NCBI GenBank assembly: GCA_040772045.1
Contig: JAXGYV010000011.1
Location: 12,484-76,483, forward strand
Length of the DNA stretch: 64,000 nt
Source of the DNA: Thermoleophilia bacterium
GTDB taxonomy: Bacteria > Actinomycetota > Thermoleophilia > UBA2241
Reading direction: 5' to 3'
In this document: piece by piece, positions 1-64,000 of the stretch
Numbering within the stretch: the stretch's first letter is position 1
How the letters are laid out: every line of letters begins with the position of its first letter
The notes under the pieces: model-generated
Database searches by the model: none
What the model was told of the DNA's origin: nothing
Seen by the model: the letters and a program-made list of their open reading frames with translations, nothing else
Position numbers and translations under genes: made by a program

Positions 1-720
1 CCCGAGCGCCGTGACCGCCACGATGTTGAACACCAGAGACCAGATGAACGCCCCAGACCACACCGGCGAGCCAGCGGACGTGAACAGCGCGATCACGAGG
101 AGAGGTGGCGAGCCGAGGATCATCTGCCAGGCCGCGAGGGAGAGCACATCGACGTCGTGGTGACGGCGCTGGATCACTTTGACGAGCGCCGAACCGATCG
201 CCCACAACAAGCCCCCCGCTACGGCGAGCAGCGTCGTCGTCAAGCCGCGCAGCTCCCAAGGGCGCAGGATCAGCAGGAAACCGACGAGCGCCATGGACGT
301 GGCGCACCACTCGCTTCCTCGCAGCCCCTCACCCAGGAAGAGCCAGGCGATCACCAACAGCCAGAACGGCATGGTGAAGGTGAGCACGGCGATCTTCCCG
401 CCACCGCTCTCTAGGGCCCACAGGGAGAGACAGACGAAACCGGTGGTCTGCAGCAGCCCCACGATCGTGGTGAGGCCAACGGCGGGCGGGCGGAGGGGCC
501 GCCGCAGCACGATGAGCGCGGCGAACAGCGCCGCCGCGCCGGGGAGCGTACGGAGAACGGCGAAGGTGAGCGGCTCCGAGAAGCGCAGGCTTACCTTCAT
601 CACCACCCAGTTGTAACCCCAGATGATCGCCAAGAGCGCCAAGGCGCCGCTGGCCACCGCCGTAGACGCACGCGATGAGCGCGCGGCGCCAGACGCGCGG
701 CGAACACGCCTCTCCGGCAC
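1..720 (-). CDS. EamA/DMT-family transporter permease (3' end runs off the window; start approximate)
   Basis: Own minus-strand translation has no stop from ~720 down to position 1 and gives hydrophobic TM segments (AVASGALALLAIIWGYNWVV..., ILGSPPLLVIALFTSAGSPVWSGAFIWSLVFNIVAVTALG), typical of EamA/DMT duplicated permeases. The six-frame track misses it because the start is a GTG near 720. Confidence 0.5.
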   Translation of the reverse strand, partial: MPERRVRRASGAARSSRASTAVASGALALLAIIWGYNWVVMKVSLRFSEPLTFAVLRTLPGAAALFAALIVLRRPLRPPAVGLTTIVGLLQTTGFVCLSLWALESGGGKIAVLTFTMPFWLLVIAWLFLGEGLRGSEWCATSMALVGFLLILRPWELRGLTTTLLAVAGGLLWAIGSALVKVIQRRHHDVDVLSLAAWQMILGSPPLLVIALFTSAGSPVWSGAFIWSLVFNIVAVTALG

Positions 721-868
721 GTTCCTCCCGCGAGCAATCTCGACTCCCTCTTGGGCTACCGCTTTGCCTACGCCTCTCCCAGAGCCAGTGGACCACCGTG
801 CTTCCCCTCCATTTCCAACCGCTGGGGAAGATCGTTGGCCCTCTGCGCCGCTCGTTCCCGAGCTCTCC

Positions 869-1687
869 TCAAGCAACTCCTGTGTAACAGCAGCCGAACT
901 CCCGCATTGTGTACGGAGCCGGACGCGTAGATGAGCCGGCGGCAGCCATCACGAAGGCGGCGCGGAGCACGGGCCGGCCAGTGGCCTGCCACACGGCGAG
1001 CGCGTAGCCTCCAGCCTGCAGTTCGTACCGGCGACGGACACGCGCCTCATCTGGAACGCTATCGGTCTTGTAATCTACCACCACCCAACCGTCCGGTGCT
1101 TCGTAGAGGTCGCAGAAACCCTGGAGCACCAGGGGCTCGCTCGCCGGGCCGTCGTCGATCCGCGCGCAGAGCGGCACCTCGCGGAACATGCGCGGCGAGG
1201 CAGCGGCATGGCGGACCGGCGCGCTGAGCCAGCAGCCCTGCGCCATGCCCACGAGCCGCTCCACCCATGCGCGCGCCTGTACTCCCTCACCGCGCGAGGT
1301 CCTCGGCGGCCGCCACGGCCAGCGCCTCCATCTGCTCGGCGATCTCCGCCGGCACACGGACAGCATCCGGCACTCCAAGCGATACGATCTCCATGATGCG
1401 ATGCACCGTCGCGCCGGCAGCGAGCGTCGCGCGCCGCGCCGCGGCCAGCGAGGCGCGCTCGTGGCCGCTCGGCGCCTCGGCCTCGCCGAGGTCGAGGTCC
1501 TCCATGGAGAACCGGCGAGACCGCCGCCCGCGGACGAGCGGCCGCGCTCGCGACTTCCTTTAGCCGCCGGCCCCAGGCTTCGCGCAGCGCAGGCGCGCCG
1601 TTCCTCGCCCGGCTCTCCCGACTCGGCGCGCGGCGCGGCCTCTCCCGCCGGCAGGATCACGGCGCCATCCTGCATGCCGACGGTCAC
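869..1687 (-). pseudogene. C-terminal RecB-type nuclease region of the AddA-like gene, spread over several frames
   Basis: Frame C (1189 down to 869) carries the PD-(D/E)XK nuclease motifs VVVDYKTD and QxxxY. Frame B (1287..1505) and frame B again (1767..2000, helicase motif VI EASERRRLLYVAATR) also read as real protein. At least four frame switches fall between 2000 and 1200. Confidence 0.6.
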
Positions 1688-4371
1688 GCCCCCGGGTCCG
1701 GCAGCCAGCTCCGCAGCGGCTCGAGCAGCGAGCCGCTGCCGTTCCTCGGCCAGCCCGGAAGCATGATCACCAGCAGATCCATGGCCGCGTCGCCGCCACG
1801 TAGAGCAGCCGGCGCCGCTCGCTGGCCTCCATGGCCTTCTCGGCCTCCGCGGCCGTCGGCGTACGCCGAGCTCGCGGCCGGCAGCTTGCCCGCCGCCCGC
1901 TCATCTGGCGAAGCGGCTCGCGCGAGGCTGAAGGAGAGTTCACAGCGCCCGCGACGCCGGTCGAACAGCACGCGCGTCTCGTCTCGGCCACCGCCGGCAC
2001 GCGACCAGGCGTCGGCGATCACCACGATGGGGAACTCGAGCCCCTTGGCGCCGTGCACGGTGAGCACGCGGACCTCGTCCCCCCCGTCGTCCACGGTCGA
2101 CTCGATCTCCGCGGCGGCCGTCCCCTGCTCCTGCGCCCACTTCACGAACGTCGACAAGGTGACCCCCTCCTCGGTCGAGAACGCGCGTGCCACCTGCCGC
2201 AACTTGCGGAGGTTGGCCAGCGCCTGGCCGGCGCGGTCCCCCCACGCCGCCGCCGCCTCGAAGGCCCACGTCCGCCGCAGCAGATCGTCCAGGATCACGT
2301 CGATCGGACGGCCGTGCGCGCTCTCGTGCACGGCGCGCAGGGTGGCGAGAGCCGCGCAGATCTCCGCGTCGGCACCCGACGGCTGTTCCGCGAAGTAGTC
2401 GAACCGCCCTCCGGCGACGTGGAACAGGTAGAGACGCTGGTCCGCGAAGCCGAACAGCGTGGAGTGCAGCGCCCCGTACACGGCCAGCGGATCGGCACTA
2501 TCGGCCACGGCCCTGAGGCCCAAGAGGGTGTCGCGTACCTCACGCCGGCGGTAGAACATCTTGCCCGCCTCGATTCGGTACGGGATGCCCGCTTCGCGCA
2601 GCGCCTGTTCCAGCGCGCTGAGATCGATGGCCGCCCGGATGAGCACGGCCACATCGCCCCATCGCGCCGGCCGCCACTGCTCGCCGCTACCCTGCGGCGC
2701 ATCGGACTCGCGCTCACGGACGGACCACCCCTGCTCCCGGATGCCCTGAATCAGCAGCCGCGCCAGAGCCTCGGCTTCGGCGCGGCGCAGCTCCTCCGCC
2801 CGCGGTTCGACGGAAGGGCCGCAGACCACGGCCACGCGAGGCGCCGCATCTCCCGGCGCGGCGGCGAGGCTTTCCGGCTCCGGCCGAAACGCCGCCAGCG
2901 GCACGTACTCCGGCTGGCGGCGCGGTGCCGCGTCCTCGCCAATGACCGTCTCGAACACCTGGTTCACCCACGTAACAACGGACGGTACGGTACGGAAGTT
3001 CTGGCTGATCGAGAGGAGCTCGCCGCCGTTGCGCAGGATGAGGTCTTTCACGTCGTCGTACATGCCGATGTCGGCGCGGCGAAAGCGGTAGATGGATTGC
3101 TTGGGGTCGCCGACCACGAAGAGCTTGCCCGGTTTGAGGGCTACCTCGCGCCAGTCCGCCGCGCGCGCGCCGTCTTCCGCCAGCAGCAAGACGATCTCGG
3201 CCTGCAGCGGATCGGTGTCCTGGAACTCATCGATGAGGATGTAGTCGAACGCCTGCTGCCAGCGTTCCCGCAGACCTCGATGGGCCCGCACGGCATCGCG
3301 CAGCCGGCCGAGGAGATCGGCGAAGTCCAGATAGCCACGCTGGAGCTGCGCGCGAGCCGCCCACTCTCCGAAGGTACGCGCTGTACGTAGGATGTCTTCG
3401 GCCAGCGCGGCACCGTACTCCTCGAGGATGCTTTCCCTCAGCGCCCGCACGGCGGCACAGCGCTCCTGGAAAGCATCCTTCCCCTCTTTGCCACCCCAGT
3501 TCTTGGCCACTCCGGCCTTCGGAGAGACCACGGGCAGGGATGCCACGGCGGCCACCAGCCGATGGATACTGCCCTGCCGCGCCCCGCGCACCCTGTCGGC
3601 CTGCGCGCCACAGTCGAGCGCCGCCAGAAAGCCCTTGTCCTCGTGATCGCCGCACATCGCACAGGCGAATGCCGTCTGCTCTTCCAACGCCAGCACGAGC
3701 TCATCGGCGGAGGCGAGGAGGCTTTGCCGCGCTCCGGCTAGGCCACTCGCCCCTCCCGGGGGATCGCCAGCTCGCAAGTCGAACCGGTCGCTGAACAGGC
3801 GCCGGGCCGCGGCGTACAGGACGCCGACGGCCATTCCCGCCTCCAGCAGCGTACTCACAGCCTCCCGGCTGGTGGCCAGCGCCCCATCTCCTGCTGCCGC
3901 GTGCCCCTCCGCCTCAGGTTGGAGCACCAGCGCCAGCCACTCGTCCCACAGCCGGTCGAACAGCAATCGTCCGCCGAGTGCGTCGAGCTGCTTGAACGCG
4001 GGGTCCACGCCCGCCTCCAGAGGCGACTCCCGCAGGAGGCGCGCCGCGAAGGCGTGGATAGTCGAGATAGGCGCTTGATCGATGTCGCGGAGCGCCTCGC
4101 GCAGAACACACCAGCGCTCCGACCGCGGCTCTGAGCGCTCGACCAGCGAGCGGAGCCTGGCTCGCACGCGCAGGCGGAGCTCGCCGGCCGCCTTATCCGT
4201 GAAGGTGATGGCTACCACGCGGCGCACGGACCCGCAGGCCAGAAGACACGATACGAACCGCTCCACCAGGAGCCTCGTCTTGCCCGTACCGGCCCCGGCT
4301 TCCACCAGGAAGGTGGTCTGCAGATCGCTCAGCGCGCGCGTGCGAGCGGCCTGGTCGCAGGGCTCACGCAT
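1684..4371 (-). CDS. addA: AddA/UvrD-family helicase-nuclease, helicase portion (intact frame)
   Basis: N-terminal Walker A (TFLVEAGAGTGKTRLL), UvrD motifs (VVAITFTDKAAGELR, DEFQDTD, VGDPKQSIYRFR, LTVHGAKGLEFPIV). Overlaps the AddB-like gene end by 8 nt. The frame degenerates near the 3' end. Confidence 0.8.
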   Translation of the reverse strand: MREPCDQAARTRALSDLQTTFLVEAGAGTGKTRLLVERFVSCLLACGSVRRVVAITFTDKAAGELRLRVRARLRSLVERSEPRSERWCVLREALRDIDQAPISTIHAFAARLLRESPLEAGVDPAFKQLDALGGRLLFDRLWDEWLALVLQPEAEGHAAAGDGALATSREAVSTLLEAGMAVGVLYAAARRLFSDRFDLRAGDPPGGASGLAGARQSLLASADELVLALEEQTAFACAMCGDHEDKGFLAALDCGAQADRVRGARQGSIHRLVAAVASLPVVSPKAGVAKNWGGKEGKDAFQERCAAVRALRESILEEYGAALAEDILRTARTFGEWAARAQLQRGYLDFADLLGRLRDAVRAHRGLRERWQQAFDYILIDEFQDTDPLQAEIVLLLAEDGARAADWREVALKPGKLFVVGDPKQSIYRFRRADIGMYDDVKDLILRNGGELLSISQNFRTVPSVVTWVNQVFETVIGEDAAPRRQPEYVPLAAFRPEPESLAAAPGDAAPRVAVVCGPSVEPRAEELRRAEAEALARLLIQGIREQGWSVRERESDAPQGSGEQWRPARWGDVAVLIRAAIDLSALEQALREAGIPYRIEAGKMFYRRREVRDTLLGLRAVADSADPLAVYGALHSTLFGFADQRLYLFHVAGGRFDYFAEQPSGADAEICAALATLRAVHESAHGRPIDVILDDLLRRTWAFEAAAAWGDRAGQALANLRKLRQVARAFSTEEGVTLSTFVKWAQEQGTAAAEIESTVDDGGDEVRVLTVHGAKGLEFPIVVIADAWSRAGGGRDETRVLFDRRRGRCELSFSLARAASPDERAAGKLPAASSAYADGRGGREGHGGQRAAPAALRGGDAAMDLLVIMLPGWPRNGSGSLLEPLRSWLPDPGA

Positions 4372-6421
4372 CCGTGGCCCCCTCTGCTTGCCTCGCCGTT
4401 GACGACGACTCCGCCGCGGACGCAGACCATGGCCGCCGCAGCGCCGCCAGGCGGCCGAACGCCGGGTGGGCGCGCTTGCGCCTCTGCGTGAGCTTCAGCT
4501 CGTCGCAGGCATACGCCACAGGGCACCAGTCGCACGACCGCTCGTTCCAGGCGAGCCGTGGAAACACGCCCGCCTCCACAAGGCGCAGGATGCCGTCTAC
4601 CGTGTCGGCGAGCTGCTCGAGCACCATGGCCTCATCTGCCGGCAGCACGACCTCCGCGAGCTCCCGCCGCCGCGTGACCATGCGGAAGGCGCACGAGACG
4701 TCGGCGGCCTGCCGCCCTTCCGCCCGCGCACGCACCGCCAACCGGTAGACGGGGAGCTGTACGTTGCGCCCCGCCTCCACCTGCTCCTGCTCGCCTCTCC
4801 CCCTCCCCGTCTTGTAGTCGAGCACGCGCAGCCGGCGACCGTCGGCGCCGCGGTCCACCCGATCGATGCGGCCGCGGAACGACACCGTGCGGCCATCCGG
4901 AAGCTCCAGCGAAACCGCGGGGGCCTGCTCGCCGAACACGCTCTCCAGCAGCCACGGCTGCGGCCCTTCCGGCTCCGCCCACACGGGATCCTGCGCGACC
5001 GCGAGCGAGAGATCCTCGGCCATCCGCGCTTGTTCGATGCGCCACACCAGCGGCATACCCAGAGCGCCGCGCTCTTCCGCCACGCGACACTCCTCGGCGA
5101 CCAGAGCCGGTACCATGCTCACCGCCTCCTCTCGCCCAGCTCCGTCGCGCACCCGCGAGAACACCCGCTGGAGCACGCGATGGACGATCCTCCCCACCTC
5201 GCGTCGATCGGTCTCCACCAGCGGGTCGGCGGGCTCGAGCGGCTCGATCATCAGCACGTAGAGCACGTAGTACGCGAACGGGCACTCCAGATACTGCTGG
5301 AGCGCCGTGGGCGCCTGTGGGGTTGCCGGCCGCGCCGTGGCCGCGAGCTTCTGGCGAGCACGGTGGGAGTAGAACACGCCGTCCCACGACAGCGCTCCGG
5401 CGAACACGCCGCTCAACCGTCGGCCGAGGAGCCGCCGCGCGGTGGGCGCGCCGCACACGCGCTCCAGATACCGCCGCGGAGCCGTAGCCGCGCCGCGGCG
5501 GCGCGCGCTCTGCGAGAGCGCCAGCAGCAGGGCCACATCTAGGTCGCGCAGGTCGGCGGACGCGCCGACGACGTCGACCGCGCCGCCCGCGAGCGGCTGA
5601 GGGCCCGAGGCCGCCCGCCGCAAACCCGCGGCGGCGGGCGGCGGGCAGACGAAGTCCTCGGCCGCGACGGTTCGGCCGGTAAGCTCCTCTGCGAGCTCGA
5701 CCGCCGCGCGCGCGGGCTGGCGCTCCGCGCCGGCGGCGTCCCGACGAGGCACGTAGCCGACGAAGGAGCGCAGGGCAGCCTGGCGAGCCAGCGCGAACAG
5801 CGTATCCGCCTCGGACTCTCCTCCGCCCGGCTCCGCTAGATGCACCGCGAAGAGGCGCGCCAGGCGCTCCCTCTCCCGATCACAGAGGAGAGGATCGCCG
5901 CCGCGCGAGGGAGGAAAGCCACCGGAGCACAGCCCGGTGAAGTGCACCTCGGCGAAGCGCAGCCCGCGGAGCTCGTGTGGCGTCAGCACGGCCACGCCGT
6001 GCCGCGCGACCGCGCCGCAAGGCTCGCGCACTCCGCGGAGTCGCTCCCCGATTACGCGAGCGGCCTCCGCCACCGAGACAGCCTCCTCGACCGTCGCGCA
6101 GCGACGCAGCTCCGTGATCGCGAGCACGGCGGGATCGTCGGGCGACGCCGCGCACACTTCGTGAGCGAGGCGGACGAAGGCGGCGGCCATCTGATCCCAC
6201 GGCGCCACGGCGGGAAGGCCAGCCACCGCCTGCTGCACCCGGCCCACGAAGACACTGAGCCCGTCCACGGCCGCCCGCTGGCGCCGCAGCCGCCGCCAGT
6301 CATCGCCAGCCACTACCCCGGCCTGACGTGACTCCTCTGCCCACCTGGCGACCTCGTCGCCGCGAAGCACCCCGCCGCGGCCATGCCTTGCGCGTACGCG
6401 AGGAGCGCCGCTCGCTGCCAC
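4364..6421 (-). CDS. addB: AddB-like helicase-nuclease subunit, C-terminal part (PD-(D/E)XK nuclease with Cys cluster)
   Basis: C-terminal CDWCPVAYAC (CxxCx5C iron-staple motif of AddB/RexB-type nucleases). Overlaps the upstream ORF in another frame. Confidence 0.7.
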   Translation of the reverse strand: MAASGAPRVRARHGRGGVLRGDEVARWAEESRQAGVVAGDDWRRLRRQRAAVDGLSVFVGRVQQAVAGLPAVAPWDQMAAAFVRLAHEVCAASPDDPAVLAITELRRCATVEEAVSVAEAARVIGERLRGVREPCGAVARHGVAVLTPHELRGLRFAEVHFTGLCSGGFPPSRGGDPLLCDRERERLARLFAVHLAEPGGGESEADTLFALARQAALRSFVGYVPRRDAAGAERQPARAAVELAEELTGRTVAAEDFVCPPPAAAGLRRAASGPQPLAGGAVDVVGASADLRDLDVALLLALSQSARRRGAATAPRRYLERVCGAPTARRLLGRRLSGVFAGALSWDGVFYSHRARQKLAATARPATPQAPTALQQYLECPFAYYVLYVLMIEPLEPADPLVETDRREVGRIVHRVLQRVFSRVRDGAGREEAVSMVPALVAEECRVAEERGALGMPLVWRIEQARMAEDLSLAVAQDPVWAEPEGPQPWLLESVFGEQAPAVSLELPDGRTVSFRGRIDRVDRGADGRRLRVLDYKTGRGRGEQEQVEAGRNVQLPVYRLAVRARAEGRQAADVSCAFRMVTRRRELAEVVLPADEAMVLEQLADTVDGILRLVEAGVFPRLAWNERSCDWCPVAYACDELKLTQRRKRAHPAFGRLAALRRPWSASAAESSSTARQAEGATDA

Positions 6422-7485
6422 GCCTCCCCGGCGGCGGGAAAGGCCGCCTCCAGCAGGCTCCCCAGCGACACGCAGCCACCGCTCGACGGGGGCAGCCGGC
6501 GTGCCACGGGAAACCCCAGCGTCCGGAGGCCGCGCGCGAGGTGGTCCGCGCGCTGCTCGCTCGGCGCCACCACGGCGATCTCGTGAAAGCGCCGGCCCTC
6601 GCCAGCCGACCGGCGCAGCGCGCGCGCCACCTCGATCAGCTCGTCTTCGTCGTCGCCCACAGACACGAGCTCCGCCGCCGCCAACGCCGTCGCCGGCAGA
6701 GCATTCGCCCGCAGGCCGAGCTCAGCGAAGAAGCGCCACCCCGAGGCCGTGTAGCCCTGCCCGTCCTGCGGGGAAGGCAGGAAGACCGTCGTCTCACACA
6801 CGCCGGCCAGGACGGCCAGCAGCTCGCGCTGGCATTCCGGCAGATCGTACAGGCCGTAAACGAACGCTACGGCGGGGAGTGCGAGAACGTCGCCATCGTT
6901 CTCCACGAGGGTGCCGCGCTCGGAGATGCTCCCGTGGGGTGTACGCGCGCGCAGCGCCCGCGCTGCGCGCGCGTACACCCCCGCGCGATCGGCCGCATCG
7001 GCCTCGTGCAGCGCCGCCTCGTAAGCGATGAGAGCGCGGCGCACATCGGCCACCCGTTCGCCACAGCCGTCCCACGGCCTGTCGGCCGGCACTCGCGCCT
7101 CACGAAGGTCCTCGATGCTGCGCAGAAACGCGGGCACCAGACCCGGCATACCTCGCAGCGACCCGAACGAGCTCTCCGGCGACGCGGTCACACTGGCGAC
7201 AACCCGCTCGCCGAGACGCAGGCGAGCCTCGTCTGTGAGCACGTGATCGGCACGCAGCCCGCTGCGCTGTGCGAGGTCGAGAGCAAACCGATAGATGGTA
7301 ATCGCGCGCACGTTCGCGTGGCCACCGAGCCGCTCGGCGAGCAACCAGGAGAGGTACGTGGCCAGCGCGGCGGAACCGACGATCAGAGTGACCGGAGCGA
7401 GCGCATCCCGCTCGCGGACTGCCTGGACCTCCGCGGTGAGCGCGGCCTCCAGTGTTCCCAGATCACCGGTGTAGAGATACCCCAT
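6313..7485 (-). CDS. addB: AddB-like subunit, N-terminal part (degenerate ATP-binding region); frame-shifted relative to 4364..6421
   Basis: The 390-aa ORF ends inside the start of the 685-aa ORF in a different frame. Together they are ~1040 aa, the size of AddB/RexB. No P-loop is recognisable. Confidence 0.55.
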   Translation of the reverse strand: MGYLYTGDLGTLEAALTAEVQAVRERDALAPVTLIVGSAALATYLSWLLAERLGGHANVRAITIYRFALDLAQRSGLRADHVLTDEARLRLGERVVASVTASPESSFGSLRGMPGLVPAFLRSIEDLREARVPADRPWDGCGERVADVRRALIAYEAALHEADAADRAGVYARAARALRARTPHGSISERGTLVENDGDVLALPAVAFVYGLYDLPECQRELLAVLAGVCETTVFLPSPQDGQGYTASGWRFFAELGLRANALPATALAAAELVSVGDDEDELIEVARALRRSAGEGRRFHEIAVVAPSEQRADHLARGLRTLGFPVARRLPPSSGGCVSLGSLLEAAFPAAGEAWQRAALLAYAQGMAAAGCFAATRSPGGQRSHVRPG

Positions 7486-7568
7486 GGGGCTAGCTTACCG
7501 ATCGCGCCAGACGGCAACCTCAGGGGTGTGAGCGAACGGCGCACGCCAGCCCGCCTCCGGTGGCTGCA

Positions 7569-7943
7569 TCAGTGCGTCACAACCCACACGAGCAGCCACA
7601 GCACGGTCGGCGCCATGGCCGCCACCGACCACATCAAAGCCGCGCGAGCCGCACGGCGAACAGCCGTGAAAGCGCCGATACCCCCTAGCACAAATCCCGC
7701 CGCCATACCGAGCCAGCCGAGCACGTAAACGACCCATTCAACCGGTCCGGCGGGCAGGCCGTTCTCGGTGTTCAGGTGAGAGGTGAAGATGTAGATGCCG
7801 AGGATGCCGACCGAGAACATGAACAGCCCGCCGACACCCGCAGCCAGCCCCACCTTCCGCAGGCGACCCACCGGGACGTAGTCGTTGATGCAACTCGCCC
7901 AGGGGTACCGCAGCCTCTCTTGCGCTGTCAGCGGCCGAGCCAT
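7569..7943 (-). CDS. small integral membrane protein (3-4 TM)
   Basis: Hydrophobic stretches GLAAGVGGLFMFSVGILGIYIF and WVVYVLGWLGMAAGFVLGGIGAF. Confidence 0.5.
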   Translation of the reverse strand: MARPLTAQERLRYPWASCINDYVPVGRLRKVGLAAGVGGLFMFSVGILGIYIFTSHLNTENGLPAGPVEWVVYVLGWLGMAAGFVLGGIGAFTAVRRAARAALMWSVAAMAPTVLWLLVWVVTH

Positions 7944-8050
7944 GCAGGCTCCTTCCAGTTACCAAAGAGGTGTTCCGAAGGATATGCGCAGCCATCGCGA
8001 CCTTCAACCATAGAGCTTCGACAGGCCGAGCCCTCACCGCGCATACGCCG

Positions 8051-8587
8051 CTACGGTGCGGTGAGGGCCGCGATCAGCTCCCCCTCGTCGGGGCAGCTCT
8101 TCAGAAGCTCCGTGCGCCCCGCGACCCGGAAGTCGGCGAACTCGAAACCCGGCGTCACCAAGCAGGAGACGAGCGCCCACGAGCATCCCCCGGGTCTCAC
8201 ACGAGCTGCCTGCCATACCCCCGCCGGCACACACGCTTGTGGCACGGCTTGCTCGCCACCGGCACCGCTCTGGACCCTATCGAGGAGGAGGCGGCGCGCT
8301 CCGGTACCGCCGGACAGCAACAGCAGCTCGAGCGGCGCGCCGCCGTGGTGCAGCCACAGCTCATCCGACAGCAGCCGGTGAAACAGGCTTGGTCGCTCCA
8401 CCGTCACCAGGAATAAGATGGCCGTGGCCGAGGAGCGTGTGCCCCTGGACGTACACACGTGCGACGCGGCGCGGTACGTCTCGCGATAGTACCCGCCCTC
8501 GGGATGAGGCAGTAACTCGAATCGATCGATCAGGTCGCGAACCTCGCGGTCGTTGGTGCTCTGCGTGGTGCCCGATGCGTTGCGCAT
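8051..8587 (-). CDS. cupin (DUF985/Cupin_5-like) protein
   Basis: LLPHPEGGYYRETYR motif characteristic of the DUF985 cupin family. Confidence 0.6.
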   Translation of the reverse strand: MRNASGTTQSTNDREVRDLIDRFELLPHPEGGYYRETYRAASHVCTSRGTRSSATAILFLVTVERPSLFHRLLSDELWLHHGGAPLELLLLSGGTGARRLLLDRVQSGAGGEQAVPQACVPAGVWQAARVRPGGCSWALVSCLVTPGFEFADFRVAGRTELLKSCPDEGELIAALTAP

Positions 8588-8663
8588 GCGAGTAGCTTAC
8601 CCCGCCCGGCACTCCATCGCGTCGCTCGCGACGACGCCGGGTGCATCGCGCCGCGGGAGAACA

Positions 8664-8705
8664 ATGGGGGAGGCCCCCCGCGACTCTTCCCGAGTCGCGG
8701 GCCTC

Positions 8706-8708
<3 letters not shown>
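8664..8708 (-). terminator. GC-rich hairpin immediately 3' of rnpB
   Basis: Minus strand reads GGGGAGGCCCGCGACUC-GGGAAGA-GUCGCGGGGGGCCUCCCC followed by CAUUGUUCUC. Confidence 0.5.
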
Positions 8709-9120
<412 letters not shown>

Positions 9121-9475
9121 GTACCACCTTTGCCCGCGAAGAAAACACGCTGAGCAGGCCAAAAGTTCACCGACGCAGCACGAGGCAACGACCAGGGGCC
9201 AGCGCGCGAAGCCGCTGGGAGACGCGAAGGTGCCGCCTATCCGCTGGCTTATCCGGCGATCACCGAATGCGACGGTTGGTGATCTAGCCAGGGTCGGCGG
9301 CTACTGACGCTATGCTATCCTATGAGCCGAGGCTACGGGGCCTCTGTTGTTTTATGCGGTCATACTTCCGCTGCACAATCGTTCGCAGGGGCACCCACAG
9401 CCACTGCTGTGCGTGAGTACGGGGCTCATGAGCGCCACAGCACCCCGTCAGCCGTACGCCAGAAGGAGAGGGACC

Positions 9476-10162
9476 ATGGTCATGAGGCTGCTCGGCTTGA
9501 GCTTTAGCCCTCGCAAGAACAGCAACAGCTCCGCGCTCTTGCGCACCTCCTTTGACCGCCTCCTTGCAACCTACCCTGGCGAAGTGGAATGCGAGACGAT
9601 AGACGTGCGTGAGCTGCACGTTGAGCCCTGCGACGACTGCGACGTATGCGGCAAGAGTAAGGGAGACGGTCGCCACATCCCGTGCATAAGGGCCGAGGAC
9701 GACGATGTGCAGGGAGTCCTCGACAAGATGGTCGCTGCTCACGGCTTCATCGTCGCTACTCCAGTTTACTTCGGTTTGCCCTCAGATCTCTTCTCGAAGT
9801 TCATCATGCGCACCCGGGTGCTCCGCCACCAGGACTTTCGCCTCGCCAACCGCGTAGCTGGCGTTATGGCCATCGCCGCGCGTCGCTCGGGCGGCGCCGA
9901 AACAACCATTCTCTCCACGTGGCTGCCGCTGATACGCAACGGGTGCTTGGTCGTCGGCAACGGCGATCAAACATGCCAGTACGGTGCCATGGGTTGGGCT
10001 AGCGCTCGAAACCACATCCTGACCGACGAGTGGGGCCTCGAACAGGGGTTTCAGGTCGCGCAGCGGGTGTTCACAGTCGCCAAGCTCGTGCAGACCGGCA
10101 TACAAACACTGCATTTCCACAGCCCCATGACGTTCGACTACACATCAGGGACCCGGCCCTAA
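9476..10162 (+). CDS. NADPH-dependent FMN reductase / iron-sulfur flavoprotein (Isf)-like protein
   Basis: LLGLSFSPRK flavodoxin-like FMN-reductase signature. Compact Cys motif CDDCDVCGK...C. AGGAGAG RBS 7 nt upstream of ATG 9476. Confidence 0.7.
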   Translation: MVMRLLGLSFSPRKNSNSSALLRTSFDRLLATYPGEVECETIDVRELHVEPCDDCDVCGKSKGDGRHIPCIRAEDDDVQGVLDKMVAAHGFIVATPVYFGLPSDLFSKFIMRTRVLRHQDFRLANRVAGVMAIAARRSGGAETTILSTWLPLIRNGCLVVGNGDQTCQYGAMGWASARNHILTDEWGLEQGFQVAQRVFTVAKLVQTGIQTLHFHSPMTFDYTSGTRP

Positions 10163-10224
10163 CGCGGACCTCCAACGCAAGAGAGTGGAGGCGTCAAGCG
10201 GGCAATCCAGGAGGACAGAGCACC

Positions 10225-10470
10225 ATGTCGGATGCCGCCATCATCACCGAGTACATCTGCGATGAGCTTCTCAACGGCGAACGCGTCGAGGCAGACACGT
10301 CGCTGTTTCGCACCAAGCTCCTGGATTCCCTCAGCCTCACGAGCTTGATCCTCTTCCTCGAACAACGGTTCGCGGTACGCATTGGCCCCATGGACATCTC
10401 GTACGAGAACCTCGACAGCGTCAGTCTCATCGTGGCCTTCCTGGAGAGGAAGAGGAATGCAACCCCGTGA
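10225..10470 (+). CDS. acyl/peptidyl carrier protein (DltC-like)
   Basis: 81 aa; LDSLSLTSLILFLEQRF with the DSLS phosphopantetheine-attachment serine. GGAGGA RBS. Confidence 0.75.
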   Translation: MSDAAIITEYICDELLNGERVEADTSLFRTKLLDSLSLTSLILFLEQRFAVRIGPMDISYENLDSVSLIVAFLERKRNATP

Positions 10471-10634
10471 CAGGTGGATAAGCCTCACCCCGGCGCGCGC
10501 CGGGAAGAGCCGCCGCCAACATCCGACGCCGTGGTACGTGGCCGGCTTGACTGTTCAGTGCCTCCTTTGGACCCTCGTGTTCATGGCGTTGGTGCTCGTC
10601 GCCCTCGGCGGCCTAGGTCTCACGGAGTTCCGCT

Positions 10635-12146
10635 ATGTGGGGTTCTAGCGGAGCCCAAGATCATCCACAGCGGTCGCTCGATCCCCTGCTGAGCCTGTTC
10701 GTGAACACCGCCCACCACCGCCCGACGGTCGAGTTGCTTGTCACTGCGGAGCGCGCCTACAGCTATGGCGATTTCCTCGCACACACGAGCGGCATCGTCA
10801 CGCTGCTACGGGAGCACGGAGTGCAGGCGGGGCACCGAGTAGCGCTGTACGCGGACGCATACGACTCCTTCTTCATCGCCATGCTGGGAGTATGGCTGGC
10901 GGGAGGCGTCGCTGTCCCCATCAACACCGCTCTCCCGGCCGTCTCTTCCCGCTCGCTGATCGAGCGTTCGCAGCCACGCCTGCTCCTCCATGACCCGTAC
11001 ATCGCACCGCCGGTAACCGACACGCCGGCCGCCGTCATCACAACCGCGGCCCCCCGAACGTCGCCACCTGAGTTCACTCCAGTGAGTGGCGGCGACGTGG
11101 CCATGATTCTCTTCACCTCCGGCACCACTGGCATGCCGAAGGGAGTCTGCCAGCGTTTGTCCGCCATCACTGGGAACGCTCGCCGTGTGGCGGCCGCACT
11201 GAAGTTGCGTACAGACGACCGCCTGTTCATCAACACGCCCGCCTACTACACCAGCGGCATCTGCCACTTCCTCACCATGATGGCCGCCGGAGCCAGCACC
11301 GTAGGCGAGACGGGGTTCTTCTTCGGCGAGGCCCTACTGGACCGGTTACTCGCCCAAAGGTGCACGGGTTTTGGCGGTGCACCGGCACACCTGATCCGCG
11401 TGGTCGACCCCCTGCTCACACCCGTGCGCACCCCAGGCCTGCGGTTCTGGGTGAGCTCCGGCGACCACCTGCCGATGAACACGCTCGCCAAAACACATAC
11501 TCATCTGCCCGACGTCGCCCTGTTCAACATGTACGGGCTCACCGAGGTCTCCGGACGACTCTGTGTACTCTCGCCAGAGCAGAGTGACCGTCGGCCTGGC
11601 TCGGTTGGCCGGCCACTGCCGGATATGCGGGTCGTGGCCCGTAACAGCACAGGAGAGGCCCTGCATCCGGGGCAGGTAGGAGAGCTCTACGTACAGGGGC
11701 CGCTCGTGATGACCGAGTACTTGGACGACGCGGCGGCTACCGCCGCCGCCCTTGGCCCACACGGCTTTCGCACAGGAGACTACGGCCACGTGGACGCCGA
11801 CGGCTTCGTCTGGGTCGAGGGTCGCAAAGACGATGTGTTCAAACGCGGTGGAGAGAAGGTCTCTACCGTCCAGATCCAGCAGGCCATGGGGACTCTCGAC
11901 GATATCCTCGACTGCGCTGTGCTGGCCATCGAGGATCCGTTCCTCGGCCACACCCCGATCGCTTTCATCGTCCCGCGCGAGGGCTACGCGCCACGCAGCG
12001 GCAAGCTCCTCCGTGCGCTCCGCGAACACCTGCCCGCCTCCTCCTTGCCCAGCCGCATTATTCCGGTGATATCAATCCCTCGTACCGGCTCGGGAAAGGT
12101 GATCAGGCAAGAGCTCTTGGCGCTCCTCGAGGGTCCCCGCGATTGA
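10635..12146 (+). CDS. AMP-dependent adenylate-forming enzyme (DltA-like carrier-protein ligase; substrate unknown)
   Basis: LFTSGTTGMPKGV (A3/P-loop), YGLTEV, GDYGHVDADGFVWVEGRKDDVFKRGGEKV (A8). 503 aa. Confidence 0.8.
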   Translation: MWGSSGAQDHPQRSLDPLLSLFVNTAHHRPTVELLVTAERAYSYGDFLAHTSGIVTLLREHGVQAGHRVALYADAYDSFFIAMLGVWLAGGVAVPINTALPAVSSRSLIERSQPRLLLHDPYIAPPVTDTPAAVITTAAPRTSPPEFTPVSGGDVAMILFTSGTTGMPKGVCQRLSAITGNARRVAAALKLRTDDRLFINTPAYYTSGICHFLTMMAAGASTVGETGFFFGEALLDRLLAQRCTGFGGAPAHLIRVVDPLLTPVRTPGLRFWVSSGDHLPMNTLAKTHTHLPDVALFNMYGLTEVSGRLCVLSPEQSDRRPGSVGRPLPDMRVVARNSTGEALHPGQVGELYVQGPLVMTEYLDDAAATAAALGPHGFRTGDYGHVDADGFVWVEGRKDDVFKRGGEKVSTVQIQQAMGTLDDILDCAVLAIEDPFLGHTPIAFIVPREGYAPRSGKLLRALREHLPASSLPSRIIPVISIPRTGSGKVIRQELLALLEGPRD

Positions 12147-12203
12147 GCCAATCTGACTGGAACGGTCGGCTTCTCACCGCAACGGGCTGACGCTGACGCG
12201 CTC

Positions 12204-13442
12204 ATGAGCATCTACTTCTCCATCTATCTTCTGCCCGCGGCCGCGTTCTCCGTGCCCTTCTACTGGCTCGTCCTCAAAAAGGACCAACATCGCCTGCTCT
12301 TCCTGCTCCTCGGCTCCGTGGGCGTCCTGATGACGATTCACCCTGTCTTCGCTATGGTGGCCCCAGGGGTCGTCGCCGGGTCATGGGCTCTGGTCAACTG
12401 CATGGACAAGCGGCGCCTTACGATCGATACCGCACTCGTGATCGCCATTTCGGCGGCCATCCTCATCCTGGCCATCGGAAAGTACGGCCGCGACATCGCC
12501 GCCGCCATTTGGTCGCCCGACGACTGGGTGCTCAGCCGACTGATCATGCCCCTCGGGCTGAGCTACTTCGCATTCCGCCTCTTGCAGTACGTGTTCGACC
12601 ACGCACGGGGAACGCTGAGAGACCGCTCGCTGGTACGCCTCGGCGCATTCATGTTCTTCCTGCCCATCTTCCCGGCCGGGCCGCTCGAGACGTACCAGGG
12701 TTTCTACGAGAAACGCTCCTCGCACTTCGACAAGCAGCTCCTCTACGGCGGCCTGCGGCGAATCGTGCTGGGCTATTTCAAGAAGACGGTGATCGTCGAC
12801 TTCCTCATCGCCATCTTGTTCTCCGACCTCTTGCGAGACGTTCACGCCGCCGATCTTGGCGAAGCTCTCGTTCATCCCGCGTGGGGCCCCGCCTTCGTAG
12901 TCGTCGCCTTCCTGCGCGCCTACGCGGATCTGTCCGCGTACACCGATCTCGCCATCGGTTTCTCGAGCCTCTTCGGCTTCCGCATCATGGAGAACTTTGA
13001 CCGCCCGCTCTGGAGGCCCAATCTGGCGGAGTTCTGGCGCTGCTGGCATATTTCGCTCAGCAGCTGGTGCCGCAACAACGTGTACTTCCCCATCTTCGGC
13101 CTCACGCGCAAACCGTGGCTCGGTCTCTACGCGACCATGCTGGTCATGGGTCTGTGGCACTACGTAAACCTCAATTGGACAGCATGGGGCCTCTACCACG
13201 GCACCGGCCTCGTGGTGGTCTCGTGGTGGATGAAGCAGAAGCGGAAACGGACTAGAGCCTGGAGGGCAACGGGACGACCGCTGTGGGCTCGCCTCCTGAG
13301 ACCATCGGGCTATGTCGTCACCTTCCTCTTCGTCGCCCTGGGCTACTCCTTCGTGGCCACCCAAAGGTTCCCGGAGGCGCTTCGGGTTTTCGTATGGGCC
13401 GTCGTCGGCCCCTTCATCTGGCTCGGACAGCGGATGTTCTAA
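12204..13442 (+). CDS. membrane-bound O-acyltransferase (MBOAT; DltB/AlgI family)
   Basis: Multi-TM protein with FWRCWHISLSSWCRNNVYFPIF (MBOAT catalytic His motif). Confidence 0.8.
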   Translation: MSIYFSIYLLPAAAFSVPFYWLVLKKDQHRLLFLLLGSVGVLMTIHPVFAMVAPGVVAGSWALVNCMDKRRLTIDTALVIAISAAILILAIGKYGRDIAAAIWSPDDWVLSRLIMPLGLSYFAFRLLQYVFDHARGTLRDRSLVRLGAFMFFLPIFPAGPLETYQGFYEKRSSHFDKQLLYGGLRRIVLGYFKKTVIVDFLIAILFSDLLRDVHAADLGEALVHPAWGPAFVVVAFLRAYADLSAYTDLAIGFSSLFGFRIMENFDRPLWRPNLAEFWRCWHISLSSWCRNNVYFPIFGLTRKPWLGLYATMLVMGLWHYVNLNWTAWGLYHGTGLVVVSWWMKQKRKRTRAWRATGRPLWARLLRPSGYVVTFLFVALGYSFVATQRFPEALRVFVWAVVGPFIWLGQRMF

Positions 13443-14593
13443 TGCCGAAGACCGTGGAGGACACCATAATATCGCAGCCGGCGTCGCCCCCATCGGCAGG
13501 TGGCATGGCGCTCGGCAGACGCGCCCAGTTTCTGCGCGGCCTGCGCTGCACGAACCCTCTGGTGCTCCTGGCAGCCGCCGCACTGGCCGCAGTCCTGCTG
13601 TTCGTCGTTCAAGGACTCGTCGTGCGTGGTACATACCGCGCGATCGATGAACGGCACTTGCTGCGCTCGCCGAAAGACGACTACACGCACATCGCGTACC
13701 TCATCGCACAGCTGCGTGCGCACCCTCCGCAGCGCCTCCCCGTGTACTACATCGGCGGCTCGGCCACACGAGAGTCCATCCGCAGTGGCGAGACATTGGC
13801 AGACGCACTGTCGGCGACCACCGGTATTCCTACTGAAGTGCACATCATGGGCTCCAAACAGCAGACGCTGGCTGAAACACTGGCGATCGTCGACAACCTG
13901 CCTCCGGGTCCCGCTGTGGTGACCGTAGGCCTCAACCGCTACCGTTTCCGCATCTCGCCGCAGCTGTCCGCGCGGCAGCTCCAGGGTATCGAGTTCCTGC
14001 TCGCAAGCCCCAGCTTACGATCCTTCGCCGCGCGTACCGACGGGATTGGCCCACGGGATCGCACCCTCATCCCGGGTATTGCCAACTACATGTCAACTTG
14101 GTTGCGCTACCGGCACAAGAGCCTCCTCCGCCTTCGCCTGAGGAAGATCGACTACCAGTTCCACCTATTTGACCGTACCAATCAGCTCTCCGACGCACGC
14201 AAGGCCCAGAACGTGGCCACAGTGCGAAAGGCCGCGCTCAACCGAGCACCGCAGCCAGACGCCGTGATGCGCTACAACCTGGATCTCCTCCGGGCGATTG
14301 CCGAAACCGCCCGCGCCCGCGGCTTCCAGGTTGTCTTTTTCGAGGTGCCGCGGAACAAAGAGATGCTCGGCGATACGTGGTCGATCGACAGTGAGACCTA
14401 CGCGCCTTTTGTGGCCGCCACCGCCCGTCAGTGCCACACTACCTATCTTGACCTGAACCTCGAAGTAAACATCCCGAACGAGCACTTCGCCGACCTCTCG
14501 CACCTTCTGGATCCCGGGCGCCTGACATGGGAACGTCACCTCGCTCCCGCCCTCGCACCGTTCGTCACAGCGGCGCGGAACTCTGACCCGTAA
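13442..14593 (+). CDS. DltD-like membrane-anchored SGNH-fold protein
   Basis: ATG overlaps the MBOAT stop (TAATG). N-terminal signal-anchor LVLLAAAALAAVLLFVVQGLVV. YYIGGSATRE candidate Ser nucleophile and C-terminal FADLSHL (DxxH). Confidence 0.6.
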   Translation: MPKTVEDTIISQPASPPSAGGMALGRRAQFLRGLRCTNPLVLLAAAALAAVLLFVVQGLVVRGTYRAIDERHLLRSPKDDYTHIAYLIAQLRAHPPQRLPVYYIGGSATRESIRSGETLADALSATTGIPTEVHIMGSKQQTLAETLAIVDNLPPGPAVVTVGLNRYRFRISPQLSARQLQGIEFLLASPSLRSFAARTDGIGPRDRTLIPGIANYMSTWLRYRHKSLLRLRLRKIDYQFHLFDRTNQLSDARKAQNVATVRKAALNRAPQPDAVMRYNLDLLRAIAETARARGFQVVFFEVPRNKEMLGDTWSIDSETYAPFVAATARQCHTTYLDLNLEVNIPNEHFADLSHLLDPGRLTWERHLAPALAPFVTAARNSDP

Positions 14594-14594
14594 C

Positions 14595-15346
14595 TCAAAC
14601 GCGGGGTTGCAGACACTCCGCCGCCGCGCGATCGATGAGCCACGTGAGGCGGCCGAAGCGAGGTACTACTCCCTGAGCTGGCAGCCGCCGCGGATCCCAC
14701 GGCCCCTGGAGCACCTCGGCCACCGCCGCCGCCTTCTCCTGCCCCACGGCCGCGAACACGATGTGCCGGGCGCTCTTCAGCAGCGGTAGGGTCACCGTGA
14801 GTCGCCGTCCCACACCAGGGATATCGTCGACCACTACGAGGCGGCGGGTCTCACGCAACGTCTGTCGGTACGGGAACAGCGAGGCGGTGTGCCCATCGGC
14901 GCCCATGCCGAGCAAGATGAGATCCATCCGCGGCACACCGCCGGGCACCGTGCCGGCCTCTCTCGCCTGAGCGCGGAGCAGTGCCTCGTACTCCCGGGCA
15001 GCCTGCTCGGGATCCGCCGCCTCTCCGCGCAGGCGATGGACGCGGGTGGGTGGGAGGGGAACGGTGTTCAGAAAGGTCTCCTGAGCTAATCGATAGTTGC
15101 TGGCCGCGTCGCCGGGGGCCACGCAGCGCTCGTCCCCCCAGAAAACGCGGACTCGGGACCACGGCACCGAGGATACGTACGGCTCATCCGCCAGCAGCAG
15201 GTACAGCGCGCGCGGCGTGGAGCCGCCGCTGAGCGTTACGGCGAAGGACCGCGCGCGCCCACAGCGTCGCGCGCGTCCCGCAGGAACAACTCGGCGGCGC
15301 GGCGCGCCACCGCCGCGGCATCGGGAAGCACCTCCAGCGTCGGAGC
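14595..15346 (-). CDS. pgl: 6-phosphogluconolactonase, frame disrupted near 15250-15258
   Basis: LLGMGADGHTASLFP and FAVTLSGGSTP motifs. N-terminal 36 codons (MAGAPTLEVLPDAAAVARRAAELFLRDARDAVGARG, ATG at 15346) lie in another frame. Removing one GC unit from the (CG)4 tract restores ...DAVGARSFAVTLSGG. Confidence 0.75.
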
Positions 15347-15369
15347 ACCCGCCATACCCTCGCGACGCC

Positions 15370-16943
15370 CTATGGACGTCGCCACTCCCTGCCGTCGGTG
15401 GCGAGCATCACCACCGCCGCCTCGGGGCCCCAGCTGCCGGCGACGTAGGTTTCCACCTCACGACGGTCGTTTCCCCAGGCCCCCAGGATCGGCTCGATGA
15501 TGCGCCACGACTCCTCCGTCTCGTCGTCTCTGTTGAACAAGGTCGCGTCGCCGGTGAGCACGTCCAGGAGAAGCGTCTCGTAGGCGCTGAACGGCAGCTC
15601 GTCGAGCGTGGAACCCCAGCTGAAGTCGAGCACCACCGGCTCGAGGCCGATCTCCTCGCCGGGCGCCTTGCTCTGTACCCGCAGGCTCATCCCCTCGTCC
15701 GGCTGGATGCGCAGCACGAGGAGGTTCGGCTGCACGGACTCCAGCGGCATCTCGGCCTTGCGGAACAGGAGGAACGGAGGCCGCTTGAAGTGAATGGCCA
15801 CCTCCGTGACGTCGCGCGGCAGGCGCTTGCCCGTACGCAGGTAGAACGGGACACCCTCCCAGCGCCAGTTGTCAATGAAGAGCTTGACGGCGGCGTAGGT
15901 CTCCACACGGGTGCCCGGCGCGACCCGCGCCTCGTCCCGATAGCCCTTCACGGACTGCCCGTCGATGATACCGGGGGCGTACTGGCCGCGCACGGCGAGT
16001 CGGCTCACCTGATCGACGGCGATAGGGCGCACGGCACGCAACACCTTCACCTTCTCGTCGCGCACCGCGTCGGCACTGAACGCTACCGGCGGCTCCATGG
16101 CCGTCAGAGTGAAGAGCTGCATGAGGTGATTCTGGATCATGTCCCGCAGCGCTCCAGCCTCTTCATAGTAGGCGCCGCGATGCTCCACCCCAAGCTTCTC
16201 CGCGGCGGTGATCTGGACATGGTCCACGTATCGCCGGTTCCACAGCGGCTCGAAGATCATGTTGGCGAAGCGGAACATGAGGATGTTCTGCACGGTCTCC
16301 TTCGCCAGGTAGTGATCGATGCGGTAGACCTGCTCCTCGTGAAAGACGCTGTTCACCACGCGATTGAGCGCCCTTCCGCTGCCGAGGTCGCTGCCGAAGG
16401 GCTTCTCGACGACGATGCGCGACCAGCCGTGCTCGCCCTCCGTGGAGCCGGTAGCGAGCACGTCGGCGGCCTCACCGCCGCTCGGCTCGCGCGCGCGCGC
16501 GAGCCGAGCCCCGCATCTCCCAGGCCCTGAATGATGGCGGCGAACGCACTCGGCGGCGTGGCCAAGTAGAAGATGCGGTTGCCCGGCTCGGCACGCTGGC
16601 CCTCGACCTCTCGCAGCGTGTGCACCAGGCGATCGTAGGTACGCGGGTCGTCGAACTCCCCCTGCACGTACCGGGGCGCCTGGAGCACCCGGCCGCAGAC
16701 CGCGCCGTCCACGAGGTCGCTCCCGTAGTGATCATCGACGGCTTTCTGCAGCAGCGCCGCCAAGTCCTGGTCGCTCAGCTCCCGCCGGCCGACACCCACC
16801 AGGCCGAACCGCGACGGGAGCACGCCGTGGCACGAGAGGTCGTACAGCGCCGGCATGAGTTTGCGGTGTGTCAGGTCGCCCGTCACCCCGAAGATCACCA
16901 GGGTGCACGGGGCTACTGGAGCGTATCCGTCAGGACGCGCCAT
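15370..16943 (-). CDS. zwf: glucose-6-phosphate 1-dehydrogenase, frame disrupted in the (GC)6 repeat at 16489-16501
   Basis: N-terminal [22 protein letters not shown] and C-terminal [17 protein letters not shown] signatures lie in two frames. Deleting one CG unit from (GC)6 gives the continuous ...[44 protein letters not shown]. Confidence 0.8.
16489..16501. repeat. (GC)6 dinucleotide tract at the zwf frame break
   Basis: Plus strand reads gcgcgcgcgcgcg; one unit fewer restores zwf. Confidence 0.8.
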
Positions 16944-17880
16944 CCGGGCCACCCTCTCTGACACGCACCGCGTGACCGCCGAACTCGTTGCGCAGGGCGG
17001 CCAGCACCCGGGCGCCAAACGAGTCGGGCTGCCGCGAGCGAAAGCGGGCGAACAGCGATAACGCGATCACCGGCGCCGGCACAGCCGCTTCGATCGCCTG
17101 GGACACGGTCCAGCGACCCTCGCCCGTGTCTTCCACATACCCCTCTATGCCGGCGAGATCCGCGTCTTTGCGAAACGCGTCTGCGACCAGCTCGAGCAAC
17201 CAGGAGCGTACGACGCTGCCCTGGTTCCACACGGCGGCGATGGCCGCCAGATCGAGGGGCCACGGCGCGGCCCGCAGGATCTCGAAGCCCTCCGCATACG
17301 CCTGCATCAGCCCGTACTCGATGCCGTTGTGGACCATCTTCACGAAGTGGCCCGCACCCGATCCGCCCGCGTGCACGTAGCCGCCTGCGGGCGCCAGCGT
17401 GCGCAGCAGTGCTTCTGCCTGTTCGAACGCTACGCGCTCCCCGCCCACCATCAGGCAGTAGCCCTGTTCCAGACCCCAGACGCCGCCGCTGGTGCCCACG
17501 TCCAGATACCGGATGCCGTACTGTGCCAGCCGCTCGGCGCGCGCGATATCGTCTTTGTAGAAGCTGTTGCCGCCATCGATGACCACATCGCCCGCCTCGA
17601 GGTGCGGGACGAGGGTATCGATGGCGGCGTCGGTGGGGGCACCATGCGGGAGCATGAGCCACACCGAGCGCGGTGCCGGCAGCGCGCGCGGCACGTCCGC
17701 CAGCTCTCGCACCGCCTCGGCGCGGCCGCCGTCCGCGCCCGGCGCGCCGGCCGATTCGCGCGCGAGCTCGACGGCGCGCTCGTACGTGCGATTCCAGAGC
17801 ACCACGCGATGGCCGCCGCGCAAAAGCCGCCGGGCCATGTTGGCCCCCATGCGTCCCAATCCGAGCATCGCTACGTCCAT
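16930..17880 (-). CDS. gnd: 6-phosphogluconate dehydrogenase-like NAD(P)-binding protein (short ~315-aa form)
   Basis: MDVAMLGLGRMGANMARRLL Rossmann N-terminus. AAAGGAG RBS before ATG 17880. Overlaps the zwf start by 14 nt. Confidence 0.7.
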   Translation of the reverse strand: MDVAMLGLGRMGANMARRLLRGGHRVVLWNRTYERAVELARESAGAPGADGGRAEAVRELADVPRALPAPRSVWLMLPHGAPTDAAIDTLVPHLEAGDVVIDGGNSFYKDDIARAERLAQYGIRYLDVGTSGGVWGLEQGYCLMVGGERVAFEQAEALLRTLAPAGGYVHAGGSGAGHFVKMVHNGIEYGLMQAYAEGFEILRAAPWPLDLAAIAAVWNQGSVVRSWLLELVADAFRKDADLAGIEGYVEDTGEGRWTVSQAIEAAVPAPVIALSLFARFRSRQPDSFGARVLAALRNEFGGHAVRVREGGPDGAS

Positions 17881-17911
17881 GCGACTCCTTTCGGCCGGGA
17901 TCACGCTCCCG

Positions 17912-19600
17912 CTATCCGCCCAGCGCGGTCTGTACCAGGGGGATGAGGCGCCGCAATCCAGCTACGGGATCGGCGCCGAGCTCTACCCGTAGCACGCGTC
18001 GACCACGGGCGGCGAGCGCCTGCATGTCGCCGAGCGCTTGCGCGTGGATCAGGCGCCGGAAGCCGTAGTCGACCCCCGGCACGGGCAGGTCGTCTTCACT
18101 CCGCGCGACGAGCTGGAGAAACACGCCACCGACGGAGCCGCCTTTGTGGTACTGGCCCGTCGAGTGCAGGAAGCGGGGCCCATACCCGAGCGTAGTGGCC
18201 ACGTGCCGCCGATCGCGCACCATCTGGCGAAGCGTCGTGAGCTCGGCCCACGCCGCCGGCGACGGAGTGACCCACGCCTGGAACGCCACGTAGGAGGGCG
18301 GCGACACGGCGGCCACCACAGCTGCCAGCGCCGGCACGAGCGCCGCGTCGTCGACCGCGAACACGCTCTGCCCACCGTCTGCCGCCCGCGGCGTCGCGAC
18401 CTCCTCGCTCGCCGCCAGGTCGGCCAGCACGCGCCGCGTGTTCTCTTTGCTCTCCTGCACATTCGGCTGGTCGAACGGATTGACGCCCAGCACGGCGCCG
18501 GCCACAGCGACCGCCACCTCCCAGATGAAGAACTGCCGGCCCAGGTCGAAGGCGTCGGCCATCTCCAGATGCAGTACCGGTATGCCGGCCGCCTCGAGCG
18601 CCGCAACCTGCGCGTCCTGAGCCGCGTCGGGCGCGTCGTTCAATCGGAGGTACACGAAGACGCGGTCGTCGCCGTACGCGTCCGACGAGCCCAGCGGCTC
18701 CGCGTCCACGGGCAGGATGCCGCTGCCCTCCTTGCCGGTGCTCTCGGCCACCAGCTGCTCCACCCACGCGCCGAAGGAGGCGATGCCGGGCGAGGCGAAC
18801 ACGGTCAGCTTGTCGCGACCGGCGAGGACCGACTCGCCCAGGGCCGCGCCCAAGACGAGGCCGGGGTTCTCGGCAGCCGGTATCGCCGGCCCGCAGTCCT
18901 CCGCCGCCACCACCGCGCGCCCGAGCAGCTCGGCGAGGTCCATGCCGCCCAGCGCAGCGGGCACCATGCCGAAGAACGAGAGCGCAGAGTAGCGCCCGCC
19001 GATGTCGCTCGGATTGACGAACACGGCGCGAAAATCCTGCTCCACAGCCTGACGCTGCAGCACGGTCCCCTCATCCGTTATAGCGATGAAGTGGCGCCCC
19101 GCGTGCACGGAGTCACCCGCCGCCCGCAGTCGCTCGAAGAAGTACGCGTGGAGGCTCGCCGTCTCCGTGGTCCCGCCCGACTTGCTAGCCACGACGAACA
19201 GCGTGGTCTGCGGATCGAGCCGCGAGTCGGCGGCGGCGACGGCACGAGGATCCGTGGTGTCGAGGACCGTCAGTTTGAGATACCCGGCGGCGGCGCCGAA
19301 CGCGGACGACAAAACCTCGGCCGCCAGGCTGGATCCTCCCATGCCGAGCAGCACCGCCTCGCGATACCCTTCGGCGGATACCTCGGCGGCGAAGCCGAGC
19401 AGTTCGGGCAGACTGTCGCGAACCTGCTCGGCTACATCCAGCCAGCCAAGCGAGCGCTCAATGGTAGCTCGATGGCCGGGATCACTCTTCCACAGCGTGG
19501 CGTCCTGAGCCCAGAGCCGGCCAGCCACATCGTCTGCCGCAAACGCCCGCAGACGCGCGCGGACACGCTCCCGCAGTGAGGCGGGGACGATCTCGCTCAT
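17912..19600 (-). CDS. pgi: glucose-6-phosphate isomerase
   Basis: LGMGGSSLAAEV and FVVASKSGGTTET sugar-isomerase (SIS) motifs. Overlaps the tal stop by 4 nt. Confidence 0.8.
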   Translation of the reverse strand: MSEIVPASLRERVRARLRAFAADDVAGRLWAQDATLWKSDPGHRATIERSLGWLDVAEQVRDSLPELLGFAAEVSAEGYREAVLLGMGGSSLAAEVLSSAFGAAAGYLKLTVLDTTDPRAVAAADSRLDPQTTLFVVASKSGGTTETASLHAYFFERLRAAGDSVHAGRHFIAITDEGTVLQRQAVEQDFRAVFVNPSDIGGRYSALSFFGMVPAALGGMDLAELLGRAVVAAEDCGPAIPAAENPGLVLGAALGESVLAGRDKLTVFASPGIASFGAWVEQLVAESTGKEGSGILPVDAEPLGSSDAYGDDRVFVYLRLNDAPDAAQDAQVAALEAAGIPVLHLEMADAFDLGRQFFIWEVAVAVAGAVLGVNPFDQPNVQESKENTRRVLADLAASEEVATPRAADGGQSVFAVDDAALVPALAAVVAAVSPPSYVAFQAWVTPSPAAWAELTTLRQMVRDRRHVATTLGYGPRFLHSTGQYHKGGSVGGVFLQLVARSEDDLPVPGVDYGFRRLIHAQALGDMQALAARGRRVLRVELGADPVAGLRRLIPLVQTALGG

Positions 19601-20748
19601 TCCTGCTCCGCGGCGAACCTTACTCGCTTGGCCTCCACCGACTGCACCGCCCCGTCGTGAGCCTTCGTGAACAGACGCACGCCTTCCCGCTGCAGCTCCT
19701 CTGTCTCCCGGTCCAAGTCGATGCCGACCTCCGCGAGCGCCGCCAGGTCGGCGTGGGCTCGCTCCACATCGGCATCTACGGTGCGCTGTACGCGACCGTG
19801 ATCGAGGAACGCCCGCAGCGTGGCCTCCGGCACCGTGTTCACCGTGTCGGGGCCGATCAACTGGTCCACGTAGAGCACATCGCTATACGAAGGGTTCTTG
19901 GTCCCCGTGCTCGCCCAGAGGACGCGCTGGCGGCGCGCCCCGAGGGCGGCGAGCCGCTGCCACCTGGGCGAGGATACCAACGCGCTGAACCGCTCGTAGA
20001 CAACCCGAGAGTTCGCCACGCCGACACGGCCCCTGAGATCCTCCAAGAGCTGCCGTTGTCGCGCGTCGACAACCTCGCCGAGGCGTTCCTCGATGAGCTT
20101 GTCGCACACCGTGTCCACACGAGAGACGAAGAAGCTGGCTACCGAGGCGATGCCGGCCACACCCTGCCCCCGGGCCGCGCGATCCTCAAGCGCCTGCATG
20201 AACGCCTCGACCACCGCGGTGTAATGGGCCAAGGAGAACAGCAGCGTGATGTTGATGTTGATGCCATCGGCGAGGCAGCGGCGGACGGCCGGAATGCCCT
20301 CCGCGGTGCCCGGGATCTTGATCATGACGTTCGGCCGACCGACCGCCTCCCAAAGACGATGCGCCTCGGAGATGCTGAGATCCGCATCGTAGGCGGCGCG
20401 CGGCGAGACCTCGATGCTCACGTAGCCGTCGGCGCCGCCCGTCGAATCGTAGAGCGGCCGGAACACGTCGCACGCCGCCTGCACGTCCGCGACGGCGATG
20501 CGGTCGTAGATTGCTTCCGCGTCGAGCCCCTTCCTGGCCAGGTCGCGGAGCTGAGCATCGTACGCATCGCCGCCGCCGATGGCCTTCTCGAAGATGGACG
20601 GATTGCTGGTCTCGCCGCGCACACCGACCTCTTCTACCAGACGACGCAGACCGCCACCCGCCACCATCTCGCGGCTGATGTAATCGAGCCAGATGCTCTG
20701 ACCCTGTGCCCAGAGCTCCCGTACGCGACCGCTTCCCGGTTCAGCCAT
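19597..20748 (-). CDS. tal: transaldolase
   Basis: GETSNPSIF and VMIKIPGT motifs of actinobacterial-type transaldolase. Start MAEPGSG with GGAGGAAC RBS. Confidence 0.8.
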   Translation of the reverse strand: MAEPGSGRVRELWAQGQSIWLDYISREMVAGGGLRRLVEEVGVRGETSNPSIFEKAIGGGDAYDAQLRDLARKGLDAEAIYDRIAVADVQAACDVFRPLYDSTGGADGYVSIEVSPRAAYDADLSISEAHRLWEAVGRPNVMIKIPGTAEGIPAVRRCLADGININITLLFSLAHYTAVVEAFMQALEDRAARGQGVAGIASVASFFVSRVDTVCDKLIEERLGEVVDARQRQLLEDLRGRVGVANSRVVYERFSALVSSPRWQRLAALGARRQRVLWASTGTKNPSYSDVLYVDQLIGPDTVNTVPEATLRAFLDHGRVQRTVDADVERAHADLAALAEVGIDLDRETEELQREGVRLFTKAHDGAVQSVEAKRVRFAAEQE

Positions 20749-20857
20749 CCCCTCTCGTTCCTCCGTGGTCGACGGTCGCCGAGCGACCGATCTCCGTTGT
20801 CTGGATCCGCGGGCTCGTACCACTCGCTTCAGTGGACCTCCCCGCCGCCGCCCGTCC

Positions 20858-22912
20858 TCAAATGGAACGGTCTTCGCCGAAGCTAGCGAGCAGTTCTCTC
20901 GCCCGCGCATATACCGCCTCGGCGGTAATCCCGAACTTCTCGAACAGTTGCGGGGCGGGAGCCGAGGCGCCGAATCGATCGAGGCCGATCACCGCTCCGT
21001 CCAGGCCCACCCAACGCTCCCAGCCAAAGGTACTGCCCGCCTCGATGGCCAGACGCAGCGGCGTCCGTGCCGGCAAGACGCGCTCGCGATACGCCGCCTC
21101 TTGGCGTTCGAAAATCTCCCAACTCCCCATATTGACGACACGCACCGCCTGTCCTTCGGCGCACAGCCGGCGGTGCGCGGATAAGGCCAACTGAACCTCG
21201 CTACCACTGGCAATCAGGATGAGCGACGGCGCCTCTCCATCCGATGTGTCCGCCAACACGTACGCGCCGCGCTCGAGTCCGTCGGCGGCGGCGTAGACAG
21301 CGCGGTCGATCACCGGCAGTTTCTGGCGGCTGAGCGCCAGGCAGACGGGGCCGTCGGCTCGTAGCGCCATCTTCCAGGCCACCACGGCCTCGTTGGCGTC
21401 GGCAGGCCGTATGACGGTCACGTCGGGGGTGGCGCGCAGCATGGCGAGGTGCTCCACCGGCTGGTGCGTGGGGCCGTCTTCACCCAGCCCGATGCTGTCG
21501 TGCGTGAATATGTAGATCACCGGCAGCCGCATGAGCGCGGCCAGGCGCAACGCCGGACGCAGATAGTCGGCGAATACCAAGAACGTCCCGCAGAAGGGGC
21601 GCAGGTCGCCGTGGAGCGCCATACCGTTGCAGGCGGCCGCCATGGCGTGCTCGCGCACCCCGAAGTGCAGCACGCGCCCCGCCGGATGGTCACTGGACAG
21701 ATCGCCGCCACCGGCGATACCCGTGTTGTTCGACGGGCCGAGGTCGGCCGACCCGCCGACCAACTCCGGCAGCGCGGTAGCGAGCGCGTTGAGCGCCGCC
21801 CCGGCCGCCACTCGCGTGGCGACACCACCATCTTGCTGCCCGTACGACGGCACAGCTTGATCCCACCCGTCGGGGAGCTCTCTGCGCGCCACGCGGTCCC
21901 ACTCCGCGGCAAGGTCCGGCCGCAGGCGCCGCCACCGCGCCATACGCGAGCGCCAGGCCAACTCGGCGGCGGCTCCCTCGGCGCTCGCTTGGCGGAAGAA
22001 CGACAGCACGTCGTCCGGCACCAGGAACGCCGGCTCAACGGGCCACCCCAGCGCCTCTTTCGCCGCCCGTACTTCCTCTTCGCCCAGAGGCGCGCCGTGC
22101 GCGGCCGCCGTGTCTTGCTTAGCCGGAGAGCCGAAGCCGATGTGCGTGCGCACGCAGATCAGAGACGGCCGTCGCGTCTCTGCCTTGGCCGCCGCCAGCG
22201 CACGGTCGACCGCGTCGACGTCGTTGCCATCGGCCACGTGCTGCACCTGCCAGTCGTACGCCGCGAAGCGCGCCTCACGGTCTTCCGTGAACGTGAGCTC
22301 CGTGCTACCTTCGATCGATATACGATTGTCGTCGTAGAGAACGATGAGCTTTCCCAAGCCGAGATGACCCGCCAGCGATGCCGCCTCCGAGGACACCCCC
22401 TCCATGAGATCGCCATCTCCAGCGATGACGTAGGTGAAATGGTCTACTACCGTGAGGTCATCACTGTTGTAGCGCGCCGCGAGATGAGCTTCGGCGATGG
22501 CCATACCCACCGCCGCGCCAAGCCCCTGGCCCAGCGGCCCGGTGGTGATCTCTACGCCGGGGAGCAGGCCATACTCCGGGTGTCCGGCCGTGCGGCTGTC
22601 GATTTGGCGAAAGGCTCGCAGATCGTCGAGCGTCACGCCGTAGCCGCTCAGGTGAAGCAGCGCGTAGAGCAGCATGCTGCCGTGACCAGCGGAGAGTACG
22701 AACCGGTCGCGATCGGGCCACCCCGGCGCCGATGGGCTGTGCTTCAGATGGCGAGTCCACAACGCGAACGCCATGGCGGCGGCGCCCATGGGCATCCCCG
22801 GATGTCCGGAACGCGCTCGTTGGACCGCATCTACCGCGAGAAAACGGACGGTGTTGATGCAGGTCTCCTGGAGCTCTCGCGCACGCCCCCGACGATCCTG
22901 ATCTTCGCTCAT
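20858..22912 (-). CDS. tkt: transketolase
   Basis: [26 protein letters not shown]-terminus and thiamine-PP-binding region; 684 aa. Confidence 0.9.
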
Positions 22913-23177
22913 GTAACCCCCATCGTGGCACTCTGTTCGCGGTCGTGGTCACTAGTCGCGGCCGCCGCAGTTTACCCTATCCGCACAGGCCCCCTGGCAC
23001 GCGAGATCCTGGACCGCCTCTCCTTTCGCGAACAACCCAACCTAGTAGCCGTCACAGCCGCATGAGCGCTGCGGCACCCGCGTACAGCCGACAGCCGACC
23101 ACCGTGCATCAGCAGGCGATACGTCACACCAAAATCTCGGAGCAGGCGAGCCGCGCCGGAGGTAGTCGCACACGAGC

Positions 23178-23519
23178 CTAGCCCTCGCCCTCTTCCGGCA
23201 CGATGCAGATGAAAGTGAACCCCACATTGCCGGCCCTGAACTGGTGCTCGCGGCCGGCCGGCACCACAGCGCTGTCCCCCACGCTCAACTCGTGCTCCGT
23301 CCCGTCCAGCAGCAGTGTGCCGCGCCCATCGAGCACCAGGTTCACGTGCAGCCAGTCGTGCGAATGGCGCGGCGTGTAGCCACCGGGGGCCAGCTCGAAC
23401 ACCCGCATGGCCCAGCCGTCCCAACCATCCCCTGCCCGCACGGGCACTCGTTTGGTGACGCCCGCGGCACCTTCCATACGCACTTCAGCCATCTCCATCT
23501 GGCTCCGAGATCGAACCAT
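23178..23519 (-). CDS. cupin-2 domain protein
   Basis: GGYTPRHSHDWLHVNLVLDGRGTL...VPAGREHQF cupin motifs. Confidence 0.6.
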   Translation of the reverse strand: MVRSRSQMEMAEVRMEGAAGVTKRVPVRAGDGWDGWAMRVFELAPGGYTPRHSHDWLHVNLVLDGRGTLLLDGTEHELSVGDSAVVPAGREHQFRAGNVGFTFICIVPEEGEG

Positions 23520-23732
23520 GCTCCTCCTTTCGCAGAGCTCCTTTCGCAGGGCGTCAGATTACGTGACCGTGCCAGTCGCCGCGACCACCCGCGGGTGCGG
23601 GCACCCGGAACCGTCGATACCCTAGCGCCCACTGGCTACTCCGGCCGTAGTACCCAGCCACGGACGGTACAGGCAATGCCGCAGGGCAGGTGGTGTGCCA
23701 CCGGCGGCCACCGCGTGCCCTGCGGCGGCCGC

Positions 23733-24041
23733 TCATGCCTCCGGCCCCGGCGCTCCCAAGTCGCGCAGCTTCTGTAGGAACTCGTCCCGGTCGATCTCTC
23801 CGGCGGCGTAGCGACGCTTCACCACCGCCACGGCATCGTCGCCGACCGTCGTGGCCTGCACGATTTGCGGAGCGGCCATGCCGGCGTCACGCGGAGCGGC
23901 CACGCCGACGTCACGGCAGCCGCCGATCACGACCGAACGGATTACCCAGACTGCCAGGCCGAGCACGGCGAGCCAGAACACGGTCATGCCGGCGACCATG
24001 ACCCAGCCACCCCACCAACCGTCCCAAGTCCAGTGATACAT
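23733..24041 (-). CDS. SHOCT-domain membrane protein
   Basis: N-terminal TM (WVMVAGMTVFWLAVLGLAVWVI). C-terminal RRYAAGEIDRDEFLQKLRDL (SHOCT). Confidence 0.55.
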   Translation of the reverse strand: MYHWTWDGWWGGWVMVAGMTVFWLAVLGLAVWVIRSVVIGGCRDVGVAAPRDAGMAAPQIVQATTVGDDAVAVVKRRYAAGEIDRDEFLQKLRDLGAPGPEA

Positions 24042-24139
24042 GGTGTCCTCGCGTGTCCGCTGCACACAAACACCGAGGTATTACCCCATGACATCGCATC
24101 CAACGCCAGTGGTGGCGGTGGTGTGTATGCTCGGCGAAA

Positions 24140-25957
24140 CTACGCCGACGGCGCGCGCAGACGCCGCACACCAACCGAGACCGACCCCGGTCCTACGTGT
24201 GCCATGAGCACGGGACCGGCGCGCACGATCGGCACCTCCGCTACGCCGAAGAGGCGACGCAGCTCCTGGGCGAGGTAGTCTGGCCACTCCCCCGCGCCGC
24301 TGTGCACGATCATCAGACGCACCGGCGCGCCGGCAGCGAACTTGTCCACCCGCGAGGCGAGAGCGTGCAGAGCGCGACGAAATCCGACCGCGACACCCCC
24401 CTTGCCCGGCTTGCCCATGCGGTCGAAGACGATCAGCGGTTTAAGGCGAAGGGCATCGATGACGCCGGCCGCACGCGGGCTCACGCGGCCGCCGCGTACC
24501 GCGTACTCGAGGGTCTGGACGGTACCGAAGACCGTGATGTCGTCGCGTACAGTATTCGCCAGCGACTCCAGTGCATCCAGATCCGCCCCTCCCGCGATAC
24601 CCTCGCCCAGCGCCTCGAGCAGCAGCCCCGTGCCCACCGAGTTGGTACGCGAGTCGATTGCCCTGACGCGTACCGGGTCCACCGCCCGGGCGGCGGCGGC
24701 GGCCGCCTGCCACGTACCGGACTGCGCCGCCGCGATGTGCACCGATACAACGCCGTCGCGATACTCGAGGAGCCGCTGATACGTCTCGCGGAAATCGCCC
24801 ACCGGGGGCTGCGACGAGGTCGGCAGCAGCGGTGATTCGCGCAGACGGCGGGCGAATCCGTCGGCGGATATATCCACGCCATCGAGGTAGCTTTGTTCCC
24901 CGAAACTGATCGTGAGAGGCACGGTCACCAGGCCGAGCTCGAACGCCCTGCGCTCGGGCAGCTCGCACGTGCTATCCGCGACGAGCGCGATGCTGGCCTC
25001 GCGTGCCGAGATCTGCTGCAGCACCATGTCGTCGACCTTGGAACTCTCGATGACGCCGAATGCGGCCACCGCTTCGAGGAAGCGCTGCGGCTCGTTGGTG
25101 TGAACGTGAACACGCAGGCGGTCTTCTCCGCCAGCCACCACCAGCGACTCGCCCAGGTCCGAGATGGCGGCCACGAGCGCCGAGCGATTCACACCACGGC
25201 CGGCCGCCGACACAAGGGCCTCAGCGCAGAAGCGAAAACGCTCGTCGGCCTCAGCGTGTGCGCGCGTCATGGACGCCGCCCCGCGGGGAGCCGGCTCCAC
25301 GAACAGCTCCTCCGGCTCCTTGCCTCCCCGCAGCATCTCCGACACGCCCTCGAGGAAGTACACAAACCCCTGTCCACCAGCGTCCACCACATGGCTGCGC
25401 GCTAGGATCTCGAGCTGGCGCGGCGTGTTCGCCAGCGCGTCCCGCGCGGCCTGCAGGCCATGGTGAAGGAGCTGCGCGAATCCACTCGCCGAGGCCGCTC
25501 GCTCGCGCAACGCATGCGCCCATACACGCAGCACCGACAGGATGGTCCCTTCCCTTGGGTTCGCCAGGGCCGCATAGGCCGACTCCATACCGCGCTGCGT
25601 GGCCAGAGCGAACTCCGCGGTCGACACGTGCGCCGCGGTATCGAACGCCGCCGCCAACCCGTGGAGAAACTGGGCGACGATGGCCCCCGAGTTGCCCCGC
25701 GCGCCGTCGAGCGCCCCGTCCGCGGCCACCCGCGCGGCGGCGCCCACGGACTCTGGCACATCGTCCCCGAGCCGTGAGGCGGCCGCCCGAAACGTGGCCG
25801 CCAAGTTGGCCCCTGTGTCGGCGTCGGGGACGGGGAACACGTTGATGCGATTCAGTTCTTCCTGCGAGCGCATCACGGCGAGGGTTCCCGCGCGCATCAC
25901 GCGGGCGAAGTGCCGCCCTCCGAGTGCCTGAAAATCATCGGGCGCTTCGCGTTGCAT
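24140..25957 (-). CDS. DAK2-domain fusion protein YloV / fatty-acid kinase FakA-like
   Basis: DhaL/Dak2 N-terminal domain (NVFPVPDADTGANL, GNSGAIVAQFLHG). C-terminal EDD-fold domain with IALVADSTCELP. Start MQREAPDD at 25957. Confidence 0.65.
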   Translation of the reverse strand: MQREAPDDFQALGGRHFARVMRAGTLAVMRSQEELNRINVFPVPDADTGANLAATFRAAASRLGDDVPESVGAAARVAADGALDGARGNSGAIVAQFLHGLAAAFDTAAHVSTAEFALATQRGMESAYAALANPREGTILSVLRVWAHALRERAASASGFAQLLHHGLQAARDALANTPRQLEILARSHVVDAGGQGFVYFLEGVSEMLRGGKEPEELFVEPAPRGAASMTRAHAEADERFRFCAEALVSAAGRGVNRSALVAAISDLGESLVVAGGEDRLRVHVHTNEPQRFLEAVAAFGVIESSKVDDMVLQQISAREASIALVADSTCELPERRAFELGLVTVPLTISFGEQSYLDGVDISADGFARRLRESPLLPTSSQPPVGDFRETYQRLLEYRDGVVSVHIAAAQSGTWQAAAAAARAVDPVRVRAIDSRTNSVGTGLLLEALGEGIAGGADLDALESLANTVRDDITVFGTVQTLEYAVRGGRVSPRAAGVIDALRLKPLIVFDRMGKPGKGGVAVGFRRALHALASRVDKFAAGAPVRLMIVHSGAGEWPDYLAQELRRLFGVAEVPIVRAGPVLMAHVGPGSVSVGVRRLRAPSA

Positions 25958-25971
25958 CGCCACGACCTTCC

Positions 25972-26766
25972 TCACCGCGCCCCGCGCCGCGGCGGCAGCG
26001 GGACGAACATGCTGGTGGTCCGCTGGTAGTCGCGGTAATCCTCGCCGCGACTGGCCAACGCCTGCTTTTCGGTCGCCGGAATGCCCGTGACGCGGAAGAG
26101 GAAGAAGAAGATCACCGCCGGTCCGATGAGGGTCGCCAGCCACCACCAGCCGGCACCAACTCCCATGAGAACGTACACCCACCAGTGCAGCCACTCGAAG
26201 AAGTAGTTCGGGTGCCTCGAGTAGCGCCACAGGCCGACGCGGCAGGTCTTGCCCTTGTTGGCCGGGTCGGCGCGAAAGCGAGCGAGCTGACGGTCCGCGG
26301 ACCACTCGCCGCTCACGGCGACGACCCACACCGCCAGTCCGGCGTACTGCCATCCTCCGAGCGAGGGCGCCCGCTGCGTCGCCACCACCAGCATCGGCAG
26401 CGAGAGGATAGTATCGAGGAGTCCCTGGACCTGAAAGAACACCAAGAACCGCCACTGCGCACGCTCGCCCCACCGGGCGCGCAGCGTCTGATACCGCCCG
26501 TCCTCAGGTTTGCCACGGATGCGATCGACATAGACGTACGTGGCCAGCCGCAGCGACCACAGGCCGGCGACCGTGGCCACCAGCGCGCGGTACGGGCCGG
26601 TGCCACTGGCGAACACGCCGTAGAGCACGGCCAGCATCCCCAGGCCGGCCGCCCACCCCACATCGACGATACCCGCATCGGAAGTGGTCCGCTGCACGAG
26701 CCACAACGCGGTCATCATTACCGCGACGAGCGCCCAACCGATGAGGACGAGAGACCACGCAGCCAT
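25972..26766 (-). CDS. DUF1295 / steroid 5-alpha-reductase-like membrane protein
   Basis: RYSRHPNYFFEWLHWW motif; multiple TM. Confidence 0.65.
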   Translation of the reverse strand: MAAWSLVLIGWALVAVMMTALWLVQRTTSDAGIVDVGWAAGLGMLAVLYGVFASGTGPYRALVATVAGLWSLRLATYVYVDRIRGKPEDGRYQTLRARWGERAQWRFLVFFQVQGLLDTILSLPMLVVATQRAPSLGGWQYAGLAVWVVAVSGEWSADRQLARFRADPANKGKTCRVGLWRYSRHPNYFFEWLHWWVYVLMGVGAGWWWLATLIGPAVIFFFLFRVTGIPATEKQALASRGEDYRDYQRTTSMFVPLPPRRGAR

Positions 26767-26801
26767 TGACTACAGCCGATCCGCCGGAACCGCCGTTCGG
26801 A

Positions 26802-27299
26802 TTACACCGGCAGCTTGCGAAGCGCCCGCGCCGCCGACTTGCGGACTATAGCATTCTCGTCGCGTAGCAACAGGCGAAGCCGGTCTCTTGCTCGCGGGTC
26901 GCCGATCTTACCCAACGCATCCGCAGCAAGGCGGCGGAGCAGGGCATCGGTATCGCGCAGGGCCTCCAGCAACACGGGCACGGCCTCTTTGGCGCGCATC
27001 TCGCCCAGTACGAAGGTGACGTCCTGCCGGCGGTGCACACTCTGCTTGTCGGTGTGCACCCAGATCATGTAGTCGATCGCCGGCCGTCCGACGAGCATGA
27101 GCCCTTCGCGTACCACAGCGAGCTTGCGGATGTTCTTGGTGCTCAGCTCGTCCACCATGAAGTCGAGCATCTCCTCGAGCCCCCGGCGAGCTCTCTCCCG
27201 CACCGCGGCATCTCGCTTGTACTTCGCGGCACGGATGAGTCCCTCAACGTTCCCGGCCATCTTGAGCCGTTCTACATCGGGTGGACCGAACAGGGTCAT
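26802..27299 (-). CDS. HEAT-repeat (PBS-lyase-like) protein
   Basis: Repeats LLEALRDTDALLRRLAADALGKIGDPRA / LLRDENAIVRKSAARAL. GGAGAAA RBS before ATG 27299. Confidence 0.55.
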   Translation of the reverse strand: MTLFGPPDVERLKMAGNVEGLIRAAKYKRDAAVRERARRGLEEMLDFMVDELSTKNIRKLAVVREGLMLVGRPAIDYMIWVHTDKQSVHRRQDVTFVLGEMRAKEAVPVLLEALRDTDALLRRLAADALGKIGDPRARDRLRLLLRDENAIVRKSAARALRKLPV

Positions 27300-27345
27300 A
27301 CGTTTCTCCTCGGCAGGCGACGGATGAACGCTACAGCACTGCGAT

Positions 27346-28296
27346 CTAGCTGAGTGAGTGTTCCTTGAACCAATCGAGCGTGATCCGCACTGCCTCTTCG
27401 TACGGGGTAAACTGGAACTCGGGGAACTCGATGGCAAACCGCGTGCCATCCATGATCTGCGGCTGTTCGAAGCGATACCGGAACTCGTAGAACGACCGCA
27501 TGTCGGGGTCGAAGATGCCCTCGAGGCGTAGACCCAGAGTGGAGACCCGACGGATGCGCGGCCGCAACCCGGCCGTCTCATAGACCATGTCGATGAGCGC
27601 TCGCGGCGTCAGCGGAGCTGGCCCAGGGACGTGCCACACGCGTCCATAGGCCTCTTCGCGCCGGCCCAGCTCGATGCACGCGCGGGCGGCGTCTTCCACG
27701 AACAAGAGGCTTCGCGGGATGTCCAGCCTACCGTACCAGCGCACTGGCTCGCCCGTGGATGCCCGTCGGAAGAGGCCTCCGTGGAAGCGCGTCAGGACAC
27801 GAGGGCCAAACAGGTCGGGGAACCGCGGGATCACTACCTTGACGACCCCCGAGCGATGCGCTTTGCAGAGCATACTCTGGGTAGCGATACGCACCTTCCC
27901 CATTGGACCAACCGCCGCCAGCGGATGATCCTCGGTCACCGGTTGTCGCTGCGGCGGTCCATAAACGTAAACGGTGCCGGGTGACACGAGACGAGCGCCC
28001 GCCTCCTCGGCGGCCTTCACTATGTTCTCGGTGATCGGCAACCAGAGTTCCGCCCACTGCGAGAAACTCACCGTGATACAGCGATAGACGACGGTGGCGC
28101 CCTCCGCCGCCTCGATAGCCCGGCGGCGGTGGATCGGATCACAGAAGAAGACCTCGGCATGTGCCGGAAACGCGCTGCGTGCTATCTCGTCCTCGCGCAC
28201 CACAGCCCGCACCGGCACTCCGGCATCCGCAAGCTGACGCACGAGAGCGAATCCCACCGGACCGCTCGCACCGAAAACGACGTGAAGTTCCTTCAC
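27346..28296 (-). CDS. NAD-dependent epimerase/dehydratase family protein
   Basis: MKELHVVFGASGPVGFALVRQL Rossmann N-terminus. Confidence 0.7.
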   Translation of the reverse strand: MKELHVVFGASGPVGFALVRQLADAGVPVRAVVREDEIARSAFPAHAEVFFCDPIHRRRAIEAAEGATVVYRCITVSFSQWAELWLPITENIVKAAEEAGARLVSPGTVYVYGPPQRQPVTEDHPLAAVGPMGKVRIATQSMLCKAHRSGVVKVVIPRFPDLFGPRVLTRFHGGLFRRASTGEPVRWYGRLDIPRSLLFVEDAARACIELGRREEAYGRVWHVPGPAPLTPRALIDMVYETAGLRPRIRRVSTLGLRLEGIFDPDMRSFYEFRYRFEQPQIMDGTRFAIEFPEFQFTPYEEAVRITLDWFKEHSLS

Positions 28297-28687
28297 AGTG
28301 AGCCCCCTCTCGGCCGCCCGGTCCGTTCACTATCGGCCGGTAGTCCATCGGTCGATACGAAGCTCTCGGCGCGAAGCTGGTGTTGCGTGTGCGACGGGCG
28401 CCAACGCCTGAGCGGATGGGCGAGCAGAGAGCGACGAGGCTCCACGAGAGCAACGGCAGTGCTCAACAGGAATCGTCCGTCGCCCTCGCCTGGTGGACGC
28501 ATGCCGACCAGGCACCCACCAGGCCCTCACTCACTGGCCGCCGCCCCCTTGCTTCGAACGCAGAGATCATTCGCACGAGAGGAGCTTATCGGGCTCGGCC
28601 GCTGGGGACAAGGAACATGGTCCACCGCGAACGCACGTGCGCGGCGGACGGCACATCTCCATCCTGCACAGTCACCCTAGAACCCGC

Positions 28688-31294
28688 ATGGTCACCCTAG
28701 CTCTTTCAGCGGCAGTCCCGCACGATGCAACCGTGAGACGACGAGTCCTCTTTGACATTCCGACGGTCGCCATGTTGCACGCAGCGTGGCGCGCCCGCTA
28801 CAGCTCCCCACCCCCACCCACCATCACGATCGCGGACGACCATTCCTTCCACGCGCCCCCTTATCCCGACGAGCTGGCCCACGGCACCCCAGCACTTCTC
28901 TGGTGGAACGCAGATGCCGGCACGCTCCTGCGCCACGCCGACCACGTGCTTCGCCAGCTCGTCTATCCGCTCGCCTGCGGCGACCGCATTTTCTGGATCG
29001 CCTTCCCCTTTTCGGCCGAGCTGCTCGCTCCTCGTCCACTCACGCTCAACTCGCGGGCACTCCTCGACGTGGAAGATATCGGCCGGCTGCTCGCCTCGTG
29101 CTGTGCGACCTCATCACCCATGGGTCATACCGGACTCCCACGAAGACCATCCCCTCCTTCTCGAACAGTCCCGTACCAGGCACTCCCCCTGGACCCAGAT
29201 CTCGACCAGGCCCAACAGCAGGCGATCCTGCACCCCTTTGGCCCCCTCCGCGTGCTAGCACCCGCCGGGGCAGGAAAGACCAAGACCATGATCAATCGCA
29301 TCAGCGCGCTCGTGGCGCAGGGAGTCCATCCGGGCAGCATCCTCTCCCTGGCCTTCAATACAAAGGCGGCCGAACAACTCGAGGAACGCCTGGGCCGCCT
29401 GGGCCTCCCCACCACCCGGCGGCTCGCCGATCGTACCGGCGTTCACTGCGCGACCTTCAACGCCTTCGGGCACCGCTATCTTTCCGAGGTCGTCAACCAA
29501 CCATTCACGGTAGACGCAAGCGTCGCCGCCGAGGAACGTCTCGTGCACCAGGCCCTGTGGCGGCACCTCAAGCCACGCGGTGCTCAGCGCGACGCCCCAC
29601 TCGAGAGCACCCTGAGCGCGGTCCTCGACGACCTCACCTGGAGAGCCCGCGAGCATCTGGCGGCTCTGCGCGCCGACTGCGCCGAAGTCGACATGCTCAC
29701 GCTCCCCATCCCGCCCGCGCTGCGAGAGCAGCGCGGCGGGCCAAGCAGCCTGCCGTTCGGACGTGTTTTGCGCGACATCCGCGGCATGCAACAGCGCCGG
29801 CAAGCGATCTCGTTCGACGACCAAGTCCACGCCTGTCTGCTGGACCTCCTCGCCAGGCCAGACCGCAGAGCGGCGTTCCAGCGCCAGTTCCGCCACGTGC
29901 TGGTCGACGAGTTCCAGGATCTCAACCGGGCACAACTGGCGCTAGTGGATGTCCTCTCGCGCCCGCACCGTAACCTGTTTGTCGTCGGCGACGACGATCA
30001 GCTCATCTACGGTTGGCGCTTCGCCCGTGTGGCGACCATCCTGAACTTCACCGATACCATGCCCTACACGCCCCACGCATCCAGCGTCATCCTCACGACG
30101 AACTACCGCTGTTCCCGAGAGGTGGTACGCCGCGCTTCACAGCTCATCGCCCACAACCACACCCGCGTCGAGAAAACCGTCCGCTGCCGTCCCGACGCCA
30201 CGGAGGGCATGGTCGCCTTCGTCGCCTCCCCCAACTGGCCCCTCCGGGCCCAGGCGATTGCGGAGTTCATGGCCAACGAGCACGCGGCGCGATCCTGCCG
30301 GTGGCAAGATCTCGCGGTGCTCTGCCGCTACCGCTGTCAGCAGCCACTGGCGGTAGCGGCCCTGAATGCCGCGGGTATCCCCGCGTCGCTTCCCGAACCA
30401 GCACCGTTCGCTCATGGGCCTGGGGCGGAACTCCTGTGCCGCTGCTTACGTCTCTTGCAGGATCCCGCCAGAGACACTCAGCCGGATACCGCCGCCCTCG
30501 CTCGCTCGCTCGGGCTCAGTACCACCGTCCTCCTCCGCCGAGCACGCGACCTCCGCCGGTGGGTACGTACGGAGCAGCCGGCGGCGCGCGAGGTGGTGGC
30601 CACTGTCCTCAACGAACTGCCGGTGGAATCCGCGGCCCTGCGCCGAGAGCGTCGCGGAGCGCAAGGTAGTGCCAGTGCCGCCGGCTCCAACGAAACGGGC
30701 GGCGCCACCAGGGCGCTAGCGGCGGCACAGCTGCTCAGCATGGATCATGGCAGCCTCGCCTCGTTTCTGTCTCTCTGGGAAGAGCTCACGTACCATCACG
30801 CCTCCCCCGCCGGCGCTGCCGGCCCCGCGGCGACGGCCCCCGCCGACGCTATCGCGGTCTCCACCATCCATGCCGCGAAAGGACGCGAATACGGCGCCGT
30901 GGCCATTCTCGACTACGCGACAGACCTCGCCGCGCTCGACCAAAACGACGCGGAGGAGGAGCGACGAGTCCTCTACGTCGCACTCACCCGCGCGCGGCAC
31001 GACGCCCTCTTCACCGTCGATACCGCTAAGTGGGCACCTCACCCGTTTCTCCACGAGCTCGCCAACCCGCCCAGGCCAGCCGAATTGCCGGCGCTTCGCC
31101 GCCGGCTCGCCCACGCTGACCACCGTCTCACGGAACTCACGGCAACGGACCACCGCGGCGCCCAGAGTCGCCAGGACATCGGTGCACTACACCTGCACCG
31201 GCTCTCCCTCGCGAGCCGCCTCACCGAGCACCGCCTGTTCCGCCCGAGCAGCCGATTCGGTACCTTCCTCCGCGGGGGTGTTGTTCCGCGCTAA
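28688..31294 (+). CDS. UvrD/Rep-family DNA helicase with ~170-aa N-terminal extension of unknown function (start uncertain; ORF open from 28493)
   Basis: VLAPAGAGKTKTMINRI (Walker A), VLVDEFQDLN, VVGDDDQLIYGWRFA, VSTIHAAKGREYGAV, VLYVALTRAR. Confidence 0.75.
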   Translation: MVTLALSAAVPHDATVRRRVLFDIPTVAMLHAAWRARYSSPPPPTITIADDHSFHAPPYPDELAHGTPALLWWNADAGTLLRHADHVLRQLVYPLACGDRIFWIAFPFSAELLAPRPLTLNSRALLDVEDIGRLLASCCATSSPMGHTGLPRRPSPPSRTVPYQALPLDPDLDQAQQQAILHPFGPLRVLAPAGAGKTKTMINRISALVAQGVHPGSILSLAFNTKAAEQLEERLGRLGLPTTRRLADRTGVHCATFNAFGHRYLSEVVNQPFTVDASVAAEERLVHQALWRHLKPRGAQRDAPLESTLSAVLDDLTWRAREHLAALRADCAEVDMLTLPIPPALREQRGGPSSLPFGRVLRDIRGMQQRRQAISFDDQVHACLLDLLARPDRRAAFQRQFRHVLVDEFQDLNRAQLALVDVLSRPHRNLFVVGDDDQLIYGWRFARVATILNFTDTMPYTPHASSVILTTNYRCSREVVRRASQLIAHNHTRVEKTVRCRPDATEGMVAFVASPNWPLRAQAIAEFMANEHAARSCRWQDLAVLCRYRCQQPLAVAALNAAGIPASLPEPAPFAHGPGAELLCRCLRLLQDPARDTQPDTAALARSLGLSTTVLLRRARDLRRWVRTEQPAAREVVATVLNELPVESAALRRERRGAQGSASAAGSNETGGATRALAAAQLLSMDHGSLASFLSLWEELTYHHASPAGAAGPAATAPADAIAVSTIHAAKGREYGAVAILDYATDLAALDQNDAEEERRVLYVALTRARHDALFTVDTAKWAPHPFLHELANPPRPAELPALRRRLAHADHRLTELTATDHRGAQSRQDIGALHLHRLSLASRLTEHRLFRPSSRFGTFLRGGVVPR

Positions 31295-31322
31295 CAGACC
31301 GATTCAGGCGCCGTGTCCACAG

Positions 31323-31362
31323 GTTCCCTCTCCACCTCTTGGGTTTCCTCTCCGTCTCTTGG
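31323..31362 (+). repeat. tandem imperfect 20-bp direct repeat (x2) upstream of the 31573 gene
   Basis: gttccctctccacctcttgg / gtttcctctccgtctcttgg (17 of 20 identical). Confidence 0.6.
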
Positions 31363-31572
31363 CGAGAGATAATTGTCACAGTAACGTCTCAGGAGAGTCT
31401 CGCGTATGCAGCGCCATGTCACTCACCTCGGCCTATCGCCTAGCGCCTCCTGGTCGTCGGCCGCGCCCTGGCTTTCACCTCGCTCATTCACAACCCGCGG
31501 TGTGCTCTCCCACGGCCCTCTCGCCGGGCCACACCCCTCACAGGCTGCGGCGACCACGTGGAGGCCTTCAAC

Positions 31573-32115
31573 ATGAGTACCGCCGGAAGCAGCCGAGACT
31601 GGGCGAGCCGCATGGGCGGCAAACCCACAACTGGACCCGGCGTGTCTCTCCCGCCGGGCATGGCGGAGCCGCTCCACGACACGGCGGAAGTGGACGAATA
31701 CGTCACACAGACGACGCTAAAGGAAGACCAGCTCCTCGAGGCGATCCAGCGGCGCCGAGCAATCATCGCGGGCATCCGTTCGGGGGTCGAGCTCCAACGC
31801 TGTCTCACCATGCTTGCAGCGCTCGGCGAGCCGGAGAGCTTCGCCTCGCGCATCGCGTACCTCGAGAAACGTGTACACCGCGCAGGATGCAAGAGGCCGT
31901 CGCTCTTCGGTGGCTTCCGCCTGGGGACCGCACGCGAGGAGCGCGAGCTCCGCGATCTCGTCAAACGGCGCGATACAGCCGTCACACTCAGCGAGCGTGT
32001 CACCCTCCTTCAGCAAGACCCCGACGCGCTCGTCCGTCACTTTGAGATGGAGACCAGCCGCCTCGAGGTACGGCTCCGCACGCTGCGTGAGCGCCGGCGG
32101 GCGAAGAGCACGTAA
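31573..32115 (+). CDS. hypothetical protein
   Basis: GGAGG 9 nt upstream of ATG 31573; 180 aa, Arg/Glu-rich predicted helical C-terminus. Confidence 0.4.
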   Translation: MSTAGSSRDWASRMGGKPTTGPGVSLPPGMAEPLHDTAEVDEYVTQTTLKEDQLLEAIQRRRAIIAGIRSGVELQRCLTMLAALGEPESFASRIAYLEKRVHRAGCKRPSLFGGFRLGTAREERELRDLVKRRDTAVTLSERVTLLQQDPDALVRHFEMETSRLEVRLRTLRERRRAKST

Positions 32116-32221
32116 CGCCAACCCACCATACTCAGCCCCGCGCGACCTCCGACGGTCGACTCCCGCGGGCCCCATCGGAGATGATAGGGAGAGCGAGCGC
32201 ACCTCCGGCCCGCGAGAGGGC

Positions 32222-34021
32222 TCCGGCAGCGCTGCGATCACGATCAGGAGGCACGGCATCATCAACGGCGTTTCCAGAGCATTTCGCGTAGCTGCCGTTC
32301 TGTTCGACTTCGACGACACGCTCACCACGCCAGGCGCGCTCGACTTCGATCGTATCCGCCGCGATCTCGCCTGCCCGCCCGGTACGCCCATTCTCGAGCA
32401 CATCGCCGGCCTGCCGTCGGCTGAGCAACGCGCCCGCGCCTCCACGCGACTCAACGAACTGGAGCTCGAGGCCGCCGAGCGAGCGCAACCCAACCCTCAC
32501 GCCGAGGCGCTCGTCCGGCGCCTTCAAGATACAGGCCTGCCGCTCGGCATCCTCACCCGCAATAGCCGTGCGTCCGTCGAGCGGGCGCTCCACAACTTCC
32601 CCGCGCTGCGGCCCGCGGACTTTCAGGTGATCGTCTCCCGCGACGATCACGTACCGCCGAAACCCGCCGGCGACGGTGTCGCGTACGCCGCCCGTCGCCT
32701 CGGTGTAGACGTCCGCGAGCTCCTGCTCGTGGGCGACTACATCTTCGACGTGCTGGCCGGCGCGAGCGCCGGTGCGCTCACCGTGCTCCTGCAACCCGGC
32801 GACCTTCTCGACGCCGGCTACGCCGACGTCAGCGCGGAAGGTACACCGCAGTCCACCACGCGGCCTGTCCTCGGCAAGATCTATCCCGACGGCACACTCG
32901 ACCCCGCCCCCGACTGGGTGATCCGCAACCTATCCGACCTCCCCAACCTGGTACGCATGGGTCGACCCTTGCCCGCGGGCAAGTTTCCGGCCGATCTCTT
33001 GGAGACTTTCCTCGACTCCCTGCCGAACGACAACCCCAGTGTTCTCCTGGGACCGCGCCTCGGCAGAGATGTAGCCGCCCTGCGCGTCGCGCCAACCGAT
33101 AGTTACAACTCCAGCGAGGAACCGCCGACGCTGGCCGTGGGCGCCGACCCGGTCACCTTTACCACGGACGATATCGGCGCCTGGGCGGTCCTCGTGAACG
33201 CCAACGACATCGCCACCTGCGGTGCTCTGCCACGCTGGTTCTTCGCTACCCTCCTCTTGCCCACCGGCTCCACCCCCTCCCAGGTCCTCGAGATCCTCCA
33301 CAGCGTACGGAAGGCGTGCGCGCGCGAGGGCATCGCCTTATGCGGCGGGCACACCGAGATTACCGACGCGGTCGTTCGACCAGTCGTCAGCGGGGCCATG
33401 CTGGGTACGGTCAGCGTCGATGGTCTGGTGGATAAGCGCGCCCTGCGGGAAGGCGACAGCCTGCTGCTCACCAAGCGCGTGGCCGTAGAAGGGACAACAC
33501 TCCTGGCCAGCGAGTTGGGCGACGAGCTCCAGCGCCGCGGCATGACCGCGGAAGAGCTGTCAGCGTGCCATTCGCTGCACGACAAGCTGAGCGTAGTGGC
33601 CGACGCCGCCATCGCGGCAAGCGTCCCCGGCGTGAGCGCCATGCACGACGTTACCGAGGGCGGCCTGGCGGCGGCCATAATGGAGCTCTCGGCCGCTGGC
33701 AGGCACGCCATCACCGTTAGTATGGAGGCCATCCCGCTCTACGCGGAGACGCAACGCATCAGCGCCCTCCTCGACATCGATCCGCTCGGCCTCATCGGCT
33801 CCGGCAGCCTGCTCATCTGCTGCCGGCCCGCCGCACGCGCGGCTGTGGCCAATGCATTGTCCACAGCGGGCATTGAGTCGACGGTCATCGGGAACGTGGG
33901 CGCCCCCCTGGACCACTCTGACGGCGTGGTAACAGCCACGCACCACGGAACTCCGGTACCGTGGCCGCACTTCGATGTCGACGAGGTAGCGCGCGTTCTG
34001 AGCGCGCTGCCCCGCGGCTAA
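32222..34021 (+). CDS. HAD-like hydrolase fused to AIR-synthase-related (PurM/HypE-like) domain; start codon not identified
   Basis: AAVLFDFDDTLTTPG (HAD motif I). PurM-like N- and C-domains (LAVGADPVTFTTDDIGAWAVLVNANDIATCGALP, GIALCGGHTEITD, VSAMHDVTEGGL). No in-frame ATG/GTG/TTG between the upstream stop (32115) and the HAD motif. Confidence 0.6.
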   Translation, partial: SGSAAITIRRHGIINGVSRAFRVAAVLFDFDDTLTTPGALDFDRIRRDLACPPGTPILEHIAGLPSAEQRARASTRLNELELEAAERAQPNPHAEALVRRLQDTGLPLGILTRNSRASVERALHNFPALRPADFQVIVSRDDHVPPKPAGDGVAYAARRLGVDVRELLLVGDYIFDVLAGASAGALTVLLQPGDLLDAGYADVSAEGTPQSTTRPVLGKIYPDGTLDPAPDWVIRNLSDLPNLVRMGRPLPAGKFPADLLETFLDSLPNDNPSVLLGPRLGRDVAALRVAPTDSYNSSEEPPTLAVGADPVTFTTDDIGAWAVLVNANDIATCGALPRWFFATLLLPTGSTPSQVLEILHSVRKACAREGIALCGGHTEITDAVVRPVVSGAMLGTVSVDGLVDKRALREGDSLLLTKRVAVEGTTLLASELGDELQRRGMTAEELSACHSLHDKLSVVADAAIAASVPGVSAMHDVTEGGLAAAIMELSAAGRHAITVSMEAIPLYAETQRISALLDIDPLGLIGSGSLLICCRPAARAAVANALSTAGIESTVIGNVGAPLDHSDGVVTATHHGTPVPWPHFDVDEVARVLSALPRG

Positions 34022-34061
34022 ATCGAGAGCCGCCCTCCACAGAGCGACACCGACTGGCTAG

Positions 34062-34769
34062 CTAGTTGGTATCGGTATCGATGAGATCGCCGGCCGTCAC
34101 GATGCCGAGCGGAGATTCTGTATCCGCTCCGGTCGCCGTGATGATGGCGGCGAACACCCGCGGCCGGCGCTTCTCCCCTCGCGGTAGCTCGAACGCCCGT
34201 CGCGCTTCCTCCAACGAGGCGTCGCGCGGCAGAAAGGCGCAGCTGCCCCGCGGCTCGTGCTGCAGCGCGTCCGCCACGGTCACCCCGGCCGGATCGGGCA
34301 ACTCGCCGTCGATGTTCGCCGCCAGCCAGCGGGCGATGCCCTCCAGCGTGAGCAATGTGTACCGCTCGCCCTCCACGTACACGACTACCTGCGAGTAGTC
34401 CTTGCCGTGCATGTGCTTCAAAGCCGCGGCCAGCGGCTGATCGGGATCGAAGATCTTCAGGTCGCGCCGAAACGCGGGGATCAGCCGGACAGGACGCACG
34501 ATCCCCTCGACGATAGAGCGGAAGCGGGCGAGGCCCCACTCGCTCGGCTCGGCGACGGCATCATGGGGATAGCGCGCCGTATGGACCAGCAGGTTCCGGA
34601 GGCTCTTGCAGTCGTGAAGCTCTCCGACTAACGAACGATGGATGAAACCCCGGCGCACCGCCTCGTTGACCAGGTTCATGAAGTCCCAGGGGCGATCGAT
34701 TCGCAGCACCCGGCGCAGATGCGCATCCAATTCATTGAAAAGGGCGACAAACTCGGCTCCGCGGTCCAT
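34062..34769 (-). CDS. hypothetical protein with N-terminal HEPN-like Rx4H region and C-terminal CBS-like pair
   Basis: DCKSLRNLLVHTARYP (Rx4H). Two ~50-aa segments resembling CBS domains. Confidence 0.4.
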   Translation of the reverse strand: MDRGAEFVALFNELDAHLRRVLRIDRPWDFMNLVNEAVRRGFIHRSLVGELHDCKSLRNLLVHTARYPHDAVAEPSEWGLARFRSIVEGIVRPVRLIPAFRRDLKIFDPDQPLAAALKHMHGKDYSQVVVYVEGERYTLLTLEGIARWLAANIDGELPDPAGVTVADALQHEPRGSCAFLPRDASLEEARRAFELPRGEKRRPRVFAAIITATGADTESPLGIVTAGDLIDTDTN

Positions 34770-34875
34770 AGCTCCACCTTATCGCGTCAGCACTCGACGA
34801 AGCCACCGCATGCGACGCGGCGTTCACGCTAAGAAGAGGGTGAGAGATGCTTCGGAGAGTCTCGGCGTGCGACGT

Positions 34876-35943
34876 TCAGTCGGTGCCAAACGCCCACTCG
34901 TAGCAGGGTCCCCACCACGCGGGGCCCTTCCCCATCTTGATGGCCAGGGCCGTCGCCTTAATCTGCGCGGCGCCATTGAAGATGCTCTCTTTACGCCATG
35001 GATTCCACGACGCCTCCCACGTGGCCGGATAGTACTGAAACAGGCCACAAAACTGGTCGCCGGCACCGCCGATGACCGACGGATTACCGCCCGACTCGAT
35101 CATCATCAATCGGTAGAGCCCCGTAGCGCTGATCCCGTTCCGTTCGGCGGCCTCGTGAATGAGCGGCCACCACCCGTCGCTGTTCTCGCCGCCCTGGTCG
35201 CCCTGACCGGAGTACTCACCCGTCGCGGGGCCCAGCGCCGGACGTACTACGACGACTGGCCGTCGTAACTGAGCCTCCAACCGCTCGATCTCGTCACGAA
35301 GGCCCGCCAAGACGGCCTGGCGTTGGTGAAGTGAAGCCTCGATACGTTCCTTCTCTTTCGCCCGTTGGGTTACCAGTTGCCGAGCCGCCGTCTGCGCGGC
35401 CACGAGGCGCAGACGCTGTTCGAGCACCTCGGCACGCGCGCTCTCCATATCGGCGACGATGTGCTCGTCGTACTGTCTGAGCTTTCTCAGGAACGTCAGT
35501 TCGTGAACCATCTCGTTGAAGCTCGCGCTGTTCACCAACACGTCGATCAAACTCGTTTGCCGCTCCTTGTACATGGCCACGGCTCGTTCGCTCAGCGCCT
35601 CCTCGGCCAGCGCTAGTTCGAACTCAGCTACTTTCAGCCTCTTCTCGTTTCGGCGGATGTCGGCATCGAGCACGCGCAAACGCCGAGTTGCATCGACGAA
35701 CCGCGCCACGATGTCGTCGAGCGCGTGGTCCAGTGAGCTGATCTCGGTCGAAATGGCGCGCGCCCGCGCTCGTTGATCGGCGAGACTGGGATTGGCATGC
35801 GCCGCAGTCGCCCACAGGGCGAACAAGGAAACAGCCAAGGCGAGCAGAATTACTCCTCCGGTAAGGAGTCTGCGCCGCGAAGATGTCGCGCTGGTGGAGA
35901 GCTCAGTCCGCTCTCCTCGTCCACGCGATGATGTGTTAGTCAT
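34876..35943 (-). CDS. secreted coiled-coil protein with C-terminal SLT-type lytic transglycosylase domain
   Basis: Twin-arginine-like signal SRRRLLTGGVILLALAVSLFALWATAAHA; long coiled coil. C-terminal MMIESGGNP...GLFQY (SLT motif). GAGGGAGG RBS before ATG 35943. Confidence 0.65.
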   Translation of the reverse strand: MTNTSSRGRGERTELSTSATSSRRRLLTGGVILLALAVSLFALWATAAHANPSLADQRARARAISTEISSLDHALDDIVARFVDATRRLRVLDADIRRNEKRLKVAEFELALAEEALSERAVAMYKERQTSLIDVLVNSASFNEMVHELTFLRKLRQYDEHIVADMESARAEVLEQRLRLVAAQTAARQLVTQRAKEKERIEASLHQRQAVLAGLRDEIERLEAQLRRPVVVVRPALGPATGEYSGQGDQGGENSDGWWPLIHEAAERNGISATGLYRLMMIESGGNPSVIGGAGDQFCGLFQYYPATWEASWNPWRKESIFNGAAQIKATALAIKMGKGPAWWGPCYEWAFGTD

Positions 35944-36224
35944 GCAGGCCTCCCTCGCCGACAGAGGTGCGCGCACTTCGCGTACACGGAGTGCGCAGCT
36001 CAGCGTGCTCGGGGCTCACAGAAGGCGTGTGAGACATGGTCTCCACCGGCCTCTGGCTGACCGGCGCACGATACCACTACTCTCAAGTCGATTGGAAGGC
36101 GTAGTCTAAGGCTTGCGCCGAGGGTTATACTTGATTTCCGCACTGTCGCCGAAGCCTTAAGTCTCACCTGAGACTTCTCTCAAGCTGACCACAATCCTCG
36201 CATCAGGTGCTTCTTGATACCCGC

Positions 36225-36959
36225 CTACCGCAGTAGTTTGTCGGCAATATCCACCATTCGCTGCGGGAGTTCCTGGAGAGAACGTACACGGAATAGATCC
36301 CCTCTCCCCAGGTGCGCCAGCCGGCGACAGAGCCACTCATTCATCTTGTAGTCTTCAGTGAGAAGTACGTGTAGATGAGGGAATGTGGCCGCCACGGAGG
36401 TTGGGTCTCCCCCACGCGTGTACACGCCATCCGTGATCAGCAGGCCGTACTGCCTCGGATTCCGGCCGCGCAAGAGTTCGCGAGCTCCAACCTTCAACGC
36501 ATCTTCGATGTTGGTGTAGCCACGACACGGCTGGCGCAGCATCTCTCTGACCACGGCCTCCGGCGGGGCCCTCTCACCAAGCCTGCTGACGACATGAGCG
36601 GTGTTCTCGAACACGACCACACCCAAATCTCGCGCTCTCATCTTCAACGCGAAAACCGCCGCCGCCACCGCCGCAAGCGCCATGTTCGTACCGCTCATAC
36701 TCAGCGACATGTCCATCATGAGGACGATCTGCGTGCGGCGCTCTTCGCGGCGCTCGACGATCCAGTCGTCGCGCTCGGGGTGCTCCTTCCCCAGGATGTT
36801 CTCGATGGTAGCATCGATCTCAAGTTCACCTTGAGACCCCTGCGAATACTCCTGAAGCGGCTCGCGTACTGAGTGAGTCGGCCCCCGCAACGGCCCCACG
36901 AGACGAGCCGCTCGCTCCAGCACGGAGCGGACGGCCAGGCGCTCGGCATGCTCGCGCAT
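36225..36959 (-). CDS. VWA-domain protein (MoxR partner)
   Basis: MIDAS motif MMDMSLSMSG; follows moxR. Confidence 0.7.
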   Translation of the reverse strand: MREHAERLAVRSVLERAARLVGPLRGPTHSVREPLQEYSQGSQGELEIDATIENILGKEHPERDDWIVERREERRTQIVLMMDMSLSMSGTNMALAAVAAAVFALKMRARDLGVVVFENTAHVVSRLGERAPPEAVVREMLRQPCRGYTNIEDALKVGARELLRGRNPRQYGLLITDGVYTRGGDPTSVAATFPHLHVLLTEDYKMNEWLCRRLAHLGRGDLFRVRSLQELPQRMVDIADKLLR

Positions 36960-37171
36960 TCCCGGTACTTCGATCTCACACCCCGGGCGCGTCAGACGCG
37001 TCGCGATCTGCCAGCCATCGATGGCTTCGGCCGGCAGATGATATCGGGCAGTGAAGTACTCGATGGGATCGAACTCGAGCTCTGGTTCCCGCGTGCAGCC
37101 GAGGAGCGGCTGCTCGACCTCCTCAGCTGCGGAGGGACCAGGCTCCCCGATGGGACGCGCAGGGGCGTCCC

Positions 37172-38077
37172 TCAGACTTTTGGGGCATTGGCCGCAACTG
37201 GTTTATCGTAGCCGGCCTGGAGCTGAGCGAGATCGCTGTGAAGAACCGTCGCCAGGATCTCCTCGATAGCGACGTTCACGTCGGCGCCCAGCTCGTCCTT
37301 GGCCTCCGTGCGCGTAGTAAGAGCCGCTCTGGCCGCCGTGCTCAGAGCGGCATTCATCTCCTCGCCAGTCGCTACCAGCCGCTGAGCGATCGCGACCATG
37401 GCGATGGCCGCACGCACACTGGCCCCCTTCTTGAAGCGCGGGTGCACACGCGTTGCCCTCACCACCGACACCGCACGCCAGAGGAGGAGTTCGTCCTGGC
37501 AACCAGTCTCGGCGGCGGTGATGCGAACCTCCTCGGGCGCGCTCTGGTAGTCGAGCCGTACGTGCTCGAAGCGGTCTCGCAAGGCTTCGGAGAGATGGCC
37601 GGTAGCGATGTACTCGACCGGATTCTGCGTAGCGATCACTTGAAAACCCCACGCCGCACGTACCGTGCCGATGCGCGGGACGATCAGCAGCCTCTCGTCC
37701 AGGGCTGGAAGAAGGACGTTCTGGACGGTCTCGGGCATACGATTGAGCTCGTTGATGAAGAGCACGGCCCCCTCGGTCATGGCGCGTGCCAGGGGGCCGG
37801 GGAAGAATGAGTCCTCGCAGTACCCCTTCTTGAGGACAAGCGGAGGATCAAACCATCCGGTCAGTTTGCTCTCGGAGTAGCGATCGTCGCCATCGACGCG
37901 AATCGTGGAACGCCCAAGATGACGGCATACCGCCAGAGCGATCGTCGTCTTCCCCACCCCCACGGGGCCCTCGAAGAGGACGTGCCGACCGCTCTCGAGC
38001 ACGGCGAGTGACAGAGCGAGCTCGTGTTCCCGCCCCACAATGCCGTGCTCCTCCTGAATCTTGCGGACGGGTACCAT
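37172..38077 (-). CDS. moxR: MoxR-family AAA+ ATPase
   Basis: HVLFEGPVGVGKTT Walker A, VLFINELNRMPETVQNVLLPALDE, VIATQNP. Confidence 0.85.
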   Translation of the reverse strand: MVPVRKIQEEHGIVGREHELALSLAVLESGRHVLFEGPVGVGKTTIALAVCRHLGRSTIRVDGDDRYSESKLTGWFDPPLVLKKGYCEDSFFPGPLARAMTEGAVLFINELNRMPETVQNVLLPALDERLLIVPRIGTVRAAWGFQVIATQNPVEYIATGHLSEALRDRFEHVRLDYQSAPEEVRITAAETGCQDELLLWRAVSVVRATRVHPRFKKGASVRAAIAMVAIAQRLVATGEEMNAALSTAARAALTTRTEAKDELGADVNVAIEEILATVLHSDLAQLQAGYDKPVAANAPKV

Positions 38078-38215
38078 ACCTCACCCCGCTCTCTCCACCA
38101 TGTCGCGTCTCTCCGAGTGTACCAGGGCGTGAGCGATGCTTCTCTAGGAGAACGATGCGCGCGAGCACCGTGCCACCACGACCACGCCCCGGAGGGCACC
38201 AATCGCCGTTATGAC

Positions 38216-39283
38216 CTACGGCAAACGGACGGCGTACTGCCAGCCGAGAAGGCTCGTGTAGCTGACGACCGCTCCCGTATGCGGCGCGTGGATCACCGTG
38301 CCGTTTCCGGCATACATGCCAACGTGATAGGACACGGGATACCCCTTGAACACGAGATCGCCTGGAGTAAGAGCGGTCATCGGAACGGGCCGGCCCATGT
38401 TTTGCTGGTAGCCGGAGTAGTGTGGCAGAGAGATGCCGATCTGCGCGTAGCAGTACATCACCAGGCCGGAGCAGTCGAAGCCCACATTGGGATCTGCCGC
38501 GGCGTAAACATAGGGCACACCTAGATAGCGTTTCGCGATCTCGATGACCTCCGGGTGACCTGGACCAGCCGGTCCGGGGGGAATCTCGCGCGGATTCCGC
38601 CAAATGGCGTTCCGCGCCGCCGCGGCGGCGGCTCTGGCGGCCCTGGCGGCCGCGGCGGCCTCCTCGCGCTCGATACGCTTGATCTCCTTCTCCACCCCAC
38701 GCAGCATCACACGACGAGCCGCTAGTGTTGACTCGATGTTCTGCTTCTTCGCCTTTATGTCGGCCACGAGGCGCCGGATCTCCGCGCGATCTTCGACCAG
38801 TTGTTCACGCTTGGCTTGCACGGCAGCCTCGCGCCGTTCCACCTCGTCGACGATCTCGGAGTCCCGCTCGCTAATCTGGCGAACAGTGTGGAGCTGGGAG
38901 GCCAGCTCGTCGAAGCTCCGCGAGGCGAAGATGACGTCGACGATGTCGATCGGCCGCTGCTTGTACATGGCAACCACCCGATTTCGCAGTGTCTCGCGAG
39001 AGACACGGAGATCGAAGCGGGCGACCTTCAGTTCACGCGTACTCTTGGCCACTCGCTCTTCAGCCTGGTCAAGCTGGAGGTTCGCCAGGTTGTAACGTTC
39101 GATGGTCTGCTCCAGCGCCACATCGAGCACCTCCAACTGGCGGCGGATCCGCTGAGCCTTTGCCTTCGCCGCGGCCTTCTGCTCCGCCAGGGGGACAGCC
39201 TCGCCGACGCGCGGCAGCGCCAGTGGTAGCACGAACATCGCTAAGAATATGCCTATGACCAGAGAACGCCTGATATTCGTCAT
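38216..39283 (-). CDS. RipA-like secreted coiled-coil NlpC/P60 peptidoglycan endopeptidase
   Basis: Signal peptide, long coiled coil. C-terminal GFDCSGLVMYCY...HVGMYAGNGTVIHAP (NlpC/P60 Cys-His). Confidence 0.8.
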   Translation of the reverse strand: MTNIRRSLVIGIFLAMFVLPLALPRVGEAVPLAEQKAAAKAKAQRIRRQLEVLDVALEQTIERYNLANLQLDQAEERVAKSTRELKVARFDLRVSRETLRNRVVAMYKQRPIDIVDVIFASRSFDELASQLHTVRQISERDSEIVDEVERREAAVQAKREQLVEDRAEIRRLVADIKAKKQNIESTLAARRVMLRGVEKEIKRIEREEAAAAARAARAAAAAARNAIWRNPREIPPGPAGPGHPEVIEIAKRYLGVPYVYAAADPNVGFDCSGLVMYCYAQIGISLPHYSGYQQNMGRPVPMTALTPGDLVFKGYPVSYHVGMYAGNGTVIHAPHTGAVVSYTSLLGWQYAVRLP

Positions 39284-39850
39284 CCCTCACCTCGGTCCGA
39301 CACAGGAGAGCTCAGCTCCATCGGTGGCGACGAGCGCCCGACACGAGTGTGGTCTGTTGTTCGCGATTATCGGCGGTGCTCCTGCTGGCTTGAGCATTCC
39401 GCACCGCCAACGGCATCCTGACTCACGCTCGTGGCAAACCGCAGCTGGTATGTCGACCGCCCCAGGAAGATAACCCGATACGGCAGCGCTCTGGAGCCGC
39501 CGAGCGTGTGCTCTTCAGTGGGTACACATAGTCGCGAGCTTACGCGATCGCGATTCCGCCGTGCAACCCCAACCAAGTACGTTCCTCACAGGAGCCCTCT
39601 TCCCCCAGCGCCCAGCGTATGCTCCCCCGATTCATGGCAGGACGTCTTCGCCATGGCAACGGCGGTATGAACTGCCAACGTCCTCGGGGTACAATGAGCA
39701 TGGTCACGGGGCCTGAACACGAACGCTCAAGCCTACGGACGGTAAATATCCCGGTCACTCTACTTCCATCGCTCCCCGTGACGATCTCGAGGCTCTCGGT
39801 GGAGTTCTTCGCCGCACGGAGCATAGCGCATCCCACGAACAGGCCACTCC

Positions 39851-41002
39851 ATGAAGAACAGCAGCACAGTAGCGACAATCGACTCACCCACAGCCCGTGA
39901 CGTGGCAGAAGCCATCGAGCCCCTCGAGCCGCCAATCGACGAGGTACGCGAGCTCGTGGCAGAGGGACGCGAGCAAGGGTATCTCACCGGTGATCGCATC
40001 GCCGACGCACTGGCCGACGTAGAACTCACCCCCGACCAGATCGACAGCATCTTCCTGCTCTTCGCCGACCTAGGTGTAGACATTATCGAGGGGGACGAGC
40101 CCGTACCGGACAGCAACCTCAGCGCCAAACCGGAGGACGAGGTGCCTCCCAAACTCGACCTGTCGGTGAAGACGCCCACCAGCGATCCGGTTCGTATGTA
40201 TCTCAAAGAGATTGGTAAGGTCCCCCTCCTGACGGTCGAGGAAGAAGTGGCGCTCGCCAAACGCATCGAGCACGGTGACATGAACGCCAAGCGGAAGCTC
40301 ACGGAAGCCAACCTGCGCTTGGTGGTCTCCATCGCGAAGCGGCACGTGGGCCGCGGCCCCTCCCTTCTCGACCTCATCCAAGAGGGTAACCTCGGCCTCA
40401 TCCGGGCGGTCGAGAAGTTCGACTACCATCGCGGCTTCAAGTTCTCCACCTACGCGACCTGGTGGATCCGCCAGGCGATCTCGCGCGGCATCGCCGATCA
40501 GGCCCGCACCATCCGTATCCCCGTGCACATGGTCGAGCGGATCAACAAGCTCAGCCGCGTGCAGCGTGAGCTTCGCCGGAGCATTGGTCGTGAGCCGACC
40601 GCCGAAGAGATCGCCACCGAGATGGACACAACGCCGGAGAAAGTGCGCGACATCATCAGGATCAAGCAAGAGCCGATGAGCCTCGAGTCGCCGGTCGGCG
40701 AGGAGGGAGACGCGCAACTCGGCGACTTCATCGAAGACCATCAGGCCGTAGAACCGGTCGAGCGAGTCAATGAGATCTTGCAGAACGAAGAGCTCAGCCA
40801 AGTGCTGAGCACTCTCACGCGCCGTGAGCGCACGGTAATCGAACTGCGCTACGGGCTCAAGGGCGAGGCTCCGCGAACTCTCGAAGAGGTTGGTCGGTGC
40901 TTTGGCCTTACCCGAGAGCGCATCCGCCAGATCGAAGCCAAGACGCTCGCCAAGCTCGTGAGCCTTCGCCAGTCGCAAGGCTTGCGCGAATTCCTCGAAT
41001 AG
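39851..41002 (+). CDS. RNA polymerase sigma-70 factor (RpoD/HrdB family)
   Basis: Regions 1.2-4: [77 protein letters not shown]. Confidence 0.85.
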
Positions 41003-41040
41003 CCGCTCGGTCAAGCTCTTCCGACCGGTAAAACCTCAGC

Positions 41041-41430
41041 TTATCCCTTCACATACGAGAACTTCTCGGTCACCTGGCCATTCTGTACGCGAAACAGATC
41101 TACGCCGCGTACGCAGCCGACCGTGCCGCTTCTAGTACACCAGGTGTACCTCCACCGCACCACAGCGCGGTCCGCATGGCCGAACAGCTCCTCTACAGCG
41201 AAGTGCGCCTGCGGCGATACCTGGAACAGCCACTGCCAGTACGCCGTAATGGCCGGAGCTCCCTCTAGCCGCGCCCCGTCTGGCTTGGGGTGCGTGTTCT
41301 CGAATACGCAATCGTCCGTCATGAGGGCCGTGAGCCGATCGACAGCGTGTTCGTTGAACGCCTGCGCAAACTCCCGAACAACCCGGAGCGTCCGCTCAGT
41401 ATGCTGAGCATCAGCGGATGCGAATGACAT
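41041..41430 (-). CDS. SnoaL/NTF2-like small protein
   Basis: 129 aa; fold-family guess from size and composition only. Confidence 0.35.
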   Translation of the reverse strand: MSFASADAQHTERTLRVVREFAQAFNEHAVDRLTALMTDDCVFENTHPKPDGARLEGAPAITAYWQWLFQVSPQAHFAVEELFGHADRAVVRWRYTWCTRSGTVGCVRGVDLFRVQNGQVTEKFSYVKG

Positions 41431-41458
41431 GCCTGCCTCCAGAGGACGTTCGTGCTCC

Positions 41459-41833
41459 CTACATCCGGCTTGAACGCCAGTGCGGATACGTCACATAGAA
41501 GAACCTTCCGTAGGAACTCGTGCTCCAGAAGACGGCGAGACCTTCTTCCTTCGGAATGAACACGGTGTCGCCCCGCCTCACGGTGCACTCCTCGCCGTTC
41601 TCCGTCAGAGTGATCTCGCCCTCGAGCAGGTAACACACGACTGCCTCATCGTCGTAGTGGAAGCAGACGGGAGTCGAAGCCCGGAGCTCGCAGACGCCTG
41701 CACAGAAGGGAGCGTGCTGCGTGCGATCGACGATATCGATCAGATGGAGATCGCTGTCCGGCCACCGGTCTTGCGGTGCAGGCGTGATGGAGTCAGCAGG
41801 AAACAGTCTGAGACGCATGTTACCCTCGCTCAT
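41459..41833 (-). CDS. cupin domain protein
   Basis: YLLEGEITLTENGEECTVRRGDTVFIP cupin core. Confidence 0.5.
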   Translation of the reverse strand: MSEGNMRLRLFPADSITPAPQDRWPDSDLHLIDIVDRTQHAPFCAGVCELRASTPVCFHYDDEAVVCYLLEGEITLTENGEECTVRRGDTVFIPKEEGLAVFWSTSSYGRFFYVTYPHWRSSRM

Positions 41834-42012
41834 ACGGCTGAGATAACGAGCGGAGCGGGCGCGGTAGGCCTGTCACTACCGCACCCACTCCGCTCGCTCA
41901 GCGTGGTTTCGCGGGAACCAACCACCTGAGTGGTGCCTACGTCTTTCTTGCTGTCACCTCCAGTGAGAAGGAGTCACGGACAACAACCCGCGGCGAACAC
42001 CGCACACCACGG

Positions 42013-42852
42013 CTACTTGTCCTCCGCCGTCAAGGCAAGATCTGCACCCGGTGAGGGGGAGCAGTCGTTCGGCGCGCTCGCTTCGTCGCCTGCCCCCACG
42101 CGAGCACCGACCATTCTGGCGGCCAGATTCACATACATTGTGGCGACGGTGGAAACATCGAAGCGCCCCTCCGGGCGATACCATGTGAAGATGTAGTCGC
42201 ACATCGTAATGATGGCCTGAGCCGTTACCGAGCGGTCCTCGATAGTGAAGTCCCCTCTGCTCACACCTGCCTCGAGGATGCTCTTGAGGAGGTCGAAAGG
42301 CCGACGCTGGAGGACCTTGAGACGTGTTCGGTTCTCATCTGGTAACGACTCAAGGAGCTGCTCGTACCCGTGGCGGTACAGCGTGTCCTGCGCAGGCAGG
42401 TCTTTGCCCCGTTCGAGCTCGAACGTGACGTATCCGCAAACGAACTGCGCGAGCTGCTCCGGCGGAGTATCTTCCTCCATGGCAACCTCGATACTCGCGA
42501 AGATCGCTTCCAGGGTAGCCTCCATGAATGCGAAGGCCAACTCTGCCTTTGAGTCGAAGTGCCAGTAGAGAGCGGGCGCCGAAACGCCCACTTCTCTGGC
42601 TATACGACTCATCGTCGTCCCCTCGTATCCGTACTTCAGGAACAGGCCCGAGGCCGCATCGAGAATACGCTGACGAGTAGACTCCTCGCCTCCAATGCTA
42701 TTTCCCCGTCCGGCCACGGACCGTCCCCGTGGAGCCTGCCATGAGCTTTGCGAATCCGTCGTGCGTCTGACCACCATATCTCCCGCCTCTCGGCTCAGGT
42801 ACTCACCGTTCTGAGCCGCCGTCGACCTCGATTTGGCCGTGCAGTCTACCAA
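42013..42852 (-). CDS. TetR-family transcriptional regulator (start uncertain)
   Basis: RQRILDAASGLFLKYGYEGTTMSRIAREVGVSAPALYWHF HTH. Confidence 0.8.
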   Translation of the reverse strand: MVDCTAKSRSTAAQNGEYLSREAGDMVVRRTTDSQSSWQAPRGRSVAGRGNSIGGEESTRQRILDAASGLFLKYGYEGTTMSRIAREVGVSAPALYWHFDSKAELAFAFMEATLEAIFASIEVAMEEDTPPEQLAQFVCGYVTFELERGKDLPAQDTLYRHGYEQLLESLPDENRTRLKVLQRRPFDLLKSILEAGVSRGDFTIEDRSVTAQAIITMCDYIFTWYRPEGRFDVSTVATMYVNLAARMVGARVGAGDEASAPNDCSPSPGADLALTAEDK

Positions 42853-42949
42853 CCGCTGAGTCCCTCGAGTAACCGGACTCCGGCATCGGGTCTCTCGAGC
42901 TCATGGTTCACTTCTTCGGCACATCATCTGTCACTACGTACTTCTTTGC

Positions 42950-44569
42950 TTACCTCTTCGCTGAACCAGCCACAGCGGTCATAACGACATTCCGGTCGAA
43001 AATACCCGGCCCGGATGTGTCCTTTGGCAGACGGTGCTTTTGAATCGCCCCAGTACCCACGCCACGCACGAACGTCTGGGCGGGCACCACTTGAACGAAG
43101 CGCGGCAAGGCGAACCTGGGCACATTCGCTTCACAGTAGGCGAAGAAAACTTCGGGATCAAAATCTGCACCTTCATGCAGTTCCAGCAACACTTTGATCT
43201 CGTCTTCGCCGCCGAACTCGTCGCGCACACCGATCGCCGCGCACTCCTGTACGCCTGGAGCAAGTCGAAGAGCGGACTCGAGCTCCCAGGCGGAGACGTT
43301 TTCCCCGCGCCTGCGCAGGTTGTCCGTCAGTCGGCCGCCGAAGAACACGAAACCATCCTCATCCATGATCCCCGCGTCGCCGGTGTGGTACCACAGCCCG
43401 CGGAATGCCTCTACAGTCGCCTCCGGACGACGCCAATACCCCACCGTCATCATATTCGGGAACTGCGGACGGTGAACGATCTCTCCCGGTGTACCTCGCG
43501 GGACCTCGAAGCCGTCCTCGTCGACGATCTTCACTTCAAAGCCGCCGCACGGCCAGCCGGCGCTCCCGCGACGATGATGAGCCGGTGTCCCGTAGAGGAC
43601 ACCGTTGGACTCGGTCATCCCAAACATCTCGAGCATCTCGATGCCCAGGTCGTCCTCGTAGAACTCGTACATCTCCTGGGGAATCGGCGCGCCGAAAATA
43701 CGCCGCATCCTGAGACGCTCCAGATTGGACGGCCGCCCTGCCGTAGCTAGCACGGCCTGCATGGCGCCGATTAGCAGCGTCCACGTACCGCCGAGAGCCT
43801 CGACCTCCGGCCAGAACCGACGCACACTAAACCGAGGAGTGAAAGCGAAGACGGCACCCGACTGAAGCGTAGCTGGCACCGCCAGGTGAGCATCCACGTG
43901 GAAGAACGGCGATACCCAGTAAGCAGTATCAGCTTCGGTTAACTCAATGATACGAGAGAATATGTGGCCAAGATTCGAGTAGTAGCCATGGGGGATCATC
44001 ACGCCTTTGGATGGTCCCGTCGTACCAGACGTATACATGATGGTCGCGAGGTCGTGGGGGCGAAGATCACACGGGGTGAACGCCTCTCCAGGGCGAGATA
44101 CGGCGTACTTGCCGGCCTCGTCCTCAAGATCGATGAGAGGAACCGCGGGCCCGCCACAAGCCTCCAGCGTAGGTAGGAACTCAGCCTGCGCCAGGACGAG
44201 ATTGGGTTCGCTATCTTGCACGATGTGCGCGAGAAACGGTCCCTTGAGCTCCGCATTGATGCAGACCTCAACGCCGCCCACAAGGTAAATGCCATACTGC
44301 CACGCCAGGAACCACTGCGAGTTGCGACTCATGATCGCCACGCGGTCTCCAGGCTCTATGCCGTATCCCTTCAGCGCGGTAGCGCACCAACGAGCCCGAT
44401 CGGCGAAGTCCGCCACCGTCCACTCTCCGCCAGCCCAGCGGAGAAAGGGTGCCCCCGGGCGAACGGCCTCTGCTTCCAACAAGTCAGCGACCGGCCCTCG
44501 CCGCTCGGGCACGGCACCGTGTACGAGCTCGCCGATCATCGCGCAACCCTCCCCGGCGCCCCGCAGCAC
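42950..44569 (-). CDS. AMP-dependent acyl-CoA synthetase/ligase
   Basis: IMYTSGTTGPSKGV, YGLTE-like, GEIVHRPQFP..GYW, TGD motifs. Confidence 0.8.
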   Translation of the reverse strand: MLRGAGEGCAMIGELVHGAVPERRGPVADLLEAEAVRPGAPFLRWAGGEWTVADFADRARWCATALKGYGIEPGDRVAIMSRNSQWFLAWQYGIYLVGGVEVCINAELKGPFLAHIVQDSEPNLVLAQAEFLPTLEACGGPAVPLIDLEDEAGKYAVSRPGEAFTPCDLRPHDLATIMYTSGTTGPSKGVMIPHGYYSNLGHIFSRIIELTEADTAYWVSPFFHVDAHLAVPATLQSGAVFAFTPRFSVRRFWPEVEALGGTWTLLIGAMQAVLATAGRPSNLERLRMRRIFGAPIPQEMYEFYEDDLGIEMLEMFGMTESNGVLYGTPAHHRRGSAGWPCGGFEVKIVDEDGFEVPRGTPGEIVHRPQFPNMMTVGYWRRPEATVEAFRGLWYHTGDAGIMDEDGFVFFGGRLTDNLRRRGENVSAWELESALRLAPGVQECAAIGVRDEFGGEDEIKVLLELHEGADFDPEVFFAYCEANVPRFALPRFVQVVPAQTFVRGVGTGAIQKHRLPKDTSGPGIFDRNVVMTAVAGSAKR

Positions 44570-44687
44570 GACTTGAGCCGCGCTGCGACGAACAGTTCCT
44601 CCATCCCTCGGACTCTCTCATACCATCCGTACACTAAGTCTCCCAAGTATTCACAAGGGCCACAGTGGGCCATTTGATAATGTCGTT

Positions 44688-45569
44688 TCATAGTTTCACC
44701 AACTCGCGGCGGCCCGTGATTCCATACGGCCGGAAGAGCAGGAAAAGAATCAGACAAGCGGTGACGATCGCGTCCATGAGTGTCGTGGATATGTACCCGG
44801 CTACGAAGGCCTCCAACAAGCCGAGAGCCAGGCCACCGAACACAGCCCCGCGAATAGAGCCAATGCCTCCAATAATCGCCGCGATGAACGCTTTCATCGT
44901 GATGGAGAACCCAAGGCCGATAGTGACCGAACGGTAGTTGACCGCATACAGAATGAGGCCGATGAAGCCGATGGCACCGCTCAGACCGTACACCAACGCG
45001 ACGATCTTGTTGACGGAGATTCCCATGAGGTCGCACGCGTATCGATCTTGAGCCACGGCCAGAATGGCCTGACCCTGGCGAGTACGTGACAGATACAGTG
45101 TGAAGGTCACCACGATCACCAGCGCGATCGCCAGATTCGTCATGGGCAGGATGCCGATGTGGACCCCGCCGATCGTCCACGCGCCGGACGGCAGCAGGCC
45201 CTCGGGGAACAACCGCGGCTGTACACCCCAGATGACCTGAACGATGCTGCGCAACACGAACCCACCCGCCATAGCGGCGATGAACGCGAGGAAGACCAGC
45301 CCGCGACTCATGATCGGCCGGTACAACCCGCGTTCGATACCGATGGCCACCACGGCCGCGAGCAGCATGCCCAGGAGAACCACCAGCCAGAACGGCAAAC
45401 CGCTAGCCATGAGGCTCGAGGCCACGAAGATGGAGAAGATCAAGCTGTCGCCGTGAGCGAAGTGCATGAGGCCGAGTACCTGATAGACGAGTCCGTAGCC
45501 AACGCACCATAAGGCGTATTGAGCCCCCACACCGAGCCCGTTGATGAGTTGTTGTATGAAGAAGCTCAC
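44688..45569 (-). CDS. branched-chain-amino-acid-type ABC transporter permease (LivH-like)
   Basis: Multi-TM; GLMHFAHGD N-terminal motif. Confidence 0.8.
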   Translation of the reverse strand: MSFFIQQLINGLGVGAQYALWCVGYGLVYQVLGLMHFAHGDSLIFSIFVASSLMASGLPFWLVVLLGMLLAAVVAIGIERGLYRPIMSRGLVFLAFIAAMAGGFVLRSIVQVIWGVQPRLFPEGLLPSGAWTIGGVHIGILPMTNLAIALVIVVTFTLYLSRTRQGQAILAVAQDRYACDLMGISVNKIVALVYGLSGAIGFIGLILYAVNYRSVTIGLGFSITMKAFIAAIIGGIGSIRGAVFGGLALGLLEAFVAGYISTTLMDAIVTACLILFLLFRPYGITGRRELVKL

Positions 45570-46300
45570 TGGCCCGTCCCATTTCCGTTGGTCGCCTCGA
45601 AGTAGTGCGAGGCGACTTCATCCGCATCCGTATCCTCGGCCCTAGCCTCGAACACGATCCTCCCGCCAGCGAGCACCAGCACGCGACTCGCCAGCGTCAG
45701 CGCCTGCACGACGTTCTGCTCCACCAGCAGAACGGAGAGCGGGCGCTCGGACATGGTGTGCTGCAGTACCTCGTACACCTGGCTTATCAAGACCGGCGCG
45801 AGTCCCAGCGAAGGCTCGTCCAGCAGAAGGAGCCGCGGCCGACTCATGAGAGACCGGCCGATAGCGAGGATCTGCTGTTCGCCACCACTGAGCGTGCCAG
45901 CATTCGACGAACGGCGCCGATCGAGAATCGGCCATGCGGCGAGGAATTCGTCCACCTCGGCCTTTACAGCACTGCGATCCTTCCGCGTATAGGCGCCGAC
46001 ACGAAGGTTCGCCTCAGTGGACATGTAGGGGAACACTCGCCTCCCCTGCGGGCAGTGCGCCACACCAGAGGTGACCACCTTGGCGGGAGACATCCTGCCA
46101 AGGTCTTGCCCCTCCCACGCCAGACGCCCTCGAGAAGGACGGAGCACACCCGATATCACGTCGAGGGTGGTTGACTTGCCCGCCCCGTTCGGCCCTACGA
46201 GAGCGACAACCTCTCCGGGAGCGACGGTGAACGAAACGTCGTGAAGCACCTGGCCAACACCGTAGCCAGCATGCACACCCTTAAGCTCGAGCACCCTCAC
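45566..46300 (-). CDS. ABC transporter ATP-binding protein (LivF-like)
   Basis: GPNGAGKST Walker A, LSGGEQQ signature, LLLLDEPS Walker B. Confidence 0.85.
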   Translation of the reverse strand: MRVLELKGVHAGYGVGQVLHDVSFTVAPGEVVALVGPNGAGKSTTLDVISGVLRPSRGRLAWEGQDLGRMSPAKVVTSGVAHCPQGRRVFPYMSTEANLRVGAYTRKDRSAVKAEVDEFLAAWPILDRRRSSNAGTLSGGEQQILAIGRSLMSRPRLLLLDEPSLGLAPVLISQVYEVLQHTMSERPLSVLLVEQNVVQALTLASRVLVLAGGRIVFEARAEDTDADEVASHYFEATNGNGTGQ

Positions 46301-47082
46301 TCACCTCCGACGTAAATCCGACGTACGTCGGCGTTATTGGAGATATTCACGGGAGTGTCGTCGGCGATCAGTCGGCCGCCGTCGAGCACCAGCACGCGAT
46401 CCGAAACGTCGAGGACCAACTGAAGCCGATGCTCGATGAGGACCAGCGTCATGTCCTCGCTCCCTCGCGCGAGCCCGCACATGAGTTCCATGAGTTCCTG
46501 GGCTTCCTGCGGAGCCAGGCCAGCCGTCGGTTCGTCGAGGAAGAGGACGCGCGGGCGAAGCGCCATGGCACGGGCGAGCTCAAGCCGTTTCTGCTCGCCA
46601 TAAGACATGGACCCGACGACCACATTGGCGCGATGCGCCATGTCCACGCTCGCCAAGGCCTCCATGGCCAGCTCGCGACCCTCCGCCGCCCGACGCCGCG
46701 CCGAAGGCATACCGACGGCCGCCTCCGCCATGCGGAGCACGCCGGTGCCATCTCCGGCGAAGTACAGATTCAGCCCGGCCATCGCGTTGTCGAGCGTCGT
46801 CATTTCCAGTGCCAGGCGCAGGTTCTGGAACGTACGCGCAATACCCATGCGCCGTACGATCTCCGGCGACTTGCCCGTCAGCTCGATGTTGTCGAGCTTA
46901 ACCGAGCCCGTGGTCGGCTGGTAGAAGCCGGTGATGATGTTGACCATCGTCGACTTGCCCGATCCGTTCGGCCCGATCACTCCGAGTACGTGCCCCGGAC
47001 CGACCGCGAAACTCACGTTCGACAGCGCGACAACGCCGCCGAAGACGATTCCCAAGCCGTCACACGTCAGCATCCGGAGCAT
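46297..47082 (-). CDS. ABC transporter ATP-binding protein (LivG-like; start approximate)
   Basis: GPNGSGKST, MSYGEQKRLELARA, LFLDEPTAGL. Confidence 0.8.
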   Translation of the reverse strand: MLRMLTCDGLGIVFGGVVALSNVSFAVGPGHVLGVIGPNGSGKSTMVNIITGFYQPTTGSVKLDNIELTGKSPEIVRRMGIARTFQNLRLALEMTTLDNAMAGLNLYFAGDGTGVLRMAEAAVGMPSARRRAAEGRELAMEALASVDMAHRANVVVGSMSYGEQKRLELARAMALRPRVLFLDEPTAGLAPQEAQELMELMCGLARGSEDMTLVLIEHRLQLVLDVSDRVLVLDGGRLIADDTPVNISNNADVRRIYVGGE

Positions 47083-48112
47083 CCTTTCTCCGCAGCCGCC
47101 GACCGGCGAGACGCTGTCGCAGTCTCCAAGAGGCATCCCGGAGAACTCCCGCGCGCCAGAACACCGCAAAGATGACCACTATCCCGAGGACGCCGACACG
47201 GTAGTCCCCGAGGCCGCGGAACTGCTCTTGCAGATAAGTGAGGACCAGCGCCACGATGACCACCGCGGGTAAGCTCCCCACACCGCCGATGATCACGTAC
47301 AAGCTGATCATGAAGGATGGGTTGAACCCAAAGTCCTCGGGACGGATGAACTGGATGCTGCCGACCATGAAAGCGCCGGCAAGCCCCGCGACAGCCGAGC
47401 CGATCGTGAGAGAGATGGCCTTGGTAGTGAACGTGGAGATCCCCATGCTTCTAGCCGCCACGTCGTTGTACCGCACCGTCAGCATCGACCGGCCGTAGAA
47501 CGTCCTCACGACACGCGCCATGAGCACATAGACGAACGCGAACATGAGCAGACACAGGTAGTACGTAGCCAATGAATCGTCGAACGAGAGGCCGAAGAGG
47601 CGCATCTCCGGCAGCCCGAAGAAGCCCTCTCGGCCTCTCGTTACGGATGGTAAGTTGGCGCAGAGCTGCGCGAACGCGATCGTCAGGGCGATGGACACGA
47701 GGGCGAAGTAGTCACCCTTCACCCGCCCCGTGCTCAGGGAGAACAGCCAACCGGCTACGCCGGTCACGGCGACCGCGATCAGCGTGGCCAGCCAGAATTG
47801 AAGCCCGTAGTCCGTTACCAGGAGTGCCGTCGTGTACGCCCCCAGGCCGTAGAAGGTCCCCTGCGAGAAGTTGAGCACGCCCGTGTACCCCAGCGAGAGC
47901 GCCAACCCCGCCACGAGGGCACCGTTGAGGAAGGCGATCGTCAGCACCTGCAGTTGCAGGCGAGAGTCGTTCACGAACGGGACCAGGAACATGAGGCCAA
48001 TGACCACAGGGACGAACCACCGCAGCACCAGGGGCCAGATCGCCGCCAAACGCTCGCGCGACCATCTGTCCTTGGGGCTCTCATCCAAGACGATTGCAGC
48101 GCGGGTGCTCAT
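47060..48112 (-). CDS. ABC transporter permease (LivM-like)
   Basis: Multi-TM; 4-nt overlap with the substrate-binding-protein gene. Confidence 0.8.
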   Translation of the reverse strand: MSTRAAIVLDESPKDRWSRERLAAIWPLVLRWFVPVVIGLMFLVPFVNDSRLQLQVLTIAFLNGALVAGLALSLGYTGVLNFSQGTFYGLGAYTTALLVTDYGLQFWLATLIAVAVTGVAGWLFSLSTGRVKGDYFALVSIALTIAFAQLCANLPSVTRGREGFFGLPEMRLFGLSFDDSLATYYLCLLMFAFVYVLMARVVRTFYGRSMLTVRYNDVAARSMGISTFTTKAISLTIGSAVAGLAGAFMVGSIQFIRPEDFGFNPSFMISLYVIIGGVGSLPAVVIVALVLTYLQEQFRGLGDYRVGVLGIVVIFAVFWRAGVLRDASWRLRQRLAGRRLRRKDAPDADV

Positions 48113-49365
48113 TCCCCGACACGCTCCACCGTCTCGGTCTCACCGTACATGACGTACCGAGCGGCGAGCTCCCGGTCATCCGCGCCGTTCCCTGTGACCT
48201 TGGACATAGTGCCCCAGCGCTCCTTCGGCTTCAGGTCGGCCGTGAACGCGATAGGGCCAAGGAGCCCCTCGCCCGTCACCTTCGTGGCGTAGGAGAGAAG
48301 GTCTTCCCTGCCCTTTGACCCCATCTCGGCGATGGCCGCGATCGTCAGAACGCCGTCGAAGAAATGGAGCGCGGGAGCATTGATGGATTTCCCGTACTTC
48401 TCCAAATAGCGCTTGCTCATCTCGGCTCCGAGCGATCCAGGCTCGGGAAAACGATCGGCGGGAGTCATCTCGTAGAACTCGCCGATCTGCAGCGACGACC
48501 CGGCGGTCTTGCCGAACGTCTCACCCCATCCGTCGCCGATGAAGTCGACCATGGGCATGTTCATGTCCATCTTGCGCATCTGGGCGGCGATGCGGCCGGC
48601 ATCCGCCTGGAAGGCGCCGCACATCACGATGTCAGGGTTCTTCGCCGCGATGTTGGTCAGCAGCGCCGAGAAGTCCGACGTGCCCGCGGGGTACGTCTGC
48701 TTGGAGGCGTAGTTCACACTCTTCTCCGTGAACACACCAGTAAGGCCTTTGTAGTACGAGTCAAGGAACGAGAAATCGCCGGCGATGGTACCTACCGTCT
48801 TCACCCCGAACTCGTCCACCGCGAAATTGGCGGCGACCCGCGCGAAGTTGCCGATGCTCGGCGAGATCACGACGATGTTGTCAGCCTCGCTCGTCAGGAA
48901 GTCGGCCGAGGCGAAGCCGGCGATGAGAGAGAGGTCGGCACGCTCTAACACGGTGGCCGCCGCCTGCGCCTGCCCGCTCGTGATGAAGCCCAAGAAGGCG
49001 TAGTAGCTGTCATCATCGAGATAGCGGGACGCGATCGTGGTTGCCGCGCTCGTCGACATCTCGTCGTCAACTCGCTCAATCACAACCTTCGCGCCCTTGT
49101 TGGGGCCGGACTTGATACCCCCTTGCTCGTTGATGTACGCGGCTGCGAGTTCGGCCCCTTGCGCCATATCCTTGCCTGTCTCCGCATAGTCGCCAGACAG
49201 CGGAGCCGCAACCAAGATCTTGATCTCCTTTACCCCTGAACTGCCGCCGTTGGTCGTGCCGCCGGAGTTCTCGTCTCCGCCACCACAGCCCATGAGTCCA
49301 ACCACGCCGCACAGCATGAGCGCAAGGCCAGACCAGCGAAGCCCCCGCTTCCACAGCTTGTTCAC
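48109..49365 (-). CDS. ABC substrate-binding lipoprotein (Leu/Ile/Val-binding family fold)
   Basis: GTG 49365 after GGGGGGAATT. Lipobox LMGCGGG; periplasmic-binding-protein type I fold. Confidence 0.75.
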   Translation of the reverse strand: MNKLWKRGLRWSGLALMLCGVVGLMGCGGGDENSGGTTNGGSSGVKEIKILVAAPLSGDYAETGKDMAQGAELAAAYINEQGGIKSGPNKGAKVVIERVDDEMSTSAATTIASRYLDDDSYYAFLGFITSGQAQAAATVLERADLSLIAGFASADFLTSEADNIVVISPSIGNFARVAANFAVDEFGVKTVGTIAGDFSFLDSYYKGLTGVFTEKSVNYASKQTYPAGTSDFSALLTNIAAKNPDIVMCGAFQADAGRIAAQMRKMDMNMPMVDFIGDGWGETFGKTAGSSLQIGEFYEMTPADRFPEPGSLGAEMSKRYLEKYGKSINAPALHFFDGVLTIAAIAEMGSKGREDLLSYATKVTGEGLLGPIAFTADLKPKERWGTMSKVTGNGADDRELAARYVMYGETETVERVGE

Positions 49366-49620
49366 AATTCCCCCCCAAAGGTAGAAAGTGTGCTTTACGA
49401 ATAACTTACGTATGCAACTCCACCGGACGCCCGGACCCCATTCCCGGGTTGTCTCGTGGTTCTCCTCCAGCCTCACTATTGCTTCAATCCGAATGCCTCG
49501 TCATCGATTCACGGCCAGTCCGAGTTACCGAGTCGTACTCCCCTAGCCACGGACGCGCACACGGCACTCGCCCTTGAGCATCACGCGTTCACTCTGCGTC
49601 CGCGGGACATCCCAGCCGGA

Positions 49621-50805
49621 TCACAGCACGCTCGCAACGACTGGATCCTTCTCCCAGTAGTTGGTCATGAGCTCACGCGCATGGGTTACGACTGCATCGT
49701 ACTCGCCTGGACCGCCGATGAACGCCGAATGGTCTGTCTGGCGGAAGCGCCAGATCGTGTGCTCGTCGCCGTCCATGCGCGACTTGACGACCGATACTTC
49801 GACGCCCGGACCCACCGCGCGCGAAGCCGCAGTCCACGCCCTCGCGAACGCCTCCTCCAGCCGCCTCGGCGGGTATTCCCAGCCCACGTACTGCGGGGTA
49901 TAGAGACGTGTCTTGGTATTCTCAACGAAGACGTCGCCGTTCTCGGTGTGCACATCGAACTTGTCGCCAATGAGACCCCAAATCTTGCAGAAGAGGTCCG
50001 CATAGCGCGTTACCGGCGTGTCGCCGGTCCATCCGAGGTCCACTGTGAAGGGGCGAACCCACTGCACGACGTTGGCGAAGTGGGAACGCTCCGCAATCGC
50101 GATAGACTCATCCTCGCCAAGCATGAGGGCGGTCTGTGCGAACCCTCCGAGCACGTACTCGCCATTGTACTTCTCGAGCGCGGCCTCACGCCGGGCGAGA
50201 GGCCACTCGTCGCTGAGATCCGGAGGCGGTCCTGGCTCGATGGTAGCGGTCCCCGGCTCAAACCTCAGCCGCTCCCAGGGTTCCAGCGCGTGATCGTCTT
50301 CGGCGAAATACCCCATATGGTACGGACCGCCGGCTTGAACATGGTCGGTCAGGCAAAAGTAGAGCCTGTCGTTGTTGAGGAACTTACCGTTGCGCGCATG
50401 CCACGTGTAGATGGCGATCATCATCTCCATCGGCACTGTCCACGTGGCCGGGCTGGGCAGGAAGGGCGAACCAATCGAACAGTCTGGCGTCATGTAAGAG
50501 ACGTACGCCTTCCCGCTGTTGCGATAGTCGTCGTAGAACCCCATGTCGATCCCACCCAGCCAGTTGGAGAGGCAGTGATACTTGGCGCAGAGCACGGGAT
50601 GAGGCTCGTTCATTATGCCGAGCTTCGTAGCGCCGTCGATGAAGTGCGTCTCCTGGTGCTTTTTCAAGAAGTAGCACTCGAGATTGCGCGCCGCCTCCCA
50701 GCCATGGCGGCGGATAATTACGAAGCGCGTCGAATTGTCATGGGCGAAGAAGAAGTTGAGAGCGCGCTTGGTGCGCTCTGAGTAGTCCTGCGTCGATAGG
50801 TACAC
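49621..50805 (-). CDS. hypothetical protein, Trp/Tyr/His-rich, lower GC than its surroundings
   Basis: 394 aa, first gene of the minus-strand cluster; no motif recognised. Confidence 0.4.
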   Translation of the reverse strand: MYLSTQDYSERTKRALNFFFAHDNSTRFVIIRRHGWEAARNLECYFLKKHQETHFIDGATKLGIMNEPHPVLCAKYHCLSNWLGGIDMGFYDDYRNSGKAYVSYMTPDCSIGSPFLPSPATWTVPMEMMIAIYTWHARNGKFLNNDRLYFCLTDHVQAGGPYHMGYFAEDDHALEPWERLRFEPGTATIEPGPPPDLSDEWPLARREAALEKYNGEYVLGGFAQTALMLGEDESIAIAERSHFANVVQWVRPFTVDLGWTGDTPVTRYADLFCKIWGLIGDKFDVHTENGDVFVENTKTRLYTPQYVGWEYPPRRLEEAFARAWTAASRAVGPGVEVSVVKSRMDGDEHTIWRFRQTDHSAFIGGPGEYDAVVTHARELMTNYWEKDPVVASVL

Positions 50806-51363
50806 CTATCACCATCTCCTTTCACTAGCTCGACAAGGCGCCGACCGATGACGAACCTCATGTCCAGTCAGCTGTGTACAGCCCCTCGATACTCCGAAAT
50901 CGATCTGCCTTCACTCGGGATTCGAGCGTCCGCAGCGGTTTGCTCTCCCACGCAGCACATTCGCTACACCGTTGCGGGAGAGCTGGTCTTCCGTCGTCGC
51001 TGGCGCCCCCCTCTCGCCGAGATGACCTGACTGAATGTTCGTGAAATCCTTAATGAACGTAAATGAAGTATCGTACAGCCGCTCAGGCCCTGTCAAGATC
51101 GGATCACCCAAATTTCCGGTGAAGCTACATCGACGGGTGCAGGAGGCAGAGAGCAAGCTCCTCGCGGTCAGACCTCAGGCAGAGGCGACGCCTGCTCCAG
51201 GAACAGCGCAGAGTCCAAGACAAGCTGCGCCCACCACCTCTGAGGCTCGCACCTCGGTACCGCCCGGACTTCGGGAGAGGCGCCCACGAAGTTGGCATAC
51301 CCAACGCTCAGCGATTGGCAGAGTTGGTCAAGAATCGCTCGTTCGCATCCGATACTCTCGGCA

Positions 51364-53739
51364 ATGAACGTCGTGGCAGAAGCATCGCGCTGGATCCGCG
51401 TGCAACAGGCCGCCGACCTCCTCGGCGTAAGCGCGAGCACCGTACGCCGCTGGGTCGCAGAAGGACGACTGGCCTGTCAGCGCACGCCGAGCGGACAACG
51501 CCGGTTCTTGGTCGAAGACCTCGAGCGTGCCTCGCATCAGGCGAACGCTCCAACCCACGACCACAGTCCGAGCTACAGAAACACTGAGGAGCGTTACCAG
51601 CTCTTGTTCGAGACGAGCCTCGAGCTCGCCTCCAGCCAGGAGCTAACCGAGGTCCTGCAATCGGCGGCACAGCGCCTGAGTGTCGCCCTCAGCATCCCCG
51701 ACTGCGACATCTATCGACTCGAGGATGCCCGGCACATCGTCTGTCTGGCGTCCTCGGCCAGGGGCGTCTACGACGCCGACTGGGTAGGACGGAAGTTCTG
51801 TCTTGACGACTGGCCCTGCGACCGACTCGCTGTTGAGACGCGGACGACGATCACCGTACGCGATCTCGCCGACCCACGGCTGAGTGAAGTGGAGCGCTGC
51901 GACCTGCGTGCTTATGGACAGTGCAGCTTCATGGCGCTGCCGCTGGTAGCACACGACCGAGTGATCGGCGTAGTCGATCTCCTCGACCACGCCGAGCGCG
52001 AGTTTACGGAGCAGGAGATCGTCACTGCCGAGGCGGTCGGCCAGCTCGTGGCCTTGGCACTCGAGCGAGCCCAGCTCTGCGAGGAGCTCAAACGCCTGCA
52101 CCTGAGCCATCTGCGCGCTTTGAGCTCAGCTCTAGGAGCTAAAGATTACTACTCACTGGGTCACGCTGGCCGTGTGGCCGCCTACATGGCCCTCTTGGGG
52201 AGCGAGCTTGGCTGGTCCGAGGACTACATCGAGAAGGTACAGAACGTCGCCTTTTTGCACGACATCGGCAAGATCGGCATCTCCGACCGCGTTCTGCTCA
52301 AACCGGGCCCACTTACCTCGGAGGAATGGGAGCTCGTACGCCAGCACCCTGCTATTGGCGCCGAGATCGTTCGGCCGCTGTTCGACGAGGAGCTCATCGC
52401 CAGCATACGCCACCATCACGAGCGCTTCGACGGAGACGGTTACCCTGATCGCCTCGCCGGCGAGGCGATCCCCCTGGCCGCCCGCGCTCTGTGCGTTGTC
52501 GACTGCTACGACGCTATGTCCTGCCAGCGTCCCTACCGGCGCGCCCTAAGCTACCCTCAGTGCCTCGCCGAGTTACGACGGTGCGCCGGTGCGCAGTTCG
52601 ACCCCGCGATAGTCGAGGCTTTTCGGCGTGCATTACAGCACCTCCAACAGCGCCGCGCACGTGCCATGCGGGTGGCCTCGCAAGCCGCGCAGCTCATCGA
52701 TCCTGTCGCGCATGCGCGACTGCGCACGCGCGCCGACGAGGCGCGCCCGGAGTACGAGAAGACGGTGAGCGCTCTCCGCGTACTGCGGAGACGCCATCCG
52801 TACGTCCGCTACATTACAAGCTTCGCTGTCCACAACGGGCAGTGCGTCACCGTGCTGGATACAGGAGAGACGGAGAGTGACGTCTCGCATATCGGCGATC
52901 CCTGGCTGCCAGACGACGAGCTCGCCAGCGTCCTGGCCGACGAGCACGTACTGTGCAATGTCATCAACAACGACAACTTCGGTGTCTGGATATCGGGCAC
53001 CGCCCCCATCCACGATGCCGAAGGGACGGTCGTCGCGGCGGTGACCGTGGATATACCCGCCGTGGACTCGCGCGGCCGGCCGCTACTGCACAACGACCGC
53101 TCACGCACACTGACGGCGACGTTGGAAGCCGCGGCAATCCGCTTCAGTCGCGCCGAAGTCGAAGCTATCACCGACGGCCTCACCGGACTCTACAACCACC
53201 GGTACCTCCACGAGCGCCTCGACGAGGAGCTGGAACGTGCGCAGCGCCGCGACAGCAAGCTCTCGTTGCTCTTCTGCGACTGCGACCGCTTCAAGGTCTA
53301 TAACGACACCTTCGGCCATAAGGCCGGCGATACTGCCCTGGCCCGCATGGCGCGCATTATCGCGGCCACCAGCCGGCGTTCCGACTTGGCGGCCCGGTAC
53401 GGCGGCGAGGAGTTCGTGCTGGTGCTCGTGGATACCGACACCGCGGGGGCGCTCGCCGTGGCCGAGTATCTCCGCGCCGAGATCGAGCTCTCAAGCGCTC
53501 GGAGCAAGTACCCGCTGACCATCAGCATCGGCATCGCCACCTTTCCCGACGACGCCGGTACTCGCGACGAACTCCTCGACAAAGCGGATTGGGCCATGTA
53601 TGCGGCCAAGCGCGCTGGGCGCAACTGCGTGCATGCCTTCTCGGACGGCATCGATCCGCGGCCGGCGGCGCGGCCGCGGACCATGCCGCCGCCGTCACGC
53701 CGCGATCGACGAACGCGAGTCGGACAGGCGCTGGCGTAA
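51364..53739 (+). CDS. multidomain c-di-GMP signalling protein: MerR/excisionase-type HTH – GAF – HD-GYP – sensor – GGDEF
   Basis: VQQAADLLGVSASTVRRWV (HTH). HDIGKIGISD...HHERFDGDGYP (HD-GYP). RYGGEEFVLVL and DGLTGLYNHRYL (GGDEF). Confidence 0.8.
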   Translation: MNVVAEASRWIRVQQAADLLGVSASTVRRWVAEGRLACQRTPSGQRRFLVEDLERASHQANAPTHDHSPSYRNTEERYQLLFETSLELASSQELTEVLQSAAQRLSVALSIPDCDIYRLEDARHIVCLASSARGVYDADWVGRKFCLDDWPCDRLAVETRTTITVRDLADPRLSEVERCDLRAYGQCSFMALPLVAHDRVIGVVDLLDHAEREFTEQEIVTAEAVGQLVALALERAQLCEELKRLHLSHLRALSSALGAKDYYSLGHAGRVAAYMALLGSELGWSEDYIEKVQNVAFLHDIGKIGISDRVLLKPGPLTSEEWELVRQHPAIGAEIVRPLFDEELIASIRHHHERFDGDGYPDRLAGEAIPLAARALCVVDCYDAMSCQRPYRRALSYPQCLAELRRCAGAQFDPAIVEAFRRALQHLQQRRARAMRVASQAAQLIDPVAHARLRTRADEARPEYEKTVSALRVLRRRHPYVRYITSFAVHNGQCVTVLDTGETESDVSHIGDPWLPDDELASVLADEHVLCNVINNDNFGVWISGTAPIHDAEGTVVAAVTVDIPAVDSRGRPLLHNDRSRTLTATLEAAAIRFSRAEVEAITDGLTGLYNHRYLHERLDEELERAQRRDSKLSLLFCDCDRFKVYNDTFGHKAGDTALARMARIIAATSRRSDLAARYGGEEFVLVLVDTDTAGALAVAEYLRAEIELSSARSKYPLTISIGIATFPDDAGTRDELLDKADWAMYAAKRAGRNCVHAFSDGIDPRPAARPRTMPPPSRRDRRTRVGQALA

Positions 53740-53982
53740 CTCTCCTCACCAGATGCGGCACCTGTCGGAGGCCTCACAGTCGCCGCGGCGTGCCCCGCGA
53801 ACGCGTCGCGGAACACCGCAACCACCATGGTTTTGTACGAGGATCGCACGTACGGTACTGTCCGCCCCAGTGCTCGTGCTCGTTCCGCGCGGAAGCACAC
53901 TGAGGGGCGGCGGCGACGCCGACACGAGGACTGACTGATGGGAGCACATGCACAAGCATCCCTCTCCGGCGAGAGGTCATCC

Positions 53983-56553
53983 ATGATCGCCGAGTTGAAG
54001 GACCTCGGCCTCGTTGGGCTCACGTCCGCCGAGGCGGCCGAGCGGCTGCGCGCCGACGGCCCAAACGAGCTCCCCCTGGCGAAAAGACGCAACCTCCTGC
54101 AGCAGGCGTGGGATGTTATCCGCGAGCCGATGCTCCTCTTGCTGCTAGGCGCTGGCGGCGTGAACTTCCTGCTCGCGGAACCGCTCGACGGCGCCATCCT
54201 TATGTCCTTCGTGCTCGTCGTGATCGCCATCGAGGTCTACCAGGAACACAAGACCGAGAACGCCCTCGTCGCCCTGCGTGACCTCTCGGCACCCCGCGCC
54301 CTCGTACTGCGCGACGGCGAGCGCATGCGCATCCCCGGCCGCGAGGTGGTCCGCGGCGACTACCTCCTGCTCGCCGAAGGCGACCGCGTCCCCGCCGACG
54401 CCACGCTGCTCGAGTGCGTGAACTTTTCCATAGACGAATCGACGCTCACCGGCGAATCCGTGCCGGTACGCAAGACCGAGTGCGGTCAGGGGACAGCAAA
54501 CGAGCCACTGGGCCGTCCTGGCGGTGACGCTACACCGTGGGTCTTCTCCGGGACGCTGGTTGTGAAGGGTCAGGGCATCGCCCTCGTCAAAGAGACGGGA
54601 GCAGGTACCGAGCTCGGCCAGATCGGTACCGCACTGCGTACCGTGGAGACCGAGCGCACTCCTCTTCAGCACGAGATCGATCGCCTGGTGACCACCATCG
54701 CCCTCCTCGGTATGGGGGCGGCCGCGCTCGTCATCGTCGTCTATGGGTTAACACGCGGCCAGTGGCTCCAAGGAACACTCGCTGGCATCGGCACCGCCAT
54801 GGCCATGCTGCCAGAGGAGTTCCCCGTCGTGTTGGCCGTCTTCCTCGCGCTCGGCGCTTGGCGGCTCTCGCAGAAGCACGTCCTTACACGACGCGCACCT
54901 GTGCTCGAGGCACTCGGCTCCGCGACGGTACTCTGCGTCGACAAGACCGGCACACTCACGATGAACCAGATGACCGTGCGCGAGCTCATCGTGGAAGGTG
55001 AGTCGTACTTGATCGGTGGGGGCCCGCTACCCGAGCGGTTCCACAAGATCAGCGAGTTCGCCGTACTGGCCTCACCCATCGATCCCTTCGACCCCATGGA
55101 CACGGCCTTCAAAGTGCTCGGCGAGCAGTACCTGGCGGAGACCGAGCACCTGCACGCCGACTGGAGCCTGGTGCGAGAATACCCGCTCTCGGAACGGCTC
55201 CTGGCGCTCTCGCACGTGTGGCGCTCCCCCCGCGGCGATCAATTTGTGATCGCCGCCAAAGGAGCGCCGGAGGCCATCGCCGACCTGTGTCACTTCGACG
55301 CGGAACAGCTTGCCGCCCTCACGGGGCAAGTCGAGACGGCGACCGCGAGCGGCCAACGCGTCCTCGGCGTAGCACGGGCATCCTTCAGCCTGCACGAAGG
55401 ACTGCCCCCCGAACAGCACGACTTCGACTTCGAGTACCTGGGGCTTGCCGGGCTGCACGACCCCGTCCGGCCCGGCGTCGCCGAGGCGGTCGCCGAGTGC
55501 GCGCGGGCCGGCATACGTACGGTGATGGTCACCGGCGACTACCCCGGCACCGCGCTGGCGATCGCCCGCGAACTCGGGCTGGATCACTCTGAGGGCTGCA
55601 TCACCGGCCCCGAGCTCGCCACCATGTCGGATGAAGAGCTCGCGCGGCGGATCGGCTCGGTGAGCGTGTTCGCACGCATGGTTCCCGAGCAGAAGCTGCA
55701 GCTCATCCGGGCGCTCAAGGCGAACGGCGAGGTGGTAGGCATGACCGGGGACGGCGTGAACGATGCCCCCGCGCTGCGCGCCTCCGACATCGGCATCGCC
55801 ATGGGTGGACGCGGCACAGATGTAGCCCGTGAGTCGGCGGCCATCGTCATCACCGACGACGACTTCTCATCTATCGCTGGAGGCGTGCGTCAGGGACGCG
55901 GTATCTTCGACAACCTCCGCAAGGCGATGTCGTACATCATCGCGGTACACGTGCCCATCGCCGGCATGTCGCTCATCCCGGTGTTCGTCTCTGGCTGGCC
56001 GCTCGTGCTGCTGCCCGTGCAGATCGCGTTCCTCGAGCTCATCATCGACCCCGCCTGCTCCGTAGTCTTCGAAGCCGAGCAAGTTGATCCCGAGATCATG
56101 GAACGGCCGCCGAGAGGTCTGGGAGAGCCGATGTTCGGACGACGCGTGCTCGCCATCGCGTTCGCGCAGGGCATCTCGGTACTGGTCGCCGTCTTCGGCA
56201 TCTACCTCTGGGGCGTCCTCACCGACCGCAGCGCCGAAGTAGTACGCTCGCTCACCTTCGCGACGCTCGTGATCAGCAACCTCGCGCTGATCCTCGTGAA
56301 CCGCTCATGGCGACTCCCCATTTGGCGTTCGCTGAAGGAGAGGAAGAACCGCACCTTGCGCTGGATCCTCGGGGGCGCCATCGTACTGCTAACCGCCGTC
56401 CTGACGGTCCCGGGCCTCCGTACCGCCTTCCATTTCGGACGCATCTCCTGGATCGAAGGGCTCATTACCCTGATCGCCGGATTCATCGGCGTCGCCTGGT
56501 TCGAGGTGCGCAAGGCACTCGCCACGGCGAGGGCGCGAGACCGCGCCGTCTGA
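53983..56553 (+). CDS. P-type cation-transporting ATPase (PIIA-like)
   Basis: CVDKTGTLT phosphorylation motif, MVTGDYPGTA, GMTGDGVNDAPAL. GAGAGG RBS before ATG 53983. Confidence 0.85.
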   Translation: MIAELKDLGLVGLTSAEAAERLRADGPNELPLAKRRNLLQQAWDVIREPMLLLLLGAGGVNFLLAEPLDGAILMSFVLVVIAIEVYQEHKTENALVALRDLSAPRALVLRDGERMRIPGREVVRGDYLLLAEGDRVPADATLLECVNFSIDESTLTGESVPVRKTECGQGTANEPLGRPGGDATPWVFSGTLVVKGQGIALVKETGAGTELGQIGTALRTVETERTPLQHEIDRLVTTIALLGMGAAALVIVVYGLTRGQWLQGTLAGIGTAMAMLPEEFPVVLAVFLALGAWRLSQKHVLTRRAPVLEALGSATVLCVDKTGTLTMNQMTVRELIVEGESYLIGGGPLPERFHKISEFAVLASPIDPFDPMDTAFKVLGEQYLAETEHLHADWSLVREYPLSERLLALSHVWRSPRGDQFVIAAKGAPEAIADLCHFDAEQLAALTGQVETATASGQRVLGVARASFSLHEGLPPEQHDFDFEYLGLAGLHDPVRPGVAEAVAECARAGIRTVMVTGDYPGTALAIARELGLDHSEGCITGPELATMSDEELARRIGSVSVFARMVPEQKLQLIRALKANGEVVGMTGDGVNDAPALRASDIGIAMGGRGTDVARESAAIVITDDDFSSIAGGVRQGRGIFDNLRKAMSYIIAVHVPIAGMSLIPVFVSGWPLVLLPVQIAFLELIIDPACSVVFEAEQVDPEIMERPPRGLGEPMFGRRVLAIAFAQGISVLVAVFGIYLWGVLTDRSAEVVRSLTFATLVISNLALILVNRSWRLPIWRSLKERKNRTLRWILGGAIVLLTAVLTVPGLRTAFHFGRISWIEGLITLIAGFIGVAWFEVRKALATARARDRAV

Positions 56554-56690
56554 CGCGGGCATCGCCGGCCAGCCCTCTCGAGACGCGTGCCCGTGCCGTA
56601 ACGAGGCAGGTTACTCGCCCGACGACATCGGGCAATCACTTCCTGAAATGGCTCGTTTGCAGATCTCCCGCCGTTGAGGAAGTGACACTC

Positions 56691-57518
56691 ATGACCCGTC
56701 CACTCTGGAAAGGCACTATCAGCTTCGGCCTCGTAAGCATCCCCGTTCGCGTCTACTCCGCGACGCGTTCCAACGACCTCCGCTTTCGCCAGCTCGACCG
56801 GCAAGATGCGTCGCCCATTCGCGAGCGGCGTATCAGCGAGTCAACCGGCAGAGAGGTGCCGTGGGACGACATCGTGAAGGGATATGAGTACGAGAAGGGC
56901 TCGTTCGTGGTGCTCGATCCCGAGGATTTCACACGCGCGAACGTTAAGGCCACCGAGACCATCGAGATCATGCAGGCGGTGCCCCGCGATGCCGTGGCAC
57001 CCGAGTACTTCATGACACCCTACTTCGTGGTCCCCGCGAAGTCCGGCATTAAGCCGTATCACCTCCTGCGCGAGGCTCTGCTGCGAACCGAGCGCAGTGC
57101 GATCGCCACTGTAGTTATGCGCGGGCATCAGCATCTCGCTGCCCTGCTGGCCAACGAGCACGTTCTGATGCTCGAGCTCCTCCGCTTCTCCCACGAGCTC
57201 AAAGCCGTCTCCGACCTGGAGCTCGACTACGACATCTCCGCCGCGACGCCCACGCCTAAGGAGATCGAGCTGGCGGAGCTGCTCGTGACGGCACTCGACG
57301 CCCCGTGGCAGCCAGAGCGCTACCGCGATGAATACCGCGACGATTTGCTCGCGCTCATCGAACAGAAGGCGAAGAGGAGCGCGGCGCCAGCGCGCGACGG
57401 AGCGAGCGCGCCACAGGACACGCCGAGCGAGGTCATCGATATCATGGAGTTGCTCAAGAAGAGCGTCGGACAAGCGCGGGAGCGCAAGCGTCCGCGCACC
57501 CGCCGCGCCGCGAGCTGA
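56691..57518 (+). CDS. ku: Ku (NHEJ DNA end-binding protein)
   Basis: MTRPLWKGTISFGLVSIPVRVYSA canonical Ku N-terminus; GAGGAAG RBS. Confidence 0.9.
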   Translation: MTRPLWKGTISFGLVSIPVRVYSATRSNDLRFRQLDRQDASPIRERRISESTGREVPWDDIVKGYEYEKGSFVVLDPEDFTRANVKATETIEIMQAVPRDAVAPEYFMTPYFVVPAKSGIKPYHLLREALLRTERSAIATVVMRGHQHLAALLANEHVLMLELLRFSHELKAVSDLELDYDISAATPTPKEIELAELLVTALDAPWQPERYRDEYRDDLLALIEQKAKRSAAPARDGASAPQDTPSEVIDIMELLKKSVGQARERKRPRTRRAAS

Positions 57519-57521
57519 CTC

Positions 57522-60200
57522 ATGGCCCGCCTCGACAGGTATCGCGACAAACGCGATTTCAGCAAGACCGGCGAGCCTGAGGGGCGCTCGTCGCGCCGGC
57601 GAGCGCCTCAAACCACAGAGGACATCTTCGTCGTCCAGAAACACGCCGCACGCCGCCTGCACTACGACCTGCGGCTCCAGCTCGACGGCGTCCTGAAGAG
57701 CTGGGCCGTTCCCAAGGGTCCGAGCCTCGATCCAGCGGTGCGCCGACTCGCCGTTCACGTGGAGGACCACCCCCTGGAGTACGCCACGTTTGAAGGCGTT
57801 ATCCCGGAGGGTGAGTACGGCGGCGGGACGGTGATGCTTTGGGATGCCGGCCACTGGGAGCCGATCGGAGACGCCAGAGAAGGGTACCGCCGCGGCGAGC
57901 TTAAGCTCCGCCTCAACGGACACCGCCTGCGCGGCGGCTGGGCCTTAGTTCGTCTGCCCGCCCGCGCACAGCCTGACCGTGCCGGTCAGAGCACTACGGA
58001 AGGTAAAGACTGGCTGCTCATCAAGGAGAAGGATGAGCACGCGCAACCGGGACGTCGCGACTCGTGGACCGACGATGACCGCAGCGTCGCGAGCCGCCGC
58101 ACCATGCGCGAGATCGCCGCTGGCGCGACGCCGCCAGCGCACGAACAGCACGCTGCCCGGCAGCAGGGCGTTCGCGAAGGACGAAACTCTGGCAGCTCAG
58201 CTCCACCGCTCGGGCTCGCCGGCGTTGAGCTGGCCACGCTAGTCAAGCAGACACCCGAGGGCGACCAGTGGGTGCATGAAATCAAGTTCGACGGGTACCG
58301 CATGCTGGCGCGCTTGGAGCATGGCGGCGTGGCTCTCTTCACGCGGAACGGCCTCGACTGGACAGCTCGCTTCCCACGACTAGCGACGGAGATCGCGGAG
58401 CTCGAGGCCACCTCTGCGGTGCTCGACGGCGAGGTCGTAGCGTATCGCGCCAACGGAATCAGCGACTTCGCCACGCTCCAGCGGATGCTGCGCGAGGGCA
58501 AAGACGAAGGCTTGACGTATATGGCATTCGACCTGTTACACCTGAACGGCAGCGATACCCGCGCGCTCCCGCTGACCGAGCGCAAGAGACTGCTCGCCCA
58601 ACTCCTGGAGAGCCAACGTCACTCGCCCTCGAACCTGCGCTTGAGCGAGCACGTCAGCGGCGCGGGAGCGGCGTTCTACGCCGCAGCCTGTCGCCATGGT
58701 TTGGAAGGAGTGGTATCGAAGCGCGCCCAGAGCGCCTACACGAGCGGCCGTACGCGCTCCTGGCTCAAGGTCAAATGCAGATGGCGGCAGGAGTTCGTCG
58801 TCGGCGGCTACACCGACCCGGCCGGTAGCAGAACCGGCTTTGGAGCGCTGCTCGTGGGCACCTACGACACGCATGGACACCTACGCTACGCCGGCAAAGT
58901 GGGAGCCGGATTCGGCGACGCCGACCTGCGGCGTCTGGCCTCGCTGCTCAAAGCCAGACGCCGCGCATCGTCGCCCTTCGCTGATGCAGAGGCTCCGCAC
59001 TTCGTGAACTGGAGCACGCCCTCGCTCGTCATCGAAGCGGCGTTCGCTGGATGGACGGCCGCGGGCAGGGTGCGCCAAGCCGTCTTCAAGGGCGTGCGCA
59101 CCGACAAGCGGCCACGGGACGTCCGTCGAGAGGAACCGGGCGACGCTGACAGCGCGTCGCCGCACTTCGTACAGGGCGCTGCATCGAGCGACACGCGGGA
59201 CGCGCCCTCGAGCAGCACGCCGAGCACGACCGCGGACACCGCGGCGAACGCGCCCCCGGCACTGGCCGTGGCGCGGCCTGCCCACGAGGCCGGCGGCGCA
59301 GACTCCGACCCCACCGGCCTGCGCATCTCGCATCCAGACCGCGTCATCTACGCCGACATCGGCATGAGCAAGCTCGACGTCGTGCGATACTACGAAGCCG
59401 TCGCGGAACGCATGCTCCCGCACCTCGCCGGACGACCGCTCACCGTTGTGCGTTGCCCCCGAGGGACGGCGGAGAACTGCTTCTTCCAGAAACACGCCAA
59501 CGCTTCGGTGCCCGACCGCATCACTAGAGTCGCGGTGCGCACCGAGCACAGCGTCGTGAACTACCCAGTGATTACAGATCTCGACGCCCTTCTCACGATG
59601 GTGCAGCTTGGCGCGCTTGAGTTCCACATCTGGGGGTCCAAGGAGACGCAGCTTGAGCGCCCGGACCGAATGGTCTTCGACCTGGACCCCGCCCCAGAGG
59701 TTCCGTGGAAGGACGTGCGAACAGCGGCGCGAGTGCTACGCGACAGTCTGGCAAGCTACGGTTTACAGAGTCTGGCCATGACGACGGGCGGTAAAGGGCT
59801 GCACGTGATCGTACCGCTCCAGCCACTGGCCGACTGGCACACCATAGGCGCCTTTGCCCGAAACGTCGCACAGAGCCTGGCGGCACGAGAGCCCCAGAAG
59901 TACACCACTACGATGGCGAAGGCCAAACGTACGGGCAAGATCTTCATCGACACCTTTCGTAACAGACGCGGCGCGACGGCGGTGGCGCCATACTCGCTGC
60001 GCGCCAGAGACGGGGCCCCGGCGGCCACTCCACTGGCGTGGAACGAACTCGGGAGAACCGCCGGCGGCGCGGCTTGGACGGCATCCAGCGTGCCGCGCCG
60101 TCTGCGCGCGCAAGCGGCTGACCCGTGGAAAGACTACAGCCGCCTCGCCGCGCAGCGCCTACCGCAGCAAGCGTTCGACCTCTCATTCACCGCCCCCTGA
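57522..60200 (+). CDS. ligD: multidomain ATP-dependent DNA ligase LigD (phosphoesterase – ligase – polymerase order)
   Basis: PE domain (VVQKHAARRLHYDLRL...WAVPKGPSLDP). Ligase KxDG (HEIKFDGYRM). Pol/primase domain (SHPDRVIY..., TVVRCPRG, FFQKH). Confidence 0.9.
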   Translation: MARLDRYRDKRDFSKTGEPEGRSSRRRAPQTTEDIFVVQKHAARRLHYDLRLQLDGVLKSWAVPKGPSLDPAVRRLAVHVEDHPLEYATFEGVIPEGEYGGGTVMLWDAGHWEPIGDAREGYRRGELKLRLNGHRLRGGWALVRLPARAQPDRAGQSTTEGKDWLLIKEKDEHAQPGRRDSWTDDDRSVASRRTMREIAAGATPPAHEQHAARQQGVREGRNSGSSAPPLGLAGVELATLVKQTPEGDQWVHEIKFDGYRMLARLEHGGVALFTRNGLDWTARFPRLATEIAELEATSAVLDGEVVAYRANGISDFATLQRMLREGKDEGLTYMAFDLLHLNGSDTRALPLTERKRLLAQLLESQRHSPSNLRLSEHVSGAGAAFYAAACRHGLEGVVSKRAQSAYTSGRTRSWLKVKCRWRQEFVVGGYTDPAGSRTGFGALLVGTYDTHGHLRYAGKVGAGFGDADLRRLASLLKARRRASSPFADAEAPHFVNWSTPSLVIEAAFAGWTAAGRVRQAVFKGVRTDKRPRDVRREEPGDADSASPHFVQGAASSDTRDAPSSSTPSTTADTAANAPPALAVARPAHEAGGADSDPTGLRISHPDRVIYADIGMSKLDVVRYYEAVAERMLPHLAGRPLTVVRCPRGTAENCFFQKHANASVPDRITRVAVRTEHSVVNYPVITDLDALLTMVQLGALEFHIWGSKETQLERPDRMVFDLDPAPEVPWKDVRTAARVLRDSLASYGLQSLAMTTGGKGLHVIVPLQPLADWHTIGAFARNVAQSLAAREPQKYTTTMAKAKRTGKIFIDTFRNRRGATAVAPYSLRARDGAPAATPLAWNELGRTAGGAAWTASSVPRRLRAQAADPWKDYSRLAAQRLPQQAFDLSFTAP

Positions 60201-60299
60201 GGGCGTTCTGCTCGAGAGATCGACCGCGACAGCACAACCGGCCAGCTAAAGCGCGCGGAACGATCAATCCCAGCGGCGCCCCCTCCTGACGGAGCGGCG

Positions 60300-61427
60300 C
60301 TATCTCCCCTCGAGCACCTTCCCGAAAACGTCCAGCGTCTGGGTCGCCACGTTCTCCCAACTGAGCGTCTGCTCGGCTCGCTGCCGGCCACCTGCCCCAA
60401 GCTCTTTTCTGAGGCTTTCGTCTGCCAACAGCCGGCCGATCGCCGAGGCGAGCTTCTCCGGCGAGGCGGGCGGGACCATGAGCCCTGCACCCGAGACGTA
60501 TTCCACATGTCCTAGAATATCCGTCGCCACAACCGGCACGGCGTTCCCCATCGCGTGAGCGGCCGGAAAATACCCTGCATACCCCGTATATGGGATCACA
60601 CACACCAGGCTCTTCTGGTGTTCGGCAATCAACTCGGATTCGTCGCTGAAACTCTGCCATTCCAGGAGGTTGGCAACACCCTGTTCCGTAGCCAACCGCA
60701 CAGCGTACTCTTTCTCGTCACCCATGAAGAAGCCATAGATCTTTGTCCGCAGTTGTACGCCGTTCTCCTTCAGGAGACGAAGGGCAACTACATAGTGCTC
60801 GAAGCCTTTGATCTGAGGAATTGGCGAGCCACAGAAGATGATGAGCTGGTCTTTCTGCACCTCCTCCAGAGCAGGCAGAGACGTGCCATGGTGGATGGAG
60901 AAGACTTTGTCTGGCTCTACCCCATCCTTGATCAGCGCTTCTCTCATATACTCGCTGAACGTGATAACGCCATCGGCCTTGTTATACACCCGGTTGAGCT
61001 CAGGGTTGTCCTTTTGGATTTGGTCGAGCTTGTGGATGGTCACGATCTTCTTGGCCCGTGAACTGCTGGAAAGAAACGACTTGAGAGCCTCGTACCCAAA
61101 AGCGTACGACGATTGCTGGAAATCGACCACATCGAAGTCGCTGGCACGCGACGCGAAGGAACGGCCGCGCAGATACTCGAGCGGCGCGTAGAGCTGTGAC
61201 CTTACGAGATGCTTGAGTCGCGTGCGCGAAGGCCGTCTCGTAAGATACGGAATATTAATGAACTCGTAGTATTCGTTGACTGGGTTTCTCTTATCAAAAC
61301 ACATGCAGTTCGTTGTAATGACGGGGACTTCATTTTCCGTGAGTACTTCCAGTGATTGCTGGAGATGGAAGGAGTAAATCGGATAGATCCGCATATTCGA
61401 CCAACAACAAAGCAACCCGATCTTCAT
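60300..61427 (-). CDS. GT4-family glycosyltransferase, markedly lower GC (~55%)
   Basis: C-terminal GT1/GT4 fold ending ...ENVATQTLDVFGKVLEGR; 5' third of the gene is conspicuously AT-rich. Confidence 0.7.
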   Translation of the reverse strand: MKIGLLCCWSNMRIYPIYSFHLQQSLEVLTENEVPVITTNCMCFDKRNPVNEYYEFINIPYLTRRPSRTRLKHLVRSQLYAPLEYLRGRSFASRASDFDVVDFQQSSYAFGYEALKSFLSSSSRAKKIVTIHKLDQIQKDNPELNRVYNKADGVITFSEYMREALIKDGVEPDKVFSIHHGTSLPALEEVQKDQLIIFCGSPIPQIKGFEHYVVALRLLKENGVQLRTKIYGFFMGDEKEYAVRLATEQGVANLLEWQSFSDESELIAEHQKSLVCVIPYTGYAGYFPAAHAMGNAVPVVATDILGHVEYVSGAGLMVPPASPEKLASAIGRLLADESLRKELGAGGRQRAEQTLSWENVATQTLDVFGKVLEGR

Positions 61428-61739
61428 AGCTATTACTCCGTAATGAGCGGTTGAGTAAAGACCATCTCCCTAGCGATCCTGGTAGTTCCGACGCGAGCTG
61501 ACACAGCGAATAAGGCCGCCGCGTGCTTCAGGACCTCCTCCATGCGGCATGGCTCCTTTCCTCCTCAGTCCGAGAACCATGCTGCCCGCCGGCAACTTCA
61601 GGCCGGCGCTCGCTGATCTATGCAGGGGCGTCCTTTCTCGTCGCCGGTAGATCATCGTTGACTCAGCATTATTCCATGCCGATGAGAAGAAGAGTGTACA
61701 TGCCGTAACTTCCCAGCGGTCACCGAGCTTACCTGGCCG

Positions 61740-62489
61740 TCAGCCGCCGTCCATCATCCCCTCGAAGTCGAGCTGGCCGGGTTCGGCCGGTCGTTCGTGC
61801 CACTCCCGGCCATCCAGCTCGCACCCTGTCTCCTTACGGCACACGCCGCCCCATTGCTTGAAAAAGAAGGGCACGCCGGCGACGAGGCACTGATCGCGGA
61901 CGGAACGTACCCAGTCGATGTGCAGGGGCCGCGCGCCAGGGCCCGACTCGCCGCCCAGGATCAGCCAGTCGATGCCGGCAAGGTCGAGTGCGTCGATAGG
62001 GCCCAGGAGCGGCTCGAGCACCAGGTACTTAACCGCCGCGCCGCATCGGCGAAGCTGCTCGGCACGGTACAGGTGAGCGGCATCCTCGACCGTGGCGCCC
62101 GCCCAGATGTTGGCCGGCCAGGGCAGGTGCGGGCTGAGATCCGCGAGCCTTGCCGGCCGCTTGGTGAGCAGGTGGAAGCGGTGTTGGGGCGCGTGTGCCA
62201 TCACGTCGAACACGCGCCCGATGAACTCCTCCGGTACCTCGTCGTGGAACAGGTCGCCCATGAAGCTCACGTAGACCAGGCGCGGCTTTGTCCAGTGCAG
62301 CGGCTTGGCGAGCAGGTCCTCGTGCGTGGTTACCCGGAAGCCGTGGCCGTAGCGGGCATGCCCCATGCCCTGCAGCCGCCGCGCCATGCGCTTCGCCCAG
62401 CAGTGGGCACAGCCGGGGCTGATCTTGGCGCAGCCGGTAGTGGGGTTCCAGCTCTCCTCCGCCCAGCCGATGCCGCGAGCGTTCGTCAT
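61740..62489 (-). CDS. phage Gp37/Gp68-family protein (DUF5131, three-Cys motif)
   Basis: WAEESWNPTTGCAKISPGCAHCWA hallmark motif. Confidence 0.75.
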   Translation of the reverse strand: MTNARGIGWAEESWNPTTGCAKISPGCAHCWAKRMARRLQGMGHARYGHGFRVTTHEDLLAKPLHWTKPRLVYVSFMGDLFHDEVPEEFIGRVFDVMAHAPQHRFHLLTKRPARLADLSPHLPWPANIWAGATVEDAAHLYRAEQLRRCGAAVKYLVLEPLLGPIDALDLAGIDWLILGGESGPGARPLHIDWVRSVRDQCLVAGVPFFFKQWGGVCRKETGCELDGREWHERPAEPGQLDFEGMMDGG

Positions 62490-62612
62490 CCGCTGCTCCC
62501 ACCGGAGAACGCTACAGGATGGCGCGGGCTCCTTCGTACACACCCGCGCCATCCGCCCCTCGCGCGGGATCGCCCGATCAACCCACACCGCCGTGCGGCA
62601 GATGACCGATCG

Positions 62613-63026
62613 TCAGATGTCCGCGCGCGAGCCAATCTCATCGATCACGGCACGCCACTGGCCGTCCTTCTTGTCTTGGTCCGGATCGGGCGGCAGGTTC
62701 TCGAGCTGCTCCGCCGCCTCCGCAGCCGCCCGTTCGAACGACTGCGCATCGCCCGCGCCGCGAAAGAAGACCCTCCGCGGTACCGGCCTCTGGCGCCACT
62801 CGGCAAGCAGAGCCTCGGCCTGCGCTCGCTTGCCCCTGGACGCCATCTTCCGCGCGAGAGCGGCCGCGCGATCGATCCTCGCATTGAGGCAAATATCCTC
62901 GCAGTACTTCTCCGGCGGTGGCGGGCTCCCCTGAACGATCGCATCGATGTCGTCGAGCGAGCTCATCTGCATGGTACCCAGCAAATGACCGAGTTCTTCC
63001 GGAACCTTGTCTCCAAACAGCCCCAT
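62613..63026 (-). CDS. hypothetical protein
   Basis: 137-aa ORF with no recognised motif. Confidence 0.35.
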   Translation of the reverse strand: MGLFGDKVPEELGHLLGTMQMSSLDDIDAIVQGSPPPPEKYCEDICLNARIDRAAALARKMASRGKRAQAEALLAEWRQRPVPRRVFFRGAGDAQSFERAAAEAAEQLENLPPDPDQDKKDGQWRAVIDEIGSRADI

Positions 63027-63227
63027 GTAAGTCCCCCCAGCTTCTCTCGTCGTCCAATCAGACCGCGGCCAACAGCAAACAGTCCGGCCGCTGAAGCGAG
63101 AGAAGCCTACAGGAGAACGCGCCGCTGCAGAATCGAGCGATACGCGATCTCCGGGATCAAGCCATAGCGCTAGAGTTCCGCCGTCCGCACACGGACGACA
63201 GCCATGACGCTATCTCATTGTGCTGTA

Positions 63228-63656
63228 CTATCGCACCACGACCTCGGCATGCATCGATGCCATAGTCGCATGGATAGTGCACTCGTAGTAGTAGACTCCA
63301 GCTTTCTCAAACGTGAACGAAAACGTGTCGCCTTGCGCCATATCCCCACTGTCGAACGTATTCGTAACCTTGGCATCAGTATCTGGGCCATCGGTACTCG
63401 TAACAGTGTGCGAAGCTCTGTCGTCGTTCGTCCACGTGACGGCGGTTCCCACTTTCACCGTCAGTTGAGCAGGCGTGAAGCTGAAGTCCTTGATGCTGAC
63501 GGCAGTGGTCTGATCAGTCGGGGACACCGACGCGACGTCTGAACCGTTGCCGTACCCGCCCGAACCGTTGCCGCTCCCGCAGCCGCCGACTACCATCAGG
63601 GCAATCAGAGTAGCCACCACGAGCATCGGAGCCCAGAGATATCGCTGCGCCTTCAT
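63228..63656 (-). CDS. cupredoxin (plastocyanin/azurin-like blue-copper) lipoprotein
   Basis: Lipobox VVGGCGSG. Type-1 copper ligands H (ASHTV) and CTIHATMASM (C-x2-H-x4-M). Confidence 0.75.
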   Translation of the reverse strand: MKAQRYLWAPMLVVATLIALMVVGGCGSGNGSGGYGNGSDVASVSPTDQTTAVSIKDFSFTPAQLTVKVGTAVTWTNDDRASHTVTSTDGPDTDAKVTNTFDSGDMAQGDTFSFTFEKAGVYYYECTIHATMASMHAEVVVR

Positions 63657-64000
63657 TGGCCTTCCTCTCGAACTGGACGTCTTCCTGACAGACGTTCATC
63701 CCCCGACTATTACCCAAGCGCCGAGCAGTACCCACACGGGGAGGTCGTTGCTGGCAGCAGGGTCACTTGTACGACTCATACACCTGCCGGGTAGACCAGA
63801 GGCATCACCGGCGGACACGAAGACGCTCTCCGTACAGGCGGTGTAAGCGGGCAGCCGGTGGTAGAAGACCTTCATCCGCACACAAAGCGTCCGTTTCTCG
63901 TTACTCTACCGAACCGGCCCACCAGCGCCGCCGAGCACTGGTATCGCATGTTCCTCGCAAGAAGGTCGTATCATAGAGAGCCAGCAAGTCATTCGGAGAG

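Follow-up and report, generated by a model that had tools for sequence, protein, structure and literature searches.

A conserved six-gene cassette of uncultured Thermoleophilia probably encodes a Dlt-type trans-membrane acyl relay with an added flavoprotein

Introduction

Among described systems, only Dlt joins a carrier protein and a DltX-type microprotein to an MBOAT-SGNH pair, and DltX occurs almost exclusively in Firmicutes (PMC12148441, PMC5541007). In DltXABCD, the chain runs from an adenylating enzyme through a small carrier protein, a DltB-type MBOAT without a fused motif and a microprotein ending in FxYxxF to an anchored SGNH protein. DltX of Bacillus thuringiensis begins with a basic N-terminal segment, has a single TM helix and closes with a 13-15-aa tail whose last residues are FxYxxF (PMC5541007), and the tyrosine of this motif is the acyl acceptor both in Dlt and in PatA (PMC12148441). 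The O-acetylation systems PatA/PatB, AlgI/AlgJ/AlgX and WssH-type also combine an MBOAT and an SGNH protein with an FxYxxF acyl-Tyr shuttle, but they use acetyl-CoA as donor and have neither a carrier protein nor a ligase (PMC12148441). In the PatA/AlgI type, moreover, the MBOAT itself carries FxYxxF, on an extension of two additional helices at its C-terminus (PMC12148441).

Here we analyse a cassette in a 64-kb stretch of DNA from a Thermoleophilia bacterium (hereafter the window, taken at its full length), in which the parts of a Dlt-type chain are encoded together with a flavoprotein. Outside Firmicutes, a DltA-like ligase and a DltC-like carrier also modify an envelope molecule in the AlmEFG system of Vibrio cholerae, in which respect it resembles the cassette. 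AlmG, however, is an LpxL-type acyltransferase of the cytoplasmic face rather than an MBOAT/SGNH pair, the substrate is glycine, and the system has, unlike the cassette, neither a microprotein nor a flavoprotein.

Results

A six-gene cassette with a DltX-like microprotein

The cassette lies on the + strand, in the order flavoprotein, carrier protein, microprotein (termed X), adenylating enzyme, MBOAT and SGNH protein:

9476-10162, + strand: flavoprotein of putative Fe-S type, 228 aa, Pfam FMN_red
10225-10470, + strand: stand-alone carrier protein, 81 aa, Pfam PP-binding, motif LLDSLSL
10457-10648, + strand: DltX-like microprotein X, 63 aa, one TM helix, C-terminus FRYVGF-stop (FxYxxF)
10635-12146, + strand: ANL-superfamily adenylating enzyme, presumed loader of the carrier protein, 503 aa, Pfam AMP-binding and AMP-binding_C
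12204-13442, + strand: MBOAT assigned to the DltB type, 412 aa, Pfam MBOAT, WRCWHISLS
13442-14593, + strand: membrane-anchored extracytoplasmic SGNH protein of DltD-like architecture, 383 aa, GGSATRE ... DLSHL

ORF calls and Pfam matches confirmed the five genes that an earlier note on this DNA had placed here, and the TAATG overlap by which it had coupled the MBOAT stop to the SGNH start was confirmed as well. Its gene order (C-A-B-D) was wrong, as the X ORF sits between the carrier and ligase genes and overlaps the end of the former and the start of the latter by 14 nt each. Its statement that dltX is missing was also mistaken, because X, which it had overlooked, ends in the FxYxxF acyl-shuttle motif of DltX; the analogy with Dlt is therefore more complete than had been thought.

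The description of the genome as high-GC and apparently actinobacterial agrees with a GC content of 60-73% in the window and with the named relatives, nearly all of which are MAGs of Thermoleophilia or Actinomycetes. GC is lower within the cassette (63-65%) than in its flanks (70%), and horizontal transfer was considered in view of this difference. High-GC DNA also gives many long spurious ORFs. A promoter scan returned no match to a sigma-70-type promoter, and no phosphopantetheinyl transferase gene lies within the cassette.

X has the architecture of DltX: its N-terminus is basic, a single TM helix follows, and a 13-aa tail places FxYxxF at the extreme C-terminus (LTEFRYVGF-stop). In the six frames of the window, FxYxxF-stop occurs a single time, in X, against a chance expectation of 0.009, and independent gene callers annotate X as a gene in related contigs. 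The C-terminus LTEFRYVGF is kept in nine divergent loci and is under strong purifying selection: across its last nine codons, pairwise codon differences comprise 106 synonymous and 7 non-synonymous changes. A search with X yielded 251 clusters; every one is named hypothetical, and no Pfam domain occurs in any of them. No Pfam match to X was found at E up to 0.1, DltX/DUF3687 being the domain sought, and comparison with the B. thuringiensis DltX using hhalign gave a probability of 0.4%, indicating no sequence homology.

An MBOAT, an extracytoplasmic SGNH protein and FxYxxF are encoded together here, as is general for acyl-Tyr relays. We read the cassette as a Dlt-type relay that uses the carrier protein to move a non-amino-acid acyl group across the membrane, with a redox step, and give this reading a probability of roughly 0.65. 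We infer the relay from architecture, motif and fold, because sequence-level membership fails for DltA, DltC, DltD and DltX; its chemical steps, topology, acyl group and acceptor, and the role of the flavoprotein, are likewise set out below as predictions.

The six parts co-occur across loci, the flavoprotein included

Metagenome loci were evaluated if the sequence upstream of the MBOAT was 5.2 kb or longer (n = 21), and all 21 contain the complete six-part set, carrier protein included. The set is also complete in eight more loci from MAGs and metagenome assemblies (L007 and L009-L015), and a genome-collection scan with a 10-sequence alignment identified five loci. Chromosomal flanks vary among cassette loci, and two loci, L010 and L079, are rearranged; in every evaluable locus, these two included, the flavoprotein gene adjoins the carrier gene, so the Isf-type neighbour singled out by the earlier note is conserved across related genomes. 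One exception is L001, in which only 36 aa of the ligase survive and a flavoprotein gene is absent both next to the cassette and elsewhere on the 13.7 kb retrieved. Cassette-bearing Thermoleophilia recurred in many sediment, freshwater and wetland metagenomes in these searches. Taken together, the six-gene cassette is real and strongly conserved in uncultured Thermoleophilia (Actinomycetota), and with 21/21 loci the five-gene neighbourhood that the earlier note had proposed is not a chance adjacency.

The flavoprotein (Pfam FMN_red, E=1.4e-18) has the flavodoxin-like fold of the WrbA/FMN-reductase group, common to ISF, WrbA, PnpB and FLR, and its AF2 model (pLDDT 78) matches PnpB, WrbA, RosB and FLR. 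A Cys-rich insert, C52-x2-C55-x2-C58-x11-C70, has all four Cys invariant in 35 homologues, which suggests that an Fe-S cluster is bound. FLR (7d38) has a Cys motif starting CX2CX2C in the same loop, while the published ISF motif that ligates a [4Fe-4S] cluster is CX2CX2CX5-7C (PMC3164229), compared to CX2CX2CX11C here. The FMN_red fold agrees with the label "Isf-type", and the fourth Cys lies 11 rather than 5-7 residues on, a spacing that differs from the published motif. With a median identity of 67.8%, the flavoprotein is the most conserved cassette component. Its subfamily comprises ~300 clusters at 64-79% identity, all seven members with inspected context (7/7) lie inside the cassette, and a plasmid search with the flavoprotein found distant homologues only (<=35% identity).

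These observations bear on whether the flavoprotein acts on the acyl group at all. It could instead leave that group untouched and serve as a redox sensor or a quinone reductase, gating the pathway or protecting it, for instance by tying envelope acylation to the respiratory or oxidative state. Its closest folds are indeed quinone reductases with general stress roles (WrbA, PnpB), and it has no counterpart of the C-terminal substrate-binding tail of FLR. Such a role would, however, sit poorly with a genomic coupling that is strict and exclusive, with an adjacency to the carrier gene that is invariant even in rearranged loci, with conservation exceeding that of every other component, and with the joint absence of flavoprotein and ligase in L001. 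We consider a sensor or protective role unlikely, if a serious contender, and favor a relay in which the flavoprotein contributes a redox step.

SGNH proteins and the predicted acceptor

The SGNH protein has the DltD architecture: an N-terminal membrane (TM) anchor precedes an SGNH fold in which Ser107, Asp351 and His354 form the putative catalytic triad (Ser, Asp and His are invariant among homologues), and its best Foldseek matches are DltD. It has no Pfam or NCBIfam match, and a 34-sequence SGNH profile searched against solved DltD did not retrieve a single DltD chain, even at E values of up to 10. The last gene therefore resembles a DltD counterpart, as had been suggested, in fold and architecture but not in sequence. 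An initial word-indexed search (three matches) had made the family appear extremely rare, which was overturned by an exhaustive HMMER search that found 878 representatives. Cassettes possess between one and five SGNH paralogues, which suggests several acceptors or positions.

While the acceptor is most likely a cell-envelope glycopolymer, the relay could alternatively target lipids, small molecules or proteins, with lipoglycan anchors, secreted metabolites and surface proteins as examples. In NCBIfam, the best match of the carrier protein is an ornithine-lipid ACP and the ligase resembles fatty-acyl-CoA ligases, both sub-threshold. Flanking genes gave no clue to the acceptor: glycosyltransferase and polymer-synthesis genes are not consistently linked to the cassette, in a recurrence analysis confounded by spurious high-GC ORFs and within-lineage synteny; one lineage has genes for LPG_synthase_TM, a PMT-family glycosyltransferase and a DedA-type (VTT domain) protein close by. 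On the other hand, the characterised bacterial MBOAT-SGNH pairs all acylate envelope polymers (PMC12148441), and C-terminal domains of some family members (e.g. P0043) look, by eye, carbohydrate-binding or beta-helix-like. A target of this other kind thus appears distinctly unlikely, and we retain an envelope glycopolymer as the predicted acceptor.

MBOAT, carrier protein and adenylating enzyme

The sole NCBIfam match of the MBOAT is DltB (TIGR04091), at 143 bits against an equivalog cut-off of 375, and its sole PDB matches are DltB (6bug and 8jem, 1e-28), with near end-to-end alignment and WHxSLS aligned. Based on these matches we assign it to the DltB type, with a putative catalytic His in WHISLS. 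Its C-terminus (...WLGQRMF-stop) is without a fused FxYxxF extension, the motif being found on the separate X ORF. An internal contrast is provided by L018, where an AlgI/PatA-type MBOAT that ends in FLYFQF-stop adjoins the cassette.

The carrier protein (Pfam PP-binding, E=1.3e-6) shares the features of DltC in being small and stand-alone, with the predicted phosphopantetheine-site Ser in LLDSLSL. DltC is its second-best NCBIfam match, below the equivalog cut-offs (NF003464, 27 bits, cut-off 68; TIGR01688, 20 bits, cut-off 52), and the other NCBIfam ACP models likewise all score under cut-off.

For the ligase, PDB scores were 176 bits for NRPS A domains, 142 for acyl-CoA synthetases and 91 for DltA (7r27); the best match is 8xjz, for which we found no paper in the literature. 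It scores under the cut-off of every curated family among its best 25 NCBIfam matches, which include no DltA model. In A domains, Asp235 (PheA numbering) binds the alpha-amino group of the substrate. In a HMMER alignment to LgrA and 8xjz, this position is Thr in the ligase, as it is in 8/8 orthologues, and the predicted pocket residues are identical in these eight proteins, which are ~50-60% identical overall. This reading of the pocket, which uses one HMMER alignment and an alignment to an NRPS reference sequence and is ambiguous at positions 330 and 331, would exclude an amino-acid type while not allowing a specific acid to be named. We conclude that the ligase is not a DltA orthologue and is predicted to be of a non-amino-acid type, so that the earlier term "DltA-like" is valid at the superfamily level but not beyond. 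As the ligase is below cut-off in its best 25 NCBIfam matches and the curated and solved relatives of the MBOAT are DltB alone, neither falls inside a characterised non-dlt family, and the earlier note's central proposal, that a carrier protein and an MBOAT work in a dlt-like acylation system to which an Isf-type flavoprotein has been added, is supported.

The same comparisons speak to whether the cassette is simply an orthologous Dlt system, D-alanylating a teichoic-acid-like polymer in an actinobacterium with the flavoprotein as an accessory. All five functional roles are present, X included, and the DltB and DltC matches fit this idea, but the Asp that would bind the alpha-amino group is an invariant Thr, DltA is a weak PDB match, the scores against the DltB and DltC equivalog models fall far short of their cut-offs, DltD and DltX are undetectable by sequence, and the cassette has no linked gene related to D-alanine (racemase). 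We regard orthology to Dlt as highly improbable. Because the ligase does not appear to be built for D-alanine and the flavoprotein is always carried, the cassette probably attaches an acyl group other than D-alanine to the cell envelope. Finally, although many long spurious ORFs arise in high-GC DNA, a chance adjacency of unrelated genes in which X is one such ORF is scarcely credible and is already refuted by the uniqueness of the X motif, its codon pattern and co-occurrence in 21/21 loci with different flanks.

Discussion

In the relay that we propose, the ANL enzyme would adenylate a carboxylic acid without an alpha-amino group and load it onto the 81-aa carrier protein as a thioester, and the flavoprotein would perform or support a redox step whose target is either the acid or the acyl group once bound to the carrier. 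The DltB-type MBOAT would then take the acyl group off the carrier thioester at the cytoplasmic side and place it, at the outer face, on the FRYVGF Tyr of X, and X would deliver it to the active-site Ser of one or more membrane-anchored SGNH proteins. These would in turn esterify an extracytoplasmic acceptor, most likely a glycopolymer of the Thermoleophilia cell envelope.

This predicted succession is that of DltXABCD, yet the two systems differ in several respects. Gene order is X-A-B-C-D in the latter and flavoprotein-C-X-A-(D)-B-D in the cassette. The cassette ligase is missing the Asp that would bind an amino group and resembles DltA no more closely than it does other ANL enzymes, and for neither X nor the SGNH protein was sequence homology to its Dlt counterpart (DltX, DltD) detected. 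SGNH paralogues that number from one to five, an obligatory flavoprotein of Fe-S type and a host within Thermoleophilia further set the cassette apart. We found neither an ACP-dependent non-Dlt MBOAT cassette nor a dlt-like system with a flavoprotein described in the literature. A more far-reaching and tentative possibility is that the cassette represents a second, independent class of carrier-protein-dependent MBOAT/microprotein/SGNH pathway, in which the Fe-S flavoprotein redox-tailors a non-amino-acid acyl group on or before the carrier, one possibility being an ene- or quinone-type reduction, prior to its export and its esterification to one or more Thermoleophilia envelope polymers. If true, the decoration of the cell envelope would be of a new chemical kind, and a tailoring step ahead of export would be the first of its sort in such relays.

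A Dlt-type solution is now seen in a different phylum, with four of the five Dlt-type parts too diverged for family models, a ligase predicted for a different substrate class and a redox enzyme added. Three unannotated protein families are defined, namely X, the DltD-like SGNH protein and the flavoprotein subfamily. The cassette thereby offers a testable handle on the generality of the acyl-Tyr shuttle, on the decoration of the almost unstudied envelopes of Thermoleophilia, and on what a flavoprotein may contribute to envelope acylation.

The cassette encodes a DltX-like microprotein

The earlier note had placed five co-directional genes at 9476-14593, and their coordinates were confirmed by ORF listing and start-codon inspection; the motifs that it quoted (DSLS, WHIS, GGSATRE and DLSHL) were all found in the encoded proteins. 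Its statement that dltX is missing proved wrong, as a sixth ORF (10457-10648) encodes a transmembrane (TM) microprotein, here termed X, that ends in FxYxxF-stop. No family was assigned to the SGNH protein in a Pfam search.

Genes of the cassette
9476-10162, +, flavoprotein, 228 aa; Pfam FMN_red
10225-10470, +, carrier protein, 81 aa; Pfam PP-binding; DSLS motif
10457-10648, +, X; 14-nt overlap with each neighbour; FxYxxF-stop
10635-12146, +, ligase (ANL adenylating enzyme), 503 aa; Pfam AMP-binding plus AMP-binding_C
12204-13442, +, MBOAT, 412 aa; Pfam MBOAT; WHIS motif
13442-14593, +, SGNH protein, 383 aa; start overlaps the MBOAT stop in TAATG; GGSATRE and DLSHL

The translation of the X ORF, MQPRDRWISLTPARAGKSRRQHPTPWYVAGLTVQCLLWTLVFMALVLVALGGLGLTEFRYVGF followed by a stop, consists of a basic N-terminus, one helix of strong hydrophobicity and a tail of 13 residues with F-x-Y-x-x-F at its end. 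No other FxYxxF-stop occurs in any of the six reading frames of the window (64 kb), against an expectation of 0.009 from residue and stop frequencies, and X has been annotated as a gene by independent gene callers on related contigs. In a comparison of nine divergent loci, conservation is seen in the helix and at the C-terminus (L-T-E/Q-F-R-Y-V-G/R-F), and the N-terminus is freely variable; in eight loci, pairwise comparison of the last nine codons yielded 106 synonymous versus 7 non-synonymous differences. A profile search recovered 251 X clusters, none of which has a Pfam domain or any name other than hypothetical. DltX of B. thuringiensis shares this plan of basic N-terminus, helix and FxYxxF tail: its 11 basic residues precede a helix of 22 aa, and its tail of 15 aa terminates in STFIYNEF (PMC5541007). 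Even so, no homology between the two was detected by hhalign. In Dlt, the Firmicutes D-alanylation machinery, this FXYXXF motif is an "acyl shuttle" whose Tyr takes D-Ala from DltC via DltB and gives it to the DltD Ser, whereas in non-Dlt MBOAT-SGNH pathways the motif is fused to the MBOAT and there is neither a microprotein nor a carrier protein (PMC12148441).

By analogy, the cassette may work like Dlt; we read it most economically as a Dlt-type relay, every chemical step of which is inferred. The ligase would load an acyl group onto the carrier protein, and the MBOAT would transfer it to the Tyr of X at the outer face. The SGNH protein(s) would then receive it from X at their Ser and esterify an extracytoplasmic acceptor.

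A flavoprotein is coupled to the cassette

The flavoprotein has the fold of WrbA, PnpB, RosB and FLR, and its best PDB sequence match is the flavone ene-reductase FLR, in which the Cys spacing is the same (PMC7862272). C52, C55, C58 and C70 are invariant across 35 homologues; the last spacer is 11 residues here but 5-7 in the published ISF motif, CX2CX2CX5-7C (PMC3164229). Three further homologues (65-72% identity) all lie within cassettes, with differing chromosomal flanks. Median identity to the window was highest for the flavoprotein (67.8%), followed by MBOAT (55.1%), carrier protein (53.9%), X (52.2%), ligase (51.9%) and SGNH protein (35.1%), and adjacency of the flavoprotein and carrier-protein genes was preserved even in rearranged loci. 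In one related locus, L001, the ligase is a 36-aa C-terminal remnant (IPRTGSGK..., ORF 3763-3873, -), and no flavoprotein gene was found beside the cassette or elsewhere on the 13.7 kb retrieved; the carrier protein, X, MBOAT and two SGNH genes are kept, the second SGNH paralogue 5 kb away, and the cassette there is either in decay or supplied in trans. Exclusive coupling, highest conservation, invariant carrier adjacency and joint absence with the ligase in L001 together argue for a role of the flavoprotein at the stage of the substrate or the carrier; a regulatory role is unlikely, though it is the strongest of the alternatives.

SGNH proteins vary in number and architecture

One locus (L011) has five SGNH paralogues within a single cassette (4187-10924, +) and other loci have one to three; in L008, a single paralogue has no further cassette gene within 10 kb. 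This variable number suggests several acceptors. Some family members (P0043 and P0149) carry large extra domains: the C-terminal region of one member appears beta-helix-like by eye and another has RCC1-like repeats at its N-terminus, which hints that they may bind extracellular polymers. An acceptor that is not a polymer is considered unlikely. Just ahead of the SGNH anchor helix (13442-13560), closer paralogues share an invariant F-x-R-G-L-R-x-x-x-P, presumably on the cytoplasmic side, that could be an MBOAT docking site.

The MBOAT resembles DltB and the ligase departs from DltA

DltB was the only NCBIfam match of the MBOAT, at 143 bits against an equivalog cut-off of 375, and the only solved relatives were the DltB structures 6bug and 8jem (1e-28), which align to residues 113-381 of the 412-aa protein and match it at the catalytic His motif. 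The protein ends in WLGQRMF-stop, with neither extra helices nor an FxYxxF motif at its C-terminus. Sequence membership in DltA, DltC, DltD or DltX was not found for the cassette proteins.

The ligase had been described as DltA-like, which holds at the level of the superfamily only: it scored 91 bits to DltA versus 176 to NRPS A domains (the best) and 142 to acyl-CoA synthetases, and each listed NCBIfam match fell below its cut-off. The FDxS Asp of A domains binds the substrate alpha-amino group. This position is Thr (YYTSGIC) when the ligase is aligned to LgrA and 8xjz with HMMER, and likewise when it is aligned to a PheA reference with MAFFT. The remaining predicted pocket positions are identical in eight of eight orthologues, at an overall identity of ~50-60%. 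This Thr and the identical predicted pocket point to one conserved substrate, probably other than an alpha-amino acid. Both the Thr and the Dlt family scores speak against an orthologous D-alanylation system, which we regard as very improbable despite the shared plan.

The gene neighbourhood is conserved across differing flanks

A metagenome scan with an MBOAT alignment yielded 80 loci. Sequence reaches 5.2 kb or more upstream in 21 of them, and every one of these has X and the SGNH protein together with the flavoprotein, carrier protein and ligase (the ligase of L031 and a variant X of L086, ...TEFHYVGY-stop, were confirmed by hand), so that the proposed conservation of the neighbourhood, flavoprotein included, holds in relatives with differing flanks and chance adjacency is refuted. 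By tblastn, L007, L009 and L011 have the order flavoprotein-carrier-X-ligase-SGNH-MBOAT-SGNH, and L010 is rearranged (X, SGNH, flavoprotein, carrier, ligase, MBOAT). SGNH relatives in named genomes come from Thermoleophilia or Actinomycetes MAGs, and an X homologue in a bin labelled Krumholzibacteria also lies inside a cassette.

Several loci carry additional genes. Directly upstream of the complete cassette in L018 is an AlgI/PatA-type MBOAT (1679-3376, +) ending SPFLYFQF-stop, which places a fused motif and a separate microprotein side by side. Between the carrier-protein and X genes of L086, a noticeably AT-richer gene (5436-6776, +) encodes a 446-aa protein with the radical-SAM CxxxCxxC motif; an enzyme of this class would depend on low-potential electrons, for instance from a flavodoxin-like donor. 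An esterase gene of PF00756, the antigen-85/esterase D family, follows the last SGNH gene in L015 (11568-12533, +), for which the match itself was recorded, and in 11 other loci, most of which share synteny and are not independent observations; the representative protein, from L047, has a Tat-signal-like N-terminus by eye.

In the window, the cassette lies between genes that differ from its flanks in other genomes. A bacterial class A RNase P RNA (8706-9114, -; Rfam RF00010, 252.8 bits), within which listed "ORFs" are spurious, is directly upstream. Annotation of contig L003, which is nearly identical, suggests that genes for a Cupin_5 protein and an AddAB-like helicase-nuclease are also upstream, and that downstream lies a pentose-phosphate cluster (14595-~24000, -) with pgl, zwf, gnd, pgi, tal and tkt. 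GC content is 63-65% across the cassette (8000-14000) and ~70% in the flanks on both sides, a difference that membrane-protein composition or past transfer might explain. A second ANL adenylating enzyme (42950-44569, -), 27% identical to the cassette ligase, adjoins a Liv-type ABC transporter and looks like ordinary metabolism; the lower-GC stretch at 34-52 kb also contains PcsB, NlpC/P60 hydrolases and the primary sigma factor.

A literature search found no paper describing such a cassette, and public names of its protein homologues are "hypothetical" or "flavodoxin family protein". We rate the cassette as a second pathway of carrier protein, microprotein, MBOAT and SGNH protein, one outside Firmicutes, whose ligase is predicted to be of the non-amino-acid type and which includes a flavoprotein of the Fe-S type as an integral part.

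Follow-up and report, generated by a model that had tools for sequence, protein, structure and literature searches.

An Interrupted pgl Gene in the Pentose-Phosphate Cluster of a Thermoleophilia Assembly, Probably an Assembly or Consensus Error

Gene Layout of the Pentose-Phosphate Cluster and the Interrupted pgl Gene

The window, which is the whole 64,000-nt stretch of DNA analyzed here, carries a pentose-phosphate cluster on the minus strand (22912..14595). Its genes are tkt (22912..20858), tal (ending at 19597), pgi (19600..17912), a short gnd-type 6-phosphogluconate dehydrogenase gene of the NAD type (TIGR00872; 17904..16930), zwf (15370..16943), and pgl (15355..14595). The first four are intact, as the preliminary description of this DNA stated, and their lengths match those on related contigs (643, 383, 562, and 316 aa). 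The classical actinobacterial operon has the order tkt-tal-zwf-opcA-pgl. The operon at 14595-22912 differs from it in lacking opcA between zwf and pgl and in having pgi and gnd as insertions.

The last gene, pgl, adjoins zwf and is interrupted. Its ATG is at 15355-15353, not at 15346 as was described earlier. The start frame reads MAGAP...DAVGARG, 36 correct codons (MAGAPTLEVLPDAAAVARRAAELFLRDARDAVGARG), followed by three out-of-frame codons (PSP) and a TAA at 15238-15236. This 5' fragment (15236..15355, minus strand) is therefore closed after 39 codons, and its residues 1-36 are identical to those of the intact alleles P0125 and P0129. The body of the gene (14595..15247, minus strand) runs from SFAVTLSGGSTP through LGMGADGHTASLFP and GMGADGHTASLFP to ECLQPRV, is free of internal stops, and ends with the stop codon at 14597-14595. 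Its protein is identical to the intact allele P0123, and its frame lies one base back (-1) from the frame of the 5' fragment. Frame translation thus bears out the earlier claim that the first 36 codons are cut off from the rest. The accompanying claim that the body has no usable start holds only approximately: products of 190 aa or 175 aa can be read from GTG codons, both without the N-terminal quarter of the domain, and among ORFs with a start codon the longest (190 aa) spans only profile positions 52-232. No single uninterrupted pgl ORF that includes the N-terminal LSGGSTP loop is found in the window.

The lesion is a 1-nt deletion. On the plus strand, all 13 of the other same-population assemblies covering the site read GGACCCGCGCGCGCC, and the window reads GGACCGCGCGCGCC; at 15248..15249 the window has CC (GG on the coding strand) where the others have CCC (GGG). 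The missing base lies immediately 3', on the coding strand, of an unchanged (CG)4C tract at 15250..15258 (CGCGCGCGC). The preliminary description gave the sequence of this tract correctly. It placed the lesion inside the tract, however, and took it for the gain of one 2-bp GC unit, whereas the intact alleles all have as many CG units as the window and the lesion only adjoins the tract. Removal of one GC, the repair proposed there, does restore the frame, but the conserved Gly36 is lost and the product has 252 aa against 253 aa in the relatives. When the missing G is put back instead, a 253-aa Pgl with the conserved junction ...GARGSFAVTLSGG... results. The intact relatives all read (G/D)ARGSFAVTLSGG and are all 253 aa, encoded in each of the 13 as a single ORF.

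The repaired protein scores 201.4 bits against TIGR01198 (cut-off 124.45; profile positions 2-232 of 234) and matches Pfam PF01182 with E = 1.6e-69 (positions 1-225 of 225). The actual gene is most likely an ordinary, predicted 253-aa 6-phosphogluconolactonase (Pgl/DevB) that ends a tkt-tal-pgi-gnd-zwf-pgl operon. The full-length family match after repair and the position directly downstream of zwf are as in known zwf-pgl operons; the interruption after codon 36 is the difference. A protein search with a repaired Pgl yielded a 253-aa protein with 99% identity, encoded on a contig where both zwf (524 aa) and pgl are intact. The alignment of this contig with window 17331..14178 shows 99.1% identity, 26 substitutions, and exactly two gaps; in each of the two genes the window lacks a single base. 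The window sequence does contain the frame break in pgl.

Two other searches concerned the surroundings of pgl. Among the matches listed in a Pgl scan of genome contigs, the relatives have at most 53% identity and none is close. Pattern scans of metagenome contigs around the lesion matched neither the deleted nor the intact allele and thus carry no weight for either. One other assembly, L093 (JGI 3300033174), has a private lesion of its own in pgl, a +4-nt insertion at window position 15059, and its called product is 117 aa.

The Broken zwf Gene

The N-terminal part of zwf starts at ATG 16943 and is in the wrong frame after ~16496; the C-terminal part ends at 15370. One nucleotide is missing at 16495..16496, at the center of a GC palindrome (16480-16510) with 14-bp arms, GCTCGGCTCGCGCG and CGCGCGAGCCGAGC, so that GG has become G. 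The lost base lies between CG tracts with an unchanged number of units. The protein has 524 aa in all relatives, apart from the 520-aa Zwf of L093, which has an in-frame palindrome variant 12 nt shorter (aligned at 16482-16509). Seven of the eight other assemblies at this site have the base that the window lacks, and the eighth has an in-frame variant. Two short-read contigs from other assemblies, L092 and L094, stop at the palindrome. The earlier view that zwf and pgl share one type of lesion holds insofar as both genes are split in G+C-only sequence, but the changes are losses of 1 nt and not gains of 2 bp.

The comparison set was collected from Logan, ENA, JGI, and NCBI by exact-protein look-ups and consists of many independent assemblies that belong to the same population at the species level. 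At least three haplotypes are represented: haplotype A is a MEGAHIT contig of 82,119 nt found in nine samples, haplotype B is a 91-kb JGI contig, and haplotype C comprises the PRJEB18470 assemblies. In zwf and pgl, the window has no private substitution; every base occurs in haplotype A, B, or C. The same was found for the wider interval 13.4-18 kb, where no private substitution against the three haplotypes was observed. Relative to haplotype A, pN/pS is 0.05 in zwf and 0.19 in pgl, and neither gene has additional stops. Signs of pseudogene decay (raised dN/dS, additional stops, private substitutions) were sought in both genes and none was found.

Frame Breaks in addB and addA

A self-trained codon-usage Viterbi scan of the window recovered the frame switches in pgl and zwf and flagged further candidates. 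When these candidates were compared with the other assemblies, addB and addA proved to be broken as well. The remaining candidates were rejected, as the relatives have the same gene structure: a VWA CoxE-like gene at 36959, a HAD-AIRS pair at 31.4-34 kb, an overlap at 47060-47169, and the FMN_red/ACP region.

The addB-like gene (4364..7485, minus strand) has a private 1-nt deletion at 6370, which cuts it into products of 390 aa and 649 aa; elsewhere the protein has 1073 aa or 1040 aa. A homologue search with the AddB N-terminal part gave two matches, one of them on the frameshift-ridden contig L082, and in these the frame runs on across 6370. A search with the AddB pieces against PDB sequences gave a single weak AddB match and nothing else. 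The lesion does not lie within a hairpin. The two lengths of the intact protein reflect a natural in-frame 99-nt length polymorphism at ~6279-6296, and the short form is common to the window, haplotype B (L095), and L098.

The addA-like helicase-nuclease gene (869..4371, minus strand; 1202 or 1200 aa elsewhere) is affected in its 3' part. The last 1.1 kb (~870-1900) contains about 12 private small indels, and the reading frame switches there at least seven times, with helicase motif VI (ERRRLLYVAATR) out of frame. The pN/pS value is 0.44 in the 3' part against 0.12-0.22 in the 5' part. Old decay of this part was considered and rejected: the 49 apparently private substitutions, mostly transitions, fell to 15 once haplotype C was added. 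About six of these 15 lie away from indels, against the ~12 private indels.

The same end of addA is irregular in other data. In P0157, from an ENA contig of 8,114 nt, residues ~800-840 of AddA are out of frame (RVAVRPAVARRCELLLQPRASRS... against RVLFDRRRGRCELSFSLARAAS...) between two compensating shifts. A contig of 2,093 nt from the NCBI GX537 MAG has two separate ORFs for this end of the gene, P0151 (347 aa, partial) and P0154 (244 aa). The 3' end of addA appears to be hard to assemble in several data sets.

The genes for Ku and a full-length LigD (892-893 aa) are adjacent and intact at window 56703-60200. End-joining repair is therefore present in the lineage in addition to the AddAB locus.

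Spectrum of Differences Private to the Window

The truncated products Pgl (175 aa), Zwf (363 aa), AddA (895 aa), and AddB (649 and 390 aa) are on record from one NCBI contig only, of 82,267 nt. Their intact counterparts occur in JGI, ENA, Logan, and NCBI assemblies. None of the other fetched assemblies has the pgl or zwf lesion of the window, which is a weak test, as the exact haplotype of the window has been sampled once.

Private differences were counted over window 1-21351, where haplotypes A, B, and C are available. There are 27 private substitutions and 16 private indel events by the automated count (about 19 by hand). Among themselves, the three haplotypes differ in the same interval by 778 substitutions and 14 indels. 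The excess of indels in the private differences has an odds ratio of 33 (Fisher p = 1e-14). The private ratio of indels to substitutions is about 1:1.5 over these 21 kb, and between natural haplotypes it is 1:50 to 1:100. Window-wide, 14 private substitutions lie within 5 nt of an indel. At 8590-21351, there are two private substitutions, both transversions, against four private indel events. The private indels outside the broken genes are intergenic or multiples of 3.

The rest of the window is different in character. No coding frameshift was found in a search from 17 to 61 kb, about 37 kb of the rest of the window is free of them, and the private ratio of substitutions to indels there looks natural. 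Any error process must therefore be local. The natural haplotypes also contain a hypervariable intergenic block at 53740-53945, which is about 10% divergent and has many indels between haplotypes, while the flanking genes, for a MerR-GAF-HD-GGDEF regulator and a P-type ATPase, are 99% identical.

It was also considered that the lesions mark switches between haplotypes, as in a chimeric join. This is true for zwf and nearly so for addB and pgl, but it is not significant. Because ~15-40% of these genes lie in switch intervals, the argument was dropped.

A similar cluster was seen in an assembly other than the window. In L085 (ERZ3460579, SPAdes coverage 4.5), a low-coverage assembly of another sample, eight private one- or two-nt deletions at window 58153-58523 split ligD. 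The patch has only three private substitutions, and it is exactly there that the haplotypes differ densely. It is probably the same kind of artefact.

GC Hairpins and Sequence Context of the Lesions

Three of the altered loci lie in very stable predicted folds. Ranked among all 50-nt folds of the 64 kb, pgl is in the top 0.44%, zwf in the top 0.03%, and an intergenic hairpin in the top 0.11%. The G+C-rich hairpin around the pgl lesion (15236..15290) has -20.7 kcal/mol in the intact allele (z = -3.0). The intergenic hairpin (8668..8704; -27.3 kcal/mol, z = -8.5) lies between divergent cupin and FMN-reductase genes and is an 18-bp perfect GC hairpin in 12 of the 12 other assemblies. In the window, one arm has gained 2 C and the other has lost 1 G, both changes being private, and the pairing is spoiled.

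Hairpins as such are not sufficient. Among the 28 strong hairpins covered by other assemblies, 25 have no indel private to the window. The strongest predicted DNA hairpin of the window (-33.5 kcal/mol, 6921-6995) is located within addB and is the same in ten other assemblies. The end of the haplotype C contig with L113 was calculated from coordinates to fall close to this hairpin, at about window 6873. Counts for the whole window are 25 for (CG)≥4 tracts, 110 for stretches of 12 nt or more that consist of G+C only, and 1695 for G/C runs of 3 nt or longer. In none of the (CG)≥4 tracts covered by other assemblies does the unit number differ from theirs, which refutes the earlier suggestion that a polisher systematically adds a unit in GC dinucleotide runs.

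A run of genes on the plus strand (9473-14593) begins with an FMN-reductase gene. It is followed by genes for an 81-aa carrier protein, a 63-aa protein, a 503-aa AMP-binding enzyme, a 412-aa MBOAT protein (named AlgI by one source), and a 375-aa protein. This run would be a candidate carrier-dependent acylation or D-alanylation system that resembles the Dlt type (DltX/A/B/C/D-like).

Assembly or Consensus Error as the Preferred Explanation

Since the break in pgl is private to one assembly and 13 others are intact, it is probably a technical assembly or consensus error at a G+C-only, hairpin-forming site and not a mutation of the organism or the loss of a pathway. The preliminary description had raised an assembler or polisher artefact as one possibility, and the comparison of assemblies supports an assembly artefact as a serious candidate. 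The other assemblies agree with one another at each of the three hairpin loci (13 of 13 at pgl, 7 of 8 at zwf, 12 of 12 at the intergenic hairpin). Indels dominate the private differences, which sets these apart from natural variation at the same locus. A private spectrum of this kind, placed at GC hairpins and in one strain-variable patch on a background of shared alleles, is the look of consensus errors.

The origin of such an error can be inferred only in outline. Reads from mixed strains may have been collapsed into one consensus, which would leave an indel error. Alternatively, an indel-prone read type could have been used, or a gap could have been closed where short reads cover the sequence badly. 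Mechanisms of this kind have been published. When alleles with nearby variants are collapsed, wrong read alignment leads to indel errors and to apparent frameshifts that truncate ORFs (PMC8445201). Genes are fragmented by the indel errors of long reads (PMC12007338), and inverted repeats degrade nanopore base calling (PMC7229812). The window resembles the collapsed-haplotype and long-read cases in that isolated 1-nt indels split conserved genes in one assembly only, with indels dominating, and in that one of its indel clusters lies in a variant-dense patch where strains differ. It is unlike them in two respects: the size of the source contig resembles that of short-read contigs, and a few loci within 21 kb are affected, not the whole window. 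The likeness to sequencing trouble at inverted repeats lies in the position of the pgl, zwf, and intergenic loci in the most stable hairpins and in the breaks of other assemblies at the zwf palindrome. It is limited by the many strong hairpins that are unaffected, the strongest one included, and by the addB lesion outside any hairpin.

Several points stand against an error. The source contig (82,267 nt) is close in size to the MEGAHIT contig (82,119 nt) and to a JGI contig (82,091 nt), which suggests a short-read assembly, and such assemblies seldom contain 1-nt indel errors. The genes that are broken group into two functional pairs, zwf with pgl and addA with addB, as expected if dispensable modules were decaying; random errors would rarely yield two such pairs (~1%, a rough estimate). 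The different frameshift of L093 (+4 nt) could mean that null alleles of pgl segregate in the population. The points for an artefact are stronger than those for a real mutation.

Alternative Explanations

The first alternative is that the breaks are real and very recent. The window would then carry null alleles private to one strain, in which zwf/pgl and addAB were inactivated under relaxed selection by slippage or by hairpin-associated 1-nt deletions in G/C runs. This is the main alternative, although it is unlikely. The pairing of the broken genes into two adjacent functional units fits it, as do the private indels elsewhere, which are intergenic or keep the frame in the way that selection would leave them. 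The raised pN/pS of the addA 3' part, the independent frameshift in the pgl of L093, and a source contig whose size resembles that of a short-read assembly, which rarely makes such errors, point in the same direction. Pgl is dispensable in several bacteria, since its lactone substrate hydrolyses spontaneously, which also speaks for this alternative. Young pseudogenes formed by slippage in short G/C runs are also alike in the loss of one base and in the breakage of linked neighbor genes. They differ in what accompanies the lesions. In zwf-pgl, two private frameshifts stand beside zero private substitutions, there is no accompanying decay, and the alleles occur in no other sample. The private ratio of indels to substitutions (~1:1.5 against the natural 1:50 to 1:100) is far from that of mutations in this population. 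Both arms of the intergenic hairpin are altered so that their pairing is spoiled. In the 3' part of addA, 6-15 private substitutions beside ~12 private indels are far too few for a decayed pseudogene.

A single cause for real deletions can be constructed from the repair genes of the window. If AddAB had been lost, double-strand breaks arising at hairpins and palindromes might be mended through end joining by Ku-LigD (56.7-60.2 kb), with scars of 1-2 nt left at the strongest GC hairpins, two of which would have inactivated zwf and pgl. If true, it would explain why the private differences are heavy in indels, centered on hairpins, and without substitutions. This chain of events is quite improbable.

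The gain of one GC unit in a (CG)n tract of both genes, by repeat expansion or by addition through an assembler or polisher, is very improbable. In its favor, removal of a GC restores the frame and both lesions touch alternating CG tracts. The alignment to the 13 intact alleles refutes it: a 1-nt gap falls outside the repeat, with the units constant there and in every covered (CG)≥4 tract, and the 2-bp repair sacrifices Gly36 and one residue of the conserved length.

Programmed recoding, in which the two frames would be connected by -1 ribosomal frameshifting or by transcriptional slippage and the gene would be functional as it stands, has hardly any likelihood. The body is indeed in the -1 frame from the start frame and a GC hairpin is present, but the sequence ahead of the stop contains neither an X XXY YYZ slippery heptamer nor a long A/T run, all 13 close relatives encode a single ORF without a frameshift, and breaks of this kind are found in three further, unrelated genes. 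A phase-variable contingency locus was rejected, because every allele has the same (CG)4 tract and the altered run consists of no more than three G.

Implications for the Pentose-Phosphate Branch and AddAB

Taken at face value, the breaks would suggest an uncultured actinobacterial lineage without the oxidative pentose-phosphate branch and the AddAB recombination nuclease. The preliminary description had raised a lack of oxidative pentose-phosphate activity. Because addB and addA are broken too, the lesions are not specific to this branch, and that reading is weakened. A check that does not need reads is to compare the ratio of private indels to substitutions of a MAG with the ratio between natural haplotypes at the same locus. 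Were the deletions real, the lineage would provide a minor case in which two modules have each lost a pair of genes. Given the other assemblies, the loss of these metabolic functions should not be inferred from this assembly.

Follow-up and report, generated by a model that had tools for sequence, protein, structure and literature searches.

The window (the whole 64,000-nt stretch of DNA that was analyzed) carries on its plus strand what is very probably an intact member of a family of HAD phosphatase-PurM-like fusion proteins (Table 1). As originally predicted, a single frame, in the codon phase of position 32258, encodes HAD motif I (VLFDFDDTL, with the Asp codon at 32306) followed by an AIR synthase-related region, which corresponded to the Pfam families AIRS and AIRS_C and extended up to the stop codon. 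Pfam calls were judged against gathering cut-offs, and NCBIfam calls against equivalog or family cut-offs. The fusion protein reached 59.5 bits with HAD_2 (cut-off, 23.8), 61.7 with Hydrolase (26.4), 58 with AIRS (24), and 71.6 with AIRS_C (23.1), and its AlphaFold2 model had a mean pLDDT of 84.6. The C-terminal domain, previously described as being of the ATP-grasp type, has instead a PurM/AIRS fold according to both Pfam and Foldseek.

Table 1. Features of the locus (window positions)
Feature	Position	Strand	Remarks
Conserved hypothetical gene, 180 aa	31573..32115	+	Frame differs from HAD frame; TAA 32113-32115
In-frame GTG, nearest canonical start	32087..32089	+	73 codons ahead of nucleophile Asp; 29-nt overlap with upstream gene
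Promoter-like bipartite motif: TCGACT (32156-32161), 18 nt, GATGAT (32180-32185)	32156..32185	+	Conserved in nine lineages
Out-of-frame ATG mini-ORF, 36 codons	32181..32291	+	ATG within second hexamer; probably not a gene
Shine-Dalgarno sequence AGGAGG	32246..32251	+	6 nt ahead of ATC 32258
Two in-frame ATC codons (32258, 32261), proposed near-cognate start	32258..32263	+	From codon list
Proposed HAD-PurM-like fusion coding sequence	32258..34021	+	587 aa plus stop TAA 34019-34021
HAD-IA hydrolase domain	32258..32953	+	aa 1-232
PurM-superfamily domain (AIRS + AIRS_C)	32954..34018	+	aa 233-587

Immediately upstream lies a conserved hypothetical gene whose start codon, ATG 31573, is preceded at 8 nt by GGAGG. 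Its 180-aa product gave no match in Pfam or NCBIfam and was 52% identical to that of a syntenic 175-aa gene at the orthologous locus L003. The stop codon of this gene had been taken for the upstream stop of the HAD frame; it belongs to another frame, and the HAD frame is in fact open back to a TAA at 31718 to 31720, a reminder that a start may seem to be missing when the stop ahead of it was assigned to the wrong frame. The neighbors within approximately 8 kb encode a UvrD-type helicase, a hypothetical protein, a CBS protein, PcsB-like hydrolases, VWA and AAA proteins, and a sigma factor. When the neighbors of approximately 160 family loci were clustered, only lineage-level synteny was observed, with a TetR gene convergent in 40 loci, a B12-radical SAM gene divergent in 21, and ABC exporters, RNase II-like genes, and DAP-decarboxylase-like genes also recurring; no partner gene conserved across phyla was found among these loci.

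The four catalytic motifs of the HAD domain were all located on columns that were invariant or nearly invariant in an alignment of 28 sequences, namely, motif I, D17-F-D19-D-T21 (32306 to 32320); motif II, T100-R-N; motif III, K135; and motif IV, G159-D160-x3-D164. Between motifs I and II, the AlphaFold2 model showed a helical C1 cap (helices 30-37, 45-50, 55-75, and 82-91; pLDDT above 88) bounded by strands 13-17 and 96-99, and this cap contains a family-specific invariant pair, C39-P40. The closest solved relative of the domain was PDB 2ybd (residues 15-179; E=3e-21), a Pseudomonas fluorescens HAD hydrolase with no assigned substrate. The domain is predicted to be a Mg2+-dependent phosphohydrolase of the HAD-IA type that would remove phosphate via an aspartyl-phosphate intermediate, with Asp17 as the nucleophile, Asp19 as the acid/base, and Thr100, Lys135, and Asp160/Asp164 completing a set of catalytic residues that is present in full.

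For its part, the C-terminal domain contains DX4GAXP, the signature of the PurM-superfamily N-subdomain, as D317-IATC-G322-A323-L-P325 (33206 to 33232). D317, G322, A323, and P325 were invariant in the 28-sequence alignment, and the segment aligned with NDVAVSGAIP of HypE; LCGGHTE (aa 361 to 367) and MHDVTEGG (aa 462 to 469) were similarly conserved. HypE was the top Foldseek match (E=1e-19; TM to target, 0.70 to 0.80), followed by ThiL and SelD, and these three were the top relatives by both structure and sequence, with the NxND..GAxP, GGHTE, and HDVTEGG motifs aligned. The PurM-fold domain keeps the Mg-ATP-binding residues of HypE, ThiL, and SelD, and it is predicted to transfer the gamma-phosphate of ATP to an oxygen (or sulfur or selenium) of a small substrate, acting either as a kinase or in activation for dehydration or cyclization.

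The combination of the two domains had been regarded as unusual, a view that the database searches reversed. All of the 120 best matches showed the full-length HAD+AIRS+AIRS_C architecture (about 540 to 600 aa); their hosts belong to the Desulfobacterales, Thermoleophilia, Acidobacteriota, and Spirochaetota, and 119 proteins among the best matches shared 45 to 66% identity, with 97% or more of the query aligned. NCBI labels these relatives only as "HAD-IA family hydrolase." At E<=1e-30, 645 cluster representatives were retrieved, a count that includes stand-alone forms, and the fusion family comprises hundreds of 50%-identity clusters in at least five phyla. The product of the proposed coding sequence aligned over its full length with 27 family members at 47 to 65% identity, with about 100 invariant columns distributed across both domains (28 sequences). 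The matches listed in scans of metagenome and genome contigs were relatives of 52% identity or less only, none of them close enough to serve as a further comparison for the ATC start discussed below. Orthologs with the two domains in separate genes, which the original prediction had envisaged, do exist as a minority (adjacent split genes at L077 and L089, and many stand-alone AIRS proteins), against the fused form in every one of the best matches. One family member was joined to an MFS transporter. The window gene is accordingly a member of an already widespread, functionally uncharacterized family: no characterized member was found among solved structures, in NCBIfam, or in the literature, and the literature search on fusions of HAD with AIR synthase or PurM-like domains returned nothing relevant. 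Across the family the HAD domain may be intact, dead, or absent, and it was catalytically dead or absent in about a fifth of the loci; therefore, the phosphatase step is not essential to the core function of the family. The cap Cys-Pro pair was kept throughout, even in members with dead phosphatase residues.

A bipartite promoter-like element, TCGACN-N18-NATGAT, precedes the gene with unchanged spacing in nine lineages (window/L001, L002, L003, L172, L006, L008, L173, L011, and L012). It is placed between GTG 32087 and the Shine-Dalgarno sequence and is kept whatever upstream gene is present. The copies upstream of the gene accounted for 16 of the 25 matches to the motif in 2.9 Mb; in the window, a relaxed pattern gave a single plus-strand match and one minus-strand match, at 31790, unrelated to the fusion gene. 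We infer that the element is a promoter, an operator being the alternative; a strict sigma-70 consensus scan of positions 31400 to 34400 did not call it and found nothing. Transcription would proceed from this element, the gene's own, giving a leader of approximately 65 nt, and the gene is probably monocistronic. A search of Rfam with positions 31900 to 32450 (E<=10) yielded chance-level hits only (best, 17 bits, versus a gathering score of 56.8) and no riboswitch or leader family, and the fold of the putative leader (32190 to 32275; -29 kcal/mol, z=+0.5 versus shuffles) showed no special structure. The ATG at 32181 was indeed out of frame and closed after 36 codons, as had been stated. Its equivalent is in frame with the HAD open reading frame in L002 and L172 and blocked by stop codons in L003, L006, and L008; thus, it is conserved as DNA and not as a codon.

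The window lineage differs from the rest of the family at the translation start. A canonical start codon (ATG, GTG, or TTG) was present 6 to 35 codons ahead of the nucleophile Asp in 104 of the 105 complete fused loci, the window lineage being the exception. In agreement with the original prediction, the codon list contained neither ATG nor GTG nor TTG in frame from 32116 up to the HAD motif, and the broader claim that the gene has no canonical start holds for the place where its orthologs start; it does not hold for the frame as a whole, in which GTG 32087 and five more GTG or TTG codons farther up were found. The Shine-Dalgarno sequence and the ATC codons of Table 1 offer another start site. 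Other genes of the window have Shine-Dalgarno sequences (GGAGG or AGGAG) at 4 to 11 nt, and initiation at ATC 32258 would place 8 residues ahead of the conserved F-R-V, compared with 4 to 11 in orthologs (up to 20 among the 27 aligned). In L002 (66% amino acid identity), whose leader is otherwise unalignable, AAGGAG is likewise followed after 6 nt by an in-frame ATC. The ATG and the ATC are 77 nt apart in the window but 90 nt apart in L002, so that the two spacings do not differ by whole codons, and the GC content at codon position 2 was 0.72 in the interval from 32116 to 32258 and 0.50 in the gene; both observations speak for a noncoding interval. The canonical ATG that L002 carries at the place where orthologs start corresponds to GTT 32270 in the window.

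With these data, ATC 32258 is, with moderate confidence, the preferred start as read from the sequence. Translation would begin at the near-cognate AUC 32258 (or 32261), 6 nt past AGGAGG, the window lineage having lost the canonical start that its orthologs carry at the equivalent place, which would mean low, IF3-sensitive expression. A rare start had been among the explanations listed by the original prediction and is the one now favored, although the in-frame GTG 32087 had been overlooked. In favor of the ATC, AUC does support initiation with Met in Escherichia coli, at 1 to 2% of the level of AUG, and ATC figures among the rare starts in annotations (bioRxiv 10.1101/063800). Some observations count against it. 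L002 has a canonical ATG 12 nt past its ATC, so that the conservation of the Shine-Dalgarno-ATC pair may be a coincidence, and AUC is an inefficient initiator.

The main rival is a start at the canonical GTG 32087, as in the automatic annotation, which would add 57 lineage-specific residues to the N terminus and bring the protein to 644 aa; we consider this start possible but rather unlikely. This GTG is in frame, with the frame open from there, the equivalent GTG of L001 was picked by the gene caller for the 98%-identical protein P0001 (644 aa), and the two strains do not differ in the region of the extension. In addition, a scan of positions 31400 to 34400 found no terminator-like site between the upstream gene and the fusion gene, so read-through transcripts could carry the GTG. 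However, the 12 nt ahead of this GTG contain no Shine-Dalgarno sequence (the closest GAGG stands 18 nt upstream), and the GTG is owed to the conserved L-R-E-R-R codons of the upstream gene and is missing in L002 and L003. The extension found no match in the 27 aligned orthologs, whose N termini lie 4 to 20 residues ahead of F-R-V, its codon-position GC pattern was not coding-like, and it would cross a DNA motif conserved independently of the reading frame. The 57 extra residues of the automatic model are therefore probably spurious; an exact database look-up of the 644-aa product of the window returned no record.

It is quite improbable that the gene is decaying, its start having been lost (ATG or GTG to GTT at 32270) and the open reading frame being untranslated or spuriously translated. 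Decay would agree with the lack of a canonical start at the usual place in this lineage alone out of 105, and with a pN/pS versus L001 (0.37) above that of the two flanking genes, in which none of 3 and none of 6 substitutions, respectively, was nonsynonymous. Nevertheless, that value is below 1 (p=0.03 against neutrality), and the 587 codons contain neither stops nor frameshifts in two strains differing at 1.45% of sites. Catalytic and family-invariant residues are all kept, none of the nine amino acid changes versus L001 falling on an invariant column (28-sequence alignment), and a perfect AGGAGG precedes the in-frame near-cognate codon at a functional spacing. The gene is selected, with a cytosolic two-domain product, and the oddity of its start codon is a minor one in an otherwise ordinary gene.

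An assembly or sequencing indel of 1 to 2 bp hiding the true start, such as ATG 32181 being really in frame, was also proposed and is very unlikely. The ATG of NATGAT is in frame with the open reading frame in L002 and L172 and is used there by gene callers, but L001, an independent assembly from another strain, is 98.55% identical over 3,655 nt, with 53 substitutions and no indels (and identical across 31999 to 32419), and in L003, L006, and L008 in-frame stops part the ATG from the open reading frame, so it is not the start of the family. It is scarcely credible that the protein is made fused to the upstream 180-aa product, through a programmed +1 frameshift before the TAA at 32115. Both in the window and in L002, the HAD frame does stay open across the 3' part of the upstream gene, but at 66% GC the window has many long alternative frames without stops, no slippery or stimulatory element was seen, in-frame stops separate the two genes in L003, L006, and L008, and the upstream neighbor in L006 and L008 is another gene (DUF169 or a 230-aa gene).

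Taken as a whole, an intact, selected gene with its own promoter, an AUC start, and a two-step chemistry is the explanation that we favor by a modest degree. The HAD and PurM-like activities would presumably catalyze successive steps in the conversion of a single metabolite; their chemistry is suggested by analogy of fold and motif only, because the gene neighborhoods offer no cross-phylum functional partner. A bolder joint reading is improbable, namely, that a natural, selected AUC start (low and IF3 tuned) coincides with a new type of bifunctional enzyme made of a HypE/SelD-like ATP-dependent activating domain and a HAD domain. The cap Cys could then be a carrier or delivery residue, like the mobile Cys of HypE and SelD, because Cys-Pro survives where the phosphatase residues are dead. 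The family pattern (HAD intact, dead, or absent, cap Cys-Pro constant, and the MFS fusion) provides a starting point toward function.

Compared with HAD-IA phosphatases of the phosphoglycolate phosphatase/PpaX type and 2ybd, the protein shares the four HAD motifs and the helical C1-type cap. However, it scored under every equivalog cut-off (PpaX, 47 versus 218; PGP, 43.5 versus 180), its HAD domain is joined without a linker to the PurM-like domain, and the cap Cys-Pro is family specific. With other HAD+AIRS fusions, such as that of Desulfonema magnum (WP_207679928.1/QTA92652.1; P0094), it has in common the three-Pfam architecture, the length class, and the invariant motifs in both domains, whereas the window clade carries approximately 35 inserted residues where the HAD domain ends (alignment columns 215 to 250) and is alone in lacking a canonical start at the usual position.

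The profile comparison suggested at the outset, against the sll0787, HypE, ThiL, and SelD families, gave scores below the cut-off in every case, beginning with the sll0787 family AIR synthase-like proteins (TIGR04049; 34.2 bits versus 321.3). HypE acts in [NiFe]-hydrogenase maturation, where it carries out the ATP-dependent dehydration of S-carbamoyl-Cys to thiocyanate, and its conserved C-terminal Cys carries the carbamoyl/cyano group. It was the top match of the C-terminal domain in both sequence and structure (TIGR02124; 2i6r, E=4e-18; and the Foldseek match given above), and the NxND..GAxPR, GxT, and (H/R)DxT.GG motifs align. Nevertheless, the 113.1 bits obtained are far under the TIGR02124 cut-off of 251.6, the N-terminal HAD domain is not part of HypE, and the window protein, which terminates in ...FDVDEVARVLSALPRG (ending in ...VLSALPRG), has no C-terminal Cys, nor does the family consensus C terminus, WPxFEVDEIARLF, contain a conserved one. 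No hyp genes were found in the window neighborhood (approximately 8 kb) or at orthologous loci, and hence no association with hypC, hypD, hypF, or [NiFe]-hydrogenase there.

SelD is selenide, water dikinase, and ThiL is thiamine-monophosphate kinase; both share the PurM fold with the window protein. In the case of SelD, GGH(T/S) and DVT.(G)GL align, and the TIGR00476 match begins at the extreme N terminus of the domain, GK-P-DLLE-FL (alignment columns 275 to 290), but the score was 66.6 bits, under the cut-off of 125. E. coli SelD has a Cys in its Gly-rich loop, whereas the corresponding loop here, PLPAGKFP, has neither Cys nor Sec, with G241 and K242 as its only invariant residues. ThiL, an example of a PurM-type enzyme working as a plain kinase, gave a comparable Foldseek score (E=2e-18), but the protein reached 73.5 bits against a TIGR01379 cut-off of 184.15, and the gene has no thiamine context.

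As for initiation, the E. coli genes infC and pcnB, with AUU or AUC starts, similarly present a strong Shine-Dalgarno sequence and then an AUH codon at normal spacing, for which low, IF3-dependent initiation is expected (bioRxiv 10.1101/063800). The window codon is AUC and not AUU, and no autoregulatory logic is known for it; if real, this putative AUC start would extend slightly the short list of noncanonical starts documented in bacteria.

The gene that joins a HAD domain to a PurM-like domain is genuine and intact, and it belongs to a known, functionally uncharacterised fusion family. Its phase was uninterrupted on translation across 32117-34021, and the motifs VLFDFDDTL, LAVGADPVTF, GIALCGGHTEITD and AMHDVTEGGL followed one another in that order. 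The HAD_2, Hydrolase, AIRS and AIRS_C families of Pfam all exceeded their gathering scores; thus, the predicted presence of a HAD and an AIR-synthase-related domain in one frame was borne out by translation and by Pfam and NCBIfam, although the NCBIfam matches were all below threshold (HypE, 113 bits versus 251.6; ThiL, 73.5 versus 184; SelD, 66.6 versus 125; sll0787, 34 versus 321; also PpaX/PGP for the HAD part). In the family alignment, the four HAD motifs were complete (D17/D19/T21, T100, K135, and D160/D164, counting from the ATC at 32258), and the PurM part kept both its signature, D317-x4-G-A-x-P325, and the motifs LCGGHTE and MHDVTEGG, which are invariant in the family. An AlphaFold2 model using a 28-sequence alignment as the input (mean pLDDT, 84.6) consisted of a Rossmann-like HAD core with a helical cap, directly followed by two PurM subdomains. 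Foldseek searches against the PDB gave HypE as the top match (E about 1e-19; TM to target, 0.70 to 0.80), followed by ThiL and SelD, and no solved chain with both HAD and PurM domains. Since the fold is of the PurM/AIRS type, the earlier label "ATP-grasp-type" was a misnomer. Judging from sequence and model, the protein looks functional.

An indel of 1 to 2 bp had been considered as the reason for the lack of a canonical start codon. A contig of another strain of the same lineage (L001), independently assembled in Logan from run SRR32923645, aligned with 31116-34770 without gaps (98.55% identity, 53 substitutions) and had the same sequence throughout the 421 nt from 31999 to 32419, which argues against such an error. 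This invariant stretch takes in the last part of the upstream gene, all of the intergenic leader, and the first 54 codons; elsewhere between genes, the pair differed by approximately 4 to 17% (11 differences in 31295-31572 and 7 in 34022-34061), and no Rfam family or unusual RNA fold explained the identity. The fusion ORF itself showed 9 synonymous and 9 nonsynonymous changes (pN/pS of 0.37; P = 0.03 against neutrality), none of them on invariant columns, and a pseudogene was rejected on these grounds. In the flanking genes, 0 of 3 and 0 of 6 changes were nonsynonymous, so the constraint on the fusion ORF seems somewhat looser, the counts being small. The fusion gene is thus neither an assembly error nor a pseudogene.

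The absence of a start proved to be partly the product of a stop codon read in the wrong frame. The ORF table places the TAA ending at 32115 in another frame, where it closes the upstream gene, a genuine conserved gene whose product is 52% identical to that of the syntenic 175-aa gene of L003. The HAD frame stays open from a stop much further upstream, and GTG 32087 and five further GTG/TTG codons upstream lie within it. The other part held: the codon list contains no in-frame ATG, GTG, or TTG from 32116 to motif I, the ATG at 32181 is out of frame and closes after 36 codons, and what remains is a real loss of the canonical start in this lineage alone.

Positions of the features (window coordinates unless a fetched locus is named)
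Feature	Sequence or locus	Position	Strand
Upstream gene, ORF		31558..32115	
Upstream gene, true start (preceded by GGAGG)	ATG	31573	
Upstream gene, stop	TAA	32113-32115	
HAD frame, preceding stop	TAA	31718-31720	
HAD frame, ORF		31814..34021	
Fusion gene, proposed CDS (587 aa)		32258..34021	+
Fusion gene, stop	TAA	34019-34021	+
Promoter-like motif, upstream of fusion gene	(G)TCGACN-N18-[GC]A[TA]GAT	32155-32185	+
Shine-Dalgarno sequence	AGGAGG	32246-32251	+
Proposed start codons	ATC	32258, 32261	+
Dak2/FakA-like/DegV ORF		24143-25963	-
UvrD-type helicase ORF		28493-31291	+
Separate adjacent HAD and AIRS ORFs	L077	3706-5658	
Separate adjacent HAD and AIRS ORFs	L089	5204-7023	
Promoter-like motif and start region, Thermoleophilia MAG orthologue	L012	1014-1085	
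MFS and HAD-AIRS genes, Desulfonema magnum	L009	6512-9635	

Orthologues begin 4 to 20 residues ahead of the conserved F-R-V-x-x-V-L-F-D-F-D, and 104 of 105 complete fused loci have an ATG, GTG, or TTG 6 to 35 codons before the nucleophile Asp, the sole exception being L001. In the window, the first canonical codon upstream of this Asp is GTG 32087, at a distance of 73 codons. The ATG of the orthologue L002 (66% amino acid identity) aligns to GTT 32270, and the two leaders, otherwise unalignable, have AGGAG, 6 nt, and an in-frame ATC in common; elsewhere in the window, GGAGG/AGGAG precedes starts at 4 to 11 nt. The loss of the canonical codon is most simply explained by a Shine-Dalgarno-driven start at ATC, and we consider initiation at 32258/32261 somewhat probable. 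ATC is rarely an annotated start, and methionine initiation at AUC in Escherichia coli is about 1 to 2% of that at AUG (bioRxiv 10.1101/063800). Initiation at GTG 32087, the start chosen by gene callers (644 aa), is the main but less likely alternative: this codon is canonical and in frame, but it is not conserved, has no Shine-Dalgarno sequence, and lies within the conserved LRERR codons of the upstream gene, ahead of the conserved bipartite motif. From this GTG to the Shine-Dalgarno sequence, the GC content at second codon positions was 0.72, versus 0.50 in the gene, and the ATG-to-ATC distance was 77 nt, versus 90 nt in L002, two lengths that do not differ by a multiple of three; by these measures the interval does not look coding. 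Decay, an indel, or a frameshift fusion jointly take up the little probability left.

The bipartite motif was found with identical spacing ahead of the gene in L002, L003, L172, L006, L008, L173, L011, and L012 (50 to 66% protein identity), regardless of the identity of the upstream gene and of the phase of the internal ATG. Across 2.9 Mb of fetched DNA the motif matched 25 times, 16 of them at these sites, and that of the fusion gene was the only plus-strand match in the window. The motif would be the gene's own promoter, with TCGACN as a -35-like and NATGAT as a -10-like element (A2 and T6 kept); a strict consensus scan did not call it, and the assignment is therefore putative. In L012, the ATG lies just 11 nt past the -10-like hexamer, and the predicted transcript would be near-leaderless, versus a leader of approximately 65 nt in the window.

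The domain combination, originally deemed unusual, turned out to be common. All 120 best matches among 5.8 billion clustered proteins contained HAD, AIRS, and AIRS_C (526 to 644 aa; 45 to 98% identity across at least 97% of the query), named, where at all, "HAD-IA family hydrolase," "HypE," or "hypothetical." When 1.84 billion representatives of 50%-identity clusters were searched in full with HMMER, 645 proteins reached E ≤ 1e-30, a count that mixes the fused form with many stand-alone AIRS proteins (∼340 aa, 38 to 46% identity). Among GTDB species representatives, the fused gene occurred in Desulfobacterales (including Desulfosarcina and Desulfonema), Thermoleophilia and other Actinomycetota, Acidobacteriota, Spirochaetota, Kiritimatiellae, and Aminicenantes, the closest of the matches listed being a Thermoleophilia MAG (52%); the window thus probably derives from a high-GC lineage that resembles actinobacteria and has not been sampled.

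Approximately 170 fetched loci were classified with domain HMMs made from the family alignment: 109 had a canonical HAD, 35 a divergent or truncated one, and 23 none (plus 6 incomplete). Orthologues with two separate genes do exist in a minority, as adjacent ORFs in L077 and L089. Many divergent HADs have FHLxxTL in place of FDFDGTL at motif I and lack both the Lys and the GDxxxD motif. Among the dead or truncated members (∼35 of 170 loci; L058, L059, L064, L065, L070, and L126-L154), the truncated ones keep the C-terminal half, and the dead ones still conserve the Gly-Cys-Pro cap motif and the entire PurM-like domain. Stand-alone PurM-like proteins of ∼340 aa (L071, L072, L074, L075, L079-L091, and L156-L159) came from Spirochaetales, SAR202/Dehalococcoidia, Poribacteria, and Anaerolineae. 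Since the HAD can be canonical, divergent, or absent, the constant core of the family is the PurM-like domain, to which the HAD module is an accessory. That catalysis was lost repeatedly while the cap Cys-Pro was kept hints at a possible additional, nonphosphatase role of this module. For its part, a database protein of 1,031 aa (P0121) is an MFS(DHA2)-HAD-AIRS triple fusion with a DHA2/EmrB-type transporter, and in Desulfonema magnum an MFS gene ends 1 nt ahead of the HAD-AIRS gene, which hints at a link to small-molecule transport.

Gene neighbourhoods of the fetched loci revealed no partner conserved across phyla. In the window clade, the gene lies among a UvrD-type helicase gene, a hypothetical gene, and a CBS-domain gene in convergent orientation; genes for cell wall hydrolases, VWA/AAA proteins, and a sigma factor come next. 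The helicase ORF has ∼235 N-terminal residues without a domain match before the helicase domain, and the GTG annotated as its start may lie too far upstream. Elsewhere in the window, a 607-aa ORF combining Dak2, a FakA-like middle domain, and DegV looks like a FakA-FakB-type fatty acid kinase fusion. Other lineages had SmpB/RNase R, Pterin_4a, MFS, TetR, B12-radical SAM, and ABC exporter genes. In Desulfobacterales-type loci (L018-L168), a convergent TetR-family regulator lay about 70 nt downstream (40 loci) and a divergent B12-binding radical SAM gene about 220 nt upstream (21 loci), which looks like lineage-level synteny.

No description of a HAD-PurM fusion was found in the literature or among solved structures; with no cross-phylum partner either, the mechanism is proposed by analogy. 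With Mg-ATP as the donor, an oxygen (or S/Se) of the substrate would be phosphorylated by the PurM-type domain, as in ThiL, HypE, SelD, and PurM, the HAD domain would hydrolyze a phosphomonoester via Asp17, and both steps may act on one small molecule. The protein was rejected as a ThiL on score, as a HypE on a score below the cutoff and the absence of the C-terminal Cys and of a hyp context, and as a SelD on a score below the cutoff and an N-terminal loop without Cys or Sec. In phmmer alignments with HypE and SelD, its PurM-domain motifs matched NDVAVSGAIPR, GDT/GGHS, and RDATRGG/TDVTGFG.
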